Below, piece after piece: positions 1 through 64,000 of a stretch of 64,000 nt of DNA. Position 1 is the first letter of the stretch, and each line of letters opens with the position of its first letter. This DNA comes from Thermoanaerobaculia bacterium (GTDB lineage: Bacteria; Acidobacteriota; Thermoanaerobaculia; Gp7-AA8). The notes beneath the pieces were generated by a model. The model saw nothing but the letters and a program-made list of their open reading frames with translations, did not search any database and had not been told where the DNA came from. A program made the translations under genes and the position numbers. The stretch lies in contig DASXRT010000089.1 in assembly GCA_036506455.1 (NCBI GenBank), forward strand, positions 778 through 64,777, written 5' to 3'.

Positions 1-1
1 C

Positions 2-2048
<2,047 letters not shown>

Positions 2049-2052
2049 CAAA

Positions 2053-2475
2053 ATGGCCGACCAGATTCCGCCGCTTCCGACGAAGATCAATCTCACGGTC
2101 GTCACGCGTGAGCGAAAGATCCTCGATGCCGAGACCGATGAGGTCGTGCTGCCGGCAACAGATGGAGAGATCGGCGTCCTTCCTGGTCACACACCGCTCC
2201 TGGCGATGCTGAAAGTCGGGCAGATGCGTTTCCGTCAGGGGACGACGTTCGAGCGGCTCGTCATCTCCTGGGGATTCGCCGAGGTGCTGCCGGATCGCGT
2301 GATCGTGCTGGCGGAGCGTGGATTCCTACCCGAAGAGATCGATCCGGCGAAGGCAGAAGAGCAGAAGCGGGAGGCTGAAAGGGAGATGGCTTATCTCGCC
2401 TCGCACGACCCCGAGTTCGCGATCGTCGAGGGCCGCCTCGAAGAATCGATCGCGATGATCAACATCCATCGCTAA
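2053..2475 (+). CDS. atpC: ATP synthase F1 epsilon subunit
   Basis: 140 aa with an N-terminal beta-sandwich-like region and a C-terminal helical region. Starts 5 nt after the atpD stop. Confidence 0.9.
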   Translation: MADQIPPLPTKINLTVVTRERKILDAETDEVVLPATDGEIGVLPGHTPLLAMLKVGQMRFRQGTTFERLVISWGFAEVLPDRVIVLAERGFLPEEIDPAKAEEQKREAEREMAYLASHDPEFAIVEGRLEESIAMINIHR

Positions 2476-2485
2476 AATCGATTCA

Positions 2486-3151
2486 ATGGATCCGTGGCTG
2501 GAGAGCTTCGCGCGCGCGAATTTCCTGCGCAGCGCCGACACCGCGCACGATCTGAAGACTCCGCTCAACGTCGCCGTGCTCAATCTGGAGTTGTTGCGCA
2601 TGCGCATGCGCAAGCTCACGGACGGCTCCGACGATCCGAAACTGATCGAGTACGCGAGCTCCATCGAGATCGAGCTCCGGCGCATGGCTCGGATCTTCGA
2701 CACATTCTTTCTCCTCTCCACGCCGCCGAAGGGCGAACAGGTGCCGGTCGCTGTCGACGTCGTAGCGATTTGTGTCGAGGAGGCGAAGACAGCCGGAGTG
2801 AACGTCGAAGGAATCGCATTGGCGTCCGTCATCGCGCACGAGCCGAGAATCCGGCAGGCGTTTCGGCTGTTCTTCGAGGGAGCGGCAAGACTTTTTCCGA
2901 CTGGAAACCTCCGAGCGGTCGTGGCACGCGATGCTGAGCGTGTCAAGGTGACCTTGTCGGGGCCTCCGCCGTCCGAAGATTTTGAGCCGTCCAAGATTTT
3001 CAAGTTCTATTACACAGACCCGCTCGGCAATGCCGATCTGTCGCTTGCCACCGCACGTCTGATCGTCGAGACGTATGGTGGTGAGCTGAAGGCTGAGCAG
3101 GAAAGTGATAAGGTCGTATTACGGTTATCGGTCCCACTGGGTGAAGAATGA
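2486..3151 (+). CDS. Sensorless histidine-kinase core (DHp + degenerate ATPase domain)
   Basis: H-box HDLKTPLN at residue ~21; only ~20 aa lie N-terminal to the phospho-His, so there is no sensor or TM domain. C-terminal HATPase-like region lacks a canonical DxGxG G1 box (SGPPPSEDFEP instead). ATGA overlap with the downstream response regulator. Confidence 0.7.
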   Translation: MDPWLESFARANFLRSADTAHDLKTPLNVAVLNLELLRMRMRKLTDGSDDPKLIEYASSIEIELRRMARIFDTFFLLSTPPKGEQVPVAVDVVAICVEEAKTAGVNVEGIALASVIAHEPRIRQAFRLFFEGAARLFPTGNLRAVVARDAERVKVTLSGPPPSEDFEPSKIFKFYYTDPLGNADLSLATARLIVETYGGELKAEQESDKVVLRLSVPLGEE

Positions 3152-4524
3152 AGAGAGTCCTCATCGTTGACGATGATCGGGCCACGAGCGCCGGCATGGC
3201 GGACGTGGTCGAAGAGTGGGGGTATGAGCCGGAGGTCGCGGACACGGTCAAGGCCGGTTGGAACGCGGTTTCCAAGCTCGTCCCCGACGTGGCCATCGTT
3301 GATTTGAAGTTGCCCGATGGATCGGGCCTCGATCTGCTCCATCGCATCAAGGAAAGCTACCCCGACGTCTCCGTCGTGATCCTCACCGGCCACGCGACCG
3401 TCGATTCCGCGGTCAAGGCCCTGAAGGTTGGCGCCGAAGATTACGTGACCAAGCCGGTCGACCTGCCGCGTCTGCAGGTCATCCTCAAGACCGTCGAAGA
3501 CAAGCAGATGATGAAGCAGGAGATCCTGGAGCTTCGTCGTCAGCTCCAGAAGATGGGCGCTCTCGGCCATCTCGTCGGCAAGTCGCCGCGGATGCAGAAG
3601 CTCTTCGAAGAGATCGAGATGGTCGCGAACACCGACGCCAACGTGTTCATCGTTGGCGAATCGGGTTCGGGCAAAGAGGTCGTCGCCAACACGATTCATT
3701 CGCTCTCGCGTCGGAAGATGAAGCCCTTCATCGCGTTCAACTGCGGCGCGATCTCGCCGACGCTCATCGAGTCGGAGATCTTCGGCCACGAGAAGGGCGC
3801 GTTCACGAACGCGATCAAGCGCCGCGAGGGCTACTTCGAGCTGGCCAAGGGCGGCACGGTGTTTCTCGATGAGATCACGGAGATGCCGATCGAGTTGCAG
3901 GTGAAACTCCTGCGCGTGCTCGAGGAGTCGAAGTTCCGCCGCGTCGGCGGAAATGAAGAGATCACGATCGATGCTCGCATCATCGCCGCCTCGAACCGCG
4001 ATCCGCAGAAGGCGATCGGCGACGGCAAGCTGCGCGAGGACCTCTACTACCGGCTGAATGTGTTCCCGATCGAAGTGCCACCGCTGCGCGAGCGGTTGGA
4101 GGACATCCCCCTGTTCGCCCATTTCTTCCTGCAGAAGCTGAACGAGACCGAAGAGAAGAAGGTCGAGAACATCGAAGGCGACTTCGTCGAGGCGCTGCAG
4201 CAGTACGAGTGGCCGGGTAACGTCCGCGAGCTGCGCAACGTCATCAATCGCGCGTTCATCATGGCCCGCACCAACACGCTCACCGTCGAGTGCCTCCCCG
4301 ACAAGCTCCTCGGCGCGCGGAAGCGGCGCTCGAAGAACGCGGTCACGATTCCTCTCGGTCAGCCGATGGAAGAGGTTGAGCGTCTCATCATCGAAGAGAC
4401 GCTGCATATGACCGACGGCGACCGCCGCAAGACCGCTGAAATCCTCGGCATCTCGTACAAGACGCTCTACAACAAGACGAAAAAGTACAAGGCCGCGGGC
4501 CCGGAAGACGATGACGAGGAGTAG
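3148..4524 (+). CDS. Sigma-54-dependent two-component response regulator (NtrC family)
   Basis: Receiver domain (VLIVDDD…D54-like DLKLPDGSG). AAA+ sigma-54 interaction domain with Walker A GESGSGKE and a GAFTNA variant of GAFTGA. C-terminal Fis-type HTH. Confidence 0.9.
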
Positions 4525-4607
4525 CGGTGCTCGGTGCTCAGTGCTAAGTGCTCGGAGATGCAGCGAGTTACGGAGCACTGAGCACCGAGCACTAAGCACT
4601 TCCTCGG
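4525..4607. repeat. Imperfect long hairpin built from GTGCTCN heptad repeats (4 direct heptads, then 4 inverted GAGCACY heptads)
   Basis: Seen directly: cggtgctcg gtgctca gtgctaa gtgctcgg … cggagcact gagcacc gagcact aagcact. About 24 of 30 positions pair. Begins 1 nt after the regulator stop; no U-tract follows. Confidence 0.6.
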
Positions 4608-4645
4608 AATAACCGCGTACAGTTAGTCAGTTCCGCGGCCACTGC

Positions 4646-7066
4646 ATGGCAAAGAATCTGGTCATCGTCGAATCGCCTGCCAAGGCGAAAACGATCAACA
4701 AGTTCATCGGGAAGGACTATGTCGTCAAAGCTTCCGTTGGACATGTGCGCGATCTGCCCAAGAGTGAGCTGGGCGTCGACGAAGAGACTTTCGAGCCGAC
4801 CTACGAGGTGCTCGAAGGTAAAGAGAAGGTCGTCAGCGAGCTGAGAGCGGCGGCGAAAAAGGCCGACACCATCTACATCGCGTCCGATCCTGACCGCGAA
4901 GGGGAGGCGATCGGCTGGCACGTAATGAACCTGATCGACCGCGAATCAAAGAAAAAGGTTCGTCGCGTCCTCTTCCACGAGATCACGAAGAACGCCGTGA
5001 AGAAGGCGATGGAGAAGCCGGGCGAGATCGACATGAACAAGGTCAACGCCCAGCAGGCGCGTCGCGTTCTGGACCGCCTCGTCGGCTACAAGCTCTCACC
5101 ACTGCTGTGGGACAAGGTGCGGCGCGGCCTCTCCGCCGGCCGCGTGCAGTCCGTGGCGATGAAGATGATCGTCGACCGCGAAGAAGAGATCAAAGCATTC
5201 AATCCCGTGGAGTACTGGACATTCGCGGCGAAGCTCGAGGCGAAAACGCCGCCGCCGTTCGTCGCCAAACTCACCAAGGTCGAGGGCAAGAAGGCCGAGG
5301 TTCCGAACGAGGAGCTGGCGCGAAAGATCGAGGCGCAGCTCAAGAAGGGCGACTTCGTCGTCGAGACCGTCACGCGCAAGGAGAAGTCGCGTCACGCGAT
5401 GCCGCCGTTCATCACATCTACGCTTCAGCGGGCCGTATACAACCGCTACAAGTATCCGGTGAAGCGCACGATGCAGATCGCGCAGAAGCTCTATGAAGGC
5501 AAAGAGCTCGGCGCCGACGGTCTCGTCGGTCTCATCACCTACATGCGCACCGATTCCGTCCGCGTTTCCGACGATGCGCTGACCGAAGTGCGCGCGTACG
5601 TCGCTGGCAAGTACGGAACCGACAGCATTCCGGAAAAACCGAACTACTACAAGGTGAAGAAAGCAGCTCAGGCGCAGGAAGCGCACGAAGCGATCCGTCC
5701 GACTTCGACGGAGTTCGATCCCGAGAGGATCAAGGACTTTCTCACGAAAGAGGAATACAACATCTACAAGATCATCTTCGATCGCTTCGTCGCATCGCAG
5801 ATGATGCCCGCCATCTTCGACGCCACCGACGTCGACATCCGGTCCGGCAATCTCACGCTACGCGCATCAGGCGAAGTTCTGAAGTTCGCCGGCTTCCTCG
5901 CCGTCTTCCAGGATGGAACAGTCGCCGAGGAGGACGACGAAGAGAAGGCTGATGAAAAGGCGCTGCCGCCGATGAACGAAGGCGAGAAGCTCAAGCTCCT
6001 CGACCTCGAGACGAAGCAGAACTTCACGCAACCGCCTCCGCGCTTTACCGAGGCGACACTGGTGAAGGCGCTGGAGGAGAACGGGATTGGCCGCCCATCG
6101 ACGTACGGTCAGATCATGACCACGATCCAGACCCGCGACTACACCTACAAGCACGAAGGCAAGTTCCACCCCACGCACCTCGGCGTCATCGTGACGATGC
6201 TGCTCAAGCAATCGTTCGGCGACATCATCGACGAGAAGTACACCGCGCGTCTCGAAGAGGAGCTCGACGAGATCGAGGAAGGAAAGCTCCAGTGGACTGA
6301 CGCGATGAAGGAATTCGCCGTCAAGTTCAACGTCGATCTCGAGCGGGCCAAGACCGACATGATGCAGGTCAAAGGCGAGGGCATCGCCACCGATGAGATC
6401 TGCGAGACCTGCGGCGCGCCGATGGTCATCAAGTTCGGCCGCTTCGGTGAGTTTCTGGCCTGCTCGAATTACCCCGAATGCAAGACGACGAAGGAGATCG
6501 CCAAGGGCGATGCCGCTGACGCGGGGGACGACACGATCATCTGCGAGAAGTGCGGCCGGGGAATGACGCTGAAGCGATCGCGCTTCGGCCAGTTCTTCGC
6601 CTGCAGCGGCTATCCGGAGTGCAAGAACACGAAGGATCCGCGGCTTTTGAAAGCGAACATCCCGACTGAGCCGCAGCCGCCGTGCGAAAACTGCGGCAAG
6701 GAGATGGTGCTCAAGACCGGCCGCTACGGTCCGTTCTACTCTTGCTCCGGGTATCCCGACTGCCGCAACATCCGCAAGATCGGCGGAGGGAAATCAGTTC
6801 CGCCGAAGCCGACCGGAGTGAAGTGTCCGACGTGCGGCGAAGGCGAGTTGCTCGAGCGCCGTTCACGCCGGGGCATCTTCTACTCCTGCTCGCGCTATCC
6901 GAAGTGCGACTTCGCGCTGAACAGCCGTCCGGTGCCGCGTCCCTGCCCCAAGTGCGGCGCACCGTATCTACTCGAGAAGACGACCAAGCGTGAGGGTCAC
7001 ATCGAGTACTGCAACAATCCGAATTGCGATTACCGGCAGCCGATCGCAAACGTGGCCACCGCCTAG
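4646..7066 (+). CDS. topA: DNA topoisomerase I
   Basis: N-terminal TOPRIM MAKNLVIVESPAKAKTI, an active-site Tyr region, and a C-terminal tail with tandem C4 zinc ribbons (the first few as CxxC…CSxYPxC, the last as CxxC…CxxC). Confidence 0.95.
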   Translation: MAKNLVIVESPAKAKTINKFIGKDYVVKASVGHVRDLPKSELGVDEETFEPTYEVLEGKEKVVSELRAAAKKADTIYIASDPDREGEAIGWHVMNLIDRESKKKVRRVLFHEITKNAVKKAMEKPGEIDMNKVNAQQARRVLDRLVGYKLSPLLWDKVRRGLSAGRVQSVAMKMIVDREEEIKAFNPVEYWTFAAKLEAKTPPPFVAKLTKVEGKKAEVPNEELARKIEAQLKKGDFVVETVTRKEKSRHAMPPFITSTLQRAVYNRYKYPVKRTMQIAQKLYEGKELGADGLVGLITYMRTDSVRVSDDALTEVRAYVAGKYGTDSIPEKPNYYKVKKAAQAQEAHEAIRPTSTEFDPERIKDFLTKEEYNIYKIIFDRFVASQMMPAIFDATDVDIRSGNLTLRASGEVLKFAGFLAVFQDGTVAEEDDEEKADEKALPPMNEGEKLKLLDLETKQNFTQPPPRFTEATLVKALEENGIGRPSTYGQIMTTIQTRDYTYKHEGKFHPTHLGVIVTMLLKQSFGDIIDEKYTARLEEELDEIEEGKLQWTDAMKEFAVKFNVDLERAKTDMMQVKGEGIATDEICETCGAPMVIKFGRFGEFLACSNYPECKTTKEIAKGDAADAGDDTIICEKCGRGMTLKRSRFGQFFACSGYPECKNTKDPRLLKANIPTEPQPPCENCGKEMVLKTGRYGPFYSCSGYPDCRNIRKIGGGKSVPPKPTGVKCPTCGEGELLERRSRRGIFYSCSRYPKCDFALNSRPVPRPCPKCGAPYLLEKTTKREGHIEYCNNPNCDYRQPIANVATA

Positions 7067-7698
7067 AAGAATCCGCCGTAGATATCCGTCCAGAGGTGAG
7101 CGAGCATGCCCGGAACGAGGCTTCGCCGCCACCACGCGAGCAATCCAAACATCGCGCCGTACACGCTGATACCGATCATCGGCTTCACACCCTGATAACC
7201 GTGTGATGCGCCGAAGATGATCGCTTGAAGAACCACGCCGGCGGCGACGCTCTGCGTCCAAGCCGCAAACTGGCGCTGAAAATAGCCGCGGAAGACGGTC
7301 TCTTCGACAACGCCGGCCACGATCGATACGGCGACCCAGGCCACCTTCTCGCCGATGCTTTGAGGCGTAAGTCCCATCGTCCGGTCATCGACGCCGCCGA
7401 GTGCGCGTTTCAACGCGATCATGGCGTAGCGCGCGACGAACCAGAATGCCGCCGCGGTCAGGATGTCGATCGGCGCGACACGCCCGATCAGGTCGCGAAG
7501 CGCCACACCGCTGAGACCCGACACGACGTACCACAACAGCAACGTCTCCGCACCGATGACTGAAACGTAGAGAACGATGCGATGCTGCGGCGCCCGGCCC
7601 GCCGGCCGCTGCGCATTCGCGCGGTACGTTGAAACGCTGAGGGCGGCGAGAATGATCAGAAGAATAACCGTGTGGCGCGCTCTGGCGACTGGCTTCAT
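7063..7698 (-). CDS. CPBP-family (CAAX/Abi-like) intramembrane metalloprotease
   Basis: Multi-TM protein with an EETVFRGY (EExxxR) motif and a FGASHGY (FxxxH) motif, typical of the CPBP family. Confidence 0.7.
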   Translation of the reverse strand: MKPVARARHTVILLIILAALSVSTYRANAQRPAGRAPQHRIVLYVSVIGAETLLLWYVVSGLSGVALRDLIGRVAPIDILTAAAFWFVARYAMIALKRALGGVDDRTMGLTPQSIGEKVAWVAVSIVAGVVEETVFRGYFQRQFAAWTQSVAAGVVLQAIIFGASHGYQGVKPMIGISVYGAMFGLLAWWRRSLVPGMLAHLWTDIYGGFF

Positions 7699-7902
7699 GC
7701 CGTCAACCTTAGCGCCTGCGGCACCGGGTCACCGATACACGAGAATCGTCAGGCCTGCGGCATGCCGCGGGTCGCCAAGCGTAATATCGGCGGCGTAGTG
7801 CGGTGCGAGCGCCTGTGGCGACAAGTCACCTTCTCATGGAAGAGCGGCCAGCCGAGTTCGCGAATCTAGTCGGCGATTTCCTGGCCCAGGCCGTGCCTGA
7901 AC

Positions 7903-8556
7903 ATGCCGATGAATGGACACGTCATGCCCGCGTATGAAATCCCGAAATCCCTGCTGCGGCTCGGCGCGATTGCCAGTATCGCGGCCGGCATACTGATCAC
8001 GACCGGCTTCGCTCTTCACCCCGCAGGTGAAGACGCCACGTACGGCACCGATCCGTTTTGGGTACCTGCGCATGGCGTTCTTTGGCTCGCGTTCGTTGTG
8101 GCGCTGCTCGGATGGATCGCGGTGTATGTCGTGCAGGCGTCGAGCGCTGGCCGCTTGGGCGTTGTGGCGTTCGTTGTCGTCATCGTCGGAACGAGCCTCG
8201 CCTCGTGGATCTTCAGCAGTGATGTAGCCTTCGTTCCCGTGATCGCCGCGGAATCTCCGGGCCTGTTCAAGAAAATCTTCACTCCTCCGCATCTCGTCCT
8301 TGGCCTGGTGAGTGTCTTGAGCTGGGTCGCAGGAGTCGTCTTGTTCGGCGTTTCGGTGATTCGCGCGAAGGTGTTTCGTCGAAGCGCCGGTGTTCTGCTC
8401 GCGATCGGACCGGTGATCATTCCCATCGCCTATCTCTCCGGTCTTTCGGTGAGATTTGTAGCGATCGGCGGGGGAATCATGGCCGCAGGCCAGATATGGC
8501 TCGGCTATGACCTACTCCGCATGCTCGGGCGATCGACCGCTGGCCATACCCGATGA
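7903..8556 (+). CDS. Hypothetical polytopic membrane protein
   Basis: Six or more hydrophobic segments and no recognisable catalytic motif. ATG at 7921 is an alternative start. Confidence 0.5.
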   Translation: MPMNGHVMPAYEIPKSLLRLGAIASIAAGILITTGFALHPAGEDATYGTDPFWVPAHGVLWLAFVVALLGWIAVYVVQASSAGRLGVVAFVVVIVGTSLASWIFSSDVAFVPVIAAESPGLFKKIFTPPHLVLGLVSVLSWVAGVVLFGVSVIRAKVFRRSAGVLLAIGPVIIPIAYLSGLSVRFVAIGGGIMAAGQIWLGYDLLRMLGRSTAGHTR

Positions 8557-8566
8557 GGTCGCAACG

Positions 8567-9676
8567 TCATTTGTTCGCGAGGAACCGCCGCACCGGATCG
8601 GTGATCAGGTCGTAGTCGATCAGAAACGTGTCGTGTCCATTGGTCGACGAGATGCGCTCGTGATGCACGGTGCTTCCGGCGGCGCGCATCCCCTGTTCCA
8701 CGCGGTTGACCGACCACACCGGGAACAACCAATCGGTATCGAACGAGACGAGAAGACTCCTCCCACGCCACTGCGCGAACGCAGCCTCGGCTGAACCGTA
8801 TTGTTCCTCGAGGTCCATCTCGTCCATCGCCGCCTGCACGCGCATGTACGAGTTCGCGTCGTACGATGCGGCGAACTTCTTCCCCTGATATTCGAAATAC
8901 GAATCGATCTCGAACTGCCGCGTGTTGCCTCGGCGGCGCCGTCCGAATTTCCGCTGGAGAGCTTCGCCCGAAAGATAGGTCATGTGACCGACCATGCGTG
9001 CGACCTGGAGGCCGCGCAGTGGCTCGGGATCGTCGTAGTAATCGCCGCCGTGAAAGCGCTGATCCGATTCGATGATCTTGCGGCCGATGATGTGCCAGGC
9101 GATGCCGGTCACGGGTACGGCGGCACCGGCGGCCATGCTGATGATCGAATCCATGAATGTCGGATAGAGAGCGCACCACATCAATACCTGCATGCCGCCA
9201 AGCGAGCCTCCGGCGATCGATTGCAGATGCGTAATGCCGAGGTGATCGAGGACGCGCTTCTGGGAGTGGACCATGTCTTCGATCGTCGGCCACGGATAGC
9301 GCGAGCCGTACGGCTTTCCGGTCACCGGATTGATCGATTGCGGTGCGGTCGTGCCGAACGGCGATCCGGGAAGATTCACGCAAACGACGAAGTACTTCTC
9401 GAGATCGATTCCTTTGCCGTAGCCGACCAGGCCGTCCCACCACCCGGGCCGCTCGTCTTCGTCGTCCGTATATTTGCCGGCGGCGTGTGCGCTCGCCGAG
9501 AGCGCGTGGCAGACGAGGATCGCGTTCGACTTCGCCGCGTTCAGCTCGCCGAAGGTCTCGTAGACAATCGTGAATGGCGCGATCGTCTCACCGTGCGTGA
9601 ATCGGAACCCGTCCGGCAGAACGAGGTCCCTCGGTGGCGCGGAGATGAACGTGTTCTGGAGGATCTGCGGCCGCAT
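8567..9676 (-). CDS. metX: Homoserine O-acetyltransferase
   Basis: Alpha/beta-hydrolase MetX signature GGSLGGMQ (nucleophile Ser) and a conserved HD…F region near the C-terminus. Full length, 369 aa. Confidence 0.9.
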   Translation of the reverse strand: MRPQILQNTFISAPPRDLVLPDGFRFTHGETIAPFTIVYETFGELNAAKSNAILVCHALSASAHAAGKYTDDEDERPGWWDGLVGYGKGIDLEKYFVVCVNLPGSPFGTTAPQSINPVTGKPYGSRYPWPTIEDMVHSQKRVLDHLGITHLQSIAGGSLGGMQVLMWCALYPTFMDSIISMAAGAAVPVTGIAWHIIGRKIIESDQRFHGGDYYDDPEPLRGLQVARMVGHMTYLSGEALQRKFGRRRRGNTRQFEIDSYFEYQGKKFAASYDANSYMRVQAAMDEMDLEEQYGSAEAAFAQWRGRSLLVSFDTDWLFPVWSVNRVEQGMRAAGSTVHHERISSTNGHDTFLIDYDLITDPVRRFLANK

Positions 9677-9677
9677 C

Positions 9678-9869
9678 TCAAGTCTCGGGAGCGCGCGGAA
9701 TGACGATCCATAGAATCACATAAACGAACGCACCCGGGAATGCCGCCGATAATATCGAGAACAGAACATAGAGGACGCGCACTCGCGTCGCACTCCACCC
9801 GAGCGCTTCTGCGATTCCTCCGCAAACGCCGCCGATGATGCTGTCACGCCGTGAACGATAGAGAGGCAT
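9678..9869 (-). CDS. PspC-domain small membrane protein
   Basis: RDSIIGGVCGGIAEALG matches the PspC domain core, followed by a single TM segment. Spacing to the flanking ligase and metX genes is 1–2 nt. Confidence 0.7.
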   Translation of the reverse strand: MPLYRSRRDSIIGGVCGGIAEALGWSATRVRVLYVLFSILSAAFPGAFVYVILWIVIPRAPET

Positions 9870-9871
9870 AT

Positions 9872-11509
9872 TTACTCCTCGCTCTTCGATCCTTCTTCAC
9901 GCTTCAGTTGCCCTTCGTAGATACGGCGAACTTCGTCAATGGTTGATATCTGATCGACTGTCTTGTCGTCGCGGATGCGGGCGATGCGCGGAAACCTCAT
10001 CGCATAGCCGGATTTGTGACGCTTCGATTCCTGAATGCGATCGAAAGCAATTTCCAGCACGATCTGTGGCTCGACCTTCAATACTGACCCATAGCGCTCG
10101 ATCGTCGTCTTCTTGAAATGCTCGGTCAGTAGTGCGATCTCGGCATCGGTCAGCCCTGAATACGCTTTGCCGATGTTGAGCAACTCGCCGTCGCGACTGA
10201 CCGCGAATGTGACATCGGAAAGCACTCCGCGGCGTTTGCCGTGTCCGTATTCTGCGTACGTGACGACGCAGTCGAGAGTCGCCAGCGCCTTCTTGTACTT
10301 CAGCCACGATTTGCCGCGCCGCCCCGGTGTGTAAAACGAGTTCGGATCCTTCACCACAAGCCCTTCGTTCGCGCGCGCGCGTGAGGCATCGAAAATCTCG
10401 TCGACGTGTGCCGCATCGCGCACGACCGACTGGTCGCTGAGCCGAATCGGCTCGACGTTCTTCACGATCTCCCGCATTCGTGCGAGTCGCTCATGCAACG
10501 TCACTTCGAACAACGGTTCCCCATCGAGAAAGACCAGGTCGAACGCGAAGAATGCCACCGGCGCTTCAGACAACAACTTCTCGCTGATCTTTTTTCGTCC
10601 GAGACGGGTCTGAATGATCGCGAAGGGCAGGATGCGATCGCTGAACGCGACGATCTCGCCGTCGAGGATCACGCTGTGGCCGAGCCGTTTCGCTGCCGCC
10701 TCGATCTCCGGAAACCTGTGCGTGACGTTGTCGAGCGTGCGCGAGTAGATGCGCACCTCTCCGCCGCCCGTGTGAATCTGGGCGCGGATGCCGTCGTATT
10801 TGTCGTCGGCAAATGCGCCAGCGCCCAGAGCAGCCACGATCTCCTCCGGATCTTCCTCCGGCTGTGCCAGCATGAATGCGAACGGATGAAAGAGCGACAT
10901 CTTCGCGCTCTCGAGCGCATCGCTCTTCGCCAGGAGCGCGGTCGCGCCGATGTCGCCGGTGAACATGTTCGCGCGACGTACCGGCTCGAGCTTGCGGCCG
11001 AACGTTTTCGCAATCGCCGACTCCACGAGGCCTTCCTGCAGACCGATGCGCAGCTCTCCGCCCAGGATCTTGACGATGAAGCGCGCGCCCTGCGCGTCGA
11101 CCTTACGCAGAAGATCGGCGAGGGCCGCTTTCTTCTCTGACGGTGTCGCTGCCGCGGCGATGCGATCGAAGTGCTCGCCGACTTCGGACAGCGTGATCGT
11201 TCGCGTGGGATCGTTCGGGAAATGCTCGGCGACAGTGTCGCCCGCATCGCCATACTTCGACCACGATGACCAGATCTCATCGGGACTGCGCCCGGTCACT
11301 TCGGCAACGGCGTCGCTGATCGCCGCGCCGCCGATGCCGGTCACGCGTTCGTCGCGGCGCGGAAATGGTGAGCCCGAGAAAAACACGACCGCGCGCTCGA
11401 GCGAAGCATCGTCGAGCGTGACGAGGTAATCGGCGAGGAGACGCTCCTTCACGCTCTTTTTCGTCGTCTGTGAGATCGCGTTGGCCACGGCCGTGAAGTC
11501 GGAAAGCAT
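9872..11509 (-). CDS. ATP-dependent DNA ligase
   Basis: Adenylation motif [11 protein letters not shown] (KxDG) and motifs consistent with a nucleotidyltransferase plus OB fold. 545 aa. Confidence 0.85.
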
Positions 11510-11547
11510 GGGATAAAATCCGCGCGCCTTTCAGCGAGGTGGATTGT

Positions 11548-12477
11548 ATGAAAACGAAAGTCACGGTCGTCGGCGGCGGAAACGTCGGAGCGACGGTTGC
11601 GCAGGGCATCGCGCTCAAAGAGCTGGCTGACGTTGTGCTCGTCGACATCATCGAAGGCGTTCCGCAGGGAAAAGCGCTCGACATGATGGAAACGGCACCC
11701 GTGGAAAAGTACGACTCCGTCCTTCGCGGCACGAACAGCTACGACGGAACGGAGAACTCCGACGTCGTCGTCATCACCGCCGGTCTACCTCGCAAGCCGG
11801 GCATGAGCCGCGACGATCTCCTATGGAAAAATGAGGAGATCGTCGGCCAGGTGACGACGGAGATCGTCCGCCGATCGCGGAACTGCATCATCGTCGTGGT
11901 CTCGAATCCGCTCGACGCGATGTGCGAAGTCGCGCGGCGCGTCTCGAAGTTTCCCCGTGAGCGCGTCATCGGCATGGCCGGCGTGCTCGACTCCGCGCGC
12001 ATGCGCACCTTCATCGCCATGGAGCTCAATGTCTCCGTCGAGAACACGCACGCCTTCGTTCTCGGCGGCCACGGCGACACGATGGTGCCGCTGCCGCGCT
12101 ACTCTACAGTCGCTGGAATTCCGATCACCGAGTTGATGTCCAAAGATAAGATCGACGCGATCGTGGATCGAACCCGGAATGGCGGCGCGGAGATCGTCAA
12201 CCTGCTGAAGACGTCAGCGTGGTACGCGCCAGGCGCCGCGGCCGTCGAAATGGTCGAGGCGATTCTGAAAGACAAGCGCAAGATTCTTCCCTGCGCCGCA
12301 TATCTCCAGGGCGAGTACGGCTACACAGGCCTGTTCGTGGGAGTGCCGGTGAAGCTCGGCCGCAATGGACTCGAACAGGTGATCGAGATCAAACTGACGA
12401 ACGATGAAAAGGTCGCGCTGGACAAGTCGGCCGCGGCCGTAAAAGAGCTCGTGGAGAAGCTGAAGACGGCCGCATAA
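11548..12477 (+). CDS. mdh: Malate dehydrogenase (LDH-like type)
   Basis: Rossmann motif [12 protein letters not shown]; active-site region with an LDH/MDH-family catalytic His-Gly dipeptide; a conserved …DAMC… segment. ATG at 11548 follows a GAGGTGG RBS; the ORF-track start at 11539 is GTG. Confidence 0.9.
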
Positions 12478-12499
12478 CGTACAATAACCACATCCCAAC

Positions 12500-13429
12500 A
12501 TGAAAAAGCTCGTCATCGATATCGAGACGGTCGGTACGCCGTGGGAAGATCATGATGCGTACGTCCGCGAGTACCTGATCAAAGGCAAGAGCGAAGCAGA
12601 GGCCGAGGAAGAAAAGCGCCGAGGGGCGCTGTCGCCATTCACCGGCAGCATCGTGGCCATCGGCGTCGTCAACGCGGAGACCGGAAAGTCCTGCGCGATG
12701 TACGAAGTTCCCGGCCAGACCGAACTGATCACGCGCAAGGACGGCAATCGCACGCTGATCTGCGGAACGGAGAAGCAGATCCTCGAGAAGTTCTGGGACT
12801 ATCTCGACAAGGGCGATCGCTTCATCTCGTTCAACGGCCGGCAATTCGACGGTCCGTTCCTGATGATCCGCTCGGCGATTCACGGCCTCCAGCCCAAGCG
12901 CGATCTTATCGGCAATCGCTATCGCTTCCATCCGAACTGCGATCTGCGCGAAGTGCTCAATTTCAACGGCACGGTGAACGCGCGTCAGATGCGATTCAAC
13001 CTGGATCTCGCGTGCAAGTCGTTCGGGATCGCCAGCTCGAAGGCTGACGGTATGGACGGCCGATCGGTGGAGACGATGTACCGCGCCGGGCGCCATGAGG
13101 ATATTGCGTTGTATTGCCTCCAGGATGTACGTGCGACCGCGGAGCTCTACATGAAGTTGGAGAGCACGCTGCTGATGTTCGAGCCGGCGTTTCGCGATGC
13201 CGAGGAACGCGCGCGTCGCAAGGCGGATCCGGCTGTGGTGCCGAGTTCGGAGAGCGCCTTCCTCGAAGGCGTCGCCCAGAGCTCACTCGCGCTCAGCTCA
13301 GCGCTCGAGAAGGTCGAGATCACTGTCGCTGACGAAGAGGGCGTCATGACCGCGAAGCAGCAGGCGCTTGTGCTCGAGAAGCTGGTCACGCCGGCATCTG
13401 AGGAAGAGGAGCTGCAGGGCGGCCTGTAA
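12500..13429 (+). CDS. RNase H-fold 3-prime–5-prime exonuclease-like protein (PolB-exonuclease-related, YprB-like)
   Basis: N-terminal IDIETVG (Exo I-like DxE) and downstream acidic motifs (FNGRQFDGPFL…YCLQDV). Family assignment is from memory. Confidence 0.55.
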   Translation: MKKLVIDIETVGTPWEDHDAYVREYLIKGKSEAEAEEEKRRGALSPFTGSIVAIGVVNAETGKSCAMYEVPGQTELITRKDGNRTLICGTEKQILEKFWDYLDKGDRFISFNGRQFDGPFLMIRSAIHGLQPKRDLIGNRYRFHPNCDLREVLNFNGTVNARQMRFNLDLACKSFGIASSKADGMDGRSVETMYRAGRHEDIALYCLQDVRATAELYMKLESTLLMFEPAFRDAEERARRKADPAVVPSSESAFLEGVAQSSLALSSALEKVEITVADEEGVMTAKQQALVLEKLVTPASEEEELQGGL

Positions 13430-13438
13430 AATGCGCGC

Positions 13439-14722
13439 GTGAAGATCTACCGCGCGCGCGTGTTCACGCCGGTTTCGGATCCCTTCACCACAGGAATCGC
13501 GTCGAGCTTCGTCGCCTATGACGACGGCTATCTGGCAGTCGACGACGGCCGCATCACCGATTGCGGCGACTGGTCGCAACATCCCCACGGCGACATCGTC
13601 GACCTCGGCCGCCGGTCGCTGATCTCTCCCGGCTTCATCGACACGCACCTTCACGCGCCACAGCTCGAGATGATCGGCTCGTACGGCGGACATCTGCTCG
13701 AGTGGCTCAATCGCTACACGTTCCCGACGGAAGCCAAGTTTGCGGATCCCGAGCACGCGCGCCGCGTCGCGAAGGCTCTCTTTTCCGAGCTGCTGCGGAA
13801 CGGAACACTTTGCGCGCTGATCTTCTCGACGATTCATGCCGAGGCCACGGACATCTTTTTTACCGAGGCGGAGCAGAGCGGATTCCGCGGAATCATCGGC
13901 AAGACGATGATGGACCGCAACGCGCCGGAATTTCTGCTCGAGCGGGCGCGCGACTCATACGAGCAAAGCCGTGCGCTCCTTCAGAAGTGGCATAACCGCG
14001 GCCTGCTGCGTTACGCGGTGACGCCGCGCTTTGCCCCGACCTCGACTCCGGAGCTGCTCGAGGTTGCCGGCCAGCTCAAGAAAGAGTTCCCCGATGTGTA
14101 CGTGCAGACACACATCTCGGAGAACAAGAATGAAGTGGAGTGGGTGCATGAGCTCTTTCGTGCAGCCGAGTACGCAGACGTGTATGACGACTTCGGATTA
14201 CTCAGCGATCGTACTGTTCTCGCTCATGGGGTTCATCTGACCGAGGAGGAGCTCGATCTTTTGAATCGCCGGCGGTCGCGCATCGCTCATTGCCCGAACT
14301 CGAACCTATTTCTCGGCAGCGGCCTCTTCCCTCTCCATCGCGTCCTCGAAGCGGGAGTGATCGTCGGCCTCGGCACCGATATCGGCGCGGGAACGACTCC
14401 ATCGATGTTTACGGCGATGGCCGATGCGTACAAAGTGCAACAGGTGCAGGGCGTCTCACTCAGCCCATATCACCTCTGGTACATGGCCACGCTGGGTGGG
14501 GCGCGCGCGCTCTCCCTCGACACAGAGACTGGCAGCCTCGAGCGCGGCAAGTCGGCCGACTTCCTCGTCCTCGATTTGAAAGCCACGCCGCTCATCGAGT
14601 TGCGGAGCGAACGCGCCTCATCGATCGAGGAGCTTCTCGCCGGTTTGATCTTCATGGGCGACGACCGCGCTGTTTCTCAGGGATTCATCGCTGGCCGTGA
14701 GGTCTGGCGCAGGCCGGCGTAA
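13439..14722 (+). CDS. guaD: Guanine deaminase-like amidohydrolase
   Basis: Metal-binding PGFIDTHLHAPQ HxH motif and an amidohydrolase-family TIM-barrel pattern. GTG start. Confidence 0.75.
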   Translation: MKIYRARVFTPVSDPFTTGIASSFVAYDDGYLAVDDGRITDCGDWSQHPHGDIVDLGRRSLISPGFIDTHLHAPQLEMIGSYGGHLLEWLNRYTFPTEAKFADPEHARRVAKALFSELLRNGTLCALIFSTIHAEATDIFFTEAEQSGFRGIIGKTMMDRNAPEFLLERARDSYEQSRALLQKWHNRGLLRYAVTPRFAPTSTPELLEVAGQLKKEFPDVYVQTHISENKNEVEWVHELFRAAEYADVYDDFGLLSDRTVLAHGVHLTEEELDLLNRRRSRIAHCPNSNLFLGSGLFPLHRVLEAGVIVGLGTDIGAGTTPSMFTAMADAYKVQQVQGVSLSPYHLWYMATLGGARALSLDTETGSLERGKSADFLVLDLKATPLIELRSERASSIEELLAGLIFMGDDRAVSQGFIAGREVWRRPA

Positions 14723-14725
14723 CCG

Positions 14726-14741
14726 TGGCGTGCTCTTTGCG
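14726..14741 (+). promoter_or_regulatory. Sigma-54 (-24/-12) type promoter candidate: TGGCGT-N5-TTGCG
   Basis: GG and GC sit at the exact consensus spacing (TGGCAC-N5-TTGCA). Predicted TSS ~14752. RBS AGGAGG at 14757–14762, then ATG at 14768. Confidence 0.45.
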
Positions 14742-14767
14742 CGTCTAAGGCTCATCAGGAGGTTCCG

Positions 14768-16021
14768 ATGAGGCGACATGCGTTTTTCCTGGTCGCGGTT
14801 ATGCTGACCGTACCAGTCTTCGGGCAGTACCGCTCTGTCTGGCGTTCGGCGGGAGACATCGTCGAAGGAGTTTCCGGCAGCGTCGTCGGCACTGTCGTCG
14901 ATGTTGACGAAGGACATAACCAGTTGACGCTCTCAGCCGATGAAGATCGATATGGCCAGATCACGGTCGCGACCGATTCGGTATCGACGCAATACAACGG
15001 CTTCGGCGATGTGATCAACGGGAAGCCGGAGATCTTCACGGGCAGCAAGGGATTTGCGAATGTCCGGCAAGGCGATCGACTCGAGATTCGCGGCGTCGGA
15101 AAAGCCGCCGGAGTTGTGCGCGCCGACCAGATCACGCTCCTCGGCCGCTCCGTAGCGGCGCCGCAGACCGGCGTCGGCGAGACGCGATCGCCGAGCGGCG
15201 GTATCTCGACGCCGACTGTCGGAAGTACGGCCACCGTCTACGGTCGCGTCGAAGGGGTTGTGCGGCAGGTCAACGCATCGGACAACCGCATCGTCGTGGA
15301 GACGGACCGTCGGGAGATCTTCAACATCCGGACGTCGTCGAACACGCCGGTCTACTACCGCAACGATACCTATCAGGTCGGAAATCTCGAGGTAGGCGAT
15401 CGCATCCGCGTCGAATCGGACGGGAATGCGTCGAGCGACCGCGAGATCCGCGCGCGCAGCATCGAGGTCTTGCAAAGCGTGCAGGAGGGTGGAGGCGCGC
15501 GCGTGTCATCTGTGACGGGGCGCGTGACGAGCATCGATCGAACGGCCGATGTCGCACGCGTGGATACCGGTCGCGGCGAAGTTCGCGTCGACATGAGTCG
15601 CGCTTATGACGCGACCGGCCGCCGCGTCCGAGCCGCCGATCTGCAGGTCGGCGACCGCGTCGATATCAGTGGCAGTTACGGCAGCAGCTCCGACGTTTTC
15701 ATGGCGTCGACGGTGCGCTTCAACGAGGACGTGTTCTCACCACCGCGAGATACCCAAGCCACCGGTGAATACCCGACCGAGTTCGCCACGGTGACGATCT
15801 CCGGTACGGTGACCGAATCGCTGCAGACGGCCGCGAATCTCGCGATCAAAGATCGGACGGGGCGAACGATCTCGCTTTACGTGACCGAGGATTTCGCGGT
15901 GCGGACGAAGAGCGGCGGTTACACGACGGCGGAGAAGCTGAATGTAAACGACAACGTGCTGGTCAAGGCATTCCGCGATTCGGCGGGGAACTACATCGCG
16001 CAGACGATACGGATGAGGTGA
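14768..16021 (+). CDS. Secreted protein with four tandem ~60-aa beta-rich repeats (DUF5666/BOF-like OB-fold repeats)
   Basis: Signal peptide MRRHAFFLVAVMLTVPVFGQ. A repeat pattern G.V..V……..V.V……….LQVGDRV recurs four times. Confidence 0.6.
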   Translation: MRRHAFFLVAVMLTVPVFGQYRSVWRSAGDIVEGVSGSVVGTVVDVDEGHNQLTLSADEDRYGQITVATDSVSTQYNGFGDVINGKPEIFTGSKGFANVRQGDRLEIRGVGKAAGVVRADQITLLGRSVAAPQTGVGETRSPSGGISTPTVGSTATVYGRVEGVVRQVNASDNRIVVETDRREIFNIRTSSNTPVYYRNDTYQVGNLEVGDRIRVESDGNASSDREIRARSIEVLQSVQEGGGARVSSVTGRVTSIDRTADVARVDTGRGEVRVDMSRAYDATGRRVRAADLQVGDRVDISGSYGSSSDVFMASTVRFNEDVFSPPRDTQATGEYPTEFATVTISGTVTESLQTAANLAIKDRTGRTISLYVTEDFAVRTKSGGYTTAEKLNVNDNVLVKAFRDSAGNYIAQTIRMR

Positions 16022-16101
16022 CGGACGCGACTGTGGGCCCGGCGCTTCGCTGATGGGTTATTTGGAATTTCTCTCCTCGCCTGAGTGTCGAAATCAGCAC
16101 A

Positions 16102-16443
16102 ATGGCGAAGAAAGACCTGCTACCCGGCATCAGCGCGGACGACGACTGTCCGCCGGTCGCAGTATTCGACTCGCGCCGAGCGATCAGGCGAGCGCGCCGG
16201 CGCGCTATTCTTCGCGATGCCGCACAGCTCATTCTTCTCATCGGCGTCGACTGGCTGTTCGTCCGCTGGCCGTACACACATGTTCCGACGTTTGACCGCG
16301 CGCATTCCGTGACGATTGTTGCGCTGCTCAATGCGGCCGTGCTTACGCATGTGGCCGTGTCGCGCGCGTTCCCGCGCTGGTCGGCGCAGCGAATTGCGCG
16401 CACGTGGTGTCTCGCCGAGCGAGCGCGCTTCTTTCAGCGCTGA
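16102..16443 (+). CDS. Hypothetical small membrane protein
   Basis: 113 aa with two hydrophobic segments. Occupies the gap between convergent genes. Weak call. Confidence 0.3.
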   Translation: MAKKDLLPGISADDDCPPVAVFDSRRAIRRARRRAILRDAAQLILLIGVDWLFVRWPYTHVPTFDRAHSVTIVALLNAAVLTHVAVSRAFPRWSAQRIARTWCLAERARFFQR

Positions 16444-18396
16444 TCAGGCTTCTCGCTTCTCGCGCATCGCTGGCGCGATCAATCTCGCGAACAGAAGCAG
16501 CAGGACGATCGCCGCGACCGCGATGGCGATCCAGAAGTACTTTGTCTCCGGTCGATCGTCCGATGCCCCAAGCCCGGGCGGCTTGCTCATACCGATCTCT
16601 CGCGCCGGCTCGGTCAGAATTCTCGGCGCGAGCAGCGCGAGGTCGTATCGCGGCGCGTTGGCGCTGCGGTTGCCGTAGAGCAACGTGAGCGCGCCACCGG
16701 GATGCTCGAATCGCAGCGCGTAAGACGGCAGCAGGATCTCGATCGCTGTGATCGGCAGCGGAGCGTTGTCGCCTTCGTGGACGAGAACATCGATCGCCGG
16801 CGTGCCGTACAACGCGACATCAAAGACAAGCGGCGCAGCGGCCCTCTCGGGATCGTCGTTGCGCCACTGAGCCTGCGCGATCTCGGATTCTTCGCGTCCT
16901 CGGCGCTCATCGGCGGTCCGAACGAGTCGGACGTTTCGCTCGAAGACTCTTCCCGGCGTCGTGACGACAACTCTTCCTCCGGCCGGCAGTGTCTCGTACG
17001 GCAATCGAAGGTGATAGCGCGACACGCCGCGTTCGCTCTCGCCTCGTTGCGGAATTGCGAGATTGATTTTCAGCGGCTCGTCGCGATGTTCGACGATGTA
17101 GGGCACCTGATGCGACGTGGCGTTGGTGATACGAACGTCGGCGAGATCGTGACTGCGTGCGAGGACATCGACATCGAGTGGCAGGACCATGAGGCCGGTC
17201 ATTGCAGTTTCCAGCGGCCGCGCGTAGCGGAAGGATGCTCGATCGATCTTCGCAGCTAGCGCGGGAAGCGGTGGGGGAACCAACGTCTCGTTGACAGTGA
17301 CGGCTTGTTTCGGTGGGCTTGCCCACCGCGCGTGAGCGATCGCTCTGCGACCAACGAATTGCCGCGCCGCCTCGAGATCGTATTGCGGCCGTGACAGACG
17401 CGGATTCCCGTAGCGCGCGATGAGCGGCGAACCGTCAGGAGACTCGAAGTAGATCCACGGCTGCGGCGAAAACCTCGCGACGATCGCAGTGATCGGCAGC
17501 GGGGGATTCGCACCATCGTCGATGACAAGGTCCAGCTCACGGCCCGAAGGCGTAGTGATCGGTACATTCATCTCCGCAGCGACGAATCCGTCACGGACCG
17601 CGCGCCGTAGTTGCGATGCGCCGAGAACACCAGGTGTGATCGCGCCGCTGGTGAGCTGTGGCTCTGTCACACGCGCCGCTCGAAACACATCGCCATCCGC
17701 AACCTCAACCTCCAGCGCCTCGACAGGAAGACGCGGCGCGGGAAGATTGATTCGATAACGGCTCTTCCCCGGCTCGCTCGGCAATTTGCGAAACGGCATC
17801 GACGCGCGCAGCCGTTCCCGCGGAGCGACCGCGTCATGCAGTCTCACTTGGACGGTGGAGACGGCGGATACTTGCGCACTGGAACGATCGTCCCACGTGA
17901 CTCGAAAGTAACGGTATTCGCCTGCAGAGAAAGCGATCTCGGGCCGGCGAAGCTGCTGATCGGGAAGATCGAACACGGTCGTATCCGCGAGCATCGTCCA
18001 GTGAGAACGATCTCCGCCGCCTTCGAGAGTGACGTGTTTGAGGTACGGCGGCCTCACACCACCGAAACGAAGGCGATCGACATCGCGAATGGCACCCAGG
18101 TCGGCTTCGAAGCCGCTCGTTGTTTTCGTCGGAGCGATGGGCAATGGCGTCGCTGCTGTCCATCGCGGCTCGCGCGACCGTGGTTGAATCATCAGATAGC
18201 CGATCTCGCGGCCGGTGTTATCGACGAAACGCAAGTCGTGCAGATCGGGAGCGCCTCCGGCGAGCAGCGATTCATCGACGTCGAGACGATTCGCTCCCTT
18301 CGCAGTTGGCGTAACGAGCCGTTCGTGCTGAAACGACTGCGCCTCGATCGTAGCAGCGATCACCACCAACGCGACACCGAGAGCCACTTCCTTCAC
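16444..18396 (-). CDS. Secreted/anchored protein, DUF3999-like, partner of DUF2339
   Basis: N-terminal signal peptide and a C-terminal TM anchor (WIAIAVAAIVLLLLFARLI). 4-nt overlap with the upstream DUF2339 gene. DUF assignment is from memory of the conserved pairing. Confidence 0.55.
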   Translation of the reverse strand: MKEVALGVALVVIAATIEAQSFQHERLVTPTAKGANRLDVDESLLAGGAPDLHDLRFVDNTGREIGYLMIQPRSREPRWTAATPLPIAPTKTTSGFEADLGAIRDVDRLRFGGVRPPYLKHVTLEGGGDRSHWTMLADTTVFDLPDQQLRRPEIAFSAGEYRYFRVTWDDRSSAQVSAVSTVQVRLHDAVAPRERLRASMPFRKLPSEPGKSRYRINLPAPRLPVEALEVEVADGDVFRAARVTEPQLTSGAITPGVLGASQLRRAVRDGFVAAEMNVPITTPSGRELDLVIDDGANPPLPITAIVARFSPQPWIYFESPDGSPLIARYGNPRLSRPQYDLEAARQFVGRRAIAHARWASPPKQAVTVNETLVPPPLPALAAKIDRASFRYARPLETAMTGLMVLPLDVDVLARSHDLADVRITNATSHQVPYIVEHRDEPLKINLAIPQRGESERGVSRYHLRLPYETLPAGGRVVVTTPGRVFERNVRLVRTADERRGREESEIAQAQWRNDDPERAAAPLVFDVALYGTPAIDVLVHEGDNAPLPITAIEILLPSYALRFEHPGGALTLLYGNRSANAPRYDLALLAPRILTEPAREIGMSKPPGLGASDDRPETKYFWIAIAVAAIVLLLLFARLIAPAMREKREA

Positions 18397-21300
18397 ACCG
18401 TCTCCTCAACAGGCGGCGCCCGCTTGGTCATGACGAACTTCTGGAGAAGGATGCCGACGAGCACGAGTGAGACGGCCAGCCCAAGAAGGGAACCGACGCG
18501 ATATAAGCCACCCAACCGCGGCAGGTCATGCAGGAAACACTTCAGGATCGTCACGACCAGCAGTAGCAGTGCCGCCACTCGCGCGGATCGTGTGTGAAAA
18601 ACGATACCGGCGATCAACATCGCCACCGCGAACAACGCCCAACCGATCGTGTACGTCAAGTCCTGCGCGAGTGACGACGAGAAAAAGTTGAAGGTGAGAT
18701 TCGGGCCGTGCGAGTAGAAGTCGGCGATCTCGATATTCATCCCGACAAACAGGATGATCGTTCCGCCGACATTGGCCGCGGCCATGCCGCCGCGAATATC
18801 GCGCGGCCAGAGGTACGCCGCGACGAAGAATGCGGCTGCAGAAACGAGATACGTATAGAGGTACCAGTTGAAGACCGGCATGTGGCTGGCCGCGTGGTAC
18901 GAGAACACCGCAGGATTGAATATCAGGCGTACGAATACGATCGAGAGCAGCGCCACGGCCCACACGAGAAGCCCGCGGTGCGGAATGCGCTGGAAGAGCC
19001 AGACGAGAGCAGCGCCTTCGAGTGCCCAGCCGAGAGTGATCCATTGCTTGTCGAGCTGCAGTGGAATCGCGACGGTGATGAACGCGAGCGCTGCCGCCGC
19101 AACCGTCGCCAGACGAGCCATCTCCCGCGCTCCGGGCTTTTCGATCCGGAGCAGGCTGAAAACGAGAATCATCATGAGGATCGCCTGGCCGACGGGCAGA
19201 ATGCCGATGCACCAATCGAGACCGGCGTCGAGCATTGCGTCGCGGGCAACGAAGAAGAATGGCACGCTCGCCAGAACCGCGGCGAGGTACGGCTCGAACC
19301 GGCGTTTCGCTCGCTCGCCCAATAGCAGCGGATAGGCGACAAACATCGCATAGAAGAAAGCTGCGAATGTGAACTCGCGCGACGGTGAATCGAGTCGGGC
19401 GACTGCGGTCGCGATGCCGGTCAAGGCGACGTCGATCATCACGATCTCGTGCCGCTCGGTGAACCAGGCCAGAGCGAGTATCGCCAGTGCGATCACCGCG
19501 TGCGCAGTGAGCAAGGGCCCGAACACATGTTCCAGCGGAGTACCTCCCGCGACCATCGCCACGACATGCGCCGCAAAGAGGCCGAGGATCGCCGCCCAAA
19601 GAAATTGTTGCTCGCTGGCGGAGTTCGTTCGGCGCGCGAGGACGTACCAGGTGACCGCGTACGCTGCGACGATGACTGTCGCGAGGAGCGCGATGTTGGT
19701 CCACGGCTCGATTGCGGCGCCCGAGCTCCAGATTGCGAGAACGATTTGGGATCCGATCGCGGCGCCGATGAGCAGTGATCCGCGCGACAGGTAGAGCGCA
19801 GCGGTGCCGATCGCGAGATTCAGGATCACCAGGACCGCGAACAGGGGCCACGGCGGAAATGACAGCTCGCGATGCGCAGCGACGAACATCAGGAACAGAT
19901 ATCCGACCTGCACGAGTTGCGCAGCCGGCGCGAATCCGGCGGCTTCATCGTGTCGCGCCGACCATGCCACTCCAAGAAGCGCGATCACAGCGAACATCGC
20001 CACGACAAAGAGCGCCGGGATCAGACCGGCCACCAAGGGTGCGGCCTCCCACCACGAGGCAAGAACGAGCCATCCGAGAACGATCGCCACTGCCGCCAGC
20101 CATGGGCGGGACGATGCACTGGCCTCGATGAAGGTTCCGACCAGAAGCACGCCGAGCAATAGAGCGAGTCCCCACAACGAGAATGACGCGATCGAATGGC
20201 CGGTCAGGAAGAAGAGAACCGCGAGCGAGAGAATGACGACCACCGCCGTTCCATCTGCTGCGAGCGTGCGGCCGAGCCGCCGCGCCACGACAGGAACGCC
20301 GAGGAAGAGCAACGCGAACGTGCCGTAGATGAGAAGAGCGGAGTGCAGCCGCTCCGGCGTCAGGTATTTCCCCGACCACACGGCCTCCGCGATGATCGTG
20401 AATAACGCTGCGACGAAGTAGACGGCACCGCTACGGCGGTAAATCGCGAATGAAGCAGTGAGAGCCAGAAGAATGAAGAGCGTCGCAAAGAGAATCAGCG
20501 GCGACGCCGTCGCCGATTCGGTGCCGGTGAGCAGCGGAAACATGAAGAAGAGCATGCCGGCCGTAAGCACAGCGGGTGTCTGCAACTGCAGGCCGACGCC
20601 GAGATACAGCACGACAAACACCGCGATCCACACCAGCACCGCGGGAAATGCTGCCGGCGTATACGAAACCGCGGACCAGATGATGAAAGTCAGAAGCGTG
20701 GCCACGCCACCGAGGGCATGGAGCCATTGCGGCCCGCGCATCATCGCAATGGCGGCGAGCCCGGCAGTCATCATGAGCAGGAACGTGAAGAGCACGTTGT
20801 AGCGCGCGCCGTAAGCAGGAACCGCCGACCCGTAAACCGCAAACGCCAGCGGGAGGATCGCGCTGACGATCGCCACCTTGTTGAACGTCGGACGCTTCGC
20901 GTCTGCGCCCAAACCTCCTCGAAGCCACAACGCGCTTGTGCCGGCGATGGCAAACACACCGAAGATCGTCGCCGCGAGGGGCAATTGCGACGCGGTGAGA
21001 AACTTACCGATCCACGCCCACTGATAGAACACCGTGAAGAGCAGGCTGCCGATCGTGAGTAGCGGCCATCCTTTTCGAAATGCCACCCAGGCCAGGCCGG
21101 CGTTGAGCAGCAGGAGATACGAGAAGAGGCCGATCGGCCTGTTTTCGCCGGTGGAGAGCAGCGCCGGAGTCGCAAAGCCACCCATCAACCCGAGGAGTGC
21201 GATGAACACCGAGTCGCGCCGGATCGACAGCATCACCGCGACGGCAGTGACGACGAGCATCAGCGCGAATACAACGCCTCCCGGAAGGAGATGCCACAAC

Positions 21301-21950
21301 GCATACGTCGCAAAGAGCGTGGAGTACAGAATCGCAATGCCGGCTCCGTGCAGCGCGTTTGCGGTGGCCGTGTAGCCGCGCGCGACACGCAGCTCGCAGA
21401 CGACGAGGAGCGCTGTTCCGGTGATCAGTCCGAGTGCAGCTCGGATCGTTGGGCTGAGCCAGCCATGCTCGACGGAATACTTCAGGAAGAACACTGCCGC
21501 GAGCACCAGCGAGATGCCGGCGATCCATGAGAAGAGCTTCACGCCGACGAGACTCTCCCAGTCGAAGGAACGGGGGGGAGGAGGAGGCGCCGGCGGAATC
21601 GCCACTTGGGGTGGTGGCGGGGGTGGTGGAGGTGGGGGCGCCGGCGGTGCTTCGACCTCGCGCGCAGCGATCGGCGGAGCTGCGGGCACGGGCATTGGTG
21701 CTGACACAACAGGAGCTGGTTCAACAACGGTGGGCTCAGGTTGCGGCTCTGCCGCGGGCGCCGGCTCCGGCGCCATCTTCGTCCGCCCGCGAACTTCGCG
21801 TTTGAACGCACCGAGCTCCAGGCGGAGTTGCTCGACTTCTTTGGAAAGTTGTTCGAGGAGGCGCTGAAGGCTGGTGATCCGGACGAGGGCAATGATGCCC
21901 GCAACGACCACGATCACGCCAAGGCAGAAGGTGTTCATTGCTGTCAGCAA
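18393..21950 (-). CDS. Large polytopic membrane protein, DUF2339 family
   Basis: 1185 aa: an N-terminal TM, a coiled coil, a poly-Pro tract (PPAPPPPPPPPPPQVAIPPAPPPPP), then 30 or more hydrophobic segments. This architecture is typical of DUF2339. Confidence 0.65.
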   Translation of the reverse strand: MLTAMNTFCLGVIVVVAGIIALVRITSLQRLLEQLSKEVEQLRLELGAFKREVRGRTKMAPEPAPAAEPQPEPTVVEPAPVVSAPMPVPAAPPIAAREVEAPPAPPPPPPPPPPQVAIPPAPPPPPRSFDWESLVGVKLFSWIAGISLVLAAVFFLKYSVEHGWLSPTIRAALGLITGTALLVVCELRVARGYTATANALHGAGIAILYSTLFATYALWHLLPGGVVFALMLVVTAVAVMLSIRRDSVFIALLGLMGGFATPALLSTGENRPIGLFSYLLLLNAGLAWVAFRKGWPLLTIGSLLFTVFYQWAWIGKFLTASQLPLAATIFGVFAIAGTSALWLRGGLGADAKRPTFNKVAIVSAILPLAFAVYGSAVPAYGARYNVLFTFLLMMTAGLAAIAMMRGPQWLHALGGVATLLTFIIWSAVSYTPAAFPAVLVWIAVFVVLYLGVGLQLQTPAVLTAGMLFFMFPLLTGTESATASPLILFATLFILLALTASFAIYRRSGAVYFVAALFTIIAEAVWSGKYLTPERLHSALLIYGTFALLFLGVPVVARRLGRTLAADGTAVVVILSLAVLFFLTGHSIASFSLWGLALLLGVLLVGTFIEASASSRPWLAAVAIVLGWLVLASWWEAAPLVAGLIPALFVVAMFAVIALLGVAWSARHDEAAGFAPAAQLVQVGYLFLMFVAAHRELSFPPWPLFAVLVILNLAIGTAALYLSRGSLLIGAAIGSQIVLAIWSSGAAIEPWTNIALLATVIVAAYAVTWYVLARRTNSASEQQFLWAAILGLFAAHVVAMVAGGTPLEHVFGPLLTAHAVIALAILALAWFTERHEIVMIDVALTGIATAVARLDSPSREFTFAAFFYAMFVAYPLLLGERAKRRFEPYLAAVLASVPFFFVARDAMLDAGLDWCIGILPVGQAILMMILVFSLLRIEKPGAREMARLATVAAAALAFITVAIPLQLDKQWITLGWALEGAALVWLFQRIPHRGLLVWAVALLSIVFVRLIFNPAVFSYHAASHMPVFNWYLYTYLVSAAAFFVAAYLWPRDIRGGMAAANVGGTIILFVGMNIEIADFYSHGPNLTFNFFSSSLAQDLTYTIGWALFAVAMLIAGIVFHTRSARVAALLLLVVTILKCFLHDLPRLGGLYRVGSLLGLAVSLVLVGILLQKFVMTKRAPPVEETV

Positions 21951-22013
21951 AGATACACTCCGCCCCCGGTCAATCTGTCAGATTCGGTTGAGAAATTCTC
22001 GACTTTTCGCTGG

Positions 22014-24392
22014 TCAGCCTTCGACCTGCCGGTGTGCGAGTATCTTCTCCCGCCCCGTCAGATACAAAACGATGATCAGGGCCGCGAAGGGAGCCAGCGC
22101 CAGCAGATCCGATGAATAGAACGGGTTGTGGCTCGAGAACTCTTCGATCCGCTTGTTGAATCCGGCCATGAACGGCACGCCGGCCATGAAGGCGATGATG
22201 ATTCCCGCGATCGCGCCTCCGGCGATATACCCCGAAGCCATCAACACCCCTGGACTCTTATCGCCCTCGGCGACGAGTTGTTCTTCGGTGAGTGGGCGAC
22301 CGGCGAACTTCCTTCCGCGAATCCACCGATCGACTGCCCACCGAATCAGGCCGCCGGCGAGGATCGGCGACGTCGACGACAGCGGCAGGTAAACGCCGAC
22401 GGCAAATGCGAGCGAGGGAATGCTCGCCAGCTCGAGAACGATTGCGATCATCGCGCCGAGGAGCACGAGTCCCCACGGCAATTTGCTGCCGAGGATGCCT
22501 TTGATGATGTACGACATCAGCGTCGCTTTCGGCGCGTCGAACTTCGGCACGTCCTGTCCGTTCGGGAGTTTGCGGATTGTGCCGTTGATGCCGGGATCGA
22601 CATAGTAGACCGGTTTGCCGGCATCATCGACGAGGTACTTTTCCGCGTTACCACCGGATGGATCCTGGCGGAACCATACGTTGTATTCCTTCGTATCTCT
22701 TCCGCCATTCGGCAAAAAGCCCTTTACGGTGGTACGGCCATGAAATTCGCTCGGCCTGGCGATTTCACCCGGCTGTACGGAACCGGCAGTGAGGCCTTGC
22801 GCCGCACTTCCGACAGGGACGTAAACCGAGCCGGCGTCGTTCAGTTTCAGCAGAATCGGTCCGAGAACGATCGCCGACGCGAGCGCACCGATGAGGATCG
22901 CGATCTGCTGCGAACGCGGAGTCGATCCGACGAGAAAGCCGGTCTTGAGGTCCTGCGACGTCGTGCCGCCATTCGATGACGCGATGCAGACGATGCCGCC
23001 GATCGAGAGCGCTGTCACGAAGTAGTTGCTTCCTGTCCATCCGAGAACAACGAAGACGAGGCATGTCAGAAGCAATGTCGCTACAGTCATGCCCGAGATC
23101 GGATTCGACGTCGACCCCACTTCGCCGGTCAGACGCGATGAGACTGTGACGAAGAGAAAACCAAAGATGATGATCAGAACCGCCGCGGCGAGACGCGCGC
23201 CGAAACCTGTTCCGCCGACATAGAGCGGGCTGGAGAAAGCGATGACGACGACCAGCGCGATGATTCCGATGAGGACGACTTTGATCGGAAGATCGCGGTC
23301 GGTCCTTGGAACCGCGGCGCGTTCTCCCTCACCGGCGCGCGAGGCGGATACGTCGCGCATGCCACCCTTGATGCCGTGCCAGATCATCGGCAGCGACTTG
23401 AAGACGCTGATGATGCCGCCGGCGGCGACTGCGCCGGCGCCGATGTAGAGAACATAGGCATTGCGAATCTGGCCAGGACTCATGTCCTTGATCAAGGTCG
23501 TTCCCGGTGGCAGCGGCGTCGTGAGGCTCGCGCCGAAGTAGTGAATCATCGGGATGAGGACGAGATACGCGAGCACGCCGCCGGCGCACATGATGCCGGC
23601 GATGCGCGGTCCGATGATGTAGCCGACGCCGAGCAGCTCGGGCGAGATTTCCGCGGCCACCGATCCGGCGGCGAACGGCGCTCCGAACACTTTTTCCGGC
23701 GTGTCCTTCCAGGTTCGGAACGCGACCATCGCCGTCTTGTAGATGATGCCGATGCCGAATCCCGTGAAGATCGTCTTTGCGCTCGTGGCGGCACCGCCGA
23801 GCGCTTCCTGCTCGCGTTTCGCCTCCTCCGACGCGGCGTCGCGCGACTCCTGTGACGCGCCAGCCTTCAACACCTCGGCGCATGCTGTCCCTTCGGGGTA
23901 TTTCAGTAGTCCGTGCTGGGCGACGATCAATGCGCGCCGCAGAGGAATCATCATGAGAATGCCGAGCAAGCCGCCGAGGACGGCCACGAGCATCACGCGT
24001 GTGAACTCGAGATCGAAACCGAGGATCAGGATGGCCGGCATTGTGACGCCGACGCCGAAGGCGATCGATTCACCGGCGGAGCCGGCTGTCTGCACGACGT
24101 TGGTCTCGAGAATCGTGGCGTCGCGCGCGCCGAGCTTCGAGAGGATGCGGAAGAGCGTGATCGCGATGACCGCGACGGGGATCGAAGCGCTCACCGTGAG
24201 GCCGACTTTCAGCACGAGGTAGAGCGAGGACGCGCCGAAGATCATGCCGAGAATCGTTCCCATCACGACGGGGACGGGTGTGAGCTCGCGCAATTCGGTC
24301 TGCGCAGGGATGTATGGCTCGAACGTCGGCTCTTCGGGTTTGAAGCCGACGATGTCGGGATACTCTTGCGGAAGCTGCTGAACGGTACTCAT
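22014..24392 (-). CDS. OPT-family oligopeptide transporter
   Basis: Multi-TM protein with OPT-like N-terminal region (…[40 protein letters not shown]) and a long periplasmic insertion. ATG at 24392 (MSTVQQ) with an AGGAG RBS; the ORF-track start at 24410 is TTG. Confidence 0.85.
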
Positions 24393-24470
24393 CGAAGCTC
24401 CTCTATGCAAAAGGGATGCGCCATTGTAATGCGCGCCGATGTGGCAGATGGGTTACTTTGTCCCTAGCCC

Positions 24471-25028
24471 ATGGCCTGGCGCCGCTTCGCCCACGTGATC
24501 GCCTTCGACGACTGCGCCTTCGAGCGTGAACATACCGGTGACGTCGGCCTGATTGGCGCGGTCTTCGCCGGAGCGAGGCTCGATGGTGTCGTGGCGGGGC
24601 GGGTCCGGCGAGACGGCGCGAACTCCGCGGCCGTCATGGCGCGCATGATCTTCGAGTCGCGCTTCGTCCAGCACCTGCAGCTCATCATGCTGCAGGGAAT
24701 CGCCGTCGCCGGCTTCAATGTCGTCGATGTCTTCGAGCTGCATGCCGCGACCGATCTGCCGATCCTGGTCGTGGCGAAGCGCGAGCCCGGTCTCGCTGCG
24801 ATCCGCGACACACTGACGCTGCGTATTCGCGGCGGCGCTCGCAAATGGAACATCATCGAACGGCTGGGCGCGATGGAGCGCGTTCGCGGAGTGTGGGTAC
24901 AACGCGTCGGTCTCACGAAAGACGAGGCCACGGTGATTCTCGAGCGACACGCCGTAAACGGCTACATGCCCGAGCCGCTGCGCGTCGTCCATCTCATCGC
25001 CAGCGGCGTCAGCCCACTCGATCGATGA
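24471..25028 (+). CDS. DUF99/UPF0215-like protein (tentative)
   Basis: 185 aa; IAFDDCAF and LIMLQGIAVAGFNVVDV segments recall DUF99 (an endonuclease V-like fold). Unverified. Confidence 0.45.
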   Translation: MAWRRFAHVIAFDDCAFEREHTGDVGLIGAVFAGARLDGVVAGRVRRDGANSAAVMARMIFESRFVQHLQLIMLQGIAVAGFNVVDVFELHAATDLPILVVAKREPGLAAIRDTLTLRIRGGARKWNIIERLGAMERVRGVWVQRVGLTKDEATVILERHAVNGYMPEPLRVVHLIASGVSPLDR

Positions 25029-25641
25029 TCGGCTGGAGCAATCGTGCGCGACGTTCCACATCGAACCCGACGCTCCACTGCAGCTTGCGCAGATCGATGG
25101 GACAAAGGTGCATCGGCCGCGCGTCGCTCTCGGCGAGGTGATTCGAGCCGTTCATGATGCAGCGGTAGAAGATGCAGTGCGCGACGCCGAACATGTGCGA
25201 TGTCTCGTGCGCGAGCACCTTGCAGCTTCGTCGCAGGACGAGTTTCGGGTCATCGGCGACATAGCGCGCGAAGCTGTAAACACCGACACGCTCGCGCAAC
25301 GAAGCCTGTCCGAACACGAAGTTCCAGGACGGGTCTGGATAAAGATCGATCATGGACGCGGCGATCACGCAGAACGCATCGGTGGGAACGCGATGCTTGA
25401 GGAGCTCGAGGATGTCGCCGGTGAGAAGTTGTCGCTGACCCGATGCGGAATTGCGGCGCGATGTGATCTTTTCCTTTTCGATATCGAGCGCGCCGAGGAT
25501 TTTCACCGGCAGCATGAAGAACGCCGACGCGAATTGCTGGAGAAGCGCCAGGGATGGACTGGCCACAGAAGTGAAATCGCCGAGAGGCTGAAGGTAGATC
25601 GCGTTCCGCTGTTTGTCGGGACGGTTCGGACGCGACGCCAC
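25009..25641 (-). CDS. Archaemetzincin-like zinc metallopeptidase (M54)
   Basis: HETSHMFGVAHC…C…M…CPIDLRKL matches the HExxHxxGxxHC / Cys4 signature. GTG at 25641 avoids overlap with uvrA. Alternatives are ATG at 25728 (62-nt overlap) or the ORF-track start at 25827 (160-nt overlap, unlikely). Confidence 0.7.
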   Translation of the reverse strand: MASRPNRPDKQRNAIYLQPLGDFTSVASPSLALLQQFASAFFMLPVKILGALDIEKEKITSRRNSASGQRQLLTGDILELLKHRVPTDAFCVIAASMIDLYPDPSWNFVFGQASLRERVGVYSFARYVADDPKLVLRRSCKVLAHETSHMFGVAHCIFYRCIMNGSNHLAESDARPMHLCPIDLRKLQWSVGFDVERRARLLQPIIDRVG

Positions 25642-25666
25642 GAACTCTTCGAAATTCTGTCCCGCC

Positions 25667-28438
25667 TCAGGATGATTCGCGAGCCAGTCGTTCGGTCCCG
25701 GCTTCGGAAGTGGTTCGGGCTGATCCATCGAGATACTTTCCTGTAATGCTTCGTTCGTTCGCTGCGATTTCGGCCGGCGTGCCAACAGCCACGACCTCGC
25801 CGCCCAGATCGCCTCCTTCCGGTCCAAGATCGATCACCCAGTCTGCAGACTCGATGAACTGTACGTTGTGCTCGATCACGACGACCGAGTTGCCACGATC
25901 GATGAGGTCGCGGAAGGTCTTGATCAACTGTTGCACGTCGGTGTGATGAAGGCCGGTAGTCGGCTCATCGAAGAGGAACAGCCGCCGTGCGTCACTCTTC
26001 GCGTTTTCGCAGAGGAATGAAGCGAGCTTGAGCCGCTGCGCCTCCCCGCCCGAAAGCGAATCCGTCGATTGGCCCAATCGCAGGTATCCGAGGCCGACCG
26101 AGCGTAGCGCGTCGAGCTTGCGGAGAAGCGGTCGTTTGTCGACGAAGAACTTCCTCGCTTCATCCACGGTCATCTTCAGAATCGCGTCGACGTTCTTGCC
26201 TTTGTACGTAACCTTCAGCACCTGATCGCTGAAACGCTTCCCGCCGCATTTGTCGCAGAGGACTTCCACGTCGGCGAGGAACTGCATGTCGATCATCACT
26301 GTGCCGGCGCCTTCACACGCGTCACATCGGCCGCCGGCAGTGTTGAACGAGAACATGCCCGCGGTGACGCCGTTGAGCTTCGCCGCCGTCGTCTCCGAAA
26401 GGATCTTGCGAATCTCGTCCCACGCTTTGACATAAGTGGCGGGATTCGAGCGTGTCGAGCGGCCGATCGGTGACTGATCGACGAACTGCATGTCGTAAAT
26501 CAGATCGCTGCCCTCGATCGAATCGACTTTGCCGACGTCGATACCGCTGACGCCGCGGAATTCTCGCTGGTAGCGGTTGTAGAGGCAGTTGCGAATCAGC
26601 GTCGATTTGCCGGAGCCGGAGACGCCGGTGACGGCGACGAGTTGCCCGAGGGGAATGGAAACGTCGACGTTCTTCAGGTTGTGCTCGCGGGCGCCACGGA
26701 TTTTTATGGAGTGCGGCGGCTTGCCGCCGCAGTCGGATGGCGGCAGCGAGCTGCCGCACTCCAAGGCCTTCGGCTTGCCTTCATACATCACCTGTCCGCC
26801 GTATTCGCCCGCACCCGGCCCGAGCTCGACCGTGTGATCGGCTCCAGCGATGATCGTGGGGTCATGTTCGACTACGATGACGGTGTTGCCGGCGTTGCGC
26901 AGACGGCGGAGGACGGCGAGCAATCGTTCGCTATCGCGCGCGTGCAGACCCACCGTCGGTTCGTCGATCACATACATCGTCTCCGTCAGCGAGCTGCCGA
27001 GAGCCGCAGCGAGGTTGATGCGCTGCGCTTCGCCACCGGACAGCGTTCGCGTCTGTCGATCCAGCGTGAGATACGAGAGTCCCACTTCGTCGAGATAGAC
27101 GAGACGATTCACGATCTCGCGGCGGAGGTGACCGGCGATCGCCTCTTCCTGCTTCGACATCGGCAGGTACTCCCAGAAACGGCGTGCGCTCTTCACGTTC
27201 ATGGCGAAGAGATCGGCGACCGTGAGGTCGCGGAACTTCACGTTTGCCGCAGCGGTCTTGAGCCGCGAGCCGTGGCAATGCGGGCACGGCTCGTAACTCC
27301 GGTACTTCGCCAGCTTCACGCGAACATGAATCTTGTACTTCTTCGTCTCCAGCCAGTCGAAGAAGCCCTTGATGCCATACCACTTGCCGCGGCCGTTGTA
27401 GAGCAGCTCCCATTCTGTGGTCGTGAGCTGATCGATCGGGACGTCGAGGCGAAGGTTGTATTTCTTCGCCGCTTTCCCGAGATCCTCATAGCAGTCTTCG
27501 TAACCGGGTGAGTTCCATGGCGCAATCGGCAGCTCATCGAGACGCAGCCTGCGGTTCGGGATCACCTTCTCCATGTCGATGCCGATGATCCGGCCGTAGC
27601 CCTGACATTGTGTGCACGCACCGAGAGGCGAGTTGAATGAGAAGAGATGCGGCGTCGGCTCAACGAATTCGGTGCCGCATTTGTTGCACGCGAAGCGGGC
27701 GGTGAATCGATGGCTGATCCAGCCGTCGGGCGATTCCTCCAGCACGTTCACGGTGCCTTTCGACAACTCGAAGGCCTGCTCGATCGCTTCCGTCACTTGA
27801 GTCGAACGCTCGCTGTCGACACGCATGCGCGTGATCACGAGTTCCAGCGATGTGAAGCCGGAGGTGTCGACTTCCTTGAGATCGGCGATCGCCCCGTCGA
27901 TCCAGGCGCGGAAGAAGCCGCCTTTCATGAGCTGCTTGAGCACTTCCACGCGGTTCATGGCATCGAAGAAGATCGGCGCCAGCACAACCACCTTCTTGTC
28001 GTTCAACGAGTCGGCGATAGACGCTGTAATCGACTCCGGCGTCTCTTTGCGCACGAGGATGCCGCAGTCGGGACACCACGTCTCACCGCAGTAGGTCATG
28101 AACAGACGGATGTGGTCGGCGAGCTCGGTCGCGGTCGCCACTGTCGAACGGGCGTTCTTCACGGAGTTCTTCTGTTCGATGGCAATGGCCGGCAGAATGC
28201 CTTCGATCTCGTCGACGTCGGGCCGGTCGATCCGTTCGAGGAACTGCCGGACATAGGTCGACATCGACTCGACGAAGCGCCTCTGGCCTTCCGCGTAGAG
28301 CGTATTGAAGGCGAGCGACGACTTTCCCGAGCCGGACGGACCGGTCAGAACCGTGAGCTGGCGCTGCGGGATCTCGACGGAAACGTTCTTGAGATTGTGC
28401 GTGCGGGCGCCGCGAATGGCGATCGTGCGCGAAGGCAT
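25667..28438 (-). CDS. uvrA: Excinuclease ABC subunit A
   Basis: N-terminus [11 protein letters not shown]; two ABC ATPase modules ([12 protein letters not shown] and [10 protein letters not shown]) with zinc-finger insertions. 923 aa. Confidence 0.95.
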
Positions 28439-28483
28439 TCGAGGCTACAACGCAAGCGTGCTTAACTGTCTTCCGTACGCTTT

Positions 28484-28554
28484 GGGGTCAGGTCTTCAAT
28501 TTTCAGTTTTTTTCTTCAGGCGGTAGAAAAAAGTGAAAATTGAAGACCTGACCC
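28484..28554. repeat. AT-rich ~30-bp near-perfect inverted repeat (long hairpin) in the uvrA / permease divergent region
   Basis: GGGGTCAGGTCTTCAATTTTCAGTTTTTTTC - 11-nt loop - GAAAAAAGTGAAAATTGAAGACCTGACCC. The right arm contains the GTG start (28533) and the first 7 codons of the permease. Confidence 0.7.
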
Positions 28555-29837
28555 TAACCCGCTCCATCGGTCTGGTGCGCGCCACGGCGATCGTGGCAGG
28601 CATCATCATCGGCGCATCGATCTTCGTTCAGCCGTCAGAGATCAGCCGTCGCGTACCCGATGAGCGCGGCATTCTGCTGGTCTGGTTACTGGCCGGAGTG
28701 CTGACTCTCTTCGGCGCGCTCGTCTGTGCTGAGCTCTCTTCCGCATTCCCGCGTACCGGCGGAGTCTACGTCTTTCTGAAAGAAGCGTGGTCGCCGGCGG
28801 CTGGCTTCCTGTGGGGCTGGGCGATGTTCTGGAGCATGCACTCCGGGATCGTCGCGGCGATCGCTGTCGTCGTGGCGCGATATGTCGGCTTCTTCATCCC
28901 GCTCGCCGATGTTCGCAGCGTGGCCATCGCCGCGATCGCGATCCTCTCGGCGATCAACTACATCGGCGTGCGACAGGGAAGCGCGCTGCAGACCTTTTTC
29001 ACGATCGCGAAAGTTGCAGCGATCGCAGTCCTGCTGATCATCATGACTCAGGCGCCGGGCGCTCATTCCGCGCAGTCGATGCCGTTCCGGCTTCGCGATT
29101 TCATCCTGGCGCTATCGGCAGGACTCTTCGCCTACGGTGGATGGCACATGGTGACGTACACGGCGGAAGAGACCCGCGCGCCCGAAAAGACGATTCCCCG
29201 CGCCCTGCTCCTCGGAATCCTCATCGTCACCGCCTGCTACCTCGGATTGAACGCCGCGTATCTTCATGTGCTGCCGCTCGACCGCGTCATCGCATCGCAG
29301 CGGATCGCCGCTGACGTCGCGACCGCGGTGGCCGGACCGCGCGGCGCTACGCTCGTTTCTCTACTCGTCATCGTCTCCGCCCTCGGCGCGCTGGCCGGCG
29401 TCATCCTCGCCGGTCCGCGTGTCTACTACGCGATGGCGCAGGACGGCCTGCTGTTTCGCCGGATCGGCGCGATTCATCCGCGATTTCGAACGCCGCACCT
29501 CGCGATCGTCTTGCAGGCGGTGTGGTCGTCGATTCTCGTCGCGACCGGAAGTTACCGCGCGCTCTTCACGCGCGTCGTGTACACGGAGTGGATTTTCTTC
29601 GCGTTGATGGCGGCGGGAGTATTCATTCTCCGGCGCCGTGCCGATTACGCCCCGGCATACCGGACATTCGCATTCGTGCCCATCGTCTTCATCGTTTCCG
29701 CGCTGGCGATCGTCATCAACCAGATCGTGGTCGAGCCGATGGAGAGCGCGATAGGATTGCTTCTCGTCGCCGCAGGTCTGCCCGTCTACTTCATCTGGAC
29801 GCGGAGACAAGGAGCCGTCGCCGATGCCGGTCATTGA
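28533..29837 (+). CDS. APC-family amino acid permease
   Basis: 12-TM protein with an APC N-terminal consensus (…ATAIVAGIIIGASIF…). GTG start. Confidence 0.85.
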   Translation: MKIEDLTLTRSIGLVRATAIVAGIIIGASIFVQPSEISRRVPDERGILLVWLLAGVLTLFGALVCAELSSAFPRTGGVYVFLKEAWSPAAGFLWGWAMFWSMHSGIVAAIAVVVARYVGFFIPLADVRSVAIAAIAILSAINYIGVRQGSALQTFFTIAKVAAIAVLLIIMTQAPGAHSAQSMPFRLRDFILALSAGLFAYGGWHMVTYTAEETRAPEKTIPRALLLGILIVTACYLGLNAAYLHVLPLDRVIASQRIAADVATAVAGPRGATLVSLLVIVSALGALAGVILAGPRVYYAMAQDGLLFRRIGAIHPRFRTPHLAIVLQAVWSSILVATGSYRALFTRVVYTEWIFFALMAAGVFILRRRADYAPAYRTFAFVPIVFIVSALAIVINQIVVEPMESAIGLLLVAAGLPVYFIWTRRQGAVADAGH

Positions 29838-30807
29838 TTTTCACAATCACTTCTATCCCGCCGAATATCTCGACGCGCTTCGTGCCGGCGAGAGTTGCGT
29901 GAAGATCACGATCGATGAGGAAGGGAATCCGCGGCTTCACTATCCCGGCGATTACAACATCGCCGTTCGCGGTCATCGCGACATCGCTTACCGCACCAGC
30001 GTGCTCGATGAGTTTGGAGTCGACACTCAGGTGCTGAGCCTCACGACACCGGGCACCCATGTCGAAGAGCCGAAGACGGCGGTGCGACTCGCGCGACTGG
30101 TCAATGACGGCTTCGCGGAGATCGTGAACAGTCATCGCGGTCGTTACGTGGCGATGGCCACGCTGCCTCTTTCCGATCCGCAAGCATCCGCGAAGGAGTT
30201 GGAGCGCGCGTGCCGTCAGCTTCGCTTCGCCGGGGCGATGGTCTTCAGCAACATCAATGGCGTCGCGCTCAGCGATCAGCGATTCTGGCCGGTGTGGGAG
30301 ACCGCGAACGATCTCGGCGCCGTGATCCACATCCATCCGACGTCGCCGGTTGGTGTCGAAGCGATGAAGGAGTTCTGGCTGATGCCGCTCGTAGGCTTTC
30401 CACTCGACACGACCCTCGCCGCGGCGAGCCTCGTCTTCAGCGGCGTCGTCTCCCGTTTCCCCCGGATCAAATGGGTCCTCGGCCACCTCGGCGGCGCGAT
30501 TCCGTACATCGTCGAACGGCTCGATCGCGGTTTCCTCGCGTTCAAGGAATGCCGCGCCAACATCGATCGTCTGCCGAGCAGCTATCTCAAAGAGTTCTAC
30601 TACGACTCGGTCAACTTCGACGTTGGCGCTCTGCGACTGGCGATCGAGTTCGCCGGCGCCGATCACATTCTCGCTGGCAGCGACTACCCGCATCAGATCG
30701 GCAGCCTGCGGCGAATGCTCGACAGCATCTCTGCTCTCGATATCTCAGAGGACGACCGTGAGAAGATCCGCGGCCGCAACACGGCACGACTTCTGTCGCT
30801 CGACTGA
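29824..30807 (+). CDS. Amidohydrolase-2 family protein (ACMSD-like metal-dependent hydrolase/decarboxylase)
   Basis: N-terminal IDFHNHF (HxH) and C-terminal conserved His and Asp residues of PF04909-type TIM-barrel enzymes. 14-nt overlap with the permease. Confidence 0.75.
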   Translation: MPVIDFHNHFYPAEYLDALRAGESCVKITIDEEGNPRLHYPGDYNIAVRGHRDIAYRTSVLDEFGVDTQVLSLTTPGTHVEEPKTAVRLARLVNDGFAEIVNSHRGRYVAMATLPLSDPQASAKELERACRQLRFAGAMVFSNINGVALSDQRFWPVWETANDLGAVIHIHPTSPVGVEAMKEFWLMPLVGFPLDTTLAAASLVFSGVVSRFPRIKWVLGHLGGAIPYIVERLDRGFLAFKECRANIDRLPSSYLKEFYYDSVNFDVGALRLAIEFAGADHILAGSDYPHQIGSLRRMLDSISALDISEDDREKIRGRNTARLLSLD

Positions 30808-31806
30808 TCAGATCCTGATGTTGTGGCGCTGATAGAAGTTGTAATCGCCGAGACGAGCGCGCAACTTTTCAGTGACATCGGCGGGTAGCGTCGCCTCCGT
30901 GGCAGCCACGTTTGACTCAACCTGACGCGCATTGCGCGCGCCGGGGATCACCGTCGACACAGCGTCGTGGGCGAGGACGAACCGAAGCGCACCTTCGGCG
31001 ATGTTGCGCGCCGCGCCGCCGATGATCGCCTTGACCTCATCGACTCGCTGCGTCGCTTCCGTCAGTCGTCGGGACGTCAGGAAGCTTTGACGAACGTCAT
31101 CGGCGGAGAAGACAGTTCCTTCGCGATATTTGCCCGTCAGCAGTCCTGACGCGAGCGGCACGCGGGCGATCACACCGAAGCCACGCTCCTTCGCCATGGG
31201 CAGAAGTTCAGAGGCCGGCGCCTGGTTCAGGACGTTGTAGAGCACCTGGATGGAGTGTCCCCATCCGCGCTTCACGATCTCGAGACCTTCCTCGACGGTC
31301 GAGATCGAAACGCCCCAGAAGCGGATCTTCCCGGCGTCCTGCAGAACATCCATCGCTTCCTGGATCTCTCCGCGTCGCAGATCGTCGACCGTAGGATTGT
31401 GCATCTGATAGACATCGATGTAATCAGAGCGAAGCCGCTTCAGCGATCCGTCCACGGCGTGAAAGATGTGCTTGCGGGAAAAGTCTTTGCGCAGCTCGCC
31501 GGTGGACGTGCGCACCACGCCGACCTTCGTGGCGATGACGACCTCCTGCCTTTTTCGTGAGAGAACGATGCCGAGGAGCGATTCGCTGCGACCGAACCCG
31601 TAGCTGTCGGCAGTGTCGAAGAAGGTGACGCCGAGGTCGCGCGCTCTTCGGATTGCCGTGAGCGAATCGTCGTCGTTGCTCTTGCCCCAGCCCAGAGGCA
31701 TGCCAGAGGCTTCGGCAGTCCCGCCAATGGCCCATGCTCCGAAGCCGATCTCGCTGACTCGGATGCCCGTGCGGCCCAGGATGCGGTACTGCATTCCTGG
31801 TGACAA
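30808..31806 (-). CDS. Aldo/keto reductase
   Basis: YRILGRTGIRVSEIGFGAW N-terminus; catalytic tetrad context (D…Y…K…H); (beta/alpha)8 AKR pattern. Confidence 0.85.
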   Translation of the reverse strand: MSPGMQYRILGRTGIRVSEIGFGAWAIGGTAEASGMPLGWGKSNDDDSLTAIRRARDLGVTFFDTADSYGFGRSESLLGIVLSRKRQEVVIATKVGVVRTSTGELRKDFSRKHIFHAVDGSLKRLRSDYIDVYQMHNPTVDDLRRGEIQEAMDVLQDAGKIRFWGVSISTVEEGLEIVKRGWGHSIQVLYNVLNQAPASELLPMAKERGFGVIARVPLASGLLTGKYREGTVFSADDVRQSFLTSRRLTEATQRVDEVKAIIGGAARNIAEGALRFVLAHDAVSTVIPGARNARQVESNVAATEATLPADVTEKLRARLGDYNFYQRHNIRI

Positions 31807-31819
31807 TTGTAACGGCGAA

Positions 31820-33403
31820 CTACAAGCGCACCTGACGTACTTCCACCATCTCGCGATACGAGCGCAGGAAGTTCAGCGTGTCGGTGTCCAGCGGCGAATC
31901 GACGGTGATAATGGCCATGGCCTTGCCGCCGCTTCCGGTGCGCGCCAGGTTGTACTCGGCGATGTTGATCTCGCGGTCGCCGAGGAGCGTGCCGACTTTG
32001 CCGACGACACCGGGCACATCTTTGTTGATGATGTAGATCAGGTGTCCTTCCGGCTTGAATTCAACACGAAAATTGTTCACCGAAACAATGCGTTGATTCT
32101 TTTCACTAAAAAGAGTACCGGAGACGCACATCTCTTCGGCACCCGATCCGGCGCGAAAGGTGATCAGGTTCGTGTAGTCGTGCGGCACGGGATGCGTCGT
32201 CGAGCTGATGGCGATCCCGCGGTTCTGCGCGACCGATTCGGCGTTCACGAAGTTGACCGACTCGGCGAGGTGTGGCGTGAGAAGTCCTTTCAACGCGGCG
32301 ACGGAGAGGATCTTCGTCAGCCGTTCCTCGATGCCCCACAACTCGATCGCGGCGCGGTTGATCGGGCCGTTCGCGATCTGCGCGGAGAACAGCCCCAGTT
32401 TCTCGGCCAGGCCGATCATGGGCGCGGCGTCGGCGTCCGACAGACCCTCGAACGGCAGGTTCACGGCTGACACGAAGATCGATCCGCGGAGCGCTTCGAC
32501 GACCATCTCCGCCGTCTGCACGGCCACGCGGTCCTGCGCCTCGATCGTGTTCGCGCCGATGTGCGGCGAGAGAATCACGTTCTTTGCGCTAACCAGGGGA
32601 TGTTCCTTGCCGGGCGGCTCCTCTTCGTACACGTCGATCGCCGCGCCGGACACCTTGCCGCTGTTGAGCGCCTCGCCGAGCGCCTTCTCCTCGTAGATTC
32701 CGCCGCGCGCGATGTTCAGGACGATGACGCCGTCCTTCATCTTCGCGATCTCATCGCGGCCGAGCATTCCGCGCGTCTCGTCGGAAAGTGGCGTATGCAC
32801 GGTGATGATGTCGGCTTCCTTCAGGAGTCCATCGAGCGTTACTTGCTCGGCGCCGACGCGCTCGAACGCGGTCGACGCGATGTAGGGATCGTAGGCGATC
32901 ACTCGCATGCCGAATGCACGTGCGCGCGTCGTCACGCGCGACCCGATGCGTCCAAGGCCGACGATGCCGAGGACTTTTCCGTTCAGCTCGATGCCCATGA
33001 ACTTCGAGCGCACCCACTCCCCTCGCTTCACCGATGCATGGGCCTCGGGAATGTTGCGGCAGAGCGAGAGCAGCATCGCCATCGTGTGCTCGGTCGCCGA
33101 CATGATGTTCGCCGTCGGCGCGTTGATGACCAGGATCCCGCGTCTGGTACAGGCATCGACGTCGACGTTGTCGAGACCGACGCCGGCGCGGCCGATGATG
33201 CGCAGCCGATTTCCGGCGTTCACCAGCTCTTCGGTCACCGCCGTCCCGCTGCGCGTGATGAGCGCGTCCGATTCGGCGACCGCGCGAAGAAGATCCGGCC
33301 CTTTCAAACCGGGCCGGTAATCGAGCACGACGTCTTTGGCTGCGCGAAGGATCTCGAGACCCGAATCGGCGAGCGTGTCGGTGACGAGCGCGCGATGTGT
33401 CAT
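31820..33403 (-). CDS. serA: D-3-phosphoglycerate dehydrogenase with C-terminal ACT domain
   Basis: 2-hydroxyacid-dehydrogenase NAD motif GIVGLGRIGS and a C-terminal ACT. True ATG at 33403 (MTHRALV); the 179-codon upstream extension in the ORF track is low-complexity Arg-rich shadow. ATGA overlap with the serC-like gene. Confidence 0.9.
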   Translation of the reverse strand: MTHRALVTDTLADSGLEILRAAKDVVLDYRPGLKGPDLLRAVAESDALITRSGTAVTEELVNAGNRLRIIGRAGVGLDNVDVDACTRRGILVINAPTANIMSATEHTMAMLLSLCRNIPEAHASVKRGEWVRSKFMGIELNGKVLGIVGLGRIGSRVTTRARAFGMRVIAYDPYIASTAFERVGAEQVTLDGLLKEADIITVHTPLSDETRGMLGRDEIAKMKDGVIVLNIARGGIYEEKALGEALNSGKVSGAAIDVYEEEPPGKEHPLVSAKNVILSPHIGANTIEAQDRVAVQTAEMVVEALRGSIFVSAVNLPFEGLSDADAAPMIGLAEKLGLFSAQIANGPINRAAIELWGIEERLTKILSVAALKGLLTPHLAESVNFVNAESVAQNRGIAISSTTHPVPHDYTNLITFRAGSGAEEMCVSGTLFSEKNQRIVSVNNFRVEFKPEGHLIYIINKDVPGVVGKVGTLLGDREINIAEYNLARTGSGGKAMAIITVDSPLDTDTLNFLRSYREMVEVRQVRL

Positions 33404-34479
33404 CCGCCTGCCACCTGGACGAGCGCGTCGAGCATCGCTTCGACCGACTCGAGCGGAATGTCTCCCATGTGTCCGATGCGGAACGTCCGCTCTTTCCACT
33501 GACCGTAACCGCCGCCGAGAGTGAAGCCCCGCTCCTTCATCGCGTAGCGGATCGTTTCCGCGTCGGACGTCGATGGCTCGAGCGCGGTGACAGTCGGTGA
33601 CGCGTGCGCAGGGTCGGACGCGAGGCGCGCAAACTTCGCCGTTCGCTCGATCGTCAGATCGCGCATGCGGCGGTGCCGTTCGAAGCGGACAGGCAGCGTC
33701 TCCTCGCGAATGATGTGCGTGAGCTGTTTCGCCAACGCGTAGAAGTGGGGGATCGACGGCGTGGCCGGGACGCTGTCGCTCTCCGCCTGCTTCTTGTACT
33801 CGAGAAAGTCGAAATATGTCCCTCGATATGGATGCTTCTTCGCTCGCTCCACGGCAGCGGCGGAAACAGCGACGACCGTGATGCCGGGCGGCAGCGCGAT
33901 TCCCTTCTGCACGCTGGCGAGGCAGACATCGAGCTTCCATTCATCGAACTCGACAGGGATCCCGGCGAGTGACGACACCGCGTCCACGAGCACGAGCGTG
34001 TCGGGAGATTCCTCGCGGACCGCAGACGCCAGAATGGCGATGTCGTTCGTCACGCCGGTCGAGGTCTCGTTGTGTGTGAGTGTCACCGCGTCGTAGTGCG
34101 CGCGACGCGACGAGAGATGATCCGCGAGCGCATCGGGATCCACGGCGTTGCCCCAGCCGGCATCGAGCCGATCGGCCTCGAGGCCGAGGGATTCGGCGAT
34201 GTTGAACCATCGTTCGGAAAACGCGCCGCACGTGGTCACAAGAACCCGTCGCGCCACGCAGTTCTCGAGCGCCGCCTGCATGACTCCCGTTCCCGATGAC
34301 GTGACCACGAACGTGTCCTGTTTCGTCACGAACAGCGTCTTCAAATCGGTGTTGATGCCGCGGACGATCTCTTTGAACTCGGCAGTGCGATGGCCGATCA
34401 TCGGCCGCGCCATCTCCTGCAGGATCGCTGGCCTCACCCATGTCGGTCCGGGAACGAAGAATTTGCTTTGGTCACTCAT
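33400..34479 (-). CDS. Class-V aminotransferase (phosphoserine aminotransferase, SerC-like / AGXT family)
   Basis: PLP fold type I, class V pattern with a PLP-binding Lys context (…SVQKGIALPPG). Sits between serB and serA. Confidence 0.75.
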   Translation of the reverse strand: MSDQSKFFVPGPTWVRPAILQEMARPMIGHRTAEFKEIVRGINTDLKTLFVTKQDTFVVTSSGTGVMQAALENCVARRVLVTTCGAFSERWFNIAESLGLEADRLDAGWGNAVDPDALADHLSSRRAHYDAVTLTHNETSTGVTNDIAILASAVREESPDTLVLVDAVSSLAGIPVEFDEWKLDVCLASVQKGIALPPGITVVAVSAAAVERAKKHPYRGTYFDFLEYKKQAESDSVPATPSIPHFYALAKQLTHIIREETLPVRFERHRRMRDLTIERTAKFARLASDPAHASPTVTALEPSTSDAETIRYAMKERGFTLGGGYGQWKERTFRIGHMGDIPLESVEAMLDALVQVAGG

Positions 34480-35117
34480 GCGAGCAGTTGCGACACGACG
34501 TCGCGAAAGTCCATCGCGTAGACATCTGCATTTTCCTTCACTCTCGGTCGGACGTGAACTCCTCCGAATCCGATGAAGAGATCGACCGCCGGCTTCGTCT
34601 CCAGATCGGTGACGCCGTCGCCGACGAACGCGGCGCGTCCTTTTGAGCGCGCGCGCACGTCGCGCACGACCAGCTCCTTGCCGCCCGGCCGGGTCAGCGG
34701 CGAGCGTCGATCGAAATCGGCGTAGTGGCCCGCATCGTCGAATCGCAGCGACACGGCGTGAACGGCGCGCTCAGGCACAGCAAGCCGCGCGGCGAGCGGC
34801 GCGATCGCCTGCGCGATGCCGGCCGTGACGAGATGAATCTGTAGGCCGGCTTCGTGAAGTTTCTCGATCGCATCGATCGCGCCGTCGACGATCGATCCGA
34901 CGTACTGCTTCGCCAGCTCCTCCACAGCGGCACGCGCGGGCTGGATGATCTCCAACCGTTTCGCGTACACCTGATCGAGTGGTATCTCTCCGTTCATCGC
35001 CGCCTCGGTCAATCTGGCGATTTCAGGATTCCCGCCAGCCAGAACATCGACGCCTTCGATGCTCACGAGCGTCGAGTCGACGTCGAAGAATGCCAGACGG
35101 AACTTCGCTTCCGTCAC
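34476..35117 (-). CDS. serB: Phosphoserine phosphatase (HAD superfamily)
   Basis: HAD motif I FFDVDSTL and motif IV GDGVTD. 4-nt overlaps on both sides. Confidence 0.8.
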   Translation of the reverse strand: MTEAKFRLAFFDVDSTLVSIEGVDVLAGGNPEIARLTEAAMNGEIPLDQVYAKRLEIIQPARAAVEELAKQYVGSIVDGAIDAIEKLHEAGLQIHLVTAGIAQAIAPLAARLAVPERAVHAVSLRFDDAGHYADFDRRSPLTRPGGKELVVRDVRARSKGRAAFVGDGVTDLETKPAVDLFIGFGGVHVRPRVKENADVYAMDFRDVVSQLLA

Positions 35118-35779
35118 GGTCGCGCACCGTTGCGCACGACGTCCACGAGATCGGAGAAGCGCCGCAGAACGTAATCAGGGCGAGCATCGACGAGGTCGTC
35201 ATACGACGACGAGCCGGTGGCGACCACTGCGACATCGATGCCGCTGTTTCGTGCCGCGGCCACGTCGATGGGCATGTCGCCGACGAACAGAGCGCGATCG
35301 GTCGAACAGCCGGCCTCCTCGAGTGTTCGCATGACGTGGCGAGCATCCGGCTTGCGCGCGCCGGCGACATCAGGGCCGACGATGGCGCGGAAGTGCGGCG
35401 AGAGGTTCAGGAACTCGAGAATCTTCTTCGAGAACGCCGTCGGCTTGTTCGTGCAGACGGCCATCGTCACGCCCGCGTCCGAAAGCTCGCCGAGCGTCGC
35501 TTCGACGTCCTCGAGCACCTTCGATCCCATGCAGCAGATCTCGTCGTAGCGTGCTACGAATGCTTCGGCCACGCTGTCCGGGACCGACTCACGCTCGAAT
35601 GCGCGCTGCAGCAATCGCTCGAGACCGTCGCCCACGAACTCTTTGATCCGCTCGGCCCGAAGATCGGGCAGACCGTGCTCGCGCCGCGCGAAATTGACCG
35701 CCTCGGCCAGCGCGGCGTACGAATCGACCAGCGTGCCGTCGAGGTCGAACAGTACAGCGCGATAGCGGAGCGCTGTCAT
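35114..35779 (-). CDS. HAD-family hydrolase (phosphoglycolate phosphatase-like)
   Basis: LFDLDGTL motif I, …TNKP…, and motif IV GDMPIDVAAA. Confidence 0.75.
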   Translation of the reverse strand: MTALRYRAVLFDLDGTLVDSYAALAEAVNFARREHGLPDLRAERIKEFVGDGLERLLQRAFERESVPDSVAEAFVARYDEICCMGSKVLEDVEATLGELSDAGVTMAVCTNKPTAFSKKILEFLNLSPHFRAIVGPDVAGARKPDARHVMRTLEEAGCSTDRALFVGDMPIDVAAARNSGIDVAVVATGSSSYDDLVDARPDYVLRRFSDLVDVVRNGARP

Positions 35780-35797
35780 GAGCGGTGGATTCTACGC

Positions 35798-37012
35798 TCA
35801 GGCCGCGGCGATGCGCGCGCGGGCCGTGAATTCGAGGACGAGCGCCGTCCAGTCGTCGGTGAGAGGCTCGAGCACCTCGCCGCGGATCCGTTTCAACCAA
35901 TGCTCGAGCCATTCGTCCGGTCGCTCGCCGCCTCCGCTCCGCAATGCTTCGCTCAACCGCTCGTAGCCGAACGGCTGATCGCCGGCGACCGGTGCCTCGG
36001 GGATTCCATCGGAGACGAATACGAGCCGATCGCGCGGCTGCAGCTTCGTCGTCATCGTTTGATACGTCACGTCGCGGCGGATGCCGAGGGGAAGGCGAAC
36101 CCCGCCGACGGTGAGAGGTTGAACGGAGGAGGCGCGCACGAGGTACGGATCGGGGAAACCAGCATTGGCAAGGTGAAGCGTTCCGTCGCCGGGAAAGAAT
36201 CGCGCGTATGCGAGCGCGACGAACTCCCGGCGGTCGAGCTCCTGCACAAGCTTGTCGTTGAGGATCTGCATCGCCTCTTCGACACTTTCCCGGCCGACGA
36301 ACGGCAGAACCGCTTTGACCGAAGCCATGATCAGACTCGCGCCCATCCCTTTGCCGGCGACATCGGCAACGATCACAGCGACGGAGCCGTCGTCGAGCTG
36401 GACGACGTCGTAAAAATCGCCGGCCACGTAGTGCGCGGGAAAATTGCGCGCCGCGATCGAGAAGCCGTTTCCTTCGATTCGTTGCGGCGGCAGAAGGCGT
36501 GTCTGGATCGAGCGCGCGAGCTCCAGCTCCTTTTCGGCCCACTCGTGCTGTTTCAGCTTCTCCATCGATTGCGCGAGGCGATCGCGCATCAGGTCGAGCG
36601 TACGAAGAATCAACCCGACGATGACGGCGATGCCGCCGGTGATCAGCATGATCATCGGGGCGACACCGGTGATGAGGTCCTTGAGCGTGATTTGGCCGCC
36701 GAAAATCTTCGAGCCGATGTAGACACCGATCAGCCACCCTGCCATCCCGCCGACGAGGAAGATGAGCGCCGCGAGAAACGGCCGCACTCGCTCGGGCTGG
36801 CGAGCGATGACATCGCGAAATAAGGTGAGCAGAACAAGAATGCAGAGCCAGATCAGCAGGCCGACGAACGCGCCGATCACCGCGACGGGAATCCAGCGCC
36901 CCTGGTTGCGTCCCATCCAGTAGATGGAGGAAAAGATCGAGCCGACGAGGATCGCGATGATCGCCGAGCGAAGGCGAATGCCGCAGGCGGCGAGAAAGCT
37001 CCGCAGGTTCAT
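35798..37012 (-). CDS. Membrane-anchored PP2C-family Ser/Thr phosphatase (SpoIIE/RsbU-like)
   Basis: An N-terminal ~150-aa region with 4 TM segments, then a PP2C core (GDFYD…VADVAGKG…SDG). Confidence 0.8.
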   Translation of the reverse strand: MNLRSFLAACGIRLRSAIIAILVGSIFSSIYWMGRNQGRWIPVAVIGAFVGLLIWLCILVLLTLFRDVIARQPERVRPFLAALIFLVGGMAGWLIGVYIGSKIFGGQITLKDLITGVAPMIMLITGGIAVIVGLILRTLDLMRDRLAQSMEKLKQHEWAEKELELARSIQTRLLPPQRIEGNGFSIAARNFPAHYVAGDFYDVVQLDDGSVAVIVADVAGKGMGASLIMASVKAVLPFVGRESVEEAMQILNDKLVQELDRREFVALAYARFFPGDGTLHLANAGFPDPYLVRASSVQPLTVGGVRLPLGIRRDVTYQTMTTKLQPRDRLVFVSDGIPEAPVAGDQPFGYERLSEALRSGGGERPDEWLEHWLKRIRGEVLEPLTDDWTALVLEFTARARIAAA

Positions 37013-37097
37013 GATGAGATGGTATACGGCCGGCGTCGTTTCGCGTTTCGAAACGGCAATCCGAAATGTTCAGCCGCTCGGGCCGCTTTCATCCCGC

Positions 37098-38903
37098 ATG
37101 CGACGACTGCTACTGGCGTTGATCCTGATTTCGGTCAGCCTGCAGGCCCAGACACCCCCGCCCCCGCCCGACCCGGCCAACCGCGCGAATCTCACGATCG
37201 CGGTCGAGCCGCTCGGCGACAACGAGCAGGGAGTCGTGTCGCGAATCGTGTTTCGTTTTGCGGTTCCATCAGATGTCCCGCCCGGTGTCCCGCTGGTCAT
37301 CCAGGGTTCGGTGATGCAGGGCGGGCAGGTTGTGAAGAACTTCCGTTTCCAGGTGCCGCCTGATCAACACGATCTTTTGCGCACTACGCAATCGCTTCGC
37401 GAAGGGGACAACGAAATCGAAGCGCGCCTGCTGATCCCATTGGAGGAGCAGGCGCCGGTGATCCTCGGCAAAACGACAAAGACAGTGACTGTCGCGAAGA
37501 CCAACAAGATCTACGTCGCCGCGCCGAACGAGGGGGCCGAAGGAATTCTGGCGGAAGGCATCGTGCCGGAGACGATCGGCGCGGTGAAGATCCGCGCGCC
37601 GCGCCGCGATGTCGCACCGAATCTCTTTGTCGTCGACGTCGAAGTGAAGCCGCCCGTTACACGCGTCGAGTTCTGGGTCGAGGGAAAGAAGCTGCTCGTG
37701 CGCAACGCCGCTCCTTATCGCGCGGAGCTCGACCTCGGGAAATTGCCGAAACGAGTCGAAGTACGCGCCGTCGGCTACGACGCCAAGGGTCGCTACATCG
37801 ACGCCGATGCCTTCGTCGTCAACGAGCGAGAAACGCCGCTGGAAGTGAAGATCACGCGCACGGAGACGCCGGACGGCATCACCCACTTCAAGCTCAGCCT
37901 GCAGAATCCCAAGAACACCGAGATCGTGAGCGTCGTTCTCTTCGCCGGCAAGAACAAACTTCACGAGTGGAAGGAGCCTCCGTACGCGATCGACATCCCG
38001 ACGGCGCGGCTCAGCGGCGTCGAATACGTTCGCGCCTCGGCGACCGACAACACGAACTACGAAGCGTCCGACCTCCTTTTTCTCAGCGGACAGCGGTACA
38101 CCGAAGAGATCGAGGTCAATCTGGTCGAGCTTCCGGTCAGCGTGACCGATACGGCTGGCGCGCCAATCGTGAATCTGGAACAGAAAGACTTCATAATTTT
38201 CGAGAAGGGTAAGCAGCAAAAAATATCGGCTTTCAATTTCGCAAGTAATTTGCCGATCTCCGTGGGCATGCTGCTCGATCACTCCGGCAGCATGCAGCCG
38301 CGCATCAAAGCGGCCAAGGAAGCCGCAGTCGAGTTCTTCCGAAGCATCCTGCGGCCGACGGACCGTGCCTTCTTCGCCGCCTTCGCCTTCGACGCGACGA
38401 ACGTCGCGCCATTCGCCTCAGATATCGGCAGCCTCGAGCAGCAGGTCAACTCCAGCCCCGACGCTGTCGGTGGCACGTCGCTCTACGATGCGATCGTCAC
38501 CGGCCTCTATCGATTTCGGTCGATCCAGGGTCGGAAGGCGATGGTGATCATCACCGACGGTGAGGACACCACGTCGCGGCTCGCTTATGAAGACATGCTG
38601 ACCTACGTCCGCTCCGCGCGCGTTCCGCTCTACTTCATCGGCGTGGGACTCGGATTCGCTGACTTCGGTGGCGCATCGAAGATGAAGGCGCTGGCCGCGG
38701 AAACCGGCGGCGTCGCTTACTTCATCAAGGATGTGAAGCACCTCAAGGAGACGTATGCGCAACTGGAGAAGGATCTCCGCACGCAGTACCTGATCAGCTA
38801 CTACACTGAGAGCACGAAGAAGGACTTGGATTACCGCACCGTGGAGGTGAAGGTGAACCGGCCGGATGCGCGCGTGCGCACGATTCGAGGGTTCATACCG
38901 TAG
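37098..38903 (+). CDS. Secreted von Willebrand factor A (VWA) domain protein
   Basis: Signal peptide MRRLLLALILISVSLQAQ; a Pro-rich segment; C-terminal VWA with MIDAS DHSGSM…T…D. True ATG at 37098; the ORF-track start at 36924 overlaps the PP2C gene. Confidence 0.75.
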   Translation: MRRLLLALILISVSLQAQTPPPPPDPANRANLTIAVEPLGDNEQGVVSRIVFRFAVPSDVPPGVPLVIQGSVMQGGQVVKNFRFQVPPDQHDLLRTTQSLREGDNEIEARLLIPLEEQAPVILGKTTKTVTVAKTNKIYVAAPNEGAEGILAEGIVPETIGAVKIRAPRRDVAPNLFVVDVEVKPPVTRVEFWVEGKKLLVRNAAPYRAELDLGKLPKRVEVRAVGYDAKGRYIDADAFVVNERETPLEVKITRTETPDGITHFKLSLQNPKNTEIVSVVLFAGKNKLHEWKEPPYAIDIPTARLSGVEYVRASATDNTNYEASDLLFLSGQRYTEEIEVNLVELPVSVTDTAGAPIVNLEQKDFIIFEKGKQQKISAFNFASNLPISVGMLLDHSGSMQPRIKAAKEAAVEFFRSILRPTDRAFFAAFAFDATNVAPFASDIGSLEQQVNSSPDAVGGTSLYDAIVTGLYRFRSIQGRKAMVIITDGEDTTSRLAYEDMLTYVRSARVPLYFIGVGLGFADFGGASKMKALAAETGGVAYFIKDVKHLKETYAQLEKDLRTQYLISYYTESTKKDLDYRTVEVKVNRPDARVRTIRGFIP

Positions 38904-38982
38904 GTCGTAGGTCGTGGGTCATCGGTCGTAGGTACCGGGGGCCTTGATGCGCTGAGGCCCGCGACACCTACGACCGACGACC
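38903..38982. terminator. Hairpin made of GGTCGTAGGT decamer repeats between convergent genes (candidate bidirectional terminator / REP-like element)
   Basis: ggtcgtaggtcgtgggtcatcggtcgtaggtaccgggggcc … ggcccgcgacacctacgaccgacgacc. A 17–22 bp stem, flanked by the stops of both converging genes. Confidence 0.45.
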
Positions 38983-38989
38983 TCGATCT

Positions 38990-41269
38990 TCACTGTGCGA
39001 TCCGCGCGTACGACGATCGCAGCATCGTGACGCGCTTCACGTAGTTCCGCGTCTCCGGATACGGAATCGACTCGATGAATTCGTCCATCGGCCGGGCGCG
39101 CGCTGTGCGCCTCCAGTTCAGAACGTTGCCCTGCCCAGCGTTGTACGACGCCACAGCGAGCAGCGTGTTCCCGCCGAACATGTTCACGAGCATCTTCAAA
39201 TGCGCGGTGCCGAGCTGGATGTTGACTTCGGGATTCTCGAGCCGCGCCTGCCCGAACGGGACGCTGAGGCGCCGGGCGAGCTCTTTGGCGGTAGGAAGCA
39301 TGAGTTGCATGAGTCCTGTCGCGCCGACCGCCGATTTCGCCGTCGGAAGGAACGAGCTCTCCTGGAGGATCAGACCCATAACGAGAAAACGATCGAGTCC
39401 GTTGCGATCGGAGTACTTCCTGATCGCGTCCTCGTACTTGACCGGGTAATACATCTTCAGGAAATACGCCGGCGCCGAGTCCTGCTCCGCCGTGGCGATC
39501 TGCGGAAACGCGCGCTTCGCGGCGCGCTGCATCAGCACCGGGCTGCCTACGCTGTTGTAAAGATCGGCGAGCAGCGCCTGACTGAACCGGTCGTTCTCGG
39601 AGTTCGTATTTTTCTGAATCTCCAGCCGCGCATCGCGCATGTCCGTCAGCGCTGTGAGCTCGTACGCGAGGCGCAGTTCAGATGGCATGTCCTTCTCGGC
39701 GATCTCGCGCCAATCTGGACCGTTTTTCATGAGCGGGTTTGTGCGGTTCTCCTGCCGGGTCGCGCCGCGCGACACCGAATGCATCGCGTAGAGATCGAGA
39801 TACGGCGCCGATGCCAGACGCTGGTACACGGCGCGCGCCTCCTCTTTCTGCCCCTGCCGATCCACCGCGCGCGCATACCAGTAATCGGCCTGCCGCTTGA
39901 CGTTCGGATTGCTGTACGTGTCGCCGATGAAGCGAAAGACCGCCTTCGCCGTCTGCAGATCGCCGCGCGCGTATGCGGTCCACGCTCTATCCCAGAAATG
40001 CTGCAGGCCGGGATCGGAGAAGGGATCGATCCTCACGAGCGCGCGAACGAGTTGCTGCTCGTACGCGTCCTGATTCTTCGACTCCGCGATGACGATGAGC
40101 GTGTTCAGCACCTCCACGCGCACCGGCCTCGCCAGCGGAAGCTGCAGCAGATCCTTGAGCCGCTCCGTAGAGAGGCGATCGTAGTTCTCCTTCGTCGCTT
40201 TTTTCGCCAGATCGATCAGCTTGACCGTCTTCTTCGTGGCGACGATTTTTGGCCGCGTCACGATCTTCGCCGCCTTCCCTTTGCCGACGCGCACCTTCAC
40301 ATTGACCTTCTTCTTCTCGACGACCGTCTTGTAGACCGTCGGATCGATCGAGTTCGACAGGACGCGATAGCTCTTCGAGAGGTGGTAGAGCGCAGGAATC
40401 GCGAACTTGTACGAGCTCGCTGTCAACGGCTCGAGCACGTGGATGGCATCGTTGAAGCGGCGGAGCTGATAGAGCGCAAGCCCGCGATTCAAAATGACCG
40501 GCAGTTTCAACGACTCGGGAGCGGAGGGTTGAAGCGCGGTGAGCTCGTCGAACGCGTGCTGCGGATCGCCGTCGCGCAACAAACAAACCGCGCGTTCGAG
40601 CCGTTCCTCCGACGTGAGATGAAGCGCATCCTTCGGGGAGAGCGACCAGACCGCGCGCAGGAATGCGATCGCGTCGTCGGCCTGAGCGGAGTGCGGACTG
40701 GCGATGACGATCCGCCTTGCGGCGTACATCGCCGCGTCGACCTCACCGATCGCCAATCTCTGTTGGACCTCCTGCCACCGCGCCGCCGCGGCGACTGTCG
40801 GGTTGTCGGTCCGCACCGCCAGCGTGGCGCAAACGTCGGCAGCCTGTCGCGACGATCCGGCGGCAACATGCATCGCCGCCAGATTCAATCCTGCTTCATC
40901 GCGGTAGATGAGTTTGGGCGTTCGGTGCCAGAGCTGCGCGAGCGTTCGGCGCGCGGAGACGTTGTTTCCCATGAGCTGAAAACCGCTGGCGAGGTAATAG
41001 AGCCGATAGTCCTCGACCACGCGTGGACCGAAACGAAACGATGCGAGACGTCTCACCGCTTCTGGTCCGTCCTGGCGTTGAATGGCATCGACTCCCGCGG
41101 CAAAGGAGTCGCGCAGCTTCTCGAGATCGGGCGGCGCTTCCGGCTTCGCAGGAACCGTGGCCTGCGTCGTTGCCGGCCGCCGCGCGTAGTAGATGATCGC
41201 GCCGATGAATGCGGCGACCAGCGGAACGGCGATCGCGACAAGGACCGACCTCCGCCGGAGTGAGAGCAA
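38990..41269 (-). CDS. Lytic murein transglycosylase (SLT-domain, Slt70-like) with N-terminal TM and helical-repeat region
   Basis: SLT catalytic motif ES…GATGLMQLM…AYNAG at the C-terminus; a long superhelical N-domain. Confidence 0.8.
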   Translation of the reverse strand: MLSLRRRSVLVAIAVPLVAAFIGAIIYYARRPATTQATVPAKPEAPPDLEKLRDSFAAGVDAIQRQDGPEAVRRLASFRFGPRVVEDYRLYYLASGFQLMGNNVSARRTLAQLWHRTPKLIYRDEAGLNLAAMHVAAGSSRQAADVCATLAVRTDNPTVAAAARWQEVQQRLAIGEVDAAMYAARRIVIASPHSAQADDAIAFLRAVWSLSPKDALHLTSEERLERAVCLLRDGDPQHAFDELTALQPSAPESLKLPVILNRGLALYQLRRFNDAIHVLEPLTASSYKFAIPALYHLSKSYRVLSNSIDPTVYKTVVEKKKVNVKVRVGKGKAAKIVTRPKIVATKKTVKLIDLAKKATKENYDRLSTERLKDLLQLPLARPVRVEVLNTLIVIAESKNQDAYEQQLVRALVRIDPFSDPGLQHFWDRAWTAYARGDLQTAKAVFRFIGDTYSNPNVKRQADYWYARAVDRQGQKEEARAVYQRLASAPYLDLYAMHSVSRGATRQENRTNPLMKNGPDWREIAEKDMPSELRLAYELTALTDMRDARLEIQKNTNSENDRFSQALLADLYNSVGSPVLMQRAAKRAFPQIATAEQDSAPAYFLKMYYPVKYEDAIRKYSDRNGLDRFLVMGLILQESSFLPTAKSAVGATGLMQLMLPTAKELARRLSVPFGQARLENPEVNIQLGTAHLKMLVNMFGGNTLLAVASYNAGQGNVLNWRRTARARPMDEFIESIPYPETRNYVKRVTMLRSSYARIAQ

Positions 41270-42595
41270 TTAGAGCCCTAGGGCGTCCGCGCGGCCGTCG
41301 GCGAGGATCCGAACCAGCTCGTCGTAGAAATAGTTCGATGCTTTCCTCACGTCCTCGGAGATGCGCTCGTCGTACATCTGGCGGCTGCGGTCGATGTCGT
41401 CCTTCAGCCGTTCATAGAGGTCGCGGTTCTTTCGTCCCTGATCGACTTTCGATTCGTTGTAAAGCTTGATCTCGGAGACGAGCAGTCGCGCGAACCGCCG
41501 CGCCTCGTCGTGTTTCTTCGCCGCTTCGCTTCCGGCTCCGGCCGGTGCGCCGCGTTGCGCGCTGCTCGGCGGAACGAACTGCGTGCTCGGGCGCTCCCGC
41601 TCCTCAGCCGCCGGCGCCGGGGCGGGCGGTGGAACGGGCGTGGGGCGGAGGTGTGGGGCGGGGGTGGGGGCGAACTCGCGTGCCGCGCCGGGCGAAGTCA
41701 TCTCGCGGATCTGCGCGGCGCTGAATGCAACCGTCGCTCCTTCTGACGGACCTGCCGGCGGCATCGGCGCGGGACGCGGTGACGCCATCGCCGGCGTTGG
41801 TCGCGGCGCAGCCGGTCGCGGTGCGAACGGTGCGGCCGGTTGCGGTGCGGCGGCGCGTGCTCCCTCTTCGCTGAGACTGGGCGACGGGATCTTCTTGCGG
41901 ATCGCCAGTGTGTCGACGAGCAATCCCGTCGTGAAGACGAGAATCTCGATCGAAGCGCGATCGAGCTTCGCGACATCCTGCGGCAGCGCGTCGACGTACA
42001 CGGCTGCCGCCACTTTGTCTTTGATCACCATGGGCACGAGCAGCGCGCGGGCTGGGGCCGAGGCGCCGAAACGACTGGCGAGACTGGAACCGTCCCATTC
42101 GACGACGCGCTCCTGACGCAGAATCTCGTCGAGCTGCGGCACGACTCCGGGCGCGGCGTTGAAGCGTTTGATCGTCTCGTCGTTTCCGCCATGCGCGGCG
42201 AAGCCGGCCCCTTTCCAGCCGCTGAACGTTTCGCCGCGGACGATCAGCAACGCAGCGCGTGAACCGAAGTCGAGACATTGTTCGAGCAGGCCATTGAGTA
42301 CATCGACCTGCGATTTCCCGCGCTCCACCGCCTGCAGCGCACGCTTGATCTTCGAAGCGTCTGCGCCCGCGGCAGCGGGAGCGGCCTGCTGCATCTCGGC
42401 GATCGATTTCTTGATCTGCGGGAACGACAGCGAGTTCATGTCAGCCTGAATACTCTGCTGCGCGGCTTTGAGTTGCTGGTCGACCACCGAGCGGACGTCA
42501 TCGATCGACGAGCGCATCTCGCCCACGATCCTGTCGATGGCTTCTCTCACGTGGGCTTCGATCGAGCTCGCGACTTCGTCGCCCCTCACAGCCAT
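41270..42595 (-). CDS. Hypothetical protein: coiled-coil + GAF-like fold + ~100-aa Pro/Ala-rich linker + conserved C-terminal helical module
   Basis: Its stop abuts the Slt start (same operon). The C-terminal KKHDEARRFARLLVSEIKLYNE…DLYERLKDDI…YDE region looks conserved, but I cannot assign it. Confidence 0.5.
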   Translation of the reverse strand: MAVRGDEVASSIEAHVREAIDRIVGEMRSSIDDVRSVVDQQLKAAQQSIQADMNSLSFPQIKKSIAEMQQAAPAAAGADASKIKRALQAVERGKSQVDVLNGLLEQCLDFGSRAALLIVRGETFSGWKGAGFAAHGGNDETIKRFNAAPGVVPQLDEILRQERVVEWDGSSLASRFGASAPARALLVPMVIKDKVAAAVYVDALPQDVAKLDRASIEILVFTTGLLVDTLAIRKKIPSPSLSEEGARAAAPQPAAPFAPRPAAPRPTPAMASPRPAPMPPAGPSEGATVAFSAAQIREMTSPGAAREFAPTPAPHLRPTPVPPPAPAPAAEERERPSTQFVPPSSAQRGAPAGAGSEAAKKHDEARRFARLLVSEIKLYNESKVDQGRKNRDLYERLKDDIDRSRQMYDERISEDVRKASNYFYDELVRILADGRADALGL

Positions 42596-42683
42596 AAATC
42601 CTCCGGGTGCTGTAGCTTGCCGCGCACGAGACGTGACGGCCTCGAGGCTGCGCGATTATAGAACACTGTGCTACCTTTCCATC

Positions 42684-43277
42684 GTGCGGCGCCTCATCGT
42701 CCTCGCCGTTGCCATACTGCTGATGCGGTGCGGCGCAGCGCCCGCCGAACCTGATCATCAGGCTGAATGGCGCGATGTCTTGCGGCAGAAGAAGGCCGCA
42801 GTCTCGCCGCACGCCACTCCACACGCGCGGCAGATCTACGCTGATGCGCTCTCCGCGTTCGTGCGCAAGCATCCCGGTCACAGCCGCGCGCGCGAGGTGT
42901 ACCAGCGCATCCAGCTCGAGTTCGCGCAGGAGCTGTCATCGTTCGGGCGCTATCAGGACTCGATCCGCATCTATCGCGCCGTTCTCACGAACGATCCGCG
43001 TAACGAGGAGGCGCGCCGCGGACTGGCCGTGGCGATGGACCGGCTGGCCGTCACCCATCAGAAGCTGCTGGGCATCGAGATCGGCATGTCGAAGAAGGAC
43101 GTCGCCCATCTCCTCGGCAAGCCGATCCCCGGGTGGACCGTGACGAACGAGCGGCCGTCGGCGACGGTCGAAGCCTGGTACTACCGAACGACCGACGGCA
43201 GTCTGGCCGCGATCTACTTCCGCGACGGCGAGGTCTTTGCGGCGGAAGAAAAGTCGCAGGCCCGCGTCGGCCTCTAA
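42684..43277 (+). CDS. Secreted protein with helical (TPR-like) region and a C-terminal BamE/SmpA-OmlA-like domain (tentative)
   Basis: GTG start gives the signal peptide VRRLIVLAVAILLMRCGAAPA. The upstream part of ORF 42468.. overlaps the opposite-strand gene. C-terminus: IGMSKKDVAHLLGKP…YFRDGEVF. Confidence 0.45.
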   Translation: MRRLIVLAVAILLMRCGAAPAEPDHQAEWRDVLRQKKAAVSPHATPHARQIYADALSAFVRKHPGHSRAREVYQRIQLEFAQELSSFGRYQDSIRIYRAVLTNDPRNEEARRGLAVAMDRLAVTHQKLLGIEIGMSKKDVAHLLGKPIPGWTVTNERPSATVEAWYYRTTDGSLAAIYFRDGEVFAAEEKSQARVGL

Positions 43278-43279
43278 AT

Positions 43280-43342
43280 GGGGTCAGACCCCTCAGGCGA
43301 GCATGGCGAGATTCACGCGAAGTTCATGAGGGGTCTGACCCC
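43280..43342. repeat. Two 13-bp palindromes GGGGTC(A/T)GACCCC, 50 bp centre-to-centre, extendable to a 16-bp-stem hairpin
   Basis: GGGGTCAGACCCCTCA …31 nt… TGAGGGGTCTGACCCC, placed 3 nt after the upstream stop. Its termini (GGGGTCAG … CTGACCC) match those of the 28484–28554 element. Confidence 0.6.
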
Positions 43343-43401
43343 TTCCCTGAAATCCCGCTGAGCTTCACCCTGTTGCACTTCAGCGAGAGGTAGTCGTCCA
43401 A

Positions 43402-43680
43402 ATGCCTTTGTACGAGTACGCGTGTGACAAGTGTGGCGAGCGGACCGAGATCCTGCAGAAGATCTCCGATCCGCTGTACACGCATTGTCCGAAGTGCGGC
43501 GGCGCGATGCGGAAGCTGATCTCTTCTCCAGCGATTCAATTCAAAGGATCCGGTTTTTACAAGACCGATTACGCCAGCACCTCGGCGCCGAAGAGCGAAT
43601 CGCCGGGCGAGTCGAAAACCGAAACGAAAACCGAAACGAAAACCGAGACGAAGAAAACCGAAACGAAAACAAGCGACTGA
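43402..43680 (+). CDS. FmdB-family zinc-ribbon protein with C-terminal (TETK)n tail
   Basis: MPLYEYACDKCG…HCPKCGG is a CxxC…CxxC zinc ribbon typical of FmdB/regulatory zinc-ribbon proteins. Confidence 0.7.
   Translation: MPLYEYACDKCGERTEILQKISDPLYTHCPKCGGAMRKLISSPAIQFKGSGFYKTDYASTSAPKSESPGESKTETKTETKTETKKTETKTSD
43615..43671 (+). repeat. 12-nt tandem repeat (AAAACCGAAACG, ~4.5 copies) encoding the TETK repeats
   Basis: Seen directly in the sequence. Copy number is potentially variable. Confidence 0.8.
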
Positions 43681-43685
43681 AGCCG

Positions 43686-44324
43686 ATGCAATTCGCCCGC
43701 GATCTAAAGCGCCGCGCCGATTCGATTCTCGAAGAGGTCTTTCGTTCCCTCTTCGAAGAGATCGACACGCAGAAGATCCAGAAAGAAGTCGAGGATCTCA
43801 AGCGCGCTGCGCCGGCATATCATCCGTCGCGACACGCGCGGATGCTCGCGCGCCGCACCGCCATCCGCTGCGCGGCCGCGGGTGCGGTCACCGGATTGCC
43901 CGGCGGAACGATTGCCATCGGCGCACTTGGCGCCGACCTCGCCTATCTCGTTTATCAGCAGTTCCGGCTGATCCTCGGCATCGCCACGGTCTATGGACAT
44001 GCGCCAACCGGTCGGGAACGTTTTGCGGAAGCGTTGTCCTGTCTCGCGTACTCGTCGGGTGTAGGCATCGGCAAACAGGGCATCGCCACGGTTCTCGGAT
44101 CGGCGACGATCGAGGGTGGCGCGGTCGCGGAGCGGATCGGCGCGCGCATCGCTCGCGAACGATTGGCGCGATTCGTCCCCATCGTTGGCGCGGTGTCCGG
44201 TGGCGCGCTCAATTACGTCTCTGTGCGCGCCGTGGCGCGGTCGGCGATTCGTTACTACGAATCGCGCATCGATGAAGCTCTCGCGGACGAGATCTGGGCC
44301 GAAGGCGATCGCGAACACGCCTAG
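43686..44324 (+). CDS. EcsC-like family protein (tentative)
   Basis: True ATG at 43686 (MQFARDLKRR); the ORF-track N-terminus overlaps fmdB in another frame. Gly-rich segments (TGLPGGTIAIGALGADL … VGAVSGGALNYV) resemble EcsC. Confidence 0.45.
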   Translation: MQFARDLKRRADSILEEVFRSLFEEIDTQKIQKEVEDLKRAAPAYHPSRHARMLARRTAIRCAAAGAVTGLPGGTIAIGALGADLAYLVYQQFRLILGIATVYGHAPTGRERFAEALSCLAYSSGVGIGKQGIATVLGSATIEGGAVAERIGARIARERLARFVPIVGAVSGGALNYVSVRAVARSAIRYYESRIDEALADEIWAEGDREHA

Positions 44325-44414
44325 CGTTTTTGCAAGCTGCCCGTCGGACAATCAGTTGTCACAGCAGGACGGAATGCACGCACTGGGCTCGGCGTTTCGG
44401 GCCGGTGATCGACG

Positions 44415-44717
44415 ATGCCGAAATTCGAGACTGAGCAAACGCCTGAAGCCCGCTCCGCGTTCTACGAGCGGCGGCGGCTGCGGCGGATTCGGATGATCGT
44501 CGAGCTGACGCTGAATCTGATCAGCAGCGACAACACCGTGTCGCACCGCGAAGCGCGATGCCTGTGCGATTGCGCGCGCAAGGCGATCCTCGAGCTGTAC
44601 CCTGCCTTCTCGGAGCGCTACGAGCGCGTCATCCGTCCCGCATTCGAGCGCGTTCTTCAGGAGCGCTGGCCCGAAGAGGAGATGCGTTTCTCCCACGCGG
44701 GCGACGTCGTCAATTAG
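44415..44717 (+). CDS. Hypothetical small helical protein
   Basis: 100 aa with no recognisable motif. 4-nt convergent overlap with the DUF4097 gene. Confidence 0.3.
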   Translation: MPKFETEQTPEARSAFYERRRLRRIRMIVELTLNLISSDNTVSHREARCLCDCARKAILELYPAFSERYERVIRPAFERVLQERWPEEEMRFSHAGDVVN

Positions 44718-45538
44718 CTCACCGGCGGCGCTGGTTTCGGCGGCTGCGGCGGAGGCGGCGGCACGTTGTGAACTTCGACGTCCCCATTCACCGTCGTGAT
44801 CTGCAGCTCGAATTGCCCGCCATTCACCTGACCCGAAACGCGCCTGCTGCCGGGATGGGAATGAATGCTGAGCGGGAATGACGCTTCGAAATCGCCATTG
44901 ACCTGCGAGAGATCGCACGTGAACGATGCTGACGGCGGCAGCGTGGCCTCAACGCGGCCGTTGACCGTTTTCAATCTCGCCCCTCGAAAATCGCGGAGGA
45001 ACCGAGCGTGCACGCTGCCGTTGACGGTTCGTGCTTCCATCTCGTTCGTACCGCCGGTCTCGATGTCGATCGGACCATTGACAGTCGTGAACTCGCCGGC
45101 GCCATCGACTCCGCGTGAGGTAATGCGGCCATTGACCATCTTCAGATCGAGGGCGACGGCCGGCGGAACACGCAGCGCGTAATCGATCGTCAACCTGCTG
45201 CGCACGATGAATGGAAAATGGACGCGCACGCGATCACTCTTCTGGCCGATGTGCAGCGTGTCGCCGTTGAGCTCCGTCTCGAAGAAACCCTGATTCTCGG
45301 CGCGGTTGCTCGGATTCACGCCGACGCTGCGCACATGCGCGACGAGCGACACCTCGTCCGGAGTTCCGGCCTCGACGGAGAGGTTTCCGTTCACGCCGAC
45401 GACTTCGATCGTACGGATCGACGAGGCCGGCCAGCGGCGCTGGATCGTGGCACTGTGGCGTTCGCCAACGACGCACCCGGCCGCGAGCAGCACGACGCCG
45501 AGTAAGTAAACTCTACACAGTCGCGTGTACATGGACAC
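44714..45538 (-). CDS. Lipoprotein with DUF4097-type (putative adhesin, VNG-repeat beta-helix) domain
   Basis: Lipobox LLAAGC; repeated (T)VNG(x)(I/V) units; a Pro-rich C-terminus. Confidence 0.65.
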   Translation of the reverse strand: MSMYTRLCRVYLLGVVLLAAGCVVGERHSATIQRRWPASSIRTIEVVGVNGNLSVEAGTPDEVSLVAHVRSVGVNPSNRAENQGFFETELNGDTLHIGQKSDRVRVHFPFIVRSRLTIDYALRVPPAVALDLKMVNGRITSRGVDGAGEFTTVNGPIDIETGGTNEMEARTVNGSVHARFLRDFRGARLKTVNGRVEATLPPSASFTCDLSQVNGDFEASFPLSIHSHPGSRRVSGQVNGGQFELQITTVNGDVEVHNVPPPPPQPPKPAPPVS

Positions 45539-45568
45539 CTACGTTTCGTTGTACGGAAGCGGCCTGCG

Positions 45569-45982
45569 ATGGTTTCAACCGACGGCTCAAGACAGACGAC
45601 CCTGCTGAGGATCGCGGCCTTTCTGGTCGATGCGGTGACGATCGCCGTCGTCCTCATCCTGCCGGCCTCGATCGTGAGCTACGCCCTGGCCTGGATCGGT
45701 GGCTCGGTCAAAGGGATCCAGATCGTCTGGTGGGTCGCTCTCACGATCCTCATTGTTTCGATCCTCGTCCGTGACGGCATCCGCGGCCGCTCCGTCGGCA
45801 AGCAACTCCTCGGCCTCCGTCTGACGACGAGGAAGGGTGGGCGGTGCGGCTACTTCCGATCGGTCATCCGCAATCTGCCGCTCGTCGTGCCGGTCTGGAA
45901 CATGCTCGAGATCGCGTTCGTCCTCGCCGGCCGCGCGCGCACCGGCGACCGCATCGCGGGAACGCTCGTCACGGAGGAGTAA
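45569..45982 (+). CDS. RDD-family membrane protein
   Basis: Three TM segments with conserved R…D…D spacing (…RDGIRGRSVGKQL…GDRIAGT). Confidence 0.7.
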   Translation: MVSTDGSRQTTLLRIAAFLVDAVTIAVVLILPASIVSYALAWIGGSVKGIQIVWWVALTILIVSILVRDGIRGRSVGKQLLGLRLTTRKGGRCGYFRSVIRNLPLVVPVWNMLEIAFVLAGRARTGDRIAGTLVTEE

Positions 45983-46568
45983 CGCGCGAGAAGGCGAGTC
46001 GCCGCTCCGCGAGGACGTCCTCGATCTCGACTGTGCGTGACCGCCTCACATCGATCGTGTAGATGTTCTTCTCGCCGAACGACTCATCGACGAGCAACAC
46101 GTGCGGAGGATCGATGAATCTGTAGATCACGCTGATCGATTCGAACGGAACCTCGACGCGGATCGTGTCGTAGAGCAATCGCTCGACGATCTCGGCGTGA
46201 CGCAGTGTCTCGGCGGCCGTATCGCGATAGGCTCGCGACAGACCGCCGGTGCCGAGTTTCACTCCTCCGAACCAGCGCACCGCGACGATCGCCGCGTCAA
46301 AGACATCAGCTCCTTCGATTGCGGAGAGGATCGGCTTGCCGGCCGTTCCCGACGGTTCGCCGGCGTCGGAACTGCGCTGCCGATTTGAAAAAAGCCGAAA
46401 CGCCCAGCAGTGGTGTGAGGCGTCGAAGTATTGCTTCTCGATTTGCTTCAGAGCGTCGAAGAATTCTTCTTCGCTCGCGCATGGGAACGCGAGGCCCAGG
46501 AATTCGGAGCGCTCGACCTTGTGACGGAGCTCGGCGCGAGCGGCGAGCGTGCGGTAGTGGTCAGACAT
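45969..46568 (-). CDS. IMPACT/YigZ family protein (UPF0029)
   Basis: True ATG at 46568 (MSDHYRTL); the N-terminal extension in the ORF track is Ser/Thr/Arg-rich shadow. Conserved …DAGEPSGTAGKPIL… segment. Confidence 0.8.
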   Translation of the reverse strand: MSDHYRTLAARAELRHKVERSEFLGLAFPCASEEEFFDALKQIEKQYFDASHHCWAFRLFSNRQRSSDAGEPSGTAGKPILSAIEGADVFDAAIVAVRWFGGVKLGTGGLSRAYRDTAAETLRHAEIVERLLYDTIRVEVPFESISVIYRFIDPPHVLLVDESFGEKNIYTIDVRRSRTVEIEDVLAERRLAFSRVTPP

Positions 46569-47172
46569 TCCGGTACGCGGAGACGTAGCGGTTGCCCTTG
46601 AGAAAGAATCGGAGCGGCCAGTGCGCCGCGTCGGGTGCTCCTTCGACTCCGATGCGGGGACTGACGGCGATGTCGTCGTCATCGACCTCGATTTCGCGCG
46701 CGGTGATGAAGAGCCGCTCGCCGCGAAGACTCTCGCCGTCAAGGCTCTTGTCGATCTCCATCGCCGAGCAGATTTTTCCCGGACCTTTCATCAGATCGAA
46801 GTCGCGTTTCGCTTTCGGCCGGCGTTTGCGCAACGCTTCGATACCGCGCAGCGGCTCCGCTCCGCGCAGCAGCACGGCCTCGGCGATGTCCGCTTCCTGG
46901 GTGACGACATTGAGGCACCAGTGCATGCCGTAGGTGAAGTAGACGTACGCGTGACCGCCTTCGAGATACATCGACTCGTTTCGCGCCGAGCGTAAGCCAC
47001 GCCGGGCGTGACTGGCCGCGTCGTTCGCGCCGAGGTAGGCTTCGGCCTCGACGATGCGGGCAGAGAGGAGCTCACGTCCGATGCGCCGCCACAGAACGCA
47101 ACCGAGGAGCGAGCGGGCGACGGTCACTGTATCGCGCAGGTAAAATTCGGCAGGAAGCTTCGCCGGCTTCAT
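46561..47172 (-). CDS. mpg: DNA-3-methyladenine glycosylase (Mpg/AAG family)
   Basis: HAYVYFTYGMHWCLNVV core typical of the Mpg family. 203 aa. Confidence 0.85.
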   Translation of the reverse strand: MKPAKLPAEFYLRDTVTVARSLLGCVLWRRIGRELLSARIVEAEAYLGANDAASHARRGLRSARNESMYLEGGHAYVYFTYGMHWCLNVVTQEADIAEAVLLRGAEPLRGIEALRKRRPKAKRDFDLMKGPGKICSAMEIDKSLDGESLRGERLFITAREIEVDDDDIAVSPRIGVEGAPDAAHWPLRFFLKGNRYVSAYRNV

Positions 47173-48035
47173 GCGGAATGAATCGGGCCGGCTCCACGGC
47201 GGTCGAGCTGCTCTTCACTGACGTGTCTCCCGATCAGTGCGATCAGCTCGCGATGCACGCCACGAGGCGCACCGACGATATTGCCGCGCTCGAACCAGCG
47301 ATCGCCGCCTGCGAAGTCGGTGATCACGCCTCCCGCTTCTCGGACGAGAAGCGAACCGGCGGCGACATCCCAGGGCGAGAGATGGATCTCGAAGAAGCCG
47401 TCGAAGATCGCAGCGGCGGTATAGGCGAGATCGAGCGCCGCCGACCCGGCACGGCGTACACCTTTTGCTAAACGAATGACGTCTTCAAAAATACGAACAT
47501 AAACAGATACGTATTCTTGTGCGCGAAAGGGAAATCCGGTGGCGAGGAACGCACCTTCGACGTGTTCCTGATCGGAGACCTGCATGCGCTTGCCGTTGCG
47601 GAACGCGCCTGCGCCTTTTTCGCCGGTGAAGAAAAGCTCTCGCAGCGGCTCATAGATCACGCCGGCTGTGATCTCGTTTCCGACGTGCAGGCCGATGGAG
47701 ACCGACCACACTGGAAAATGCTGGAGATAGTTCGACGTGCCATCGAGCGGATCGATGACCCAAGTACGCTCGCTTGTCCCGCCCGACGCTCCGCTCTCTT
47801 CACCAAGAAACGAATCAGCGGGAGAAAGATCATGAATGCACGAGATGATCGCCTTCTCGGCCTCGCGATCGGCGGCGGATACCCAATCGTTGCGCGCCTT
47901 CATGTCGGCGTCTGCTTTGCCGAGGGTCTCCCAATAGCGGATGAGGACGGCGGCGCCGCGTTTGGCCGCCTCGATGCCGATCTCGACGTCGTTCAAGCGA
48001 CCGCTATGGTGTAGCATCTCCCGCACAGTGTCCAT
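47169..48035 (-). CDS. suhB: Inositol monophosphatase family protein (SuhB-like)
   Basis: Motifs …EESG…, WVIDPLDGT and …WDVAAG…. Start at ATG 48035 (MDTVREM), or 48020. Confidence 0.85.
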   Translation of the reverse strand: MDTVREMLHHSGRLNDVEIGIEAAKRGAAVLIRYWETLGKADADMKARNDWVSAADREAEKAIISCIHDLSPADSFLGEESGASGGTSERTWVIDPLDGTSNYLQHFPVWSVSIGLHVGNEITAGVIYEPLRELFFTGEKGAGAFRNGKRMQVSDQEHVEGAFLATGFPFRAQEYVSVYVRIFEDVIRLAKGVRRAGSAALDLAYTAAAIFDGFFEIHLSPWDVAAGSLLVREAGGVITDFAGGDRWFERGNIVGAPRGVHRELIALIGRHVSEEQLDRRGAGPIHSA

Positions 48036-51000
48036 GAGAGGGGCTTCACGCCGCAGCAGCGACGCGGTCGTGGTGTCGTTGCGAAATTTCGCCTGGCCTC
48101 GACCGGCGATAGCCACACTGCGTCATCCGACGCTGCCGTGGTTCGAGAGCTTCGCGCCGGAGGTCGAGCTCAGCGCCATACCAATCGCCGATCTGCGCAA
48201 CGCCGGCGCACGCGATCGGCTTTCGCTCGTCGGTCAGTTTGCGACGCACATCGCGCTGTTGCAGTTTGCCGGCATCGCCGACGGCGAATTCGACGCGAAC
48301 GAATGGGTCGTCGTCCGCAAGCGCGGCAGCGACTGCCGCCTGGTCCGCATCGCGGCGCGCGAATGCGATGCCGACGCGACACCGTCTCCGCTGCACAGCA
48401 CCCAGCATTTCGCCGAAGCGATCCATGCGCCGGAGCTGGAGACGCTGAAACAATCGTGGACGCGAGCGGAGTCGATCTTCGCCGAAGTGCACGGCCGCCT
48501 TCGAAGCGATGCCGCGGCGGATATGCGATGGCTGCAGCGATGCGCTGTCGGCGAGATTCTTCCGCCCGGTGCCGAGGCGATCAGCGCGATGTGGAGCAGC
48601 GGCGGACCGCACGAGATCGCCGGCACGGACGCACTCGACGCGTTCCACCTTTACGCGGCACTTGACGAATCGGCACGCCTCATCGTCATCGGCAGCGAGT
48701 TCCCGATTCAACGCTATGCGGCCCTTGCCTCGCTCGATGCTTCGCTGGTCGGCTCGACGCTCTCGCCCGCCGAGGTCGCGGATCGCTTATCGGAAGTGAA
48801 GAGCGGCCAGGTTCTGGTGGTCTCGGGCAATCTCGATGATGAGTCTCGGCGTGTCGTCGAGATGATCAGACGGCACGAAGAGCAGCCGGCCATCGTCCGC
48901 CGATGGACGGTTCTCTCGACGCGGCTCGCCGCACAGCGTGCGCTGGAGGAGCGATTGATCGCGCTCCCCGACGCTCGCGCATGGCTCGATGCGTTCACGG
49001 CGAGCGATGTGTATGACAAGTATCTCCGTGACGGCGCACAGCCGGTCGACGACGGCGTGTTCGCACGAACGCCGGAGCCGCGCCGCTCGTACATCGCAGC
49101 GCTGGCCTTGCTCGGGACACGGATCCCGTCCACGCTGGCGCGTGACTTTCTTTCAGAGTTCCTTTTCGAGCAGCCGCTCGATGCGCTAATCGTCGACGGC
49201 GTGACATCGCTCGAAGATGACTGCTTCGTCTTCGCGTCCGAAGCGGTGCGCGAGCACTGCGCACGTCATGTGCCGGAGGCATCGCGACCAGCACTCGCGC
49301 GCGCTGCGGCATCGGTGACGGAGAAATTGGAAGAGATTCAGTGGCGGAGCGCGGAAGAAACCGTGGACGCGCTCAATGCCCTACCGCGATCGACGCTGAC
49401 GCCCCGACTCGCTTCACGCCTCGCCAATGCTCTCGTCGACAGCGGTCGCTATCGCGATGCGCGGGATCTCGCACCGCTTCTGGCCGAAGATGCGCGCGAA
49501 CTGCTGTTGGCGCGGTGCGAGCGGCGAACCGGCGACTATGCGACAGCATTGGTCCATGTGGAACATCTTCACGGTTTCGACGCGGAGATCCTGCGCGCGG
49601 AGCTTCTTCGCCTGACCGGTCGCATCGACATAGCGCGTCAGGTGCTCGAGCGCGCGGAACCGCACACTGACGAAGAGAAGATGCGCCTGGCATATGAGCG
49701 TGCCGTCCTGGCGATCGACGAGGGAGAACGTCCCATCGCCGTTGCGGGCGATCACTACCTGGCCCGCCGTTCGGCAACGTACAGCGCGTTGATGCACGGC
49801 GATTTCGAAGCGGCTGCGGACCTCGCTGCTCAATCGTTCGCCGCCGCGCGTTCGGCCGCGGAGCGCATCGACTCCTGCCTCGACCGTGTATTCGCATCGT
49901 TCTCGTCGGGGCGCTGGTCGGAGACACGCGCCATCGCGCTCGAGGCGCTTGCCATCGTCGACGAGGCGCAGGGTGATCGCGCTGCGGCCGGCATCCTCTT
50001 TACCCTGACCTTTGTCGAAGCTGACGATGGCCGCTGGACGTCGGCCGCGCAACATATCGCCCGACTGCGACAGTATTACGCGAATGATGCTCTGCGACTG
50101 GCCGAGATCGACCTGCTGTCCGGATACCTCGAGTTCGCTCGCGGTCATTTCGACGAAGCGCGCCGTCTCGTCTCGACTCTTTTCGAGCGCAAGGAGCTCA
50201 TGCCGCAGATTCGAGAAGCCGCGGCACTGGTCCTCGACGAGATCGACTGGATCGAGCAGCGCCAGGCGTCGCTGCGATCGACGGGGAAAACTCAGAACCG
50301 CGAGCTTGACGAGCGTCATCGTTTGATGCACACGCGACGGGGAACGCCGGTGGATCCGTTGAGCGGATTTGCGGCCGCGCTGGCGCGATGGGAAGCGTCG
50401 CCGCAGTCCGAGCCACCGCAGCCCGCGACTCGCTCCGAGAAACTGAAACTCTTCCGCTCCTCGCTCGGCATCTCGCGCCACGATGTCGCGCGCACGATCG
50501 TCTCGGAGCTTTCGATCACGATGCCGGAGGCGGCGCCTGCTCGAACGACGGCTGACGTCGAGATGCTGCGCATCGCCGCATCGGCTGAGTATCCCTTTCG
50601 TGCCGATGCTTTCGCCATTCCGTGGTGTCACGTCACGCGAAACCGTCTCGGCCAGTGGTCGCAGGATGGCTTGCGATCGTTCGACGGCGCCACGCTCGAT
50701 CGCATCGCGTCATCGCTCGAACCCGACTGGCTCCGCTGCAACGAGCGCGAGATGCTGTTCATCGAGGGTTCGACGGCGTGGCCGCAGGCGTCGCGTGATG
50801 CGATCGCAGCGCTCTTCCGCACGCGCGCGGAGAATCATCGATTGCGGCGCATTCTCGAGCAGGATGAAGCGTCGGCACCCTCGCGTCGCGATTCGATCGA
50901 AGGCATCGTGGGTGATTCTGTGGCGATGCGTGAGATCTTCTCGCTCGTCGAGCGGATCGCGCAGCGCGACGTCCCGGTCTGCATCCTCGGCGAATCCGGA

Positions 51001-51858
51001 ACGGGGAAGGAGCTCGTCGGTCGCGCCATTCATCGCGCGTCATCGCGCCGACATAAGACCTTTACGGCGGTCAACTGCGCGGCGCTTCCGGAGAATCTGG
51101 TGGAGAGCGAGCTGTTCGGACACATGCGCGGTGCATTTACGGGCGCTGACCGCGATCGCGCCGGCTTGATCGAGACCTCTGACGGCGGCACGTTGTTCCT
51201 CGATGAGATCGGCGAGATGCCGCATGCCGCGCAGGCGAAGCTGCTGCGCTTCCTGCAGGACGGCGAGTTCCGCCGCGTCGGCGATACGACGAACCGGACC
51301 GCCGATGTACGCATCGTCAGCGCCACGAATCGCAAGCTCGAGGCCGCGGTCGAAGAAGGACGTTTCCGCGAGGACCTGTACTACCGCGTCCGCGGCATCG
51401 AGGTCGTTCTGCCTCCGCTGCGCGAACGCGGCGAAGACGTCATGCTTCTAGCGCAATACTTCCTCGCCCGCGAGCGGGCCAAACATCGAGCCGGTCCGCA
51501 GTCGTTCACACCCGAAGTCGAGACCCTGCTTCAGTCATACGGCTGGCCCGGAAATGTCCGCGAGCTGCAGAACACCGTTCGCGCCGCGCACGCGATGGCG
51601 GGCGACGCGCGCGAGATCGACATCGAGCATCTTCCGGAGCGGCTGCGCAAGGTGCGGCCGGTGAAGGTGACCGCCGGGTCGTATCAGGATGCGGTGGCGC
51701 GCTTCCGGCGCGATCTCATCGAAAAGTCTTTGGCCGCAGCGGCCGGAAACCAGAATCGCGCCGCGGCGCTGCTGAAGATCTCGCGTCAGGCTCTCGCGTA
51801 TCAGATCCGCGAGCTCGGCATCATGGTCGGAAAGCAGGCCCAGCGCCCGCGCGCGTGA
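48034..51858 (+). CDS. Giant orphan sigma-54-dependent activator: ~950-aa N-terminal helical-repeat (TPR-like) domain + AAA+ sigma-54 module + Fis HTH; no receiver domain
   Basis: C-terminus holds GESGTGKE Walker A, ESELFGHMRGAFTGAD (GAFTGA) and a PGNVRELQN arginine finger, then an HTH. Start is uncertain: ATG 48034 overlaps the suhB start codon as a CATG palindrome; GTG 48070/48073 and TTG 48079 are alternatives. The ORF-track start at 47941 lies inside suhB. Confidence 0.8.
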   Translation: MRGASRRSSDAVVVSLRNFAWPRPAIATLRHPTLPWFESFAPEVELSAIPIADLRNAGARDRLSLVGQFATHIALLQFAGIADGEFDANEWVVVRKRGSDCRLVRIAARECDADATPSPLHSTQHFAEAIHAPELETLKQSWTRAESIFAEVHGRLRSDAAADMRWLQRCAVGEILPPGAEAISAMWSSGGPHEIAGTDALDAFHLYAALDESARLIVIGSEFPIQRYAALASLDASLVGSTLSPAEVADRLSEVKSGQVLVVSGNLDDESRRVVEMIRRHEEQPAIVRRWTVLSTRLAAQRALEERLIALPDARAWLDAFTASDVYDKYLRDGAQPVDDGVFARTPEPRRSYIAALALLGTRIPSTLARDFLSEFLFEQPLDALIVDGVTSLEDDCFVFASEAVREHCARHVPEASRPALARAAASVTEKLEEIQWRSAEETVDALNALPRSTLTPRLASRLANALVDSGRYRDARDLAPLLAEDARELLLARCERRTGDYATALVHVEHLHGFDAEILRAELLRLTGRIDIARQVLERAEPHTDEEKMRLAYERAVLAIDEGERPIAVAGDHYLARRSATYSALMHGDFEAAADLAAQSFAAARSAAERIDSCLDRVFASFSSGRWSETRAIALEALAIVDEAQGDRAAAGILFTLTFVEADDGRWTSAAQHIARLRQYYANDALRLAEIDLLSGYLEFARGHFDEARRLVSTLFERKELMPQIREAAALVLDEIDWIEQRQASLRSTGKTQNRELDERHRLMHTRRGTPVDPLSGFAAALARWEASPQSEPPQPATRSEKLKLFRSSLGISRHDVARTIVSELSITMPEAAPARTTADVEMLRIAASAEYPFRADAFAIPWCHVTRNRLGQWSQDGLRSFDGATLDRIASSLEPDWLRCNEREMLFIEGSTAWPQASRDAIAALFRTRAENHRLRRILEQDEASAPSRRDSIEGIVGDSVAMREIFSLVERIAQRDVPVCILGESGTGKELVGRAIHRASSRRHKTFTAVNCAALPENLVESELFGHMRGAFTGADRDRAGLIETSDGGTLFLDEIGEMPHAAQAKLLRFLQDGEFRRVGDTTNRTADVRIVSATNRKLEAAVEEGRFREDLYYRVRGIEVVLPPLRERGEDVMLLAQYFLARERAKHRAGPQSFTPEVETLLQSYGWPGNVRELQNTVRAAHAMAGDAREIDIEHLPERLRKVRPVKVTAGSYQDAVARFRRDLIEKSLAAAAGNQNRAAALLKISRQALAYQIRELGIMVGKQAQRPRA

Positions 51859-51861
51859 CGA
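51807..51861 (+). repeat. Direct repeat copy A: the 3-prime end of the activator gene (…IRELGIMVGKQAQRPRA*)
   Basis: About 85% identical to 52991–53046; the first 21 nt are identical. Confidence 0.7.
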
Positions 51862-51898
51862 AGCCGCCGCATGTCAACCATGCAAGACAGAACAGTCG

Positions 51899-52966
51899 CT
51901 AATCTTTGAAGGCACTCAAGCCAACGATTGCCAAGGTGATCCCAAGGCCGATAAGCAGCCATTCGGAGATGGTAGGAATGGCCGGGGGAGATGCAACGGC
52001 CGCGCGCGGCTCACCGATCACCGTCAAAGAAAACACAATCATGTTGACGCCATAAGGAACAGTCGCTGCGATCTCGCTACCGCTCGCCAAGTCGAGTTTA
52101 CGAACGCGATCGCTGCGGCCAGCTTCCCAAAACGATGTTCGATCGGCGTCTAGAGCAATCTGCGGGCCGCCTGAATACGTCTGTGCGATCGTGCCATCCG
52201 GTCGAATGCGCAGAATTCCGGTGTCCGTTCCGAGCAAGACATCGTTGCCCGGGAGCACCCTTAACGCTCCGATCGAGCCGAGCGTCGGTATTGCTGTTGG
52301 CAGTGGAGACAGCGACTGCGCGGTGCAGACGTTGTAGCGAGCATTCGTTGCCGGTATTAATGCCGGCACCGGCCCTTGCGGCGCACTGTTGTAGTACATC
52401 GTGCACTGATCAGCGGCGAGATCGATGTGCGATGCGAATTGTGGTAAAGAAAAAGTTAGCACGACACTGAAGCTGCTGTCGTATTTCTTCAGTGCAGCCT
52501 GGTCCGCAACATATAGGTTTCCGTTGGCGTCGAATACGAACGAACCTGCCGGACCAGCGACGCCGCTCAATGAACCGCTGGGAGAAATGCTGTAGATAGC
52601 GCCGATGATCGAACCAAAAAGTGTGGAGTTGTAGAAATTGAGATCAAGAGGAACAAAATTCGTTGGAAGATCGATCGTGCTCCTGAAACTACCCGCGGCC
52701 GTATAGACTTGTATCGAAGGCTCTGTCGTGTTCTGGAAAGCCGGTATCGGCGCTACGCTCGCGAAAAGATCCCGCGGCTGAAACTGCGCCGAGACGGGAA
52801 CCGCGGCGCAGAATGTCAGCGCGATCACGAGTAGCACCCCTAAGCGTCTGCGATTTTTGCTGACGCCTGGAGCGTCCGCCAAACTTACTACGACGTCTTG
52901 ACGGCCGGCGCTTCGATCTACCTGTGAAGTTCGCCCCAAAGGAATTTGACCCCAGAAAGTAGCCAA
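51899..52966 (-). CDS. Secreted Ser/Thr/Ala-rich protein with IPTL-CTERM-like C-terminal sorting signal
   Basis: C-terminus …PPAIPTISEWLLIGLGITLAIVGLSAFKD matches the IPT[LI]SEW + TM + short tail architecture. Upstream signal peptide RLGVLLVIALTFCAAVPVSAQ. The gene body is visibly lower in GC than its surroundings. Start codon uncertain. Confidence 0.55.
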   Translation of the reverse strand: MATFWGQIPLGRTSQVDRSAGRQDVVVSLADAPGVSKNRRRLGVLLVIALTFCAAVPVSAQFQPRDLFASVAPIPAFQNTTEPSIQVYTAAGSFRSTIDLPTNFVPLDLNFYNSTLFGSIIGAIYSISPSGSLSGVAGPAGSFVFDANGNLYVADQAALKKYDSSFSVVLTFSLPQFASHIDLAADQCTMYYNSAPQGPVPALIPATNARYNVCTAQSLSPLPTAIPTLGSIGALRVLPGNDVLLGTDTGILRIRPDGTIAQTYSGGPQIALDADRTSFWEAGRSDRVRKLDLASGSEIAATVPYGVNMIVFSLTVIGEPRAAVASPPAIPTISEWLLIGLGITLAIVGLSAFKD

Positions 52967-52990
52967 CGCGTACCGAAACCGTGTTCATCC

Positions 52991-53046
52991 CCGCGAGCTC
53001 GGCATCATGGTGAGCAAAGCAGCCTCAGCGCCCGCGCGTGTGACAA
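52991..53046 (+). repeat. Direct repeat copy B: decayed duplicate of the activator gene's 3-prime end (translates PRELGIMVSKAASAPARV)
   Basis: Matches 51807–51861. Together the two copies bracket the ~1.1-kb low-GC IPTL-CTERM gene. Confidence 0.7.
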
Positions 53047-53098
53047 AACACCGCGGGATTTCATCCGATTCACGAGCCGCTCGTAGAATCTCTCCCAC

Positions 53099-54409
53099 GT
53101 GACCCGCAAACTCGTGGTTGTCCTCGCGCTGCTGACGGCCGCGCGCTGTGCGCTCTATTCGGATGTATCGATCGAGCCGCTGACGATCATCCCGACGAAA
53201 ATCGAGCGCGGCGCCGATCTGCGGGACATGGTCAAGCGCGCCGACTACCTCCGCGCCGTGGAGCTCGCGCCGAACGTCGACGCCCGCGTGCGGAAGAGCG
53301 CGGAAGAGCTCGTGGCTCTCGGACAAGCCGAGCTGGCCGCGAATCGCATCACAGAGGCGCGGCACCATCTCCGGACGGCGATTGACCTCTCACCCTTTCA
53401 CACGACTTACGCCGATGCGGCCTGGGGCCTCTCGCAGGTCGAGTTCATGGACAACAACTACGAGACGAGCCTCGAATGGGCGCAGGTGGCGATGCAGCAT
53501 GGCCTCACCGTCCTGCAATGGCATCTCGATTACCTCAAGGCGATGTCCCACGTGCAGGCTTATCGCGCGGCCAGCGCCGTCCGCAGCGAGGAAATGCGGA
53601 TGAAGATCGGCCGCCCCGACGTGCCCCGCATCGAAGTACGGCTCAACAAGGCAGAGTCGACGACGACGGCGGTGATCGATTCCGGTGCCGTCCTGTCGAT
53701 CATGTCGCAGCGCCTGGCGTCACAGGTCCCCGTCAAACGCCTGCCGACGTCGCGAGGCACGTTCTACGGACTCCTCGGAGAGCCGATCTCGGTGGATTTC
53801 GCGATGGTCGACCTGCTCGAGATCGGCGGCATCGTTCTCGCCGATGTGCCCGTGGCGATCATGCCGGACGATAAGATGCGCTTCCTCGTCAGCGGCAAGA
53901 AAGAATTCAGGATCGACTTCCTCCTCGGCGCAAATCTGCTGAAAGAGTTCCGGCTCGACTTCAACTTCGACAACAATCACGTCAAGTTCACGCGATTGAC
54001 GTCGACCGATAAGCGTCCGGTCGCGAATCAGAATCTCTTCTTCGAACAATTTCGCCCGCATGTCCGCGGCACGGTGAACAAACGCGGCTGGTTCCTCTTC
54101 GTGCTCGATACGGGATCGGAAGTGACGTTCCTCAATGAGCATCAACTTCCATCGCTTCCGATCAACATGTTCGCTCCACGTGTGCACAACGCGACGTTGC
54201 AAGGCCTCGGCGGAGCGAGAAAGCATGGGTCGAAGATCGAAGAGGTCGAGATCGGCGTCGACCGCTGGGCCGGTGCATTCCGTACGCTGCCGATGTACAG
54301 CGGCGGAGAGCAGGAGCGGTCCGTGGGAATCATCGGAGAGAACTTCTTGAAGAATTTCCACGCGGTGATCGACTTCGGAAGGATGAGAGTGGATTTGCAG
54401 AGGCGGTGA
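53099..54409 (+). CDS. Secreted retropepsin-like aspartic protease with two tandem catalytic domains (pseudo-dimer)
   Basis: Signal peptide MTRKLVVVLALLTAARCA. Two D[ST]G motifs (VIDSGAVLS and VLDTGSEVT), each followed by a hydrophobic flap region. Confidence 0.7.
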   Translation: MTRKLVVVLALLTAARCALYSDVSIEPLTIIPTKIERGADLRDMVKRADYLRAVELAPNVDARVRKSAEELVALGQAELAANRITEARHHLRTAIDLSPFHTTYADAAWGLSQVEFMDNNYETSLEWAQVAMQHGLTVLQWHLDYLKAMSHVQAYRAASAVRSEEMRMKIGRPDVPRIEVRLNKAESTTTAVIDSGAVLSIMSQRLASQVPVKRLPTSRGTFYGLLGEPISVDFAMVDLLEIGGIVLADVPVAIMPDDKMRFLVSGKKEFRIDFLLGANLLKEFRLDFNFDNNHVKFTRLTSTDKRPVANQNLFFEQFRPHVRGTVNKRGWFLFVLDTGSEVTFLNEHQLPSLPINMFAPRVHNATLQGLGGARKHGSKIEEVEIGVDRWAGAFRTLPMYSGGEQERSVGIIGENFLKNFHAVIDFGRMRVDLQRR

Positions 54410-54411
54410 CG

Positions 54412-54505
54412 CACGTCATGCTGAGCGAAGCGAAGCACCTCAAAATGCGATGCGTGGCATTTTGAGTTCCTTCGCCGTCTACGCGGCTCAGGATGACGCT
54501 TCGCG

Positions 54506-54522
<17 letters not shown>
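54412..54522. terminator. Nested inverted repeats plus a T-run between convergent genes (bidirectional rho-independent terminator candidate)
   Basis: gtcatgctgagcgaagcgaagcacCTCAAAATGCgatgcgtgGCATTTTGAGttccttcgcc…atgacgcttcgcgtcac, followed by TTTTTTT. The T-run doubles as the KKKK codons at the glmU C-terminus. Confidence 0.5.
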
Positions 54523-55896
<1,374 letters not shown>

Positions 55897-55900
<4 letters not shown>

Positions 55901-56943
55901 CCTTCCGAGCGCCGCATCCGCTCCAGCGTCCGGCCGTAGCGGTCGTACAGACGGAAGATCGTCTCTGCCAGCGCCGCCGAGTCGTGCCGCACGTAGTTCT
56001 GCTCTGCAATGACGTCGCCGAAAAACGGCGTGACGCCCAGGTCGCGTACGGCGTTGATATCGAATTGCACAGGGAACTGATTCTCTGCGGCGTAGGCCAG
56101 CAGAATCGACTCCGACGGACGGCGGCCGTTGATGATCATCACGTCGACGACCAGCCCGGCGTGCTCCACGATCGCGCTCAGATGCTCTTCCGCCGTGTAG
56201 CCGTCGGTCTCCCCCGGCTGCGTCATCACGTTGCAGATGTAGACGCGCAGCGCTTTGGCCTGCCGCAGCGTTTCAGCGATCGGTTTGATGGCGAGGTTCG
56301 GCAGCACCGACGTATAGAGCGAGCCGGGGCCGATGATGATCATGTCGGCGGACTCGAGGGCGGACAGAGCTCGTGCCGGCGGCTCGGCGTCGGGAGGATC
56401 GATCGCGAGGTGGACGATGCGGGCGTGATGCGGCGTGCTCTTCGGCTTCTCACCGATGTGTGATCCGCTGATGGCGACTTCGCCGACGAGCTCGGTGCCA
56501 TCGGCGAGCGTGGCGCGCAGACGCACATCAGCGAGCGTCGACGGGTAGATCTCGCCGGCGATGGCCAGAACTTCCGAGGCGGCGAGCACGGCGTTGTCGA
56601 AGCCGCCGGTGATTTCCGTCATCGCCGTCAAAAGCAGGTTGCCGAGCGAATGACCTTTCAGCGCGGAGTCCATCTCGAACCGATAGTTGAAGAGCCGCGA
56701 GAGGAGTTGCTCTTCTTCGGCGAGCGCGACGATGCAGTTGCGGATGTCACCCGGCGGAAGCATCCCGAATTCTTTTCGGAGGACGCCCGAGCTGCCGCCT
56801 TCGTCGGTGACCGTGACGATCGCGCCGAGATTCGCGATCGACCAGGCGCCTTCGGCGTCGACGTAACGCTTCAGTCCACGCAGCAGCGTGGACAGGCCGG
56901 TGCCGCCGCCGATGGTGACGATATTGAGGCCGTGCGGGCGCAT
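55897..56943 (-). CDS. yvcK: YvcK/CofD-family gluconeogenesis factor (UDP-sugar-binding)
   Basis: IVTIGGGTGLSTLLRGLK N-terminal signature. 4-nt overlap with glmU. Confidence 0.85.
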
Positions 56944-56955
56944 CCCGCGTCGATT

Positions 56956-57939
56956 CTATCCGCCAGAGCGCTCGCGGACGAGTCTGCCGAGGTGGTGCCG
57001 GATGGGCCCGAGGAGCGTGAAGTAGGAGGTGAGGCGGCTCTGGCGCTCGGTTTCGCCGTAGAGAAGCTCTGTCAGCGTGCGTTCCCGCTCCTGGTACCAC
57101 TGGTCGTTGACCTCGGCGTGGGCGCGTTTCTCGTCCAGCACCTGCATGATGTGATCGCGGTCGACGATCTCCGGATGATGGTTCGAGGCGAGGATGCGTG
57201 GCACGCCGCTATCCGCGCTGCGGGCCAGCTCGATCATCGTCATCGCCGGGCTGTCGACCGATTCGAACGCGACCGGACAGCTCTTTCCTGCGGACTCGAG
57301 CTTGAGGTCGAACAACCGGTTGTCGATGACACGGAAATGGCGGCGGTCCGGAAGCTGCTCGGCGAACTGCGAGAACCAGGGATGCGATGCCGCCTCGCTG
57401 CTGAGCGCGTTGAGAGGCATGCCCGTGCTCTTTTCCGTGCGCACTTCGACTCTGGCGACGCCCGACCATCGGCACAGAAGACCAAACGAATGGCAGACCG
57501 CGATCAGCGCCGCGTTCTCGTTTCCGAGAATCGAATCGTAAAGACGAAAGAGTGGCGCCTCCCACGCGCTGCTTTCGCTGATCCCCTGCGAATACCACTT
57601 CCTTCCATCGTTCTGCCGCGGATCCAGATGCCCCGGGCCGCCGGTGCCGACGTAGAGCTGAAAGCGCCCGTTGGGCGAATGAGGGACCTGCAATCGGCGC
57701 CTGACGTCGTAGGAGATGACCCGAACCTTGAGTCTCGCGCCGACGATCTCGTCGCGCAGCTCCTCGGCGGCTTCGAGCACGGCATGGACCAATGAGTCGT
57801 GACCGACATTCGGCCACGAGTGGTTCATGTCCAGCACCGCGACATCGATCTTCGATCGATCAGGCGGGGGAACGGAGCTGTCGTCGAGGCGAACGTATTC
57901 GAAGAAGTCGTAGGAAGCGTGGATATCGCGTCGGTTCAA
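56956..57939 (-). CDS. MetA-like (homoserine O-succinyl/acetyltransferase fold, GATase1-like) acyltransferase paralogue
   Basis: Collinear with the E. coli MetA motifs: VAVLDMNH ~ LKVLILNLMP; LYVGTGGPG ~ LIVTGAP; ALIAVCHSFGLL (catalytic Cys-His) ~ LFVCWAVQAAL; ILASNHHPEI ~ FVTGHPEYD. A bona fide metX exists elsewhere in the window (8567–9676). Confidence 0.55.
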   Translation of the reverse strand: MNRRDIHASYDFFEYVRLDDSSVPPPDRSKIDVAVLDMNHSWPNVGHDSLVHAVLEAAEELRDEIVGARLKVRVISYDVRRRLQVPHSPNGRFQLYVGTGGPGHLDPRQNDGRKWYSQGISESSAWEAPLFRLYDSILGNENAALIAVCHSFGLLCRWSGVARVEVRTEKSTGMPLNALSSEAASHPWFSQFAEQLPDRRHFRVIDNRLFDLKLESAGKSCPVAFESVDSPAMTMIELARSADSGVPRILASNHHPEIVDRDHIMQVLDEKRAHAEVNDQWYQERERTLTELLYGETERQSRLTSYFTLLGPIRHHLGRLVRERSGG

Positions 57940-59042
57940 ATTCCGTGCTCCGTTTCGGCGATGATGTAGTCGACCACATCGCGTATCTCGTGACGCTGCT
58001 CGTACGCGGCGAGCTGGCGGTCGGCGCCCGGACGATGCCGCACGATCTCGCGCGCGTAATACACATCCTTGCGCGAGCCGAGGTCATCGACGACATCATC
58101 GACGAATTCGAGTAGCTCGTCGAGGAGCATCTCGAACGGCACTTCCTCGCGCTTGCCGAAGTCGATCAGCTTGCCGTCGATTCCCCATCGCGCCGCGCGT
58201 GACTTGTTCTCGTTCAGCAGCGAGCGCCGGTAGAGGCGCCACGACATGTTCCTGTTGTAGATGCGCCAGAGCTTCACTGTCACCGCCTGAAACAGCGCGG
58301 CGAAGCAGATCGTTTCATCGATGCGCAGCGGCACGTCGCAGATTCTGTATTCGAGCGTCGGGAAGAAGGGATGGGGGCGGACGTCCCACCAGATCTTCTT
58401 CGCGTTGTCGATGCATTTGGTCTGGATGAGGACTTGGACATATTCATCGAACTCGCCGGACGAGCGGAACGAGTCGGGCAGGCCGGTGCGTGGGAATCGC
58501 TCGAAGACTTTCGCGCGGTAGCTCTTCCAGCCGGTGTTGTGTCCGCACCAGAACGGCGAGTTCACCGAGAGCGCGAAGATGTGCGGCAGGAAGTAGCGCG
58601 CCGCGTTCATGATCTGGATGCGCGTCTCGTGATCTTCGATGGCGACGTGGACGTGCAGGCCGAAGATCAGATTGGCGCGCGCGACCATCTGCAGGTCGTA
58701 CACGATCTGGTCGTAGCGCGCATGCGACGTGATCGGCACATTCGACCAATGCGTGATCGGATGCGTTCCGGCCGCGGCGATGCGAAGTCCGTTTTCTTTC
58801 GTCAGTTTGATGATCTCGCCGCGGAGGCGGACGACTTCGCGCCGCGCGTGATCGACGTTCTGACAGATCGGCGTCCCCACCTCGATGACGGCGTCGTGCA
58901 TCTCCCGCTTGATCTCATCCTTCAACCGCTTCTCACCCTCGGCGAACATCTCCTGGATGTGCGATTTGAGCTCGCGCGTCTGCGGGTCGACGACCTGAAA
59001 TTCCTCTTCGATCCCGAGCGTGAAGGAGGGTTGTGGGGACAT
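57936..59042 (-). CDS. ybdK: Carboxylate-amine ligase, glutamate-cysteine ligase family 2 (YbdK-like)
   Basis: N-terminal GIEEEFQVVD and the full GCS2 fold pattern. ATGA overlap with the MetA-like gene. Confidence 0.85.
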   Translation of the reverse strand: MSPQPSFTLGIEEEFQVVDPQTRELKSHIQEMFAEGEKRLKDEIKREMHDAVIEVGTPICQNVDHARREVVRLRGEIIKLTKENGLRIAAAGTHPITHWSNVPITSHARYDQIVYDLQMVARANLIFGLHVHVAIEDHETRIQIMNAARYFLPHIFALSVNSPFWCGHNTGWKSYRAKVFERFPRTGLPDSFRSSGEFDEYVQVLIQTKCIDNAKKIWWDVRPHPFFPTLEYRICDVPLRIDETICFAALFQAVTVKLWRIYNRNMSWRLYRRSLLNENKSRAARWGIDGKLIDFGKREEVPFEMLLDELLEFVDDVVDDLGSRKDVYYAREIVRHRPGADRQLAAYEQRHEIRDVVDYIIAETEHGI

Positions 59043-59054
59043 CGCCGTGGGAGT

Positions 59055-59495
59055 CTATCGTGAGTGCCAGGGGAGCGAGCGCGGCGATGCGCCGAGCGCT
59101 GCCGCGGCGGCTTCGATTTCCGTGCGCCCTACTGCCGCCGACGCGAGCGGCTTCACCTTCAATCGCTTCGCCCATGACTCCGCTGTCTCGACGCGTCTTT
59201 CGTGTCGCCCTGACTCCGTATGAACTTCATCGGTCACCGGCGTGCCGGTTGCGGCAAGCGCGGGCCAGAGACGTTTGTGCACGTATGTCACTTTGCCGTT
59301 GATCAGTCGCGTCGTCAGCACTTCGTCTTCGATGCTCTGCAGGCATCGGAACATGTCATGCGAGCGCGAATGACTCCACCACGATCGAGACATCGGCTCT
59401 CCGGCGAAGATCGTCGCGATGCTCGGCAGTTTCTTGTCCTGAAGAAGCAGAAGGCCGAGTTCCTCGAGCCGGCGCCGCACTTCGGCGCAACTCAT
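59055..59495 (-). CDS. Hypothetical 146-aa protein (weak resemblance to the MmcQ/YjbR small DNA-binding family)
   Basis: ATG at 59495 overlaps the ATP-grasp stop as ATGA; a 12-nt gap to GCS2. N-terminus MSCAEVRRRLEELGLLLLQDKKLPSIATIFAGEP. The upstream part of ORF 59055..59750 is shadow. Confidence 0.4.
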   Translation of the reverse strand: MSCAEVRRRLEELGLLLLQDKKLPSIATIFAGEPMSRSWWSHSRSHDMFRCLQSIEDEVLTTRLINGKVTYVHKRLWPALAATGTPVTDEVHTESGRHERRVETAESWAKRLKVKPLASAAVGRTEIEAAAAALGASPRSLPWHSR

Positions 59496-60454
59496 CGACT
59501 GATCGGTTGGTCGGCCGGCTTGTTCGTCTTCATCACCTGCGGCCAGTTGCCGGTCAACTCCAGCGGCTTTCCGCCGGTCACGATCTCGATCAGCACCTCG
59601 GCCATGTTGTTGACCATCCAGTCGAAATTCTCTTTGCCGACCGAGTAGAGATCGGCGTCGGGCGCAGCGTTCATGAAGTCGATCGCATACGGGATGCCGC
59701 CGCGGACCGCGAATTCGACAGTGTTCATGTCGTAGCCGAGACCTTCGCATAGCGCGACGGCATCGCGATACATGCGCTGCTCGAGCTCAGTCGGCGTGTG
59801 GTAATCGGCGGCGTAGCGTAGGTGATGCGGCTGCTTGGGGTTGTACTGCATGATGCGCACGCGTTTGCGTCCCAGGACGTAGCAGCGATAGTAGGAGTCG
59901 AACTCGATCGCCTCCTGCGCCATCATCGCCAGGTCGCGCGTCAGATCGTACGCCGCGAAAAACTCGGTCGGATCGTGCACCTTGTACACATCCTTCCAAC
60001 CGCCGCCGTACGCCGGCTTCATGAAGATCGGCCATTTCACATAGTCGAAGACCTCGTCCCAGTTCACCCACTTCATGTTGCGGAACGACTTCGCTTCGGT
60101 ATTCGGCGGGTACTGCTTGTGCGGAAGAAGAACCGTTCGCGGAACGGCGACCCCGACTGCCTTGGCCACGAGGTTGTCGAAGAATTTATCGTCGGCGGAC
60201 CACCAGATCGGATTGTTGACGATCTTCACGCCCGATGCGGCCGCGCATTTGAGGTACGTTCGATAGAACGGCACTTCGTGGCTGATTCGATCGAGGATCA
60301 CGTCGTAAGGAAACACGCCGTCGTCTTTGAGATAGGAGATCTCGACCGAGCCCGCTTCGACCCGATCGCCGCCGCGCTTGTTGATCTCATTGATCAATGC
60401 CCACGGAAACGTGTCTTCCATTCCGAACAGCAATCCGACTCTCTTCTTGCGCAT
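59492..60454 (-). CDS. ATP-grasp ligase (RimK/glutathione-synthetase-like)
   Basis: An ATP-grasp fold that binds substrate ahead of the ATP-binding core (…WPIFMKPAYGGGWKDVYKV… and a C-terminal Mg/ATP region). ATG at 60454 (MRKKRVGLLFG). Confidence 0.75.
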   Translation of the reverse strand: MRKKRVGLLFGMEDTFPWALINEINKRGGDRVEAGSVEISYLKDDGVFPYDVILDRISHEVPFYRTYLKCAAASGVKIVNNPIWWSADDKFFDNLVAKAVGVAVPRTVLLPHKQYPPNTEAKSFRNMKWVNWDEVFDYVKWPIFMKPAYGGGWKDVYKVHDPTEFFAAYDLTRDLAMMAQEAIEFDSYYRCYVLGRKRVRIMQYNPKQPHHLRYAADYHTPTELEQRMYRDAVALCEGLGYDMNTVEFAVRGGIPYAIDFMNAAPDADLYSVGKENFDWMVNNMAEVLIEIVTGGKPLELTGNWPQVMKTNKPADQPISR

Positions 60455-60515
60455 GTGCGGCCCTCCGGCGGGAAAGGCATCGTATAGAATCGCGCGCGCC
60501 TTCGGCAATGCGCAC

Positions 60516-61223
60516 ATGTATCGCGAATACGTCCAATGGTGGAGCCCGTCGCTTGATCGTCCGATGGAGTTCCTCTGGTTCGGAAAGTTCGGGCGCCCGG
60601 TGCTGCTGTTCCCGACTTCATCGGGACGCTTCTACGAGAACGAAGATTTCGGATTGACGTCCTCGCTGGCCGACAAAGTCGATGCCGGCGAAATTCAACT
60701 GATTCTCGTCGACACCGTGAACAACGAGAGCTGGTACAACCAATCGGTTCATCCGGCGGTGCGCGCCGCGCGGCATGTTCAATACGACTCGTATCTGCGC
60801 AACGAGATGGTGCCGTACGTTTTCAACCGCGCACAGCGCGGCGATCTCGTCGTCTATGGTGCGAGCTTCGGTGCGTACCACGCTTCGAACTTCGCCGCGC
60901 GGTATCCCGATGTCGTCAGCCGCGCGATCTGCTTCTCCGGCGTCTACGACATCCGCTCCTACCTCGATGGCTACTGGGACGACAACTGCTACTTCCACTG
61001 CCCGACCGTGTACATCCCCAACATGAACGGCGAGTGGGTGACGAAGCTCTCCCGCGTCGGCTGGGTCATCGCCACGGGGGAGTACGACTCGATCGTGCAG
61101 CAGAACCGCGATTTCTCTTCGATGCTGGCGTGGAAAGGAATTCCGAACCACCTCGAAATCTGGGGCGGCGTGTTCGGCCACGACTGGCCATGGTGGAGAG
61201 AGCACTTGCGGAGGTTCGTGTAG
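60516..61223 (+). CDS. Esterase-family alpha/beta hydrolase (putative esterase PF00756-like)
   Basis: VVYGASFGAYHA (GxSxG nucleophile elbow) and a C-terminal His. ATG at 60516; divergent from the ATP-grasp operon across a 61-bp spacer. Confidence 0.7.
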   Translation: MYREYVQWWSPSLDRPMEFLWFGKFGRPVLLFPTSSGRFYENEDFGLTSSLADKVDAGEIQLILVDTVNNESWYNQSVHPAVRAARHVQYDSYLRNEMVPYVFNRAQRGDLVVYGASFGAYHASNFAARYPDVVSRAICFSGVYDIRSYLDGYWDDNCYFHCPTVYIPNMNGEWVTKLSRVGWVIATGEYDSIVQQNRDFSSMLAWKGIPNHLEIWGGVFGHDWPWWREHLRRFV

Positions 61224-61287
61224 CCTTGGAGTGCGCAGGCTTGCCTGCGCCTTCCTAAGGCGGCGGCAACCCGCCGCACTTCAGGCG

Positions 61288-62232
61288 CTACTTCGCCGCG
61301 CGATGCTTCGTCATTACCTTTCGCAACGACTCCGCGGGAATTGTCCCGTTGATCGTCACCGAGTCCTTCGTGCGCTCGACGTCGAAGCGGCGCAGCACGG
61401 ACACGAGATCGGGCTGCGAGTCTTTCACCGCCAGTCGCATCGCCGACAGCACACCGCGCAGCGTGTCCTCGAGGAGCTCGAGCGTCTCGGTGTCATTCGC
61501 CAGACCGAACGCTCCGAGCTTGAGCGCGTTGCCGGTATCGGTGGCCCACAGGCCGACCATGGAAATGTTGCGCACGGCCGCGGCGAGCGCTTCGCCCGAG
61601 GCGTCGCGTCCGCGCGGCACATGTGGCGCACCGGTGAGACGCGCTGCGCGCGTGACATCGACGAGCGCCCACGCCGTCGCATTCGGATCGATGCGCGCCA
61701 GATAGCCGCCGAGGAAGCCCGCGCTCGCAAACGTGCTTCCGCCCGCGGTCCGTGTGGCCAACGCCTCGATGACCGCGCTTTCGGTGCCCATGATCGCGAG
61801 GTGCGAGTCAGGGAACGCCACTGCGCCCTTGCTGTCTGACTCGGGAAGCAGGAAATATCCGTTTTTCCTCACCGCGCCGCGCGTGATGAGCGCATTGGTG
61901 AGACGGTCGATGTTGAATCGGCCGTCGGCGAGCACGACGACGTCCGCGTCATGACCGAGGGCCGTGCGCGGCGCGGTGGCCACCGCGACGACGTCGATGT
62001 CCTTCGTCGGATCGAGACCGGCTTCGGTGAGAAATCGGTCCGCTTCGCCGTTGCTGCTCACGTTGTCGGTGTGCTCGAAGAGCATCGATGAAAGCGGGCT
62101 GCTGCGGATTTGATTGATGTGGACGACACCGACCGTGACGGCATCGTTCGGAATGAGCGACAGCGCGTCGGTCTTTGCGAATGCGGCCGCGGTGGCCAGG
62201 ATCAACGCTGCTGCGATAGCGACTCTCTTCAT
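61288..62232 (-). CDS. Hypothetical secreted protein downstream of an ABC-2 exporter
   Basis: Signal peptide MKRVAIAAALILATAAAFA. Its stop abuts the permease gene. Confidence 0.5.
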   Translation of the reverse strand: MKRVAIAAALILATAAAFAKTDALSLIPNDAVTVGVVHINQIRSSPLSSMLFEHTDNVSSNGEADRFLTEAGLDPTKDIDVVAVATAPRTALGHDADVVVLADGRFNIDRLTNALITRGAVRKNGYFLLPESDSKGAVAFPDSHLAIMGTESAVIEALATRTAGGSTFASAGFLGGYLARIDPNATAWALVDVTRAARLTGAPHVPRGRDASGEALAAAVRNISMVGLWATDTGNALKLGAFGLANDTETLELLEDTLRGVLSAMRLAVKDSQPDLVSVLRRFDVERTKDSVTINGTIPAESLRKVMTKHRAAK

Positions 62233-63087
62233 TTAGAACTCCTTTCGCTGAAAGAACCAGGAAGCGAGAACGAGACATCCCACGCCGAAAGCGGCGGTGG
62301 ACACAAAGACCATCGGTGAGATCTCACGGAGCTGCGGCGGCATCTTATCGCCGGCGACGTACGCCACAACGGCGCGCCCGAGCTCCGCGGTCTTCGGCAG
62401 AATCCAGTACATCGTCTTGATCAATCGCGCCTTCCATTCCGAAGAAACGAGAGCTTCGAAACGCTCATGCCCGACGAGCATCGCCGAGAAGAGGAACGCG
62501 CCGCAGGTGGCCATGATCGATACCGCCGTCGACGAGGTGATCACGCCGACGAGGAACGCCAGGGCCATCAGCACGGCGATAACGAACAGGATGATCGCGC
62601 CGCCGAGGAAGAAGCGCGGATGAACCACGTGCGTCTTCCACATCACGATCAGCCAGATCGATCCGAGGAGGTAGAGGACATTGCTGGCCGCGAGCAGCAG
62701 GCCGGCGACGTATCTCGATAGGAGCAACTTCACGCGACTGAGCGGCCGCGACAGGTAGAGGTCGATCGTCCCCTTCTCCTGCATGCGCGGGACGAGATGG
62801 GCGGTGGCGAAGATCGACAGGAACGTGCAGAGCACGTAGAGGACGGCCGAAAAGCCCGACTCAAATCCGAGGACGAGCTGTTCGATGCTGATGTCGGCGT
62901 TTCTGCGCATGTGCACTTCATTGCCGAACAGCTTCGCGCCAGCCAGAGTGCCGTCCACAATATCGAGATTAATAGCCGACGCAAATATAATGATGAATAT
63001 TGACGACAATAAAAAGTAAGCGATGAGCGTCCAGCGAGCGGCCGCCTCGCGCATGACGTCTTCGATGTTGGCCGCGAGAGCTCTCAT
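62233..63087 (-). CDS. ABC-2-type transporter permease
   Basis: Six TM segments. ATGA overlap with the ATPase gene. Confidence 0.65.
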   Translation of the reverse strand: MRALAANIEDVMREAAARWTLIAYFLLSSIFIIIFASAINLDIVDGTLAGAKLFGNEVHMRRNADISIEQLVLGFESGFSAVLYVLCTFLSIFATAHLVPRMQEKGTIDLYLSRPLSRVKLLLSRYVAGLLLAASNVLYLLGSIWLIVMWKTHVVHPRFFLGGAIILFVIAVLMALAFLVGVITSSTAVSIMATCGAFLFSAMLVGHERFEALVSSEWKARLIKTMYWILPKTAELGRAVVAYVAGDKMPPQLREISPMVFVSTAAFGVGCLVLASWFFQRKEF

Positions 63088-63986
63088 TTGTCTGTCTCTC
63101 CACCGACGATGACATCGGACGCGCGGATGAGATCGACGAACACGTCCTCGAGCGTGGAGCGCACCGGCGACAACTCCGACAGAACCGCACCGCGAGCGCG
63201 TGCGGTATCGACCAGCGCATTCAGATGCTCCAGGTCGGAGACGGAGAGAACGACGTGACCATTCACGCGCTCGACGTCTGCACCACTGTCGCGGAACGTG
63301 GCCACGAGCGAGTCATCGATCGGAGTCGCCACCATCTTGTACTTCGCCGATTTGCGCGTCAGCTCGTCGATCGTCCCCGCGGCCGCGACTTTTCCGTTGC
63401 GCAGCACGGCCACGCGATCGCATGTCAGCTCGATCTCCGACAGCAGATGTGAATTGAGCAGCACGGCCGTTCCGTTCTTCGCTTCATCGCGAAGAAGATC
63501 GCGGATCTCGCGACGGCCCACGGGATCGACGCCATCGGTCGGCTCGTCGAGCAGCAGGACGTTCGGGGCGTGAATCAGCGCCGCCGCCAGTCCGAGCCGT
63601 TGCGTCATCCCCTTCGAAAACTTTTTCACGCGCACGTCCGCCCACGCGGAGAGCCGCACTTTCTCCAGAAGCTCGCCCGTGCGGCGCCTGATCGTGTCGC
63701 GGTCCATCTCCGACATCCGGCCGAAGATCGACAGCGCCTGCCGCGCGGTCAGGTAGCCGGGGATCCTGTGACCCTCCGGCAGATAGCCGGCGCGGCGTCG
63801 CGACTCGGGATTCGAGACCGGAAGGCCGCTGACGAGGGCTCGCCCCGCGGTCGCAGGAGTGAGCCCGAGAAGGATTTTGACCGCCGTGGTCTTGCCAGCG
63901 CCATTTGGGCCCAGAAGGCCGAAGAGCTCACCCGCGCGGACGGCGAAATCGATGCCGTCGAGCGCGGTGATCCGCCGGCCGTACAC
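63084..63986 (-). CDS. ABC transporter ATP-binding protein
   Basis: Walker A GPNGAGKTT, signature LSKGMTQR, Walker B LLLDEPT. Confidence 0.9.
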   Translation of the reverse strand: MYGRRITALDGIDFAVRAGELFGLLGPNGAGKTTAVKILLGLTPATAGRALVSGLPVSNPESRRRAGYLPEGHRIPGYLTARQALSIFGRMSEMDRDTIRRRTGELLEKVRLSAWADVRVKKFSKGMTQRLGLAAALIHAPNVLLLDEPTDGVDPVGRREIRDLLRDEAKNGTAVLLNSHLLSEIELTCDRVAVLRNGKVAAAGTIDELTRKSAKYKMVATPIDDSLVATFRDSGADVERVNGHVVLSVSDLEHLNALVDTARARGAVLSELSPVRSTLEDVFVDLIRASDVIVGGETDK

Positions 63987-64000
63987 CTTCCTGAGGCCGC

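Follow-up and report, generated by a model that had tools for sequence, protein, structure and literature searches.

A conserved sigma-54-type promoter very probably serves the gene for a predicted exported four-OB-fold protein in Thermoanaerobaculia

Between a guanine deaminase gene and the gene for a 417-aa protein with a signal-peptide-like N-terminus, the 64,000-nt stretch of Thermoanaerobaculia DNA analysed here (the window) carries a short two-block motif, which the first-pass annotation had read as a sigma-54 (RpoN) promoter driving the downstream gene. The locus raises the question of whether these two blocks form a working promoter and, if so, what kind of protein is placed under its control. 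To our knowledge, nearly all mapped sigma-54 regulons come from cultured Proteobacteria and Firmicutes and from a small number of further groups, and our search of the literature on sigma-54 in Thermoanaerobaculia found nothing specific to this class.

A two-block motif downstream of guaD

The locus comprises the following features:
13439-14722, plus strand: guaD, guanine deaminase, the upstream neighbour (NCBIfam, Pfam)
14726-14741, plus strand: candidate sigma-54-type promoter with -24 and -12 elements, TGGCGTGCTCTTTGCG (sequence and orthologue PWM)
14727-14728, plus strand: -24 GG dinucleotide, within TGGC (14726-14729)
14739-14740, plus strand: -12 GC dinucleotide, within TTGCGC (TTGC at 14737-14740)
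14750-14754, plus strand: predicted transcription start, placed by standard sigma-54 promoter geometry rather than measured
14757-14762, plus strand: Shine-Dalgarno sequence AGGAGG, with the ATG (14768) 5 nt further on (sequence)
14768-16021, plus strand: coding sequence of the 417-aa predicted exported protein with four DUF5666/OB-fold repeats (Pfam, AF2 model, Foldseek)
14768-14827, plus strand: signal-peptide-like N-terminus MRRHAFFLVAVMLTVPVFG/Q (by inspection)

The assignment of the upstream gene as guanine deaminase was confirmed by NCBIfam matches above cutoff to NF006679 (556.6 bits, cutoff 351) and TIGR02967 (522.2 bits, cutoff 375), together with a Pfam Amidohydro_1 match. The motif begins 3 nt past the guaD stop codon TAA (14720-14722); the distance of 4 nt given earlier holds for the GG, not for the motif as a whole. 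GG and GC are separated by exactly 10 nt, so that the consensus spacing claimed for them is seen in the sequence (GG-N10-GC), and the ribosome-binding site and ATG are well placed downstream, as had been described. The label "near-consensus" proved generous. The sigma-54 consensus is TGGCAC-N5-TTGCW, as compiled by Barrios et al. (1999) and cited in PMC3162934. Compared with TGGCACGNNNNTTGCW, the site TGGCGTGCTCTTTGCG has 3 mismatches (A to G, C to T and W to G), it agrees with the extended consensus TGGCACG-N4-TTGCW at 9 of 12 specified positions, and at -11 it has G where the consensus has A or T.

The window by itself does not raise the site above chance and cannot validate it, because all counts of consensus patterns lie at chance level. 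TGGC-N7-TTGC was matched 3 times against 1.71 expected, GGC-N7-TTGC 13 times against 10.5 expected, and TGGCACGNNNNTTGCW with at most two mismatches 8 times against 9.1 expected, a list from which the promoter site, with its 3 mismatches, is absent.

Conservation across orthologous loci

Orthologous loci were collected from 74 Thermoanaerobaculia genomes, with protein identities of 34-89%, and yielded 73 usable upstream regions, the window's own included. The related genomes with the locus are those of uncultured soil bacteria; two complete Thermoanaerobaculia chromosomes, OY970284.1 and OY970380.1, have it too. In 65 of the 73 upstream regions the strict core GGC-N7-TTGC was found at 15-45 nt ahead of the ATG, or in 66 when the start of one orthologue (L070) was corrected; in windows of 30 positions taken at random from these loci, the background was 0.49%. 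With the same correction, GG-N10-GC is kept in 73/73. Over this range of protein identity, the spacer and flanks are free to vary and the two blocks are fixed.

The distance from the -12 C to the ATG is 25-31 nt in 63 of 65 sites, whereas among orthologues the promoter lies anywhere from -22 to +327 nt from the guaD stop, indicating that the element belongs to the downstream gene. GGAG or GAGG stands 4-16 nt before the ATG in 72/73 regions, and only about 12-16 nt lie between the motif and this conserved Shine-Dalgarno sequence. Where orthologues have long spacers, guaD and the promoter are set apart by strong hairpins, consistent with a transcription unit of its own for the downstream gene.

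Within the alignment of sites (A2), GGC is invariant, as is TTGC, these sites having been selected on that core. Of 59 unique sites, 52 have G directly after TTGC (-11) and 46 have C at the following base (-10); the clade-wide profile is YGGC[GA][CT]-N5-TTGCGC. A PWM built from the orthologous sites only scored the window site at 22.3 bits and the runner-up in the window at 13.3 bits, which is shuffle level; a scan of about 650 kb of related loci with this PWM found no other recurrent site of at least 14 bits.

The same distance to the gene start in about 70 relatives makes a real sigma-54 promoter very probable. Judged from sequence, TGGCGTGCTCTTTGCG is therefore highly likely to be a functional sigma-54 (RpoN) -24/-12 promoter for the 417-aa DUF5666 gene, and the original proposal is supported by a two-block motif whose distance from the ATG stays fixed at practically all orthologous loci examined.

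Alternative explanations

Pattern counts at chance level in the window, and about 0.27 GGC-N7-TTGC sites expected by chance over about 55 gene starts (an estimate from the 0.5% per-window background), would allow the match to be a coincidence without function; alternatively, the blocks might be a promoter for a factor other than sigma-54. Coincidence is excluded by retention of the core in 66 of 73 genomes against the 0.5% background, and the 7-nt gap between the blocks is unfit for a sigma-70 or ECF -35/-10 promoter, which needs 16-19 nt between its blocks; how an ECF-like promoter looks here is seen in GGAAT-N18-GTC ahead of the neighbouring gene. We consider this pair of readings very improbable. 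Even less credible is an RNA-level element, in which a small hairpin (GGCGUGC...GCGCGUC) would act as a guaD terminator or attenuator or as a 5'-UTR structure. The segments in the window can form a 7-bp stem, but over 65 orthologues only 50.8% of cells pair, a value reached by 423 of 500 shuffles, and a single double change among 455 cells gives no covariation. Moreover, the local fold has a z of -0.84, no Rfam family matched at E <= 1, no terminator-like site was found, and the distance to the guaD stop varies. Pairing no better than that of shuffles in the 65 orthologues effectively refutes the hairpin.

The strongest competitor, which we still judge improbable, is that the conserved blocks are the site of another DNA-binding protein, lying within the 5' portion of a transcript initiated further upstream, through guaD read-through or at an unseen promoter. 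Spaced by one helical turn, TGGC and TTGC make up an imperfect direct repeat, so that a winged-helix response regulator (direct repeat TGGC/TTGC with an 11-bp period) or a repressor operator could be considered; in the window, guaD and the gene have no terminator between them, and neither an upstream activator site nor a nearby activator gene was found. However, precisely the sigma-54 bases GG and GC are invariant, the GG following a T and the GC following TT as usual, and the 12-16 nt up to the Shine-Dalgarno sequence leave no space for a -10 element and a start after a site overlapping a -35 element. The strong hairpins between guaD and the motif in many orthologues also argue against reliance on read-through.

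Predicted mechanism and transcription unit

If TGGCGTGCTCTTTGCG is a sigma-54 promoter, the holoenzyme would bind the GG at 14727-14728 and the GC at 14739-14740 on one face of the DNA, in a closed complex expected to be incapable of opening itself, and an AAA+ ATPase, a bacterial enhancer-binding protein, would remodel this complex with ATP. Transcription would begin near 14752, about 12 nt past the -12 C, and produce a leader of about 16 nt bearing AGGAGG; the 25-31 nt from the -12 C to the ATG give room for a start just 5' of the Shine-Dalgarno sequence. The 417-aa product would then be exported over the inner membrane, with its four predicted OB-fold barrels.

Two further features lie downstream:
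16064-16092, plus strand: ECF-sigma-like promoter GGAAT-N18-GTCGAA of the next gene (comparison of 63 upstream regions)
16102-16443, plus strand: conserved 113-aa basic protein, the downstream neighbour (tblastn, sequence)

guaD is found upstream of the target gene in 71/74 loci, and in the related genomes the target gene adjoins guanine deaminase and 3'-5' exonuclease genes. The 113-aa protein, with two hydrophobic segments and a pI of 11.5, gave no Pfam or NCBIfam hit; in 62 of 74 loci a tblastn match to it follows the target gene on the same strand. The ECF-like motif is present in 42 of the 63 regions upstream of this gene, its GTCGAA usually ending about 9 nt before the ATG without a Shine-Dalgarno sequence, and in many orthologues a stable hairpin separates the DUF5666 stop codon from the motif. 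Since a conserved ECF-like promoter of its own precedes the next gene, the DUF5666 gene is probably monocistronic, and on its 3' side the sigma-54 transcription unit probably reaches no further than this promoter.

A scan of 14300-16500 with the E. coli-type consensus only found no sigma-70-like promoter, and no terminator was found in the same interval. In this genome there is no terminator from guaD to the promoter, and guaD read-through may therefore also express the DUF5666 gene.

Candidate activators

Both ORFs that had been proposed as sigma-54 activators carry Sigma54_activat, AAA lid and HTH_8 domains, which upholds that proposal:
3148-4524, plus strand: EBP1, an NtrC-family response-regulator activator (REC, sigma-54 AAA+, HTH_8; Pfam, sequence)
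47941-51858, plus strand: EBP2, a large activator with C-terminal sigma-54 AAA+ and HTH_8 domains (Pfam, sequence)

EBP1 has the loop variant GAFTNA (3796-3813); substitution of N for the G at position 5 of the GAFTGA loop is listed as putatively functional (PMC3162934). EBP2 has an intact GAFTGA (51130-51147). The 5' part of its long ORF overlaps a convincing minus-strand gene, and its true start is probably 48034. Given two activators in the window whose sequences include sigma-54 interaction domains and a GAFTGA or GAFTNA loop, the organism almost certainly uses sigma-54. The RpoN box was not found in a six-frame translation of the 64-kb window, and rpoN does not lie in it.

EBP1 and EBP2 are candidate regulators; neither can be linked to the promoter, and a cognate role for either is a guess. 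No activator gene was found within 4 kb of the locus in any of the 74 loci. Among the wider loci, an EBP1 orthologue lies upstream of topA in one (L075) and not in another (L076), which is uninformative for linkage.

Upstream activator sites, usually placed 80-200 bp ahead of a sigma-54 promoter and expected by the first-pass annotation inside guaD, were searched for there, and no conserved site was found. Inverted repeats in 14400-14780 were only palindromes of GC runs and one in coding sequence, and palindrome counts near the guaD 3' end equalled those of the control region. Synonymous-codon entropy over the last ~70 guaD codons was 1.2-1.4, compared with a gene mean of 1.08, so that the profile along guaD gives no sign of synonymous constraint at its 3' end. 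The single hit for palindrome or 8-mer enrichment over the control region, AAGTCGGCCGACTT (14549-14562), encodes the conserved amidohydrolase motif GKSADF; we rejected it as an activator site and ascribe it to a coding effect.

The predicted exported protein

The product had been described as a secreted, OB-fold-like protein with four DUF5666/BOF-like repeats. Its N-terminus is indeed signal-peptide-like by inspection, with a basic n-region, a hydrophobic core and a conserved (S)AFGQ junction; a Sec signal appears more likely than a Tat signal, because the RR pair is not conserved. The protein is mildly acidic (pI 5.4). Four repeats occupy about residues 35-127, 160-236, 248-319 and 340-416. 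The DUF5666 part of the description stands, with 39.1 bits for the whole protein against Pfam DUF5666 (PF18914, cutoff 27) and weak scores of 16.8-19 bits for each repeat alone; the BOF part does not, as no hit to BOF/YgiW (PF04076) was obtained for the whole protein at E <= 0.01 or for any single repeat at E <= 1.

In the AF2 model (mean pLDDT 74), the repeats are four all-beta barrels and model as OB folds, with pLDDT mostly 72-94 inside the four domains and a low-confidence loop at residues 78-92 of domain 1. Foldseek searches against the PDB returned 22 matches at E <= 1e-3, mostly OB-fold proteins (S1, CSD, RNase II, Mpa), the best being tandem OB-fold proteins, in keeping with the original OB-fold reading. 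The S1, Unr and RNase II-type matches share 10-16% identity with it, at low TM-scores that reflect how unreliably the model places the domains relative to one another (pTM 0.29). At least 854 homologues exist, and among the matches listed every taxon label is Thermoanaerobaculia or Acidobacteriota.

Pfam CusF_Ec (PF11604) scored 26.1 bits, below its cutoff of 27, and among 23 orthologues no Met, His or Cys is invariant; with a sub-threshold score and no conserved Met/His/Cys ligands, a CusF-type copper/silver chaperone was rejected. Like CusF and BOF/YgiW, the protein consists of small, predicted exported beta-barrel (OB) domains, but it has four in tandem rather than one and, unlike CusF, lacks conserved Met, His and Cys for a Cu/Ag site. 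Its best structural matches, S1, the Unr cold-shock domains and RNase II, share the beads-on-a-string arrangement of OB barrels; these are cytoplasmic RNA binders, whereas the protein here has a predicted signal peptide and a pI of 5.4. In the literature, DUF5666 was found only as list entries in omics tables.

Comparison with known sigma-54 systems

Canonical sigma-54 promoters include glnAp2, nifH and pspA. The site described here resembles them in having GG and GC 10 nt apart, T before GG and TT before GC, in lying directly 5' of a short predicted leader and being kept ahead of orthologues, and in occurring on a genome fragment with activator genes that encode sigma-54 interaction domains. 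It differs from them at -22/-21, which are G/A and C/T here rather than A and C, and in the extended TTGCGC in place of TTGCW. Also unlike canonical systems, the 74 loci showed neither an upstream activator site nor an adjoining activator gene.

Francke et al. (2011, PMC3162934) related sigma-54 regulons to envelope and "bacterial exterior" functions in a study that covered cultured genomes and annotated functions. A predicted exported envelope protein of a presumably diderm bacterium is in line with that theme; unlike their set, the four-repeat DUF5666 target has no assigned function and comes from an uncultured class.

A well-supported sigma-54 promoter is thus predicted from comparative genomics alone in an abundant, essentially uncultured acidobacterial class. 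Regulon scans over complete Thermoanaerobaculia genomes can start from the clade profile YGGCRY-N5-TTGCGC at 25-31 nt from the ATG, and the finding provides a regulatory handle on the widespread four-repeat DUF5666 family, for which expression that is off unless activated would imply a conditional rather than housekeeping role. It also offers a concrete promoter for trials with heterologous sigma-54 and activator systems. The understanding of sigma-54 itself is unchanged; the switch is of a well-understood kind and the gene is an uncharacterised one. We know of no sigma-54 regulon with such an exported four-OB-fold component. Going further is speculative, and we think it rather unlikely that every part of the following would hold: that this is the most conserved sigma-54 target of those Thermoanaerobaculia MAGs that have the gene, that TTGCGC reflects lineage- or gene-specific sigma-54 recognition, and that the protein is a periplasmic binder of nucleic acids, oligosaccharides or polyanions, induced by nitrogen or envelope stress and acting in purine/nitrogen scavenging. 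The idea of a periplasmic binder comes from the adjoining guanine deaminase and 3'-5' exonuclease genes.

Other sigma-54-like sites in the window

Three further sigma-54-like sites in the window were attributed to chance: one at 47907 (plus strand) is antisense within a SuhB-like gene, one at 43227 (plus strand) lies inside an ORF and scores at shuffle level, and one at 53033 (minus strand) has a poor distance to the possible starts of the following ORF. The last of these sits in the spacer ahead of a 355-aa ORF without a Pfam match.

Probable promoter motif upstream of the DUF5666 gene

Between the guanine deaminase gene guaD and the DUF5666 gene (14768-16021, +), the motif TGGCGTGCTCTTTGCG was found, which is very likely a real and strongly conserved sigma-54-type promoter for the predicted exported multi-OB-fold protein encoded downstream, and is of a well-known kind. 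The region contains the following features, all but the first read directly from the sequence:

13439-14722, +, guaD (NCBIfam NF006679, 556.6 bits against a cutoff of 351)
14720-14722, +, guaD stop codon TAA
14726-14741, +, sigma-54-type motif TGGCGTGCTCTTTGCG, beginning 3 nt past the guaD stop
14727-14728, +, -24 GG
14739-14740, +, -12 GC, with exactly 10 nt between GG and GC
14757-14762, +, AGGAGG
14768, +, ATG of the 417-codon ORF

The two-block motif, its GG-N10-GC spacing and the downstream AGGAGG and ATG had thus been described accurately in the first-pass annotation, whereas "near-consensus" was generous: the site has 3 mismatches to the textbook consensus TGGCACGNNNNTTGCW and is therefore not among the window's matches with at most 2 mismatches, whose number is itself at chance level (8 versus 9.1 expected). 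Counts of TGGC-N7-TTGC (3 versus 1.71 expected) and GGC-N7-TTGC (13 versus 10.5 expected) were obtained as well. On the window alone the motif does not rise above chance, and the window by itself could not settle the question.

Conservation of the motif across orthologous loci

At least 854 homologues of the DUF5666 protein were identified, and the taxon labels among the matches listed are all Thermoanaerobaculia or Acidobacteriota. An alignment of 23 homologues, used as the query, yielded 74 species-level genome loci (34-89% protein identity), of which 72, together with the window, gave 73 usable upstream regions. Each of the 73 has a (T/C/A)GGC-N7-TTGC-type site as its best -24/-12-like match within 200 nt upstream. 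At 15-45 nt before the ATG, 65/73 regions (66/73 with the L070 start corrected) contain the strict core GGC-N7-TTGC, compared with 0.49% of random 30-position windows from the same loci, and the 7 exceptions retain GG-N10-GC with 1-2 changes (e.g. CTGCT, CCGCA, GGT). In 63 of 65 sites the -12 C is 25-31 nt from the ATG, and 72 of the 73 regions have a Shine-Dalgarno sequence. Spacing between the guaD stop and the motif varies from -22 nt (within guaD) to +327 nt, indicating that the element is tied to the downstream gene rather than to the 3' end of guaD.

Among orthologous sites with the strict core, GGC and TTGC alone are invariant, while the spacer and flanks vary freely; the base after TTGC is G in 52 of 59 unique sites, and the next is C in 46 of 59. 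Scored with a position weight matrix (PWM) built from the orthologous sites, the window site being left out, this site reached 22.3 bits; the runner-up in 128 kb (both strands) scored 13.3, a value that shuffled sequence also reaches, and about 650 kb of related loci held no further recurrent site at ≥14 bits. In one subclade, represented by L011 and L076 (9948-9963), the promoter is shifted and diverged, AGGCC(T/C)GCGATCTGCT, lying 37 nt from the ATG versus the usual ~26 nt, with CTGCT as its -12 region.

Alternative readings of the motif

A 7-bp hairpin, which would act at the RNA level, can be drawn over the motif in the window sequence, but across 65 orthologues its pairing is kept in just 50.8% of cells, not above shuffles, covariation is absent, local folding does not stand out (z = -0.84), and no Rfam family matched. 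The motif might instead, with low probability, be a direct-repeat transcription-factor site; however, with only 12-16 nt between it and the conserved Shine-Dalgarno sequence, it could not serve as the activator site of a downstream sigma-70 promoter, and its invariant bases are precisely those of the sigma-54 signature. For a -35/-10 promoter, a gap of 7 nt between the two blocks is unsuitable, and a scan of 14300-16500, using the E. coli-type consensus for sigma-70, revealed neither terminator-like nor sigma-70-like sites.

Candidate activators and activator sites

Both ORFs previously named as sigma-54 activators proved, by domain content, to be genuine enhancer-binding proteins (EBPs):

3148-4524, +, EBP1, with REC, Sigma54_activat, AAA lid and HTH_8 domains
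47941/48034-51858, +, EBP2, with a C-terminal module of Sigma54_activat, AAA lid and HTH_8

EBP1 is directly preceded by a short HisKA kinase gene. The GAFTGA loop is intact in EBP2, and the sigma-54-contacting loop of EBP1 (3796-3813) reads GAFTNA, not GAFTGA, a G5-to-N substitution classed merely as "putatively functional" by Francke et al. 2011 (PMC3162934). Over about 950 N-terminal residues, EBP2 matches nothing in Pfam or NCBIfam at E ≤ 1e-3. Its longest ORF (47941-51858) overlaps at the 5' end a convincing SuhB/IMPase-like gene on the opposite strand (47169-48116, -), which puts the probable true start at 48034 or later.

No RpoN box was found within the window; we infer that rpoN is present in this genome. 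None of the 74 loci has an activator gene within 4 kb of the DUF5666 gene. Within 10-kb flanks, an EBP1 orthologue lies upstream of topA in L075 and not in L076; since the wider gene order topA...lig-mdh-exo-guaD is conserved, this proximity says little about the cognate activator.

The suggested check for an upstream activator sequence inside guaD found none, either by synonymous-codon entropy or by palindrome enrichment. At 1.2-1.4, entropy over the final ~70 codons exceeds the gene mean of 1.08, which argues against hidden constraint there. The sole enriched palindrome, AAGTCGGCCGACTT (14549-14562, perfect over 14 bp, ~195 bp upstream of the predicted start), has its AAGTC-N4-GACTT arms in 22 of 65 loci. 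Since the palindrome codes for the conserved amidohydrolase motif GKSADF and nearby synonymous sites are unconstrained, a coding coincidence is more probable than an enhancer site.

The DUF5666 protein

The N-terminus is signal-peptide-like (MRRHAFFLVAVMLTVPVFG|Q), with ...AFGQ conserved in the alignment of homologues, and the mature protein is mildly acidic (pI 5.4). The four repeats noted earlier are indeed homologous; each matches DUF5666 weakly, and jointly they exceed the Pfam threshold. The AlphaFold2 model (mean pLDDT 74) comprises four separate beta-barrels joined by low-confidence linkers, and the Foldseek PDB matches, mostly OB-fold proteins (ribosomal protein S1, Unr cold-shock domains, RNase II, Mpa), bear out the OB-fold-like description; "BOF-like" found no Pfam match. 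The CusF match fell just short of threshold, and the homologues share no conserved Met, His or Cys. Literature mentions of DUF5666 were found in omics tables only.

Transcription unit and downstream gene

The gene order mdh-exo-guaD-DUF5666-o16102 is conserved among orthologous loci, where o16102 is the downstream neighbour:

16102-16443, +, o16102, 113-aa protein, very basic (pI 11.5), 2 hydrophobic segments, without family assignment
16058-16092, +, strongly conserved motif TTATTTGGAAT-N18-GTCGAA before o16102
16064-16092, +, GGAAT-N18-GTCGAA part by sequence (GGAAT 16064-16068, GTCGAA 16087-16092)

Of 63 regions upstream of o16102 orthologues, 42 have the motif, which typically ends ~9 nt before the ATG; no Shine-Dalgarno sequence precedes o16102. 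The motif resembles an ECF-sigma promoter of a leaderless mRNA. In many orthologues the DUF5666 stop and this motif are separated by a stable hairpin; together with the ECF-like motif, this makes the sigma-54 unit probably monocistronic. In this genome no hairpin was found after guaD or after the DUF5666 gene, so some read-through is possible. The stops of o16102 and the convergent gene for a DUF3999 protein (16444-18396, -) abut at 16443/16444 with zero spacer, leaving no room for a terminator between them.

Intergenic hairpins elsewhere

Very stable intergenic hairpins occur at 4525-4600 and 38899-38985 (dG -53 and -57 kcal/mol, z -7.2 and -5.9), their arms consisting of tandem 6-8-nt repeats and the reverse complements. 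Comparable hairpins lie in spacers of L027, L029, L033, L034, L038, L042, L066, L068 and L074, the repeat unit varying by site and species (CGGTGCT, CGTAGGT, GATTAGT, TGATCAC, GTCCCTG, CTACTCG, GAAGGCA). Located at the ends of genes and lacking a U-tract, they resemble terminators or REP-like elements, and we are aware of no described family built in this way. Two further long, near-perfect hairpins (28482-28557 and 43280-43342; dG -46 and -45 kcal/mol, z -9.1 and -8.0) begin with GGGGTCAG(G/A)(T/C)C, as do hairpins in L026 and L032 spacers. The recurrence of this seed in intergenic hairpins of other Thermoanaerobaculia genomes suggests a dispersed family of REP-like or terminator elements.

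Follow-up and report, generated by a model that had tools for sequence, protein, structure and literature searches.

The element e14 integrates in the icd gene of Escherichia coli, supplies the 3' end of that gene and leaves a 163-bp pseudo-icd (PMC6379469; PMC13626634). Its excision leaves icd with several synonymous substitutions and with two conservative replacements of aspartate by glutamate (PMC13626634). IMEs (integrative and mobilizable elements) with a tyrosine integrase insert mainly at the 3' end of protein genes and less often at the 5' end; one of the flanking repeats then holds the gene end. Cis-mobilizable elements (CIMEs), which like the ICE/IME arrays of Firmicutes occupy the ends of housekeeping genes (mostly 3', seldom 5'), retain attL and attR after loss of the integrase, and accretion yields tandem arrays separated by att copies (PMC5704250). 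CIMEs have been described in Firmicutes, where they have repeats of 8–60 bp and usually contain several decayed genes. Long target duplications of variable length, tens to hundreds of bases, are known from the IS1634 group and from IS1182, which have a DDE transposase and terminal inverted repeats.

The locus described here lies in a 64,000-nucleotide stretch of DNA (the window) from a member of the Thermoanaerobaculia (Acidobacteriota), and it appears to follow the arrangement that e14 and phage 21 produce in icd: integration in the 3' end of a protein gene, a substitute end, and the native end left at the far junction as a pseudogene (icdC). However, e14 is ~15 kb long and has its own integrase, whereas the window insert of 1.13 kb holds one cargo gene and no recombinase, and against the 163 bp of the icd pseudo-end, the window repeat is 57 nt long with its displaced copy already frameshifted. 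Unlike CIMEs, the element is gene-sized, and in it and its relatives the repeats measure 57–393 nt and the same cargo is found at five different targets. The insert shares its flanking direct target repeats with IS1634 and IS1182, but not their DDE transposase or terminal inverted repeats. The features of the locus are listed in Table 1.

Table 1. Features of the activator locus, in window coordinates
Feature	Position	Strand	Basis or remark
Sigma-54-dependent activator (enhancer-binding protein), target gene	48034..51858	+	Pfam; P0012
Repeat copy 1 (attL-like)	51807..51862	+	Working last 17 codons of the activator, stop and 4 nt
Inserted segment, ~1.13 kb	51863..52990		Lacking at orthologous loci L083–L085; GC and GC3 dip
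Cargo gene, secreted C-terminally anchored beta-propeller protein (predicted), 327 aa	51899..52882	-	Translation, homologues, model
Repeat copy 2 (attR-like)	52991..53047	+	Relic of the activator 3' end in ancestral position, one-base frameshift
Native activator–retropepsin spacer	53048..53098	+	Alignment with L084 and L083
TPR and double retropepsin-like aspartic protease gene	53099..54409	+	Pfam gag-asp_proteas, Asp_protease_2, RVP, TPR

The activator carries Pfam PF00158 (Sigma54_activat, AAA+) at residues 989–1155 (E 1e-68) and HTH_8 (a Fis-type HTH) at residues 1257–1291, preceded by a long and unique N-terminal region. Its longest ORF starts at 47941, and the public record begins at M32 (48034); that record, P0012, a sigma 54-interacting regulator from Thermoanaerobaculia, is 100% identical to the activator. 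The TPR/retropepsin gene is the ancestral downstream neighbour of the activator and has the same position in L083–L085. An exact-sequence look-up of the retropepsin protein returned no record, probably because the called start differs.

Between the two copies of the activator end there is a single long ORF on the minus strand (51899–52966), and the GC content drops to 0.51–0.58 in sliding windows, compared to ~0.65 around the insert; both the lone gene and the low GC content had been put forward in the preliminary description and are borne out. Apart from this gene, the insert has only a trailer (~36 nt) and a leader (24–108 nt). The GC3 of the cargo ORF is 0.61, compared to 0.76–0.83 for the activator, retropepsin, glmU, yvcK and MPG genes (0.68 for the IMPase gene), and homologues of the cargo are also atypical where they reside (0.52–0.64 vs 0.75–0.83 for most of their neighbours). 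By composition, the cargo gene is foreign. The ends of the insert have no terminal inverted repeats, and neither Pfam nor NCBIfam finds a transposase domain in its sole ORF, whereas a DDE transposon or IS element with target-site duplication would have both. A scan of 51700–53200 for sigma-70 promoters and terminators gave nothing beyond chance.

The 3' end of the activator was also said to recur ~1.18 kb downstream with 21 of 21 bases identical at its 5' end, and alignment of the two copies confirms this. The direct repeat of 57 nt (87.7% identity by blastn; both copies on the plus strand, 1184/1185 nt from start to start) opens with 21/21 identical bases (CCGCGAGCTCGGCATCATGGT), followed by a 1-nt indel and 28/32 matches, and past the stop a weak likeness continues for ~10 nt more (TGACGAAGCCGCCGC vs TGACAAAACACCGCGG). 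Even with up to 3 mismatches permitted, the 21-mer has only 2 sites in the window; 0.01 are expected by chance, and 0/100 shuffles gave 2 matches. This 21-mer encodes the conserved RELGIMV stretch and is present in identical form in L084. The two copies differ at 8 positions, 0 of which are among the first 21 of the 56 (hypergeometric 0.017, a post hoc value). Copy 1 is the true end of the activator ORF (...IRELGIMVGKQAQRPRA-stop, TGA at 51856–51858), is in frame, and has the same tail length as the orthologues (GKxxxRPRx-stop). In copy 2, the indel breaks the register between the RELGIMV frame and the TGA (53041–53043), making it unusable as a gene end; in annotation, it should be labelled as a pseudo-3' end and not as part of a gene. 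The tails of the two copies are about equally similar to the orthologous tails, the nearest relative being distant (65% identity in the N-terminal region of the activator).

What the site looked like before the event can be read from three orthologous loci in Thermoanaerobaculia (L083, L084, and L085), where the activator N-terminal region is 57–65% identical to that in the window. In all three, the activator directly precedes the retropepsin/TPR gene, with 53–58 nt between its stop and that gene, no insert and no repeat, and glmU and yvcK come next exactly as in the window. The TGA of copy 2 lies 55 nt before the retropepsin start, and window positions 52991–53286, comprising copy 2, the 55-nt spacer and the start of the retropepsin gene, form one alignment block with L084 9840–10146. 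The spacer block CGTAGAAT at ~53082–53089 is common to the window and L084, and L083 carries CAGTACAAT at the matching place. Because the three sites are empty, and because copy 2, spacer and retropepsin gene are collinear with L084, the segment is an insertion into the ancestral activator–retropepsin junction, and copy 2 is the relic of the native activator end, in its ancestral position and now frameshifted.

Of the two origins offered in the preliminary description, duplication of the target gene end by insertion or recombination is thus supported by the empty sites and the collinearity, whereas a remnant of a second activator copy is not. A decayed tandem duplicate of the activator would also leave a direct repeat of the gene end, and, were the islet ancestral and lost in the relatives, recombination between the repeats would restore the empty site exactly. 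Nevertheless, nothing activator-like is found upstream of copy 2, the 55-nt spacing of copy 2 matches that of a single activator end in L083–L085, the composition of the cargo is foreign, and three independent losses would be required. We consider either version very unlikely. A misjoin of the metagenome contig at a short shared sequence deserves mention since the window comes from a metagenome-assembled genome and several homologues of the cargo lie on very short contigs. However, with 8 differences between them, the copies do not stem from the collapse or re-use of one sequence. Synteny with the orthologues holds on both flanks, and assemblies made independently in different projects show the same architecture. 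All this makes an assembly artefact extremely improbable. Both the second activator copy and the artefact were rejected.

The cargo gene probably starts at the TTG at 52882, although its ORF remains open to a TTG at 52966. The protein has a signal peptide ending in ...VPVSAQ, the motif IDLAADQCTMYY, and a tail in which IPTISEW is followed by a hydrophobic helix. It has no Pfam or NCBIfam family match; PF08450 is found in distant homologues, and the nearer homologues P0001 and P0002 are 61% and 55% identical to it. An AlphaFold2 model (pLDDT 81) consists of an N-terminal helix (14–25), an all-beta propeller (39–288), and a transmembrane helix (305–326), and its top Foldseek matches in the PDB are 7-bladed propellers (E 1e-10, TM ~0.5). 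The predicted fold is accordingly that of a beta-propeller (SGL/NHL-like). Proteins with an IPTL-CTERM (TIGR04174) share the motif I-P-T-[LI]-S-[ED]-W, a hydrophobic helix and a basic residue, and the cargo C-terminus IPTISEWLLIGLGITLAIVGLSAFKD likewise has IPT[LI]SEW, the transmembrane helix and the terminal basic residue, in a protein with an N-terminal signal peptide. Unlike the members of TIGR04174, however, it scores below the cut-off (12.3 bits, E 0.16, vs 20.5 bits) and its propeller body belongs to no Pfam or NCBIfam family. Homologue P0002 scores above the cut-off (26.5 bits). On these scores, the wording "IPTL-CTERM-like" used in the preliminary description is the right one and holds.

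The architecture is found again at other gene ends, each time with a member of the same cargo family. Three of the four closest relatives of the cargo lie between duplicated 3' ends of 71, ~120, and 393 nt, respectively. In L002, the propeller gene is located between two 71-nt copies (70/71 identical) of the 3' end of a tag gene, and comparison with two empty sites, L176 and L177, reveals that the copy downstream runs into the native end; the target gene itself ends at a chance stop (HPES-stop in place of HPASSS-stop). In L097, the propeller gene and a truncated S8-peptidase remnant lie between duplicated 393-nt segments from the 3' end of scoB, and the repeat homology ends at the stop codon. 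Differences between the L097 copies fall at third codon positions in 27 of 34 cases, with 27 synonymous and 5 non-synonymous codons. Such a synonymous bias could also arise if the working copy was later replaced by another allele. In L096, a block of ~120 nt, in which a DUF4412-like gene and selB end convergently, is present three times, and its copies, which have identical left and right edges, separate two cassettes, one with the propeller gene and a second with a ParE-like fragment. In L102, a more distant relative, it is a 5' end that is duplicated: a 1.9-kb insert containing the propeller gene has on either side 66 nt from the 5' end of the gene downstream.

How much is retained of what appears as an S8-propeller operon varies, from the full S8 gene in L001 through its last 126 codons in L097 to 8 nt in L002. 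In the window, the leader shows no credible match to an S8 peptidase remnant, and a search of all 64 kb for other propeller, S8, integrase or tag sequences found none. Compared to L001 and L002, the flanks of the insert show no DNA homology outside the ORF. No flank repeats were found around the distant homologues L086 and L087. Repeats at L098, L101, and L112 are tandem paralogues of the propeller gene and not target duplications, and those at L160 and L099, which lie at or over the C-terminal coding end of the gene, were read from their coordinates as a shared C-terminal sorting signal.

To gauge how often such repeats arise, we made use of a genome-collection scan for synteny with the whole activator, which had been discarded as it matched only generic AAA+ and its 80 loci are paralogous sigma-54 activators. 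In these control loci (1.16 Mb), similar repeat pairs occur at ~10 per Mb. In L035 (Polyangiaceae), where an unrelated cargo lies behind a sigma-54 activator, the displaced copy differs by 5/2/6 according to codon position and has a 1-nt deletion.

Taken together, the synonymous bias in L097, the intact 21-mer in the window and the shared edges in L096 make the repeats look, at the sequence level, like two alleles or defined att segments rather than decayed target duplications. The reading that we favor, and to which we give about even chances, is that the inserted segment is a horizontally acquired single-gene islet flanked by att sites, CIME-like and of the e14/icd pattern, with its integrase lost or never present. 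It would have entered by recombination within the last ~55 bp of the activator gene, in the form of a small circle, a presumed intermediate, bearing a target-gene end of its own. A crossover in the 21 identical bases encoding RELGIMV would join the activator to the incoming end, giving copy 1 and keeping the gene intact, so that the tail of copy 1 would have been brought in by the element. The native end would have been displaced 1.18 kb downstream to become copy 2, and would have been frameshifted later while staying 55 nt from the retropepsin gene. The enzyme may have been a tyrosine integrase supplied in trans; alternatively, RecA may have recombined the shared gene-end segment. The product would be an att-flanked element without integrase, like a CIME, with a secreted beta-propeller protein with an IPTL-CTERM-like anchor as its sole cargo.

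This e14/icd-type reading agrees with a repeat that flanks the insert, an activator ORF that is intact through copy 1, empty sites in L083–L085, and a distal repeat that, as in L084, is continuous with the native flank. It also agrees with the foreign cargo and the recurrence at other gene ends, and it has precedents in e14 at icd, in IMEs at gene ends, in CIMEs and in accretion arrays, which L096 resembles. The allele-like differences in L097 parallel the changes that e14 excision makes in icd, and in the window the differences lie outside the 21-mer.

No element-encoded recombinase was found. The insert has no room for a recombinase gene; neither the window insert with its surroundings nor L002, L096, and L097 contain an integrase or a clear remnant of one, and a crude tblastn for integrase over the window and related loci gave no match. 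A CIME lacks an integrase by definition and then needs a helper, of which none was identified here. Just past the homologue in L001, a weak match to the C-terminal part of a tyrosine recombinase (PF00589, E 2.6e-4, below the cut-off) is a possible trace of an integrase and speaks for the e14/icd-type reading. A stretch in L102 that looked integrase-like by eye has no Pfam match and was dropped.

Further points argue against att-site integration and lead to a rival, in which a linear fragment was captured at a staggered double-strand break, or a template switch returned upstream, so that both copies are native target, a long target-site duplication, identical at first and then diverging. By eye, the five unrelated targets have no common junction motif. 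The repeat length varies widely (57, 66, 71, ~120, and 393 nt), the two longest exceeding the 8–60 bp typical of att repeats. No element ends are defined, as the inserts begin at arbitrary points in the S8-propeller operon, and neither terminal inverted repeats nor a recombinase are seen. The L002 repeats are 70/71 identical around a gene closed by a fortuitous stop and not by a homologous substitute end, and in L035 the displaced copy decays without codon bias. In the window, the equal nearness of the two tails to the orthologues names neither as native, which weakens the e14/icd-type reading. On the other hand, successive cassettes with the same repeat edges, as in L096, are unexpected from random breaks, the 27 synonymous vs 5 non-synonymous codons in L097 imply that both copies evolved as working genes, all 8 differences in the window lie outside the conserved 21-mer, and the recurrence of one cargo family is left unexplained. 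We regard such duplicative insertion as possible, though on the improbable side.

Both the allele-like differences in L097 and the identity block at the conserved 21-mer would also fit homology-facilitated illegitimate recombination (HFIR) with a donor that had the propeller gene beside its own activator. A crossover within the homologous end, combined with an illegitimate join upstream of the recipient gene end, would give a partial duplication with no need for a recombinase. Documented cases of HFIR come from bacteria with natural competence and from conjugation in E. coli (PMC3240628). For the present loci, a donor with the same adjacency would be needed for each of the five targets, which merely moves the question of origin, and the shared repeat edges in L096 would not be expected. 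Moreover, the usual descriptions of HFIR are of recipient DNA being replaced or deleted, not duplicated. We therefore think HFIR unlikely.

With one cargo at the ends of five different genes, very small att-flanked cassettes seem to exist as a class. Lacking a recombinase, they would escape the standard finders of islands, integrons, and IS elements. A bolder version, which we hold to be doubtful, takes the IPTL-CTERM propeller gene, alone or together with part of its upstream S8 peptidase gene, as a recombinase-free, gene-sized cassette that moves as a unit of gene plus host-gene end and generates duplications of 57–393 nt. Small circles would then integrate by homology (Campbell-type) at the ends of unrelated genes; less likely, 5'-truncated copies would be inserted, as the series from full S8 through 126 codons to 8 nt might suggest. 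If true, Acidobacteriota would gain single genes by a route distinct from integrons, IS elements and classical islands. L096 with its second cassette, and L035 with its unrelated cargo, give a hint that genes other than the propeller gene may use this route. Identification of the carrier mechanism would account for the spread of surface-protein genes among soil Acidobacteriota, and would provide a search signature, namely a duplicated gene end bracketing a low-GC3 gene. Independently of the mechanism, the locus offers a clean and datable single-gene acquisition in a poorly studied phylum, in which empty sites, the filled site and a decaying relic can be compared.

The window covers nearly all of a 65-kb contig from a metagenome-assembled genome of Thermoanaerobaculia (Acidobacteriota), and its activator protein is 100% identical to a public record under the Thermoanaerobaculia name. 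The C-terminal part of the activator holds a sigma-54 AAA+ domain along with a Fis-type HTH. Its ORF ends at 51858 with ...YQIRELGIMVGKQAQRPRA*, and the last 52 bases of coding sequence, with the stop and the 4 nt after it, recur ~1.18 kb downstream, just as the preliminary description had claimed. Aligned by blastn, the two copies match over 57 nt at 87.7% identity; 21/21 nt at the start are identical, and a one-base indel and then 28/32 matches follow. The initial 21-mer occurs at just these two sites in 64 kb, with up to 3 mismatches permitted (chance expectation 0.01); it codes for the conserved RELGIMV motif, and the same 21 bases are found in L084, an orthologous locus. All 8 differences between the copies lie beyond the first 21 of the 56 positions (p ~0.017, post hoc). 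Because the indel sets the RELGIMV frame and the TGA out of register in copy 2, that copy is unusable as a gene end. At the gene's other end, the activator's longest ORF (from 47941) overlaps the opposite-strand inositol monophosphatase ORF (47169-48116) across 47941-48116; the public record places the start at M32 (48034), which reduces the overlap to 48034-48116.

Features of the activator locus and of the loci with the closest cargo homologues
Locus	Coordinates	Feature	Duplicated segment or target
Window	48034..51858 (+)	Sigma-54 activator gene	Target gene
Window	51807-51862	Copy 1 of the repeat	3' end of activator gene
Window	51863..52990	Insert, ~1.13 kb	
Window	51899-52966 (-); probable start TTG at 52882	Cargo ORF, the one ORF between the copies	
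Window	52991-53047	Copy 2 of the repeat	3' end of activator gene
Window	53099..54409 (+)	TPR and double retropepsin-like protease gene	
L002 (P0001)		Gene between two 71-nt copies, 70/71 identical	3' end of 3-methyladenine glycosylase I (tag) gene
L097		scoA, scoB, 126-codon S8 peptidase remnant, propeller gene, second copy	Last 393 nt of scoB
L096		~120-nt block in three copies with the same edges	Convergent ends of DUF4412-like gene and selB
L102 (33% identical)		1.9-kb insert with gene, bracketed by 66 nt	5' end of downstream BNR/sortilin-like gene

An orthologue search with the unique N-terminal region of the activator returned matches of 57-65% identity, from which three contigs were taken (L083, L084 and L085). 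The window shares with all three the order MPG glycosylase, inositol monophosphatase, activator, TPR/retropepsin gene, glmU, yvcK. At the orthologous loci the activator stop lies 53, 55 or 58 nt from the retropepsin gene, with neither insert nor repeat between them (3/3 loci), and in the window copy 2 has its TGA (53041-53043) 55 nt upstream of the retropepsin start. Moreover, window 52991-53286 aligns with L084 9840-10146 as a single block, which contains the conserved CGTAGAAT just 5' of the retropepsin gene. Copy 2 thus occupies the site of the original activator end, and 1.13 kb of foreign DNA together with a second copy of the gene end now stand before it. Of the two origins first proposed, an insertion that duplicated the target gene end is supported by these empty sites, where the activator is directly followed by the retropepsin gene in all three cases, and by the collinearity of copy 2 with L084. 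The other, in which copy 2 would be the remnant of a second activator, is rejected as very improbable, because the sequence upstream of copy 2 has no similarity to the activator and the copy lies at the native end position. The details of the repeat and the synteny also make an assembly artefact barely credible. The gene order of window:46561-56943 is kept in these Thermoanaerobaculia relatives although the N-terminal regions of the giant activator are just 57-65% identical, and the activator could plausibly be linked in function to the protease gene.

The single minus-strand gene between the copies is indeed of low GC (0.56), with a GC3 of 0.61 versus 0.76-0.83 in five of its six neighbours and 0.68 in the inositol monophosphatase gene. 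The cargo is foreign in composition in every locus examined, with GC3 values of 0.52-0.64 compared to 0.75-0.83 for most neighbours. A second GC dip, to 0.53-0.59, occurs in the retropepsin/TPR gene, in its 3' half (window:53700-54400); there GC3 is still high (0.78) and GC2 low (0.37), and the dip reflects amino-acid composition rather than a second insertion. The cargo protein has a signal peptide (...AAVPVSAQ), the motif IDLAADQCTMYY within its body and IPTISEWLLIGLGITLAIVGLSAFKD as its tail, and matches no family in Pfam or NCBIfam. AlphaFold2 models it (pLDDT 81) as an all-beta propeller, with one helix at the N-terminus and a transmembrane helix at the C-terminus, and Foldseek retrieved generic 7-bladed propellers only (TM ~0.5). 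The label "IPTL-CTERM-like" holds, as the tail scores 12.3 bits on the IPTL-CTERM model and the protein is a non-member by the curated cut-off of 20.5 bits, which the homologue P0002 exceeds (26.5 bits). Among 5.8 billion proteins, only P0001 (61%) and P0002 (55%) are close homologues.

The gene for P0001, in L002, is bracketed by its own repeat. In two empty-site relatives (L176 and L177), the sequence of the downstream copy continues into the native tag end, ...HPASSS*; the upstream copy in L002 breaks off 10 nt short of the native stop, and a chance stop closes it. Here the cargo lies on the same strand as its target, versus the opposite strand in the window. Because the near-perfect repeats surround a bare ORF, with flanks of 8 and 9 nt, this minimal unit itself appears to have moved recently. 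A metagenome scan with a propeller-family profile gave 80 loci, of which the two closest (L097 and L096) are again scarred. The propeller gene in L097 is frameshifted, and the S8 remnant beside it is 55% identical (E 4e-42) to the final part of the complete S8 gene found ahead of P0002 in L001. In L096, the three blocks set the propeller gene apart from another small cassette that contains a ParE-like fragment, which suggests serial insertion (accretion) of different cargos at one site. This second cassette (L096:4921-5631, between copies B and C) has an ORF on the minus strand that weakly matches a ParE-like toxin (PF24732, E 0.003) and is fused to what remains of a selB end. No repeat is visible in L001, though the contig reaches no more than 196 nt upstream from the S8 gene; its S8 peptidase and propeller pair has a GC3 of 0.61-0.64 versus 0.75-0.81 in the neighbours. 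Directly after the P0002 gene (4554-4895), a stop-interrupted stretch reading ...MAHSSIQMTQRYGRP... may be a weak tyrosine-recombinase C-terminal remnant, with a sub-threshold Phage_integrase match (E 2.6e-4, profile positions 137-167 of 172). Unrelated control loci, 1.16 Mb in all, contained 11 comparable repeat pairs (~10 per Mb). Bracketing in four of the five closest family members is far beyond chance, and the gene-end-repeat architecture recurs around this cargo family.

The differences between repeat copies bear on how they arose. The 393-nt copies in L097 differ at 34 sites, 3, 4 and 27 of them at codon positions 1, 2 and 3 (27 synonymous versus 5 non-synonymous codon changes), and the displaced copy retains an open frame, with homology stopping at the stop codon. 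This pattern argues that both copies probably evolved as working genes before coming together. Together with the confinement of the window differences to positions outside the 21-mer and the two edges common to all three L096 copies, it points to repeats that would be defined, allele-like segments, and away from random duplications of the target with later decay. A true long target duplication, through break repair or a replication template switch, is possible, if unlikely, since the common edges in L096 are not expected from two independent random breaks; a Polyangiaceae locus, L035, may illustrate this kind or merely stem from an earlier event. There (L035:8797-10518, MAG JAHBVX010000006.1), ~200 nt comprising the 3' end of another sigma-54 activator (FHA-GAF-AAA+-HTH) and post-stop sequence are duplicated 1.5 kb downstream, with 142 nt at 93% followed by 50 nt at 84%. 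Between the copies lie 1.3 kb with two small secreted-protein ORFs (signal-peptide or lipoprotein-like N-termini), and the displaced copy, downstream, has lost 1 nt and shows no codon bias in its differences (5/2/6). The architecture in L035 is the same, but the cargo is unrelated and the phylum distant. Homology-facilitated illegitimate recombination (PMC3240628), with a donor already having the same adjacency, is improbable.

Known elements offer a parallel. The e14 element in icd brings a substitute gene end and leaves the native end as a 163-bp pseudogene (PMC6379469; PMC13626634), and in Firmicutes, IMEs and the CIMEs derived from them by decay and integrase loss insert at 3' ends of protein genes, less often at 5' ends, and form tandem arrays through accretion (PMC5704250). 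Because the window insert resembles both in architecture, we give about even weight to its being an att-flanked minimal islet of the e14/icd type. Copy 1 would then be an attL-like junction with a tail brought by the element, and copy 2 an attR-like junction with the native tail retained; a circular intermediate and an enzyme of recombination would be involved. The att-flanked reading is weakened by several observations. A crude search of all gathered loci found no recombinase, none being present in or beside any bracketed insert, and comparison of the five target junctions by eye found no motif in common. The insert starts at differing points of the S8-propeller operon among loci, the repeats reach 393 nt compared to the 8-60 bp typical of att repeats, and no homologous sequence restores the gene end in L002. 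An integrase-like stretch seen by eye in L102 had no Pfam support. By its workings, and with its repeat, empty site and intact target gene, the window insert groups with gene-end-restoring integrative elements, and since it lacks a recombinase it is at most CIME-like. The islets of this family differ from described elements of that kind in phylum, in their gene-sized element, in a repeat range of 57-393 nt, in one cargo recurring at five targets, and in the near-perfect repeats around a bare ORF in L002. That the feature points to an as yet undescribed way of gaining genes through recombinase-less cassettes seems rather unlikely. Taken as one locus, the feature is ordinary; its weight comes from recurrence across genomes.

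More distant homologues either lack such repeats or have repeats made up of the propeller gene's own tandem paralogues. Such pairs, at 66-85% DNA identity, occur at L098:370-2473, L101:1321-3273 and L112:2762-4647, and the propeller family therefore also grows by local duplication. Direct-repeat pairs of 42-152 nt (82-97%) at L148:5817-7684, L149:1023-3323 and L121:2036-4467, the last bracketing the propeller homologue itself, may be further gene-end duplications. Elsewhere in the window, a 48-nt direct repeat (16740-16787 and 17481-17528, 77% identity) has copies 741 nt apart.
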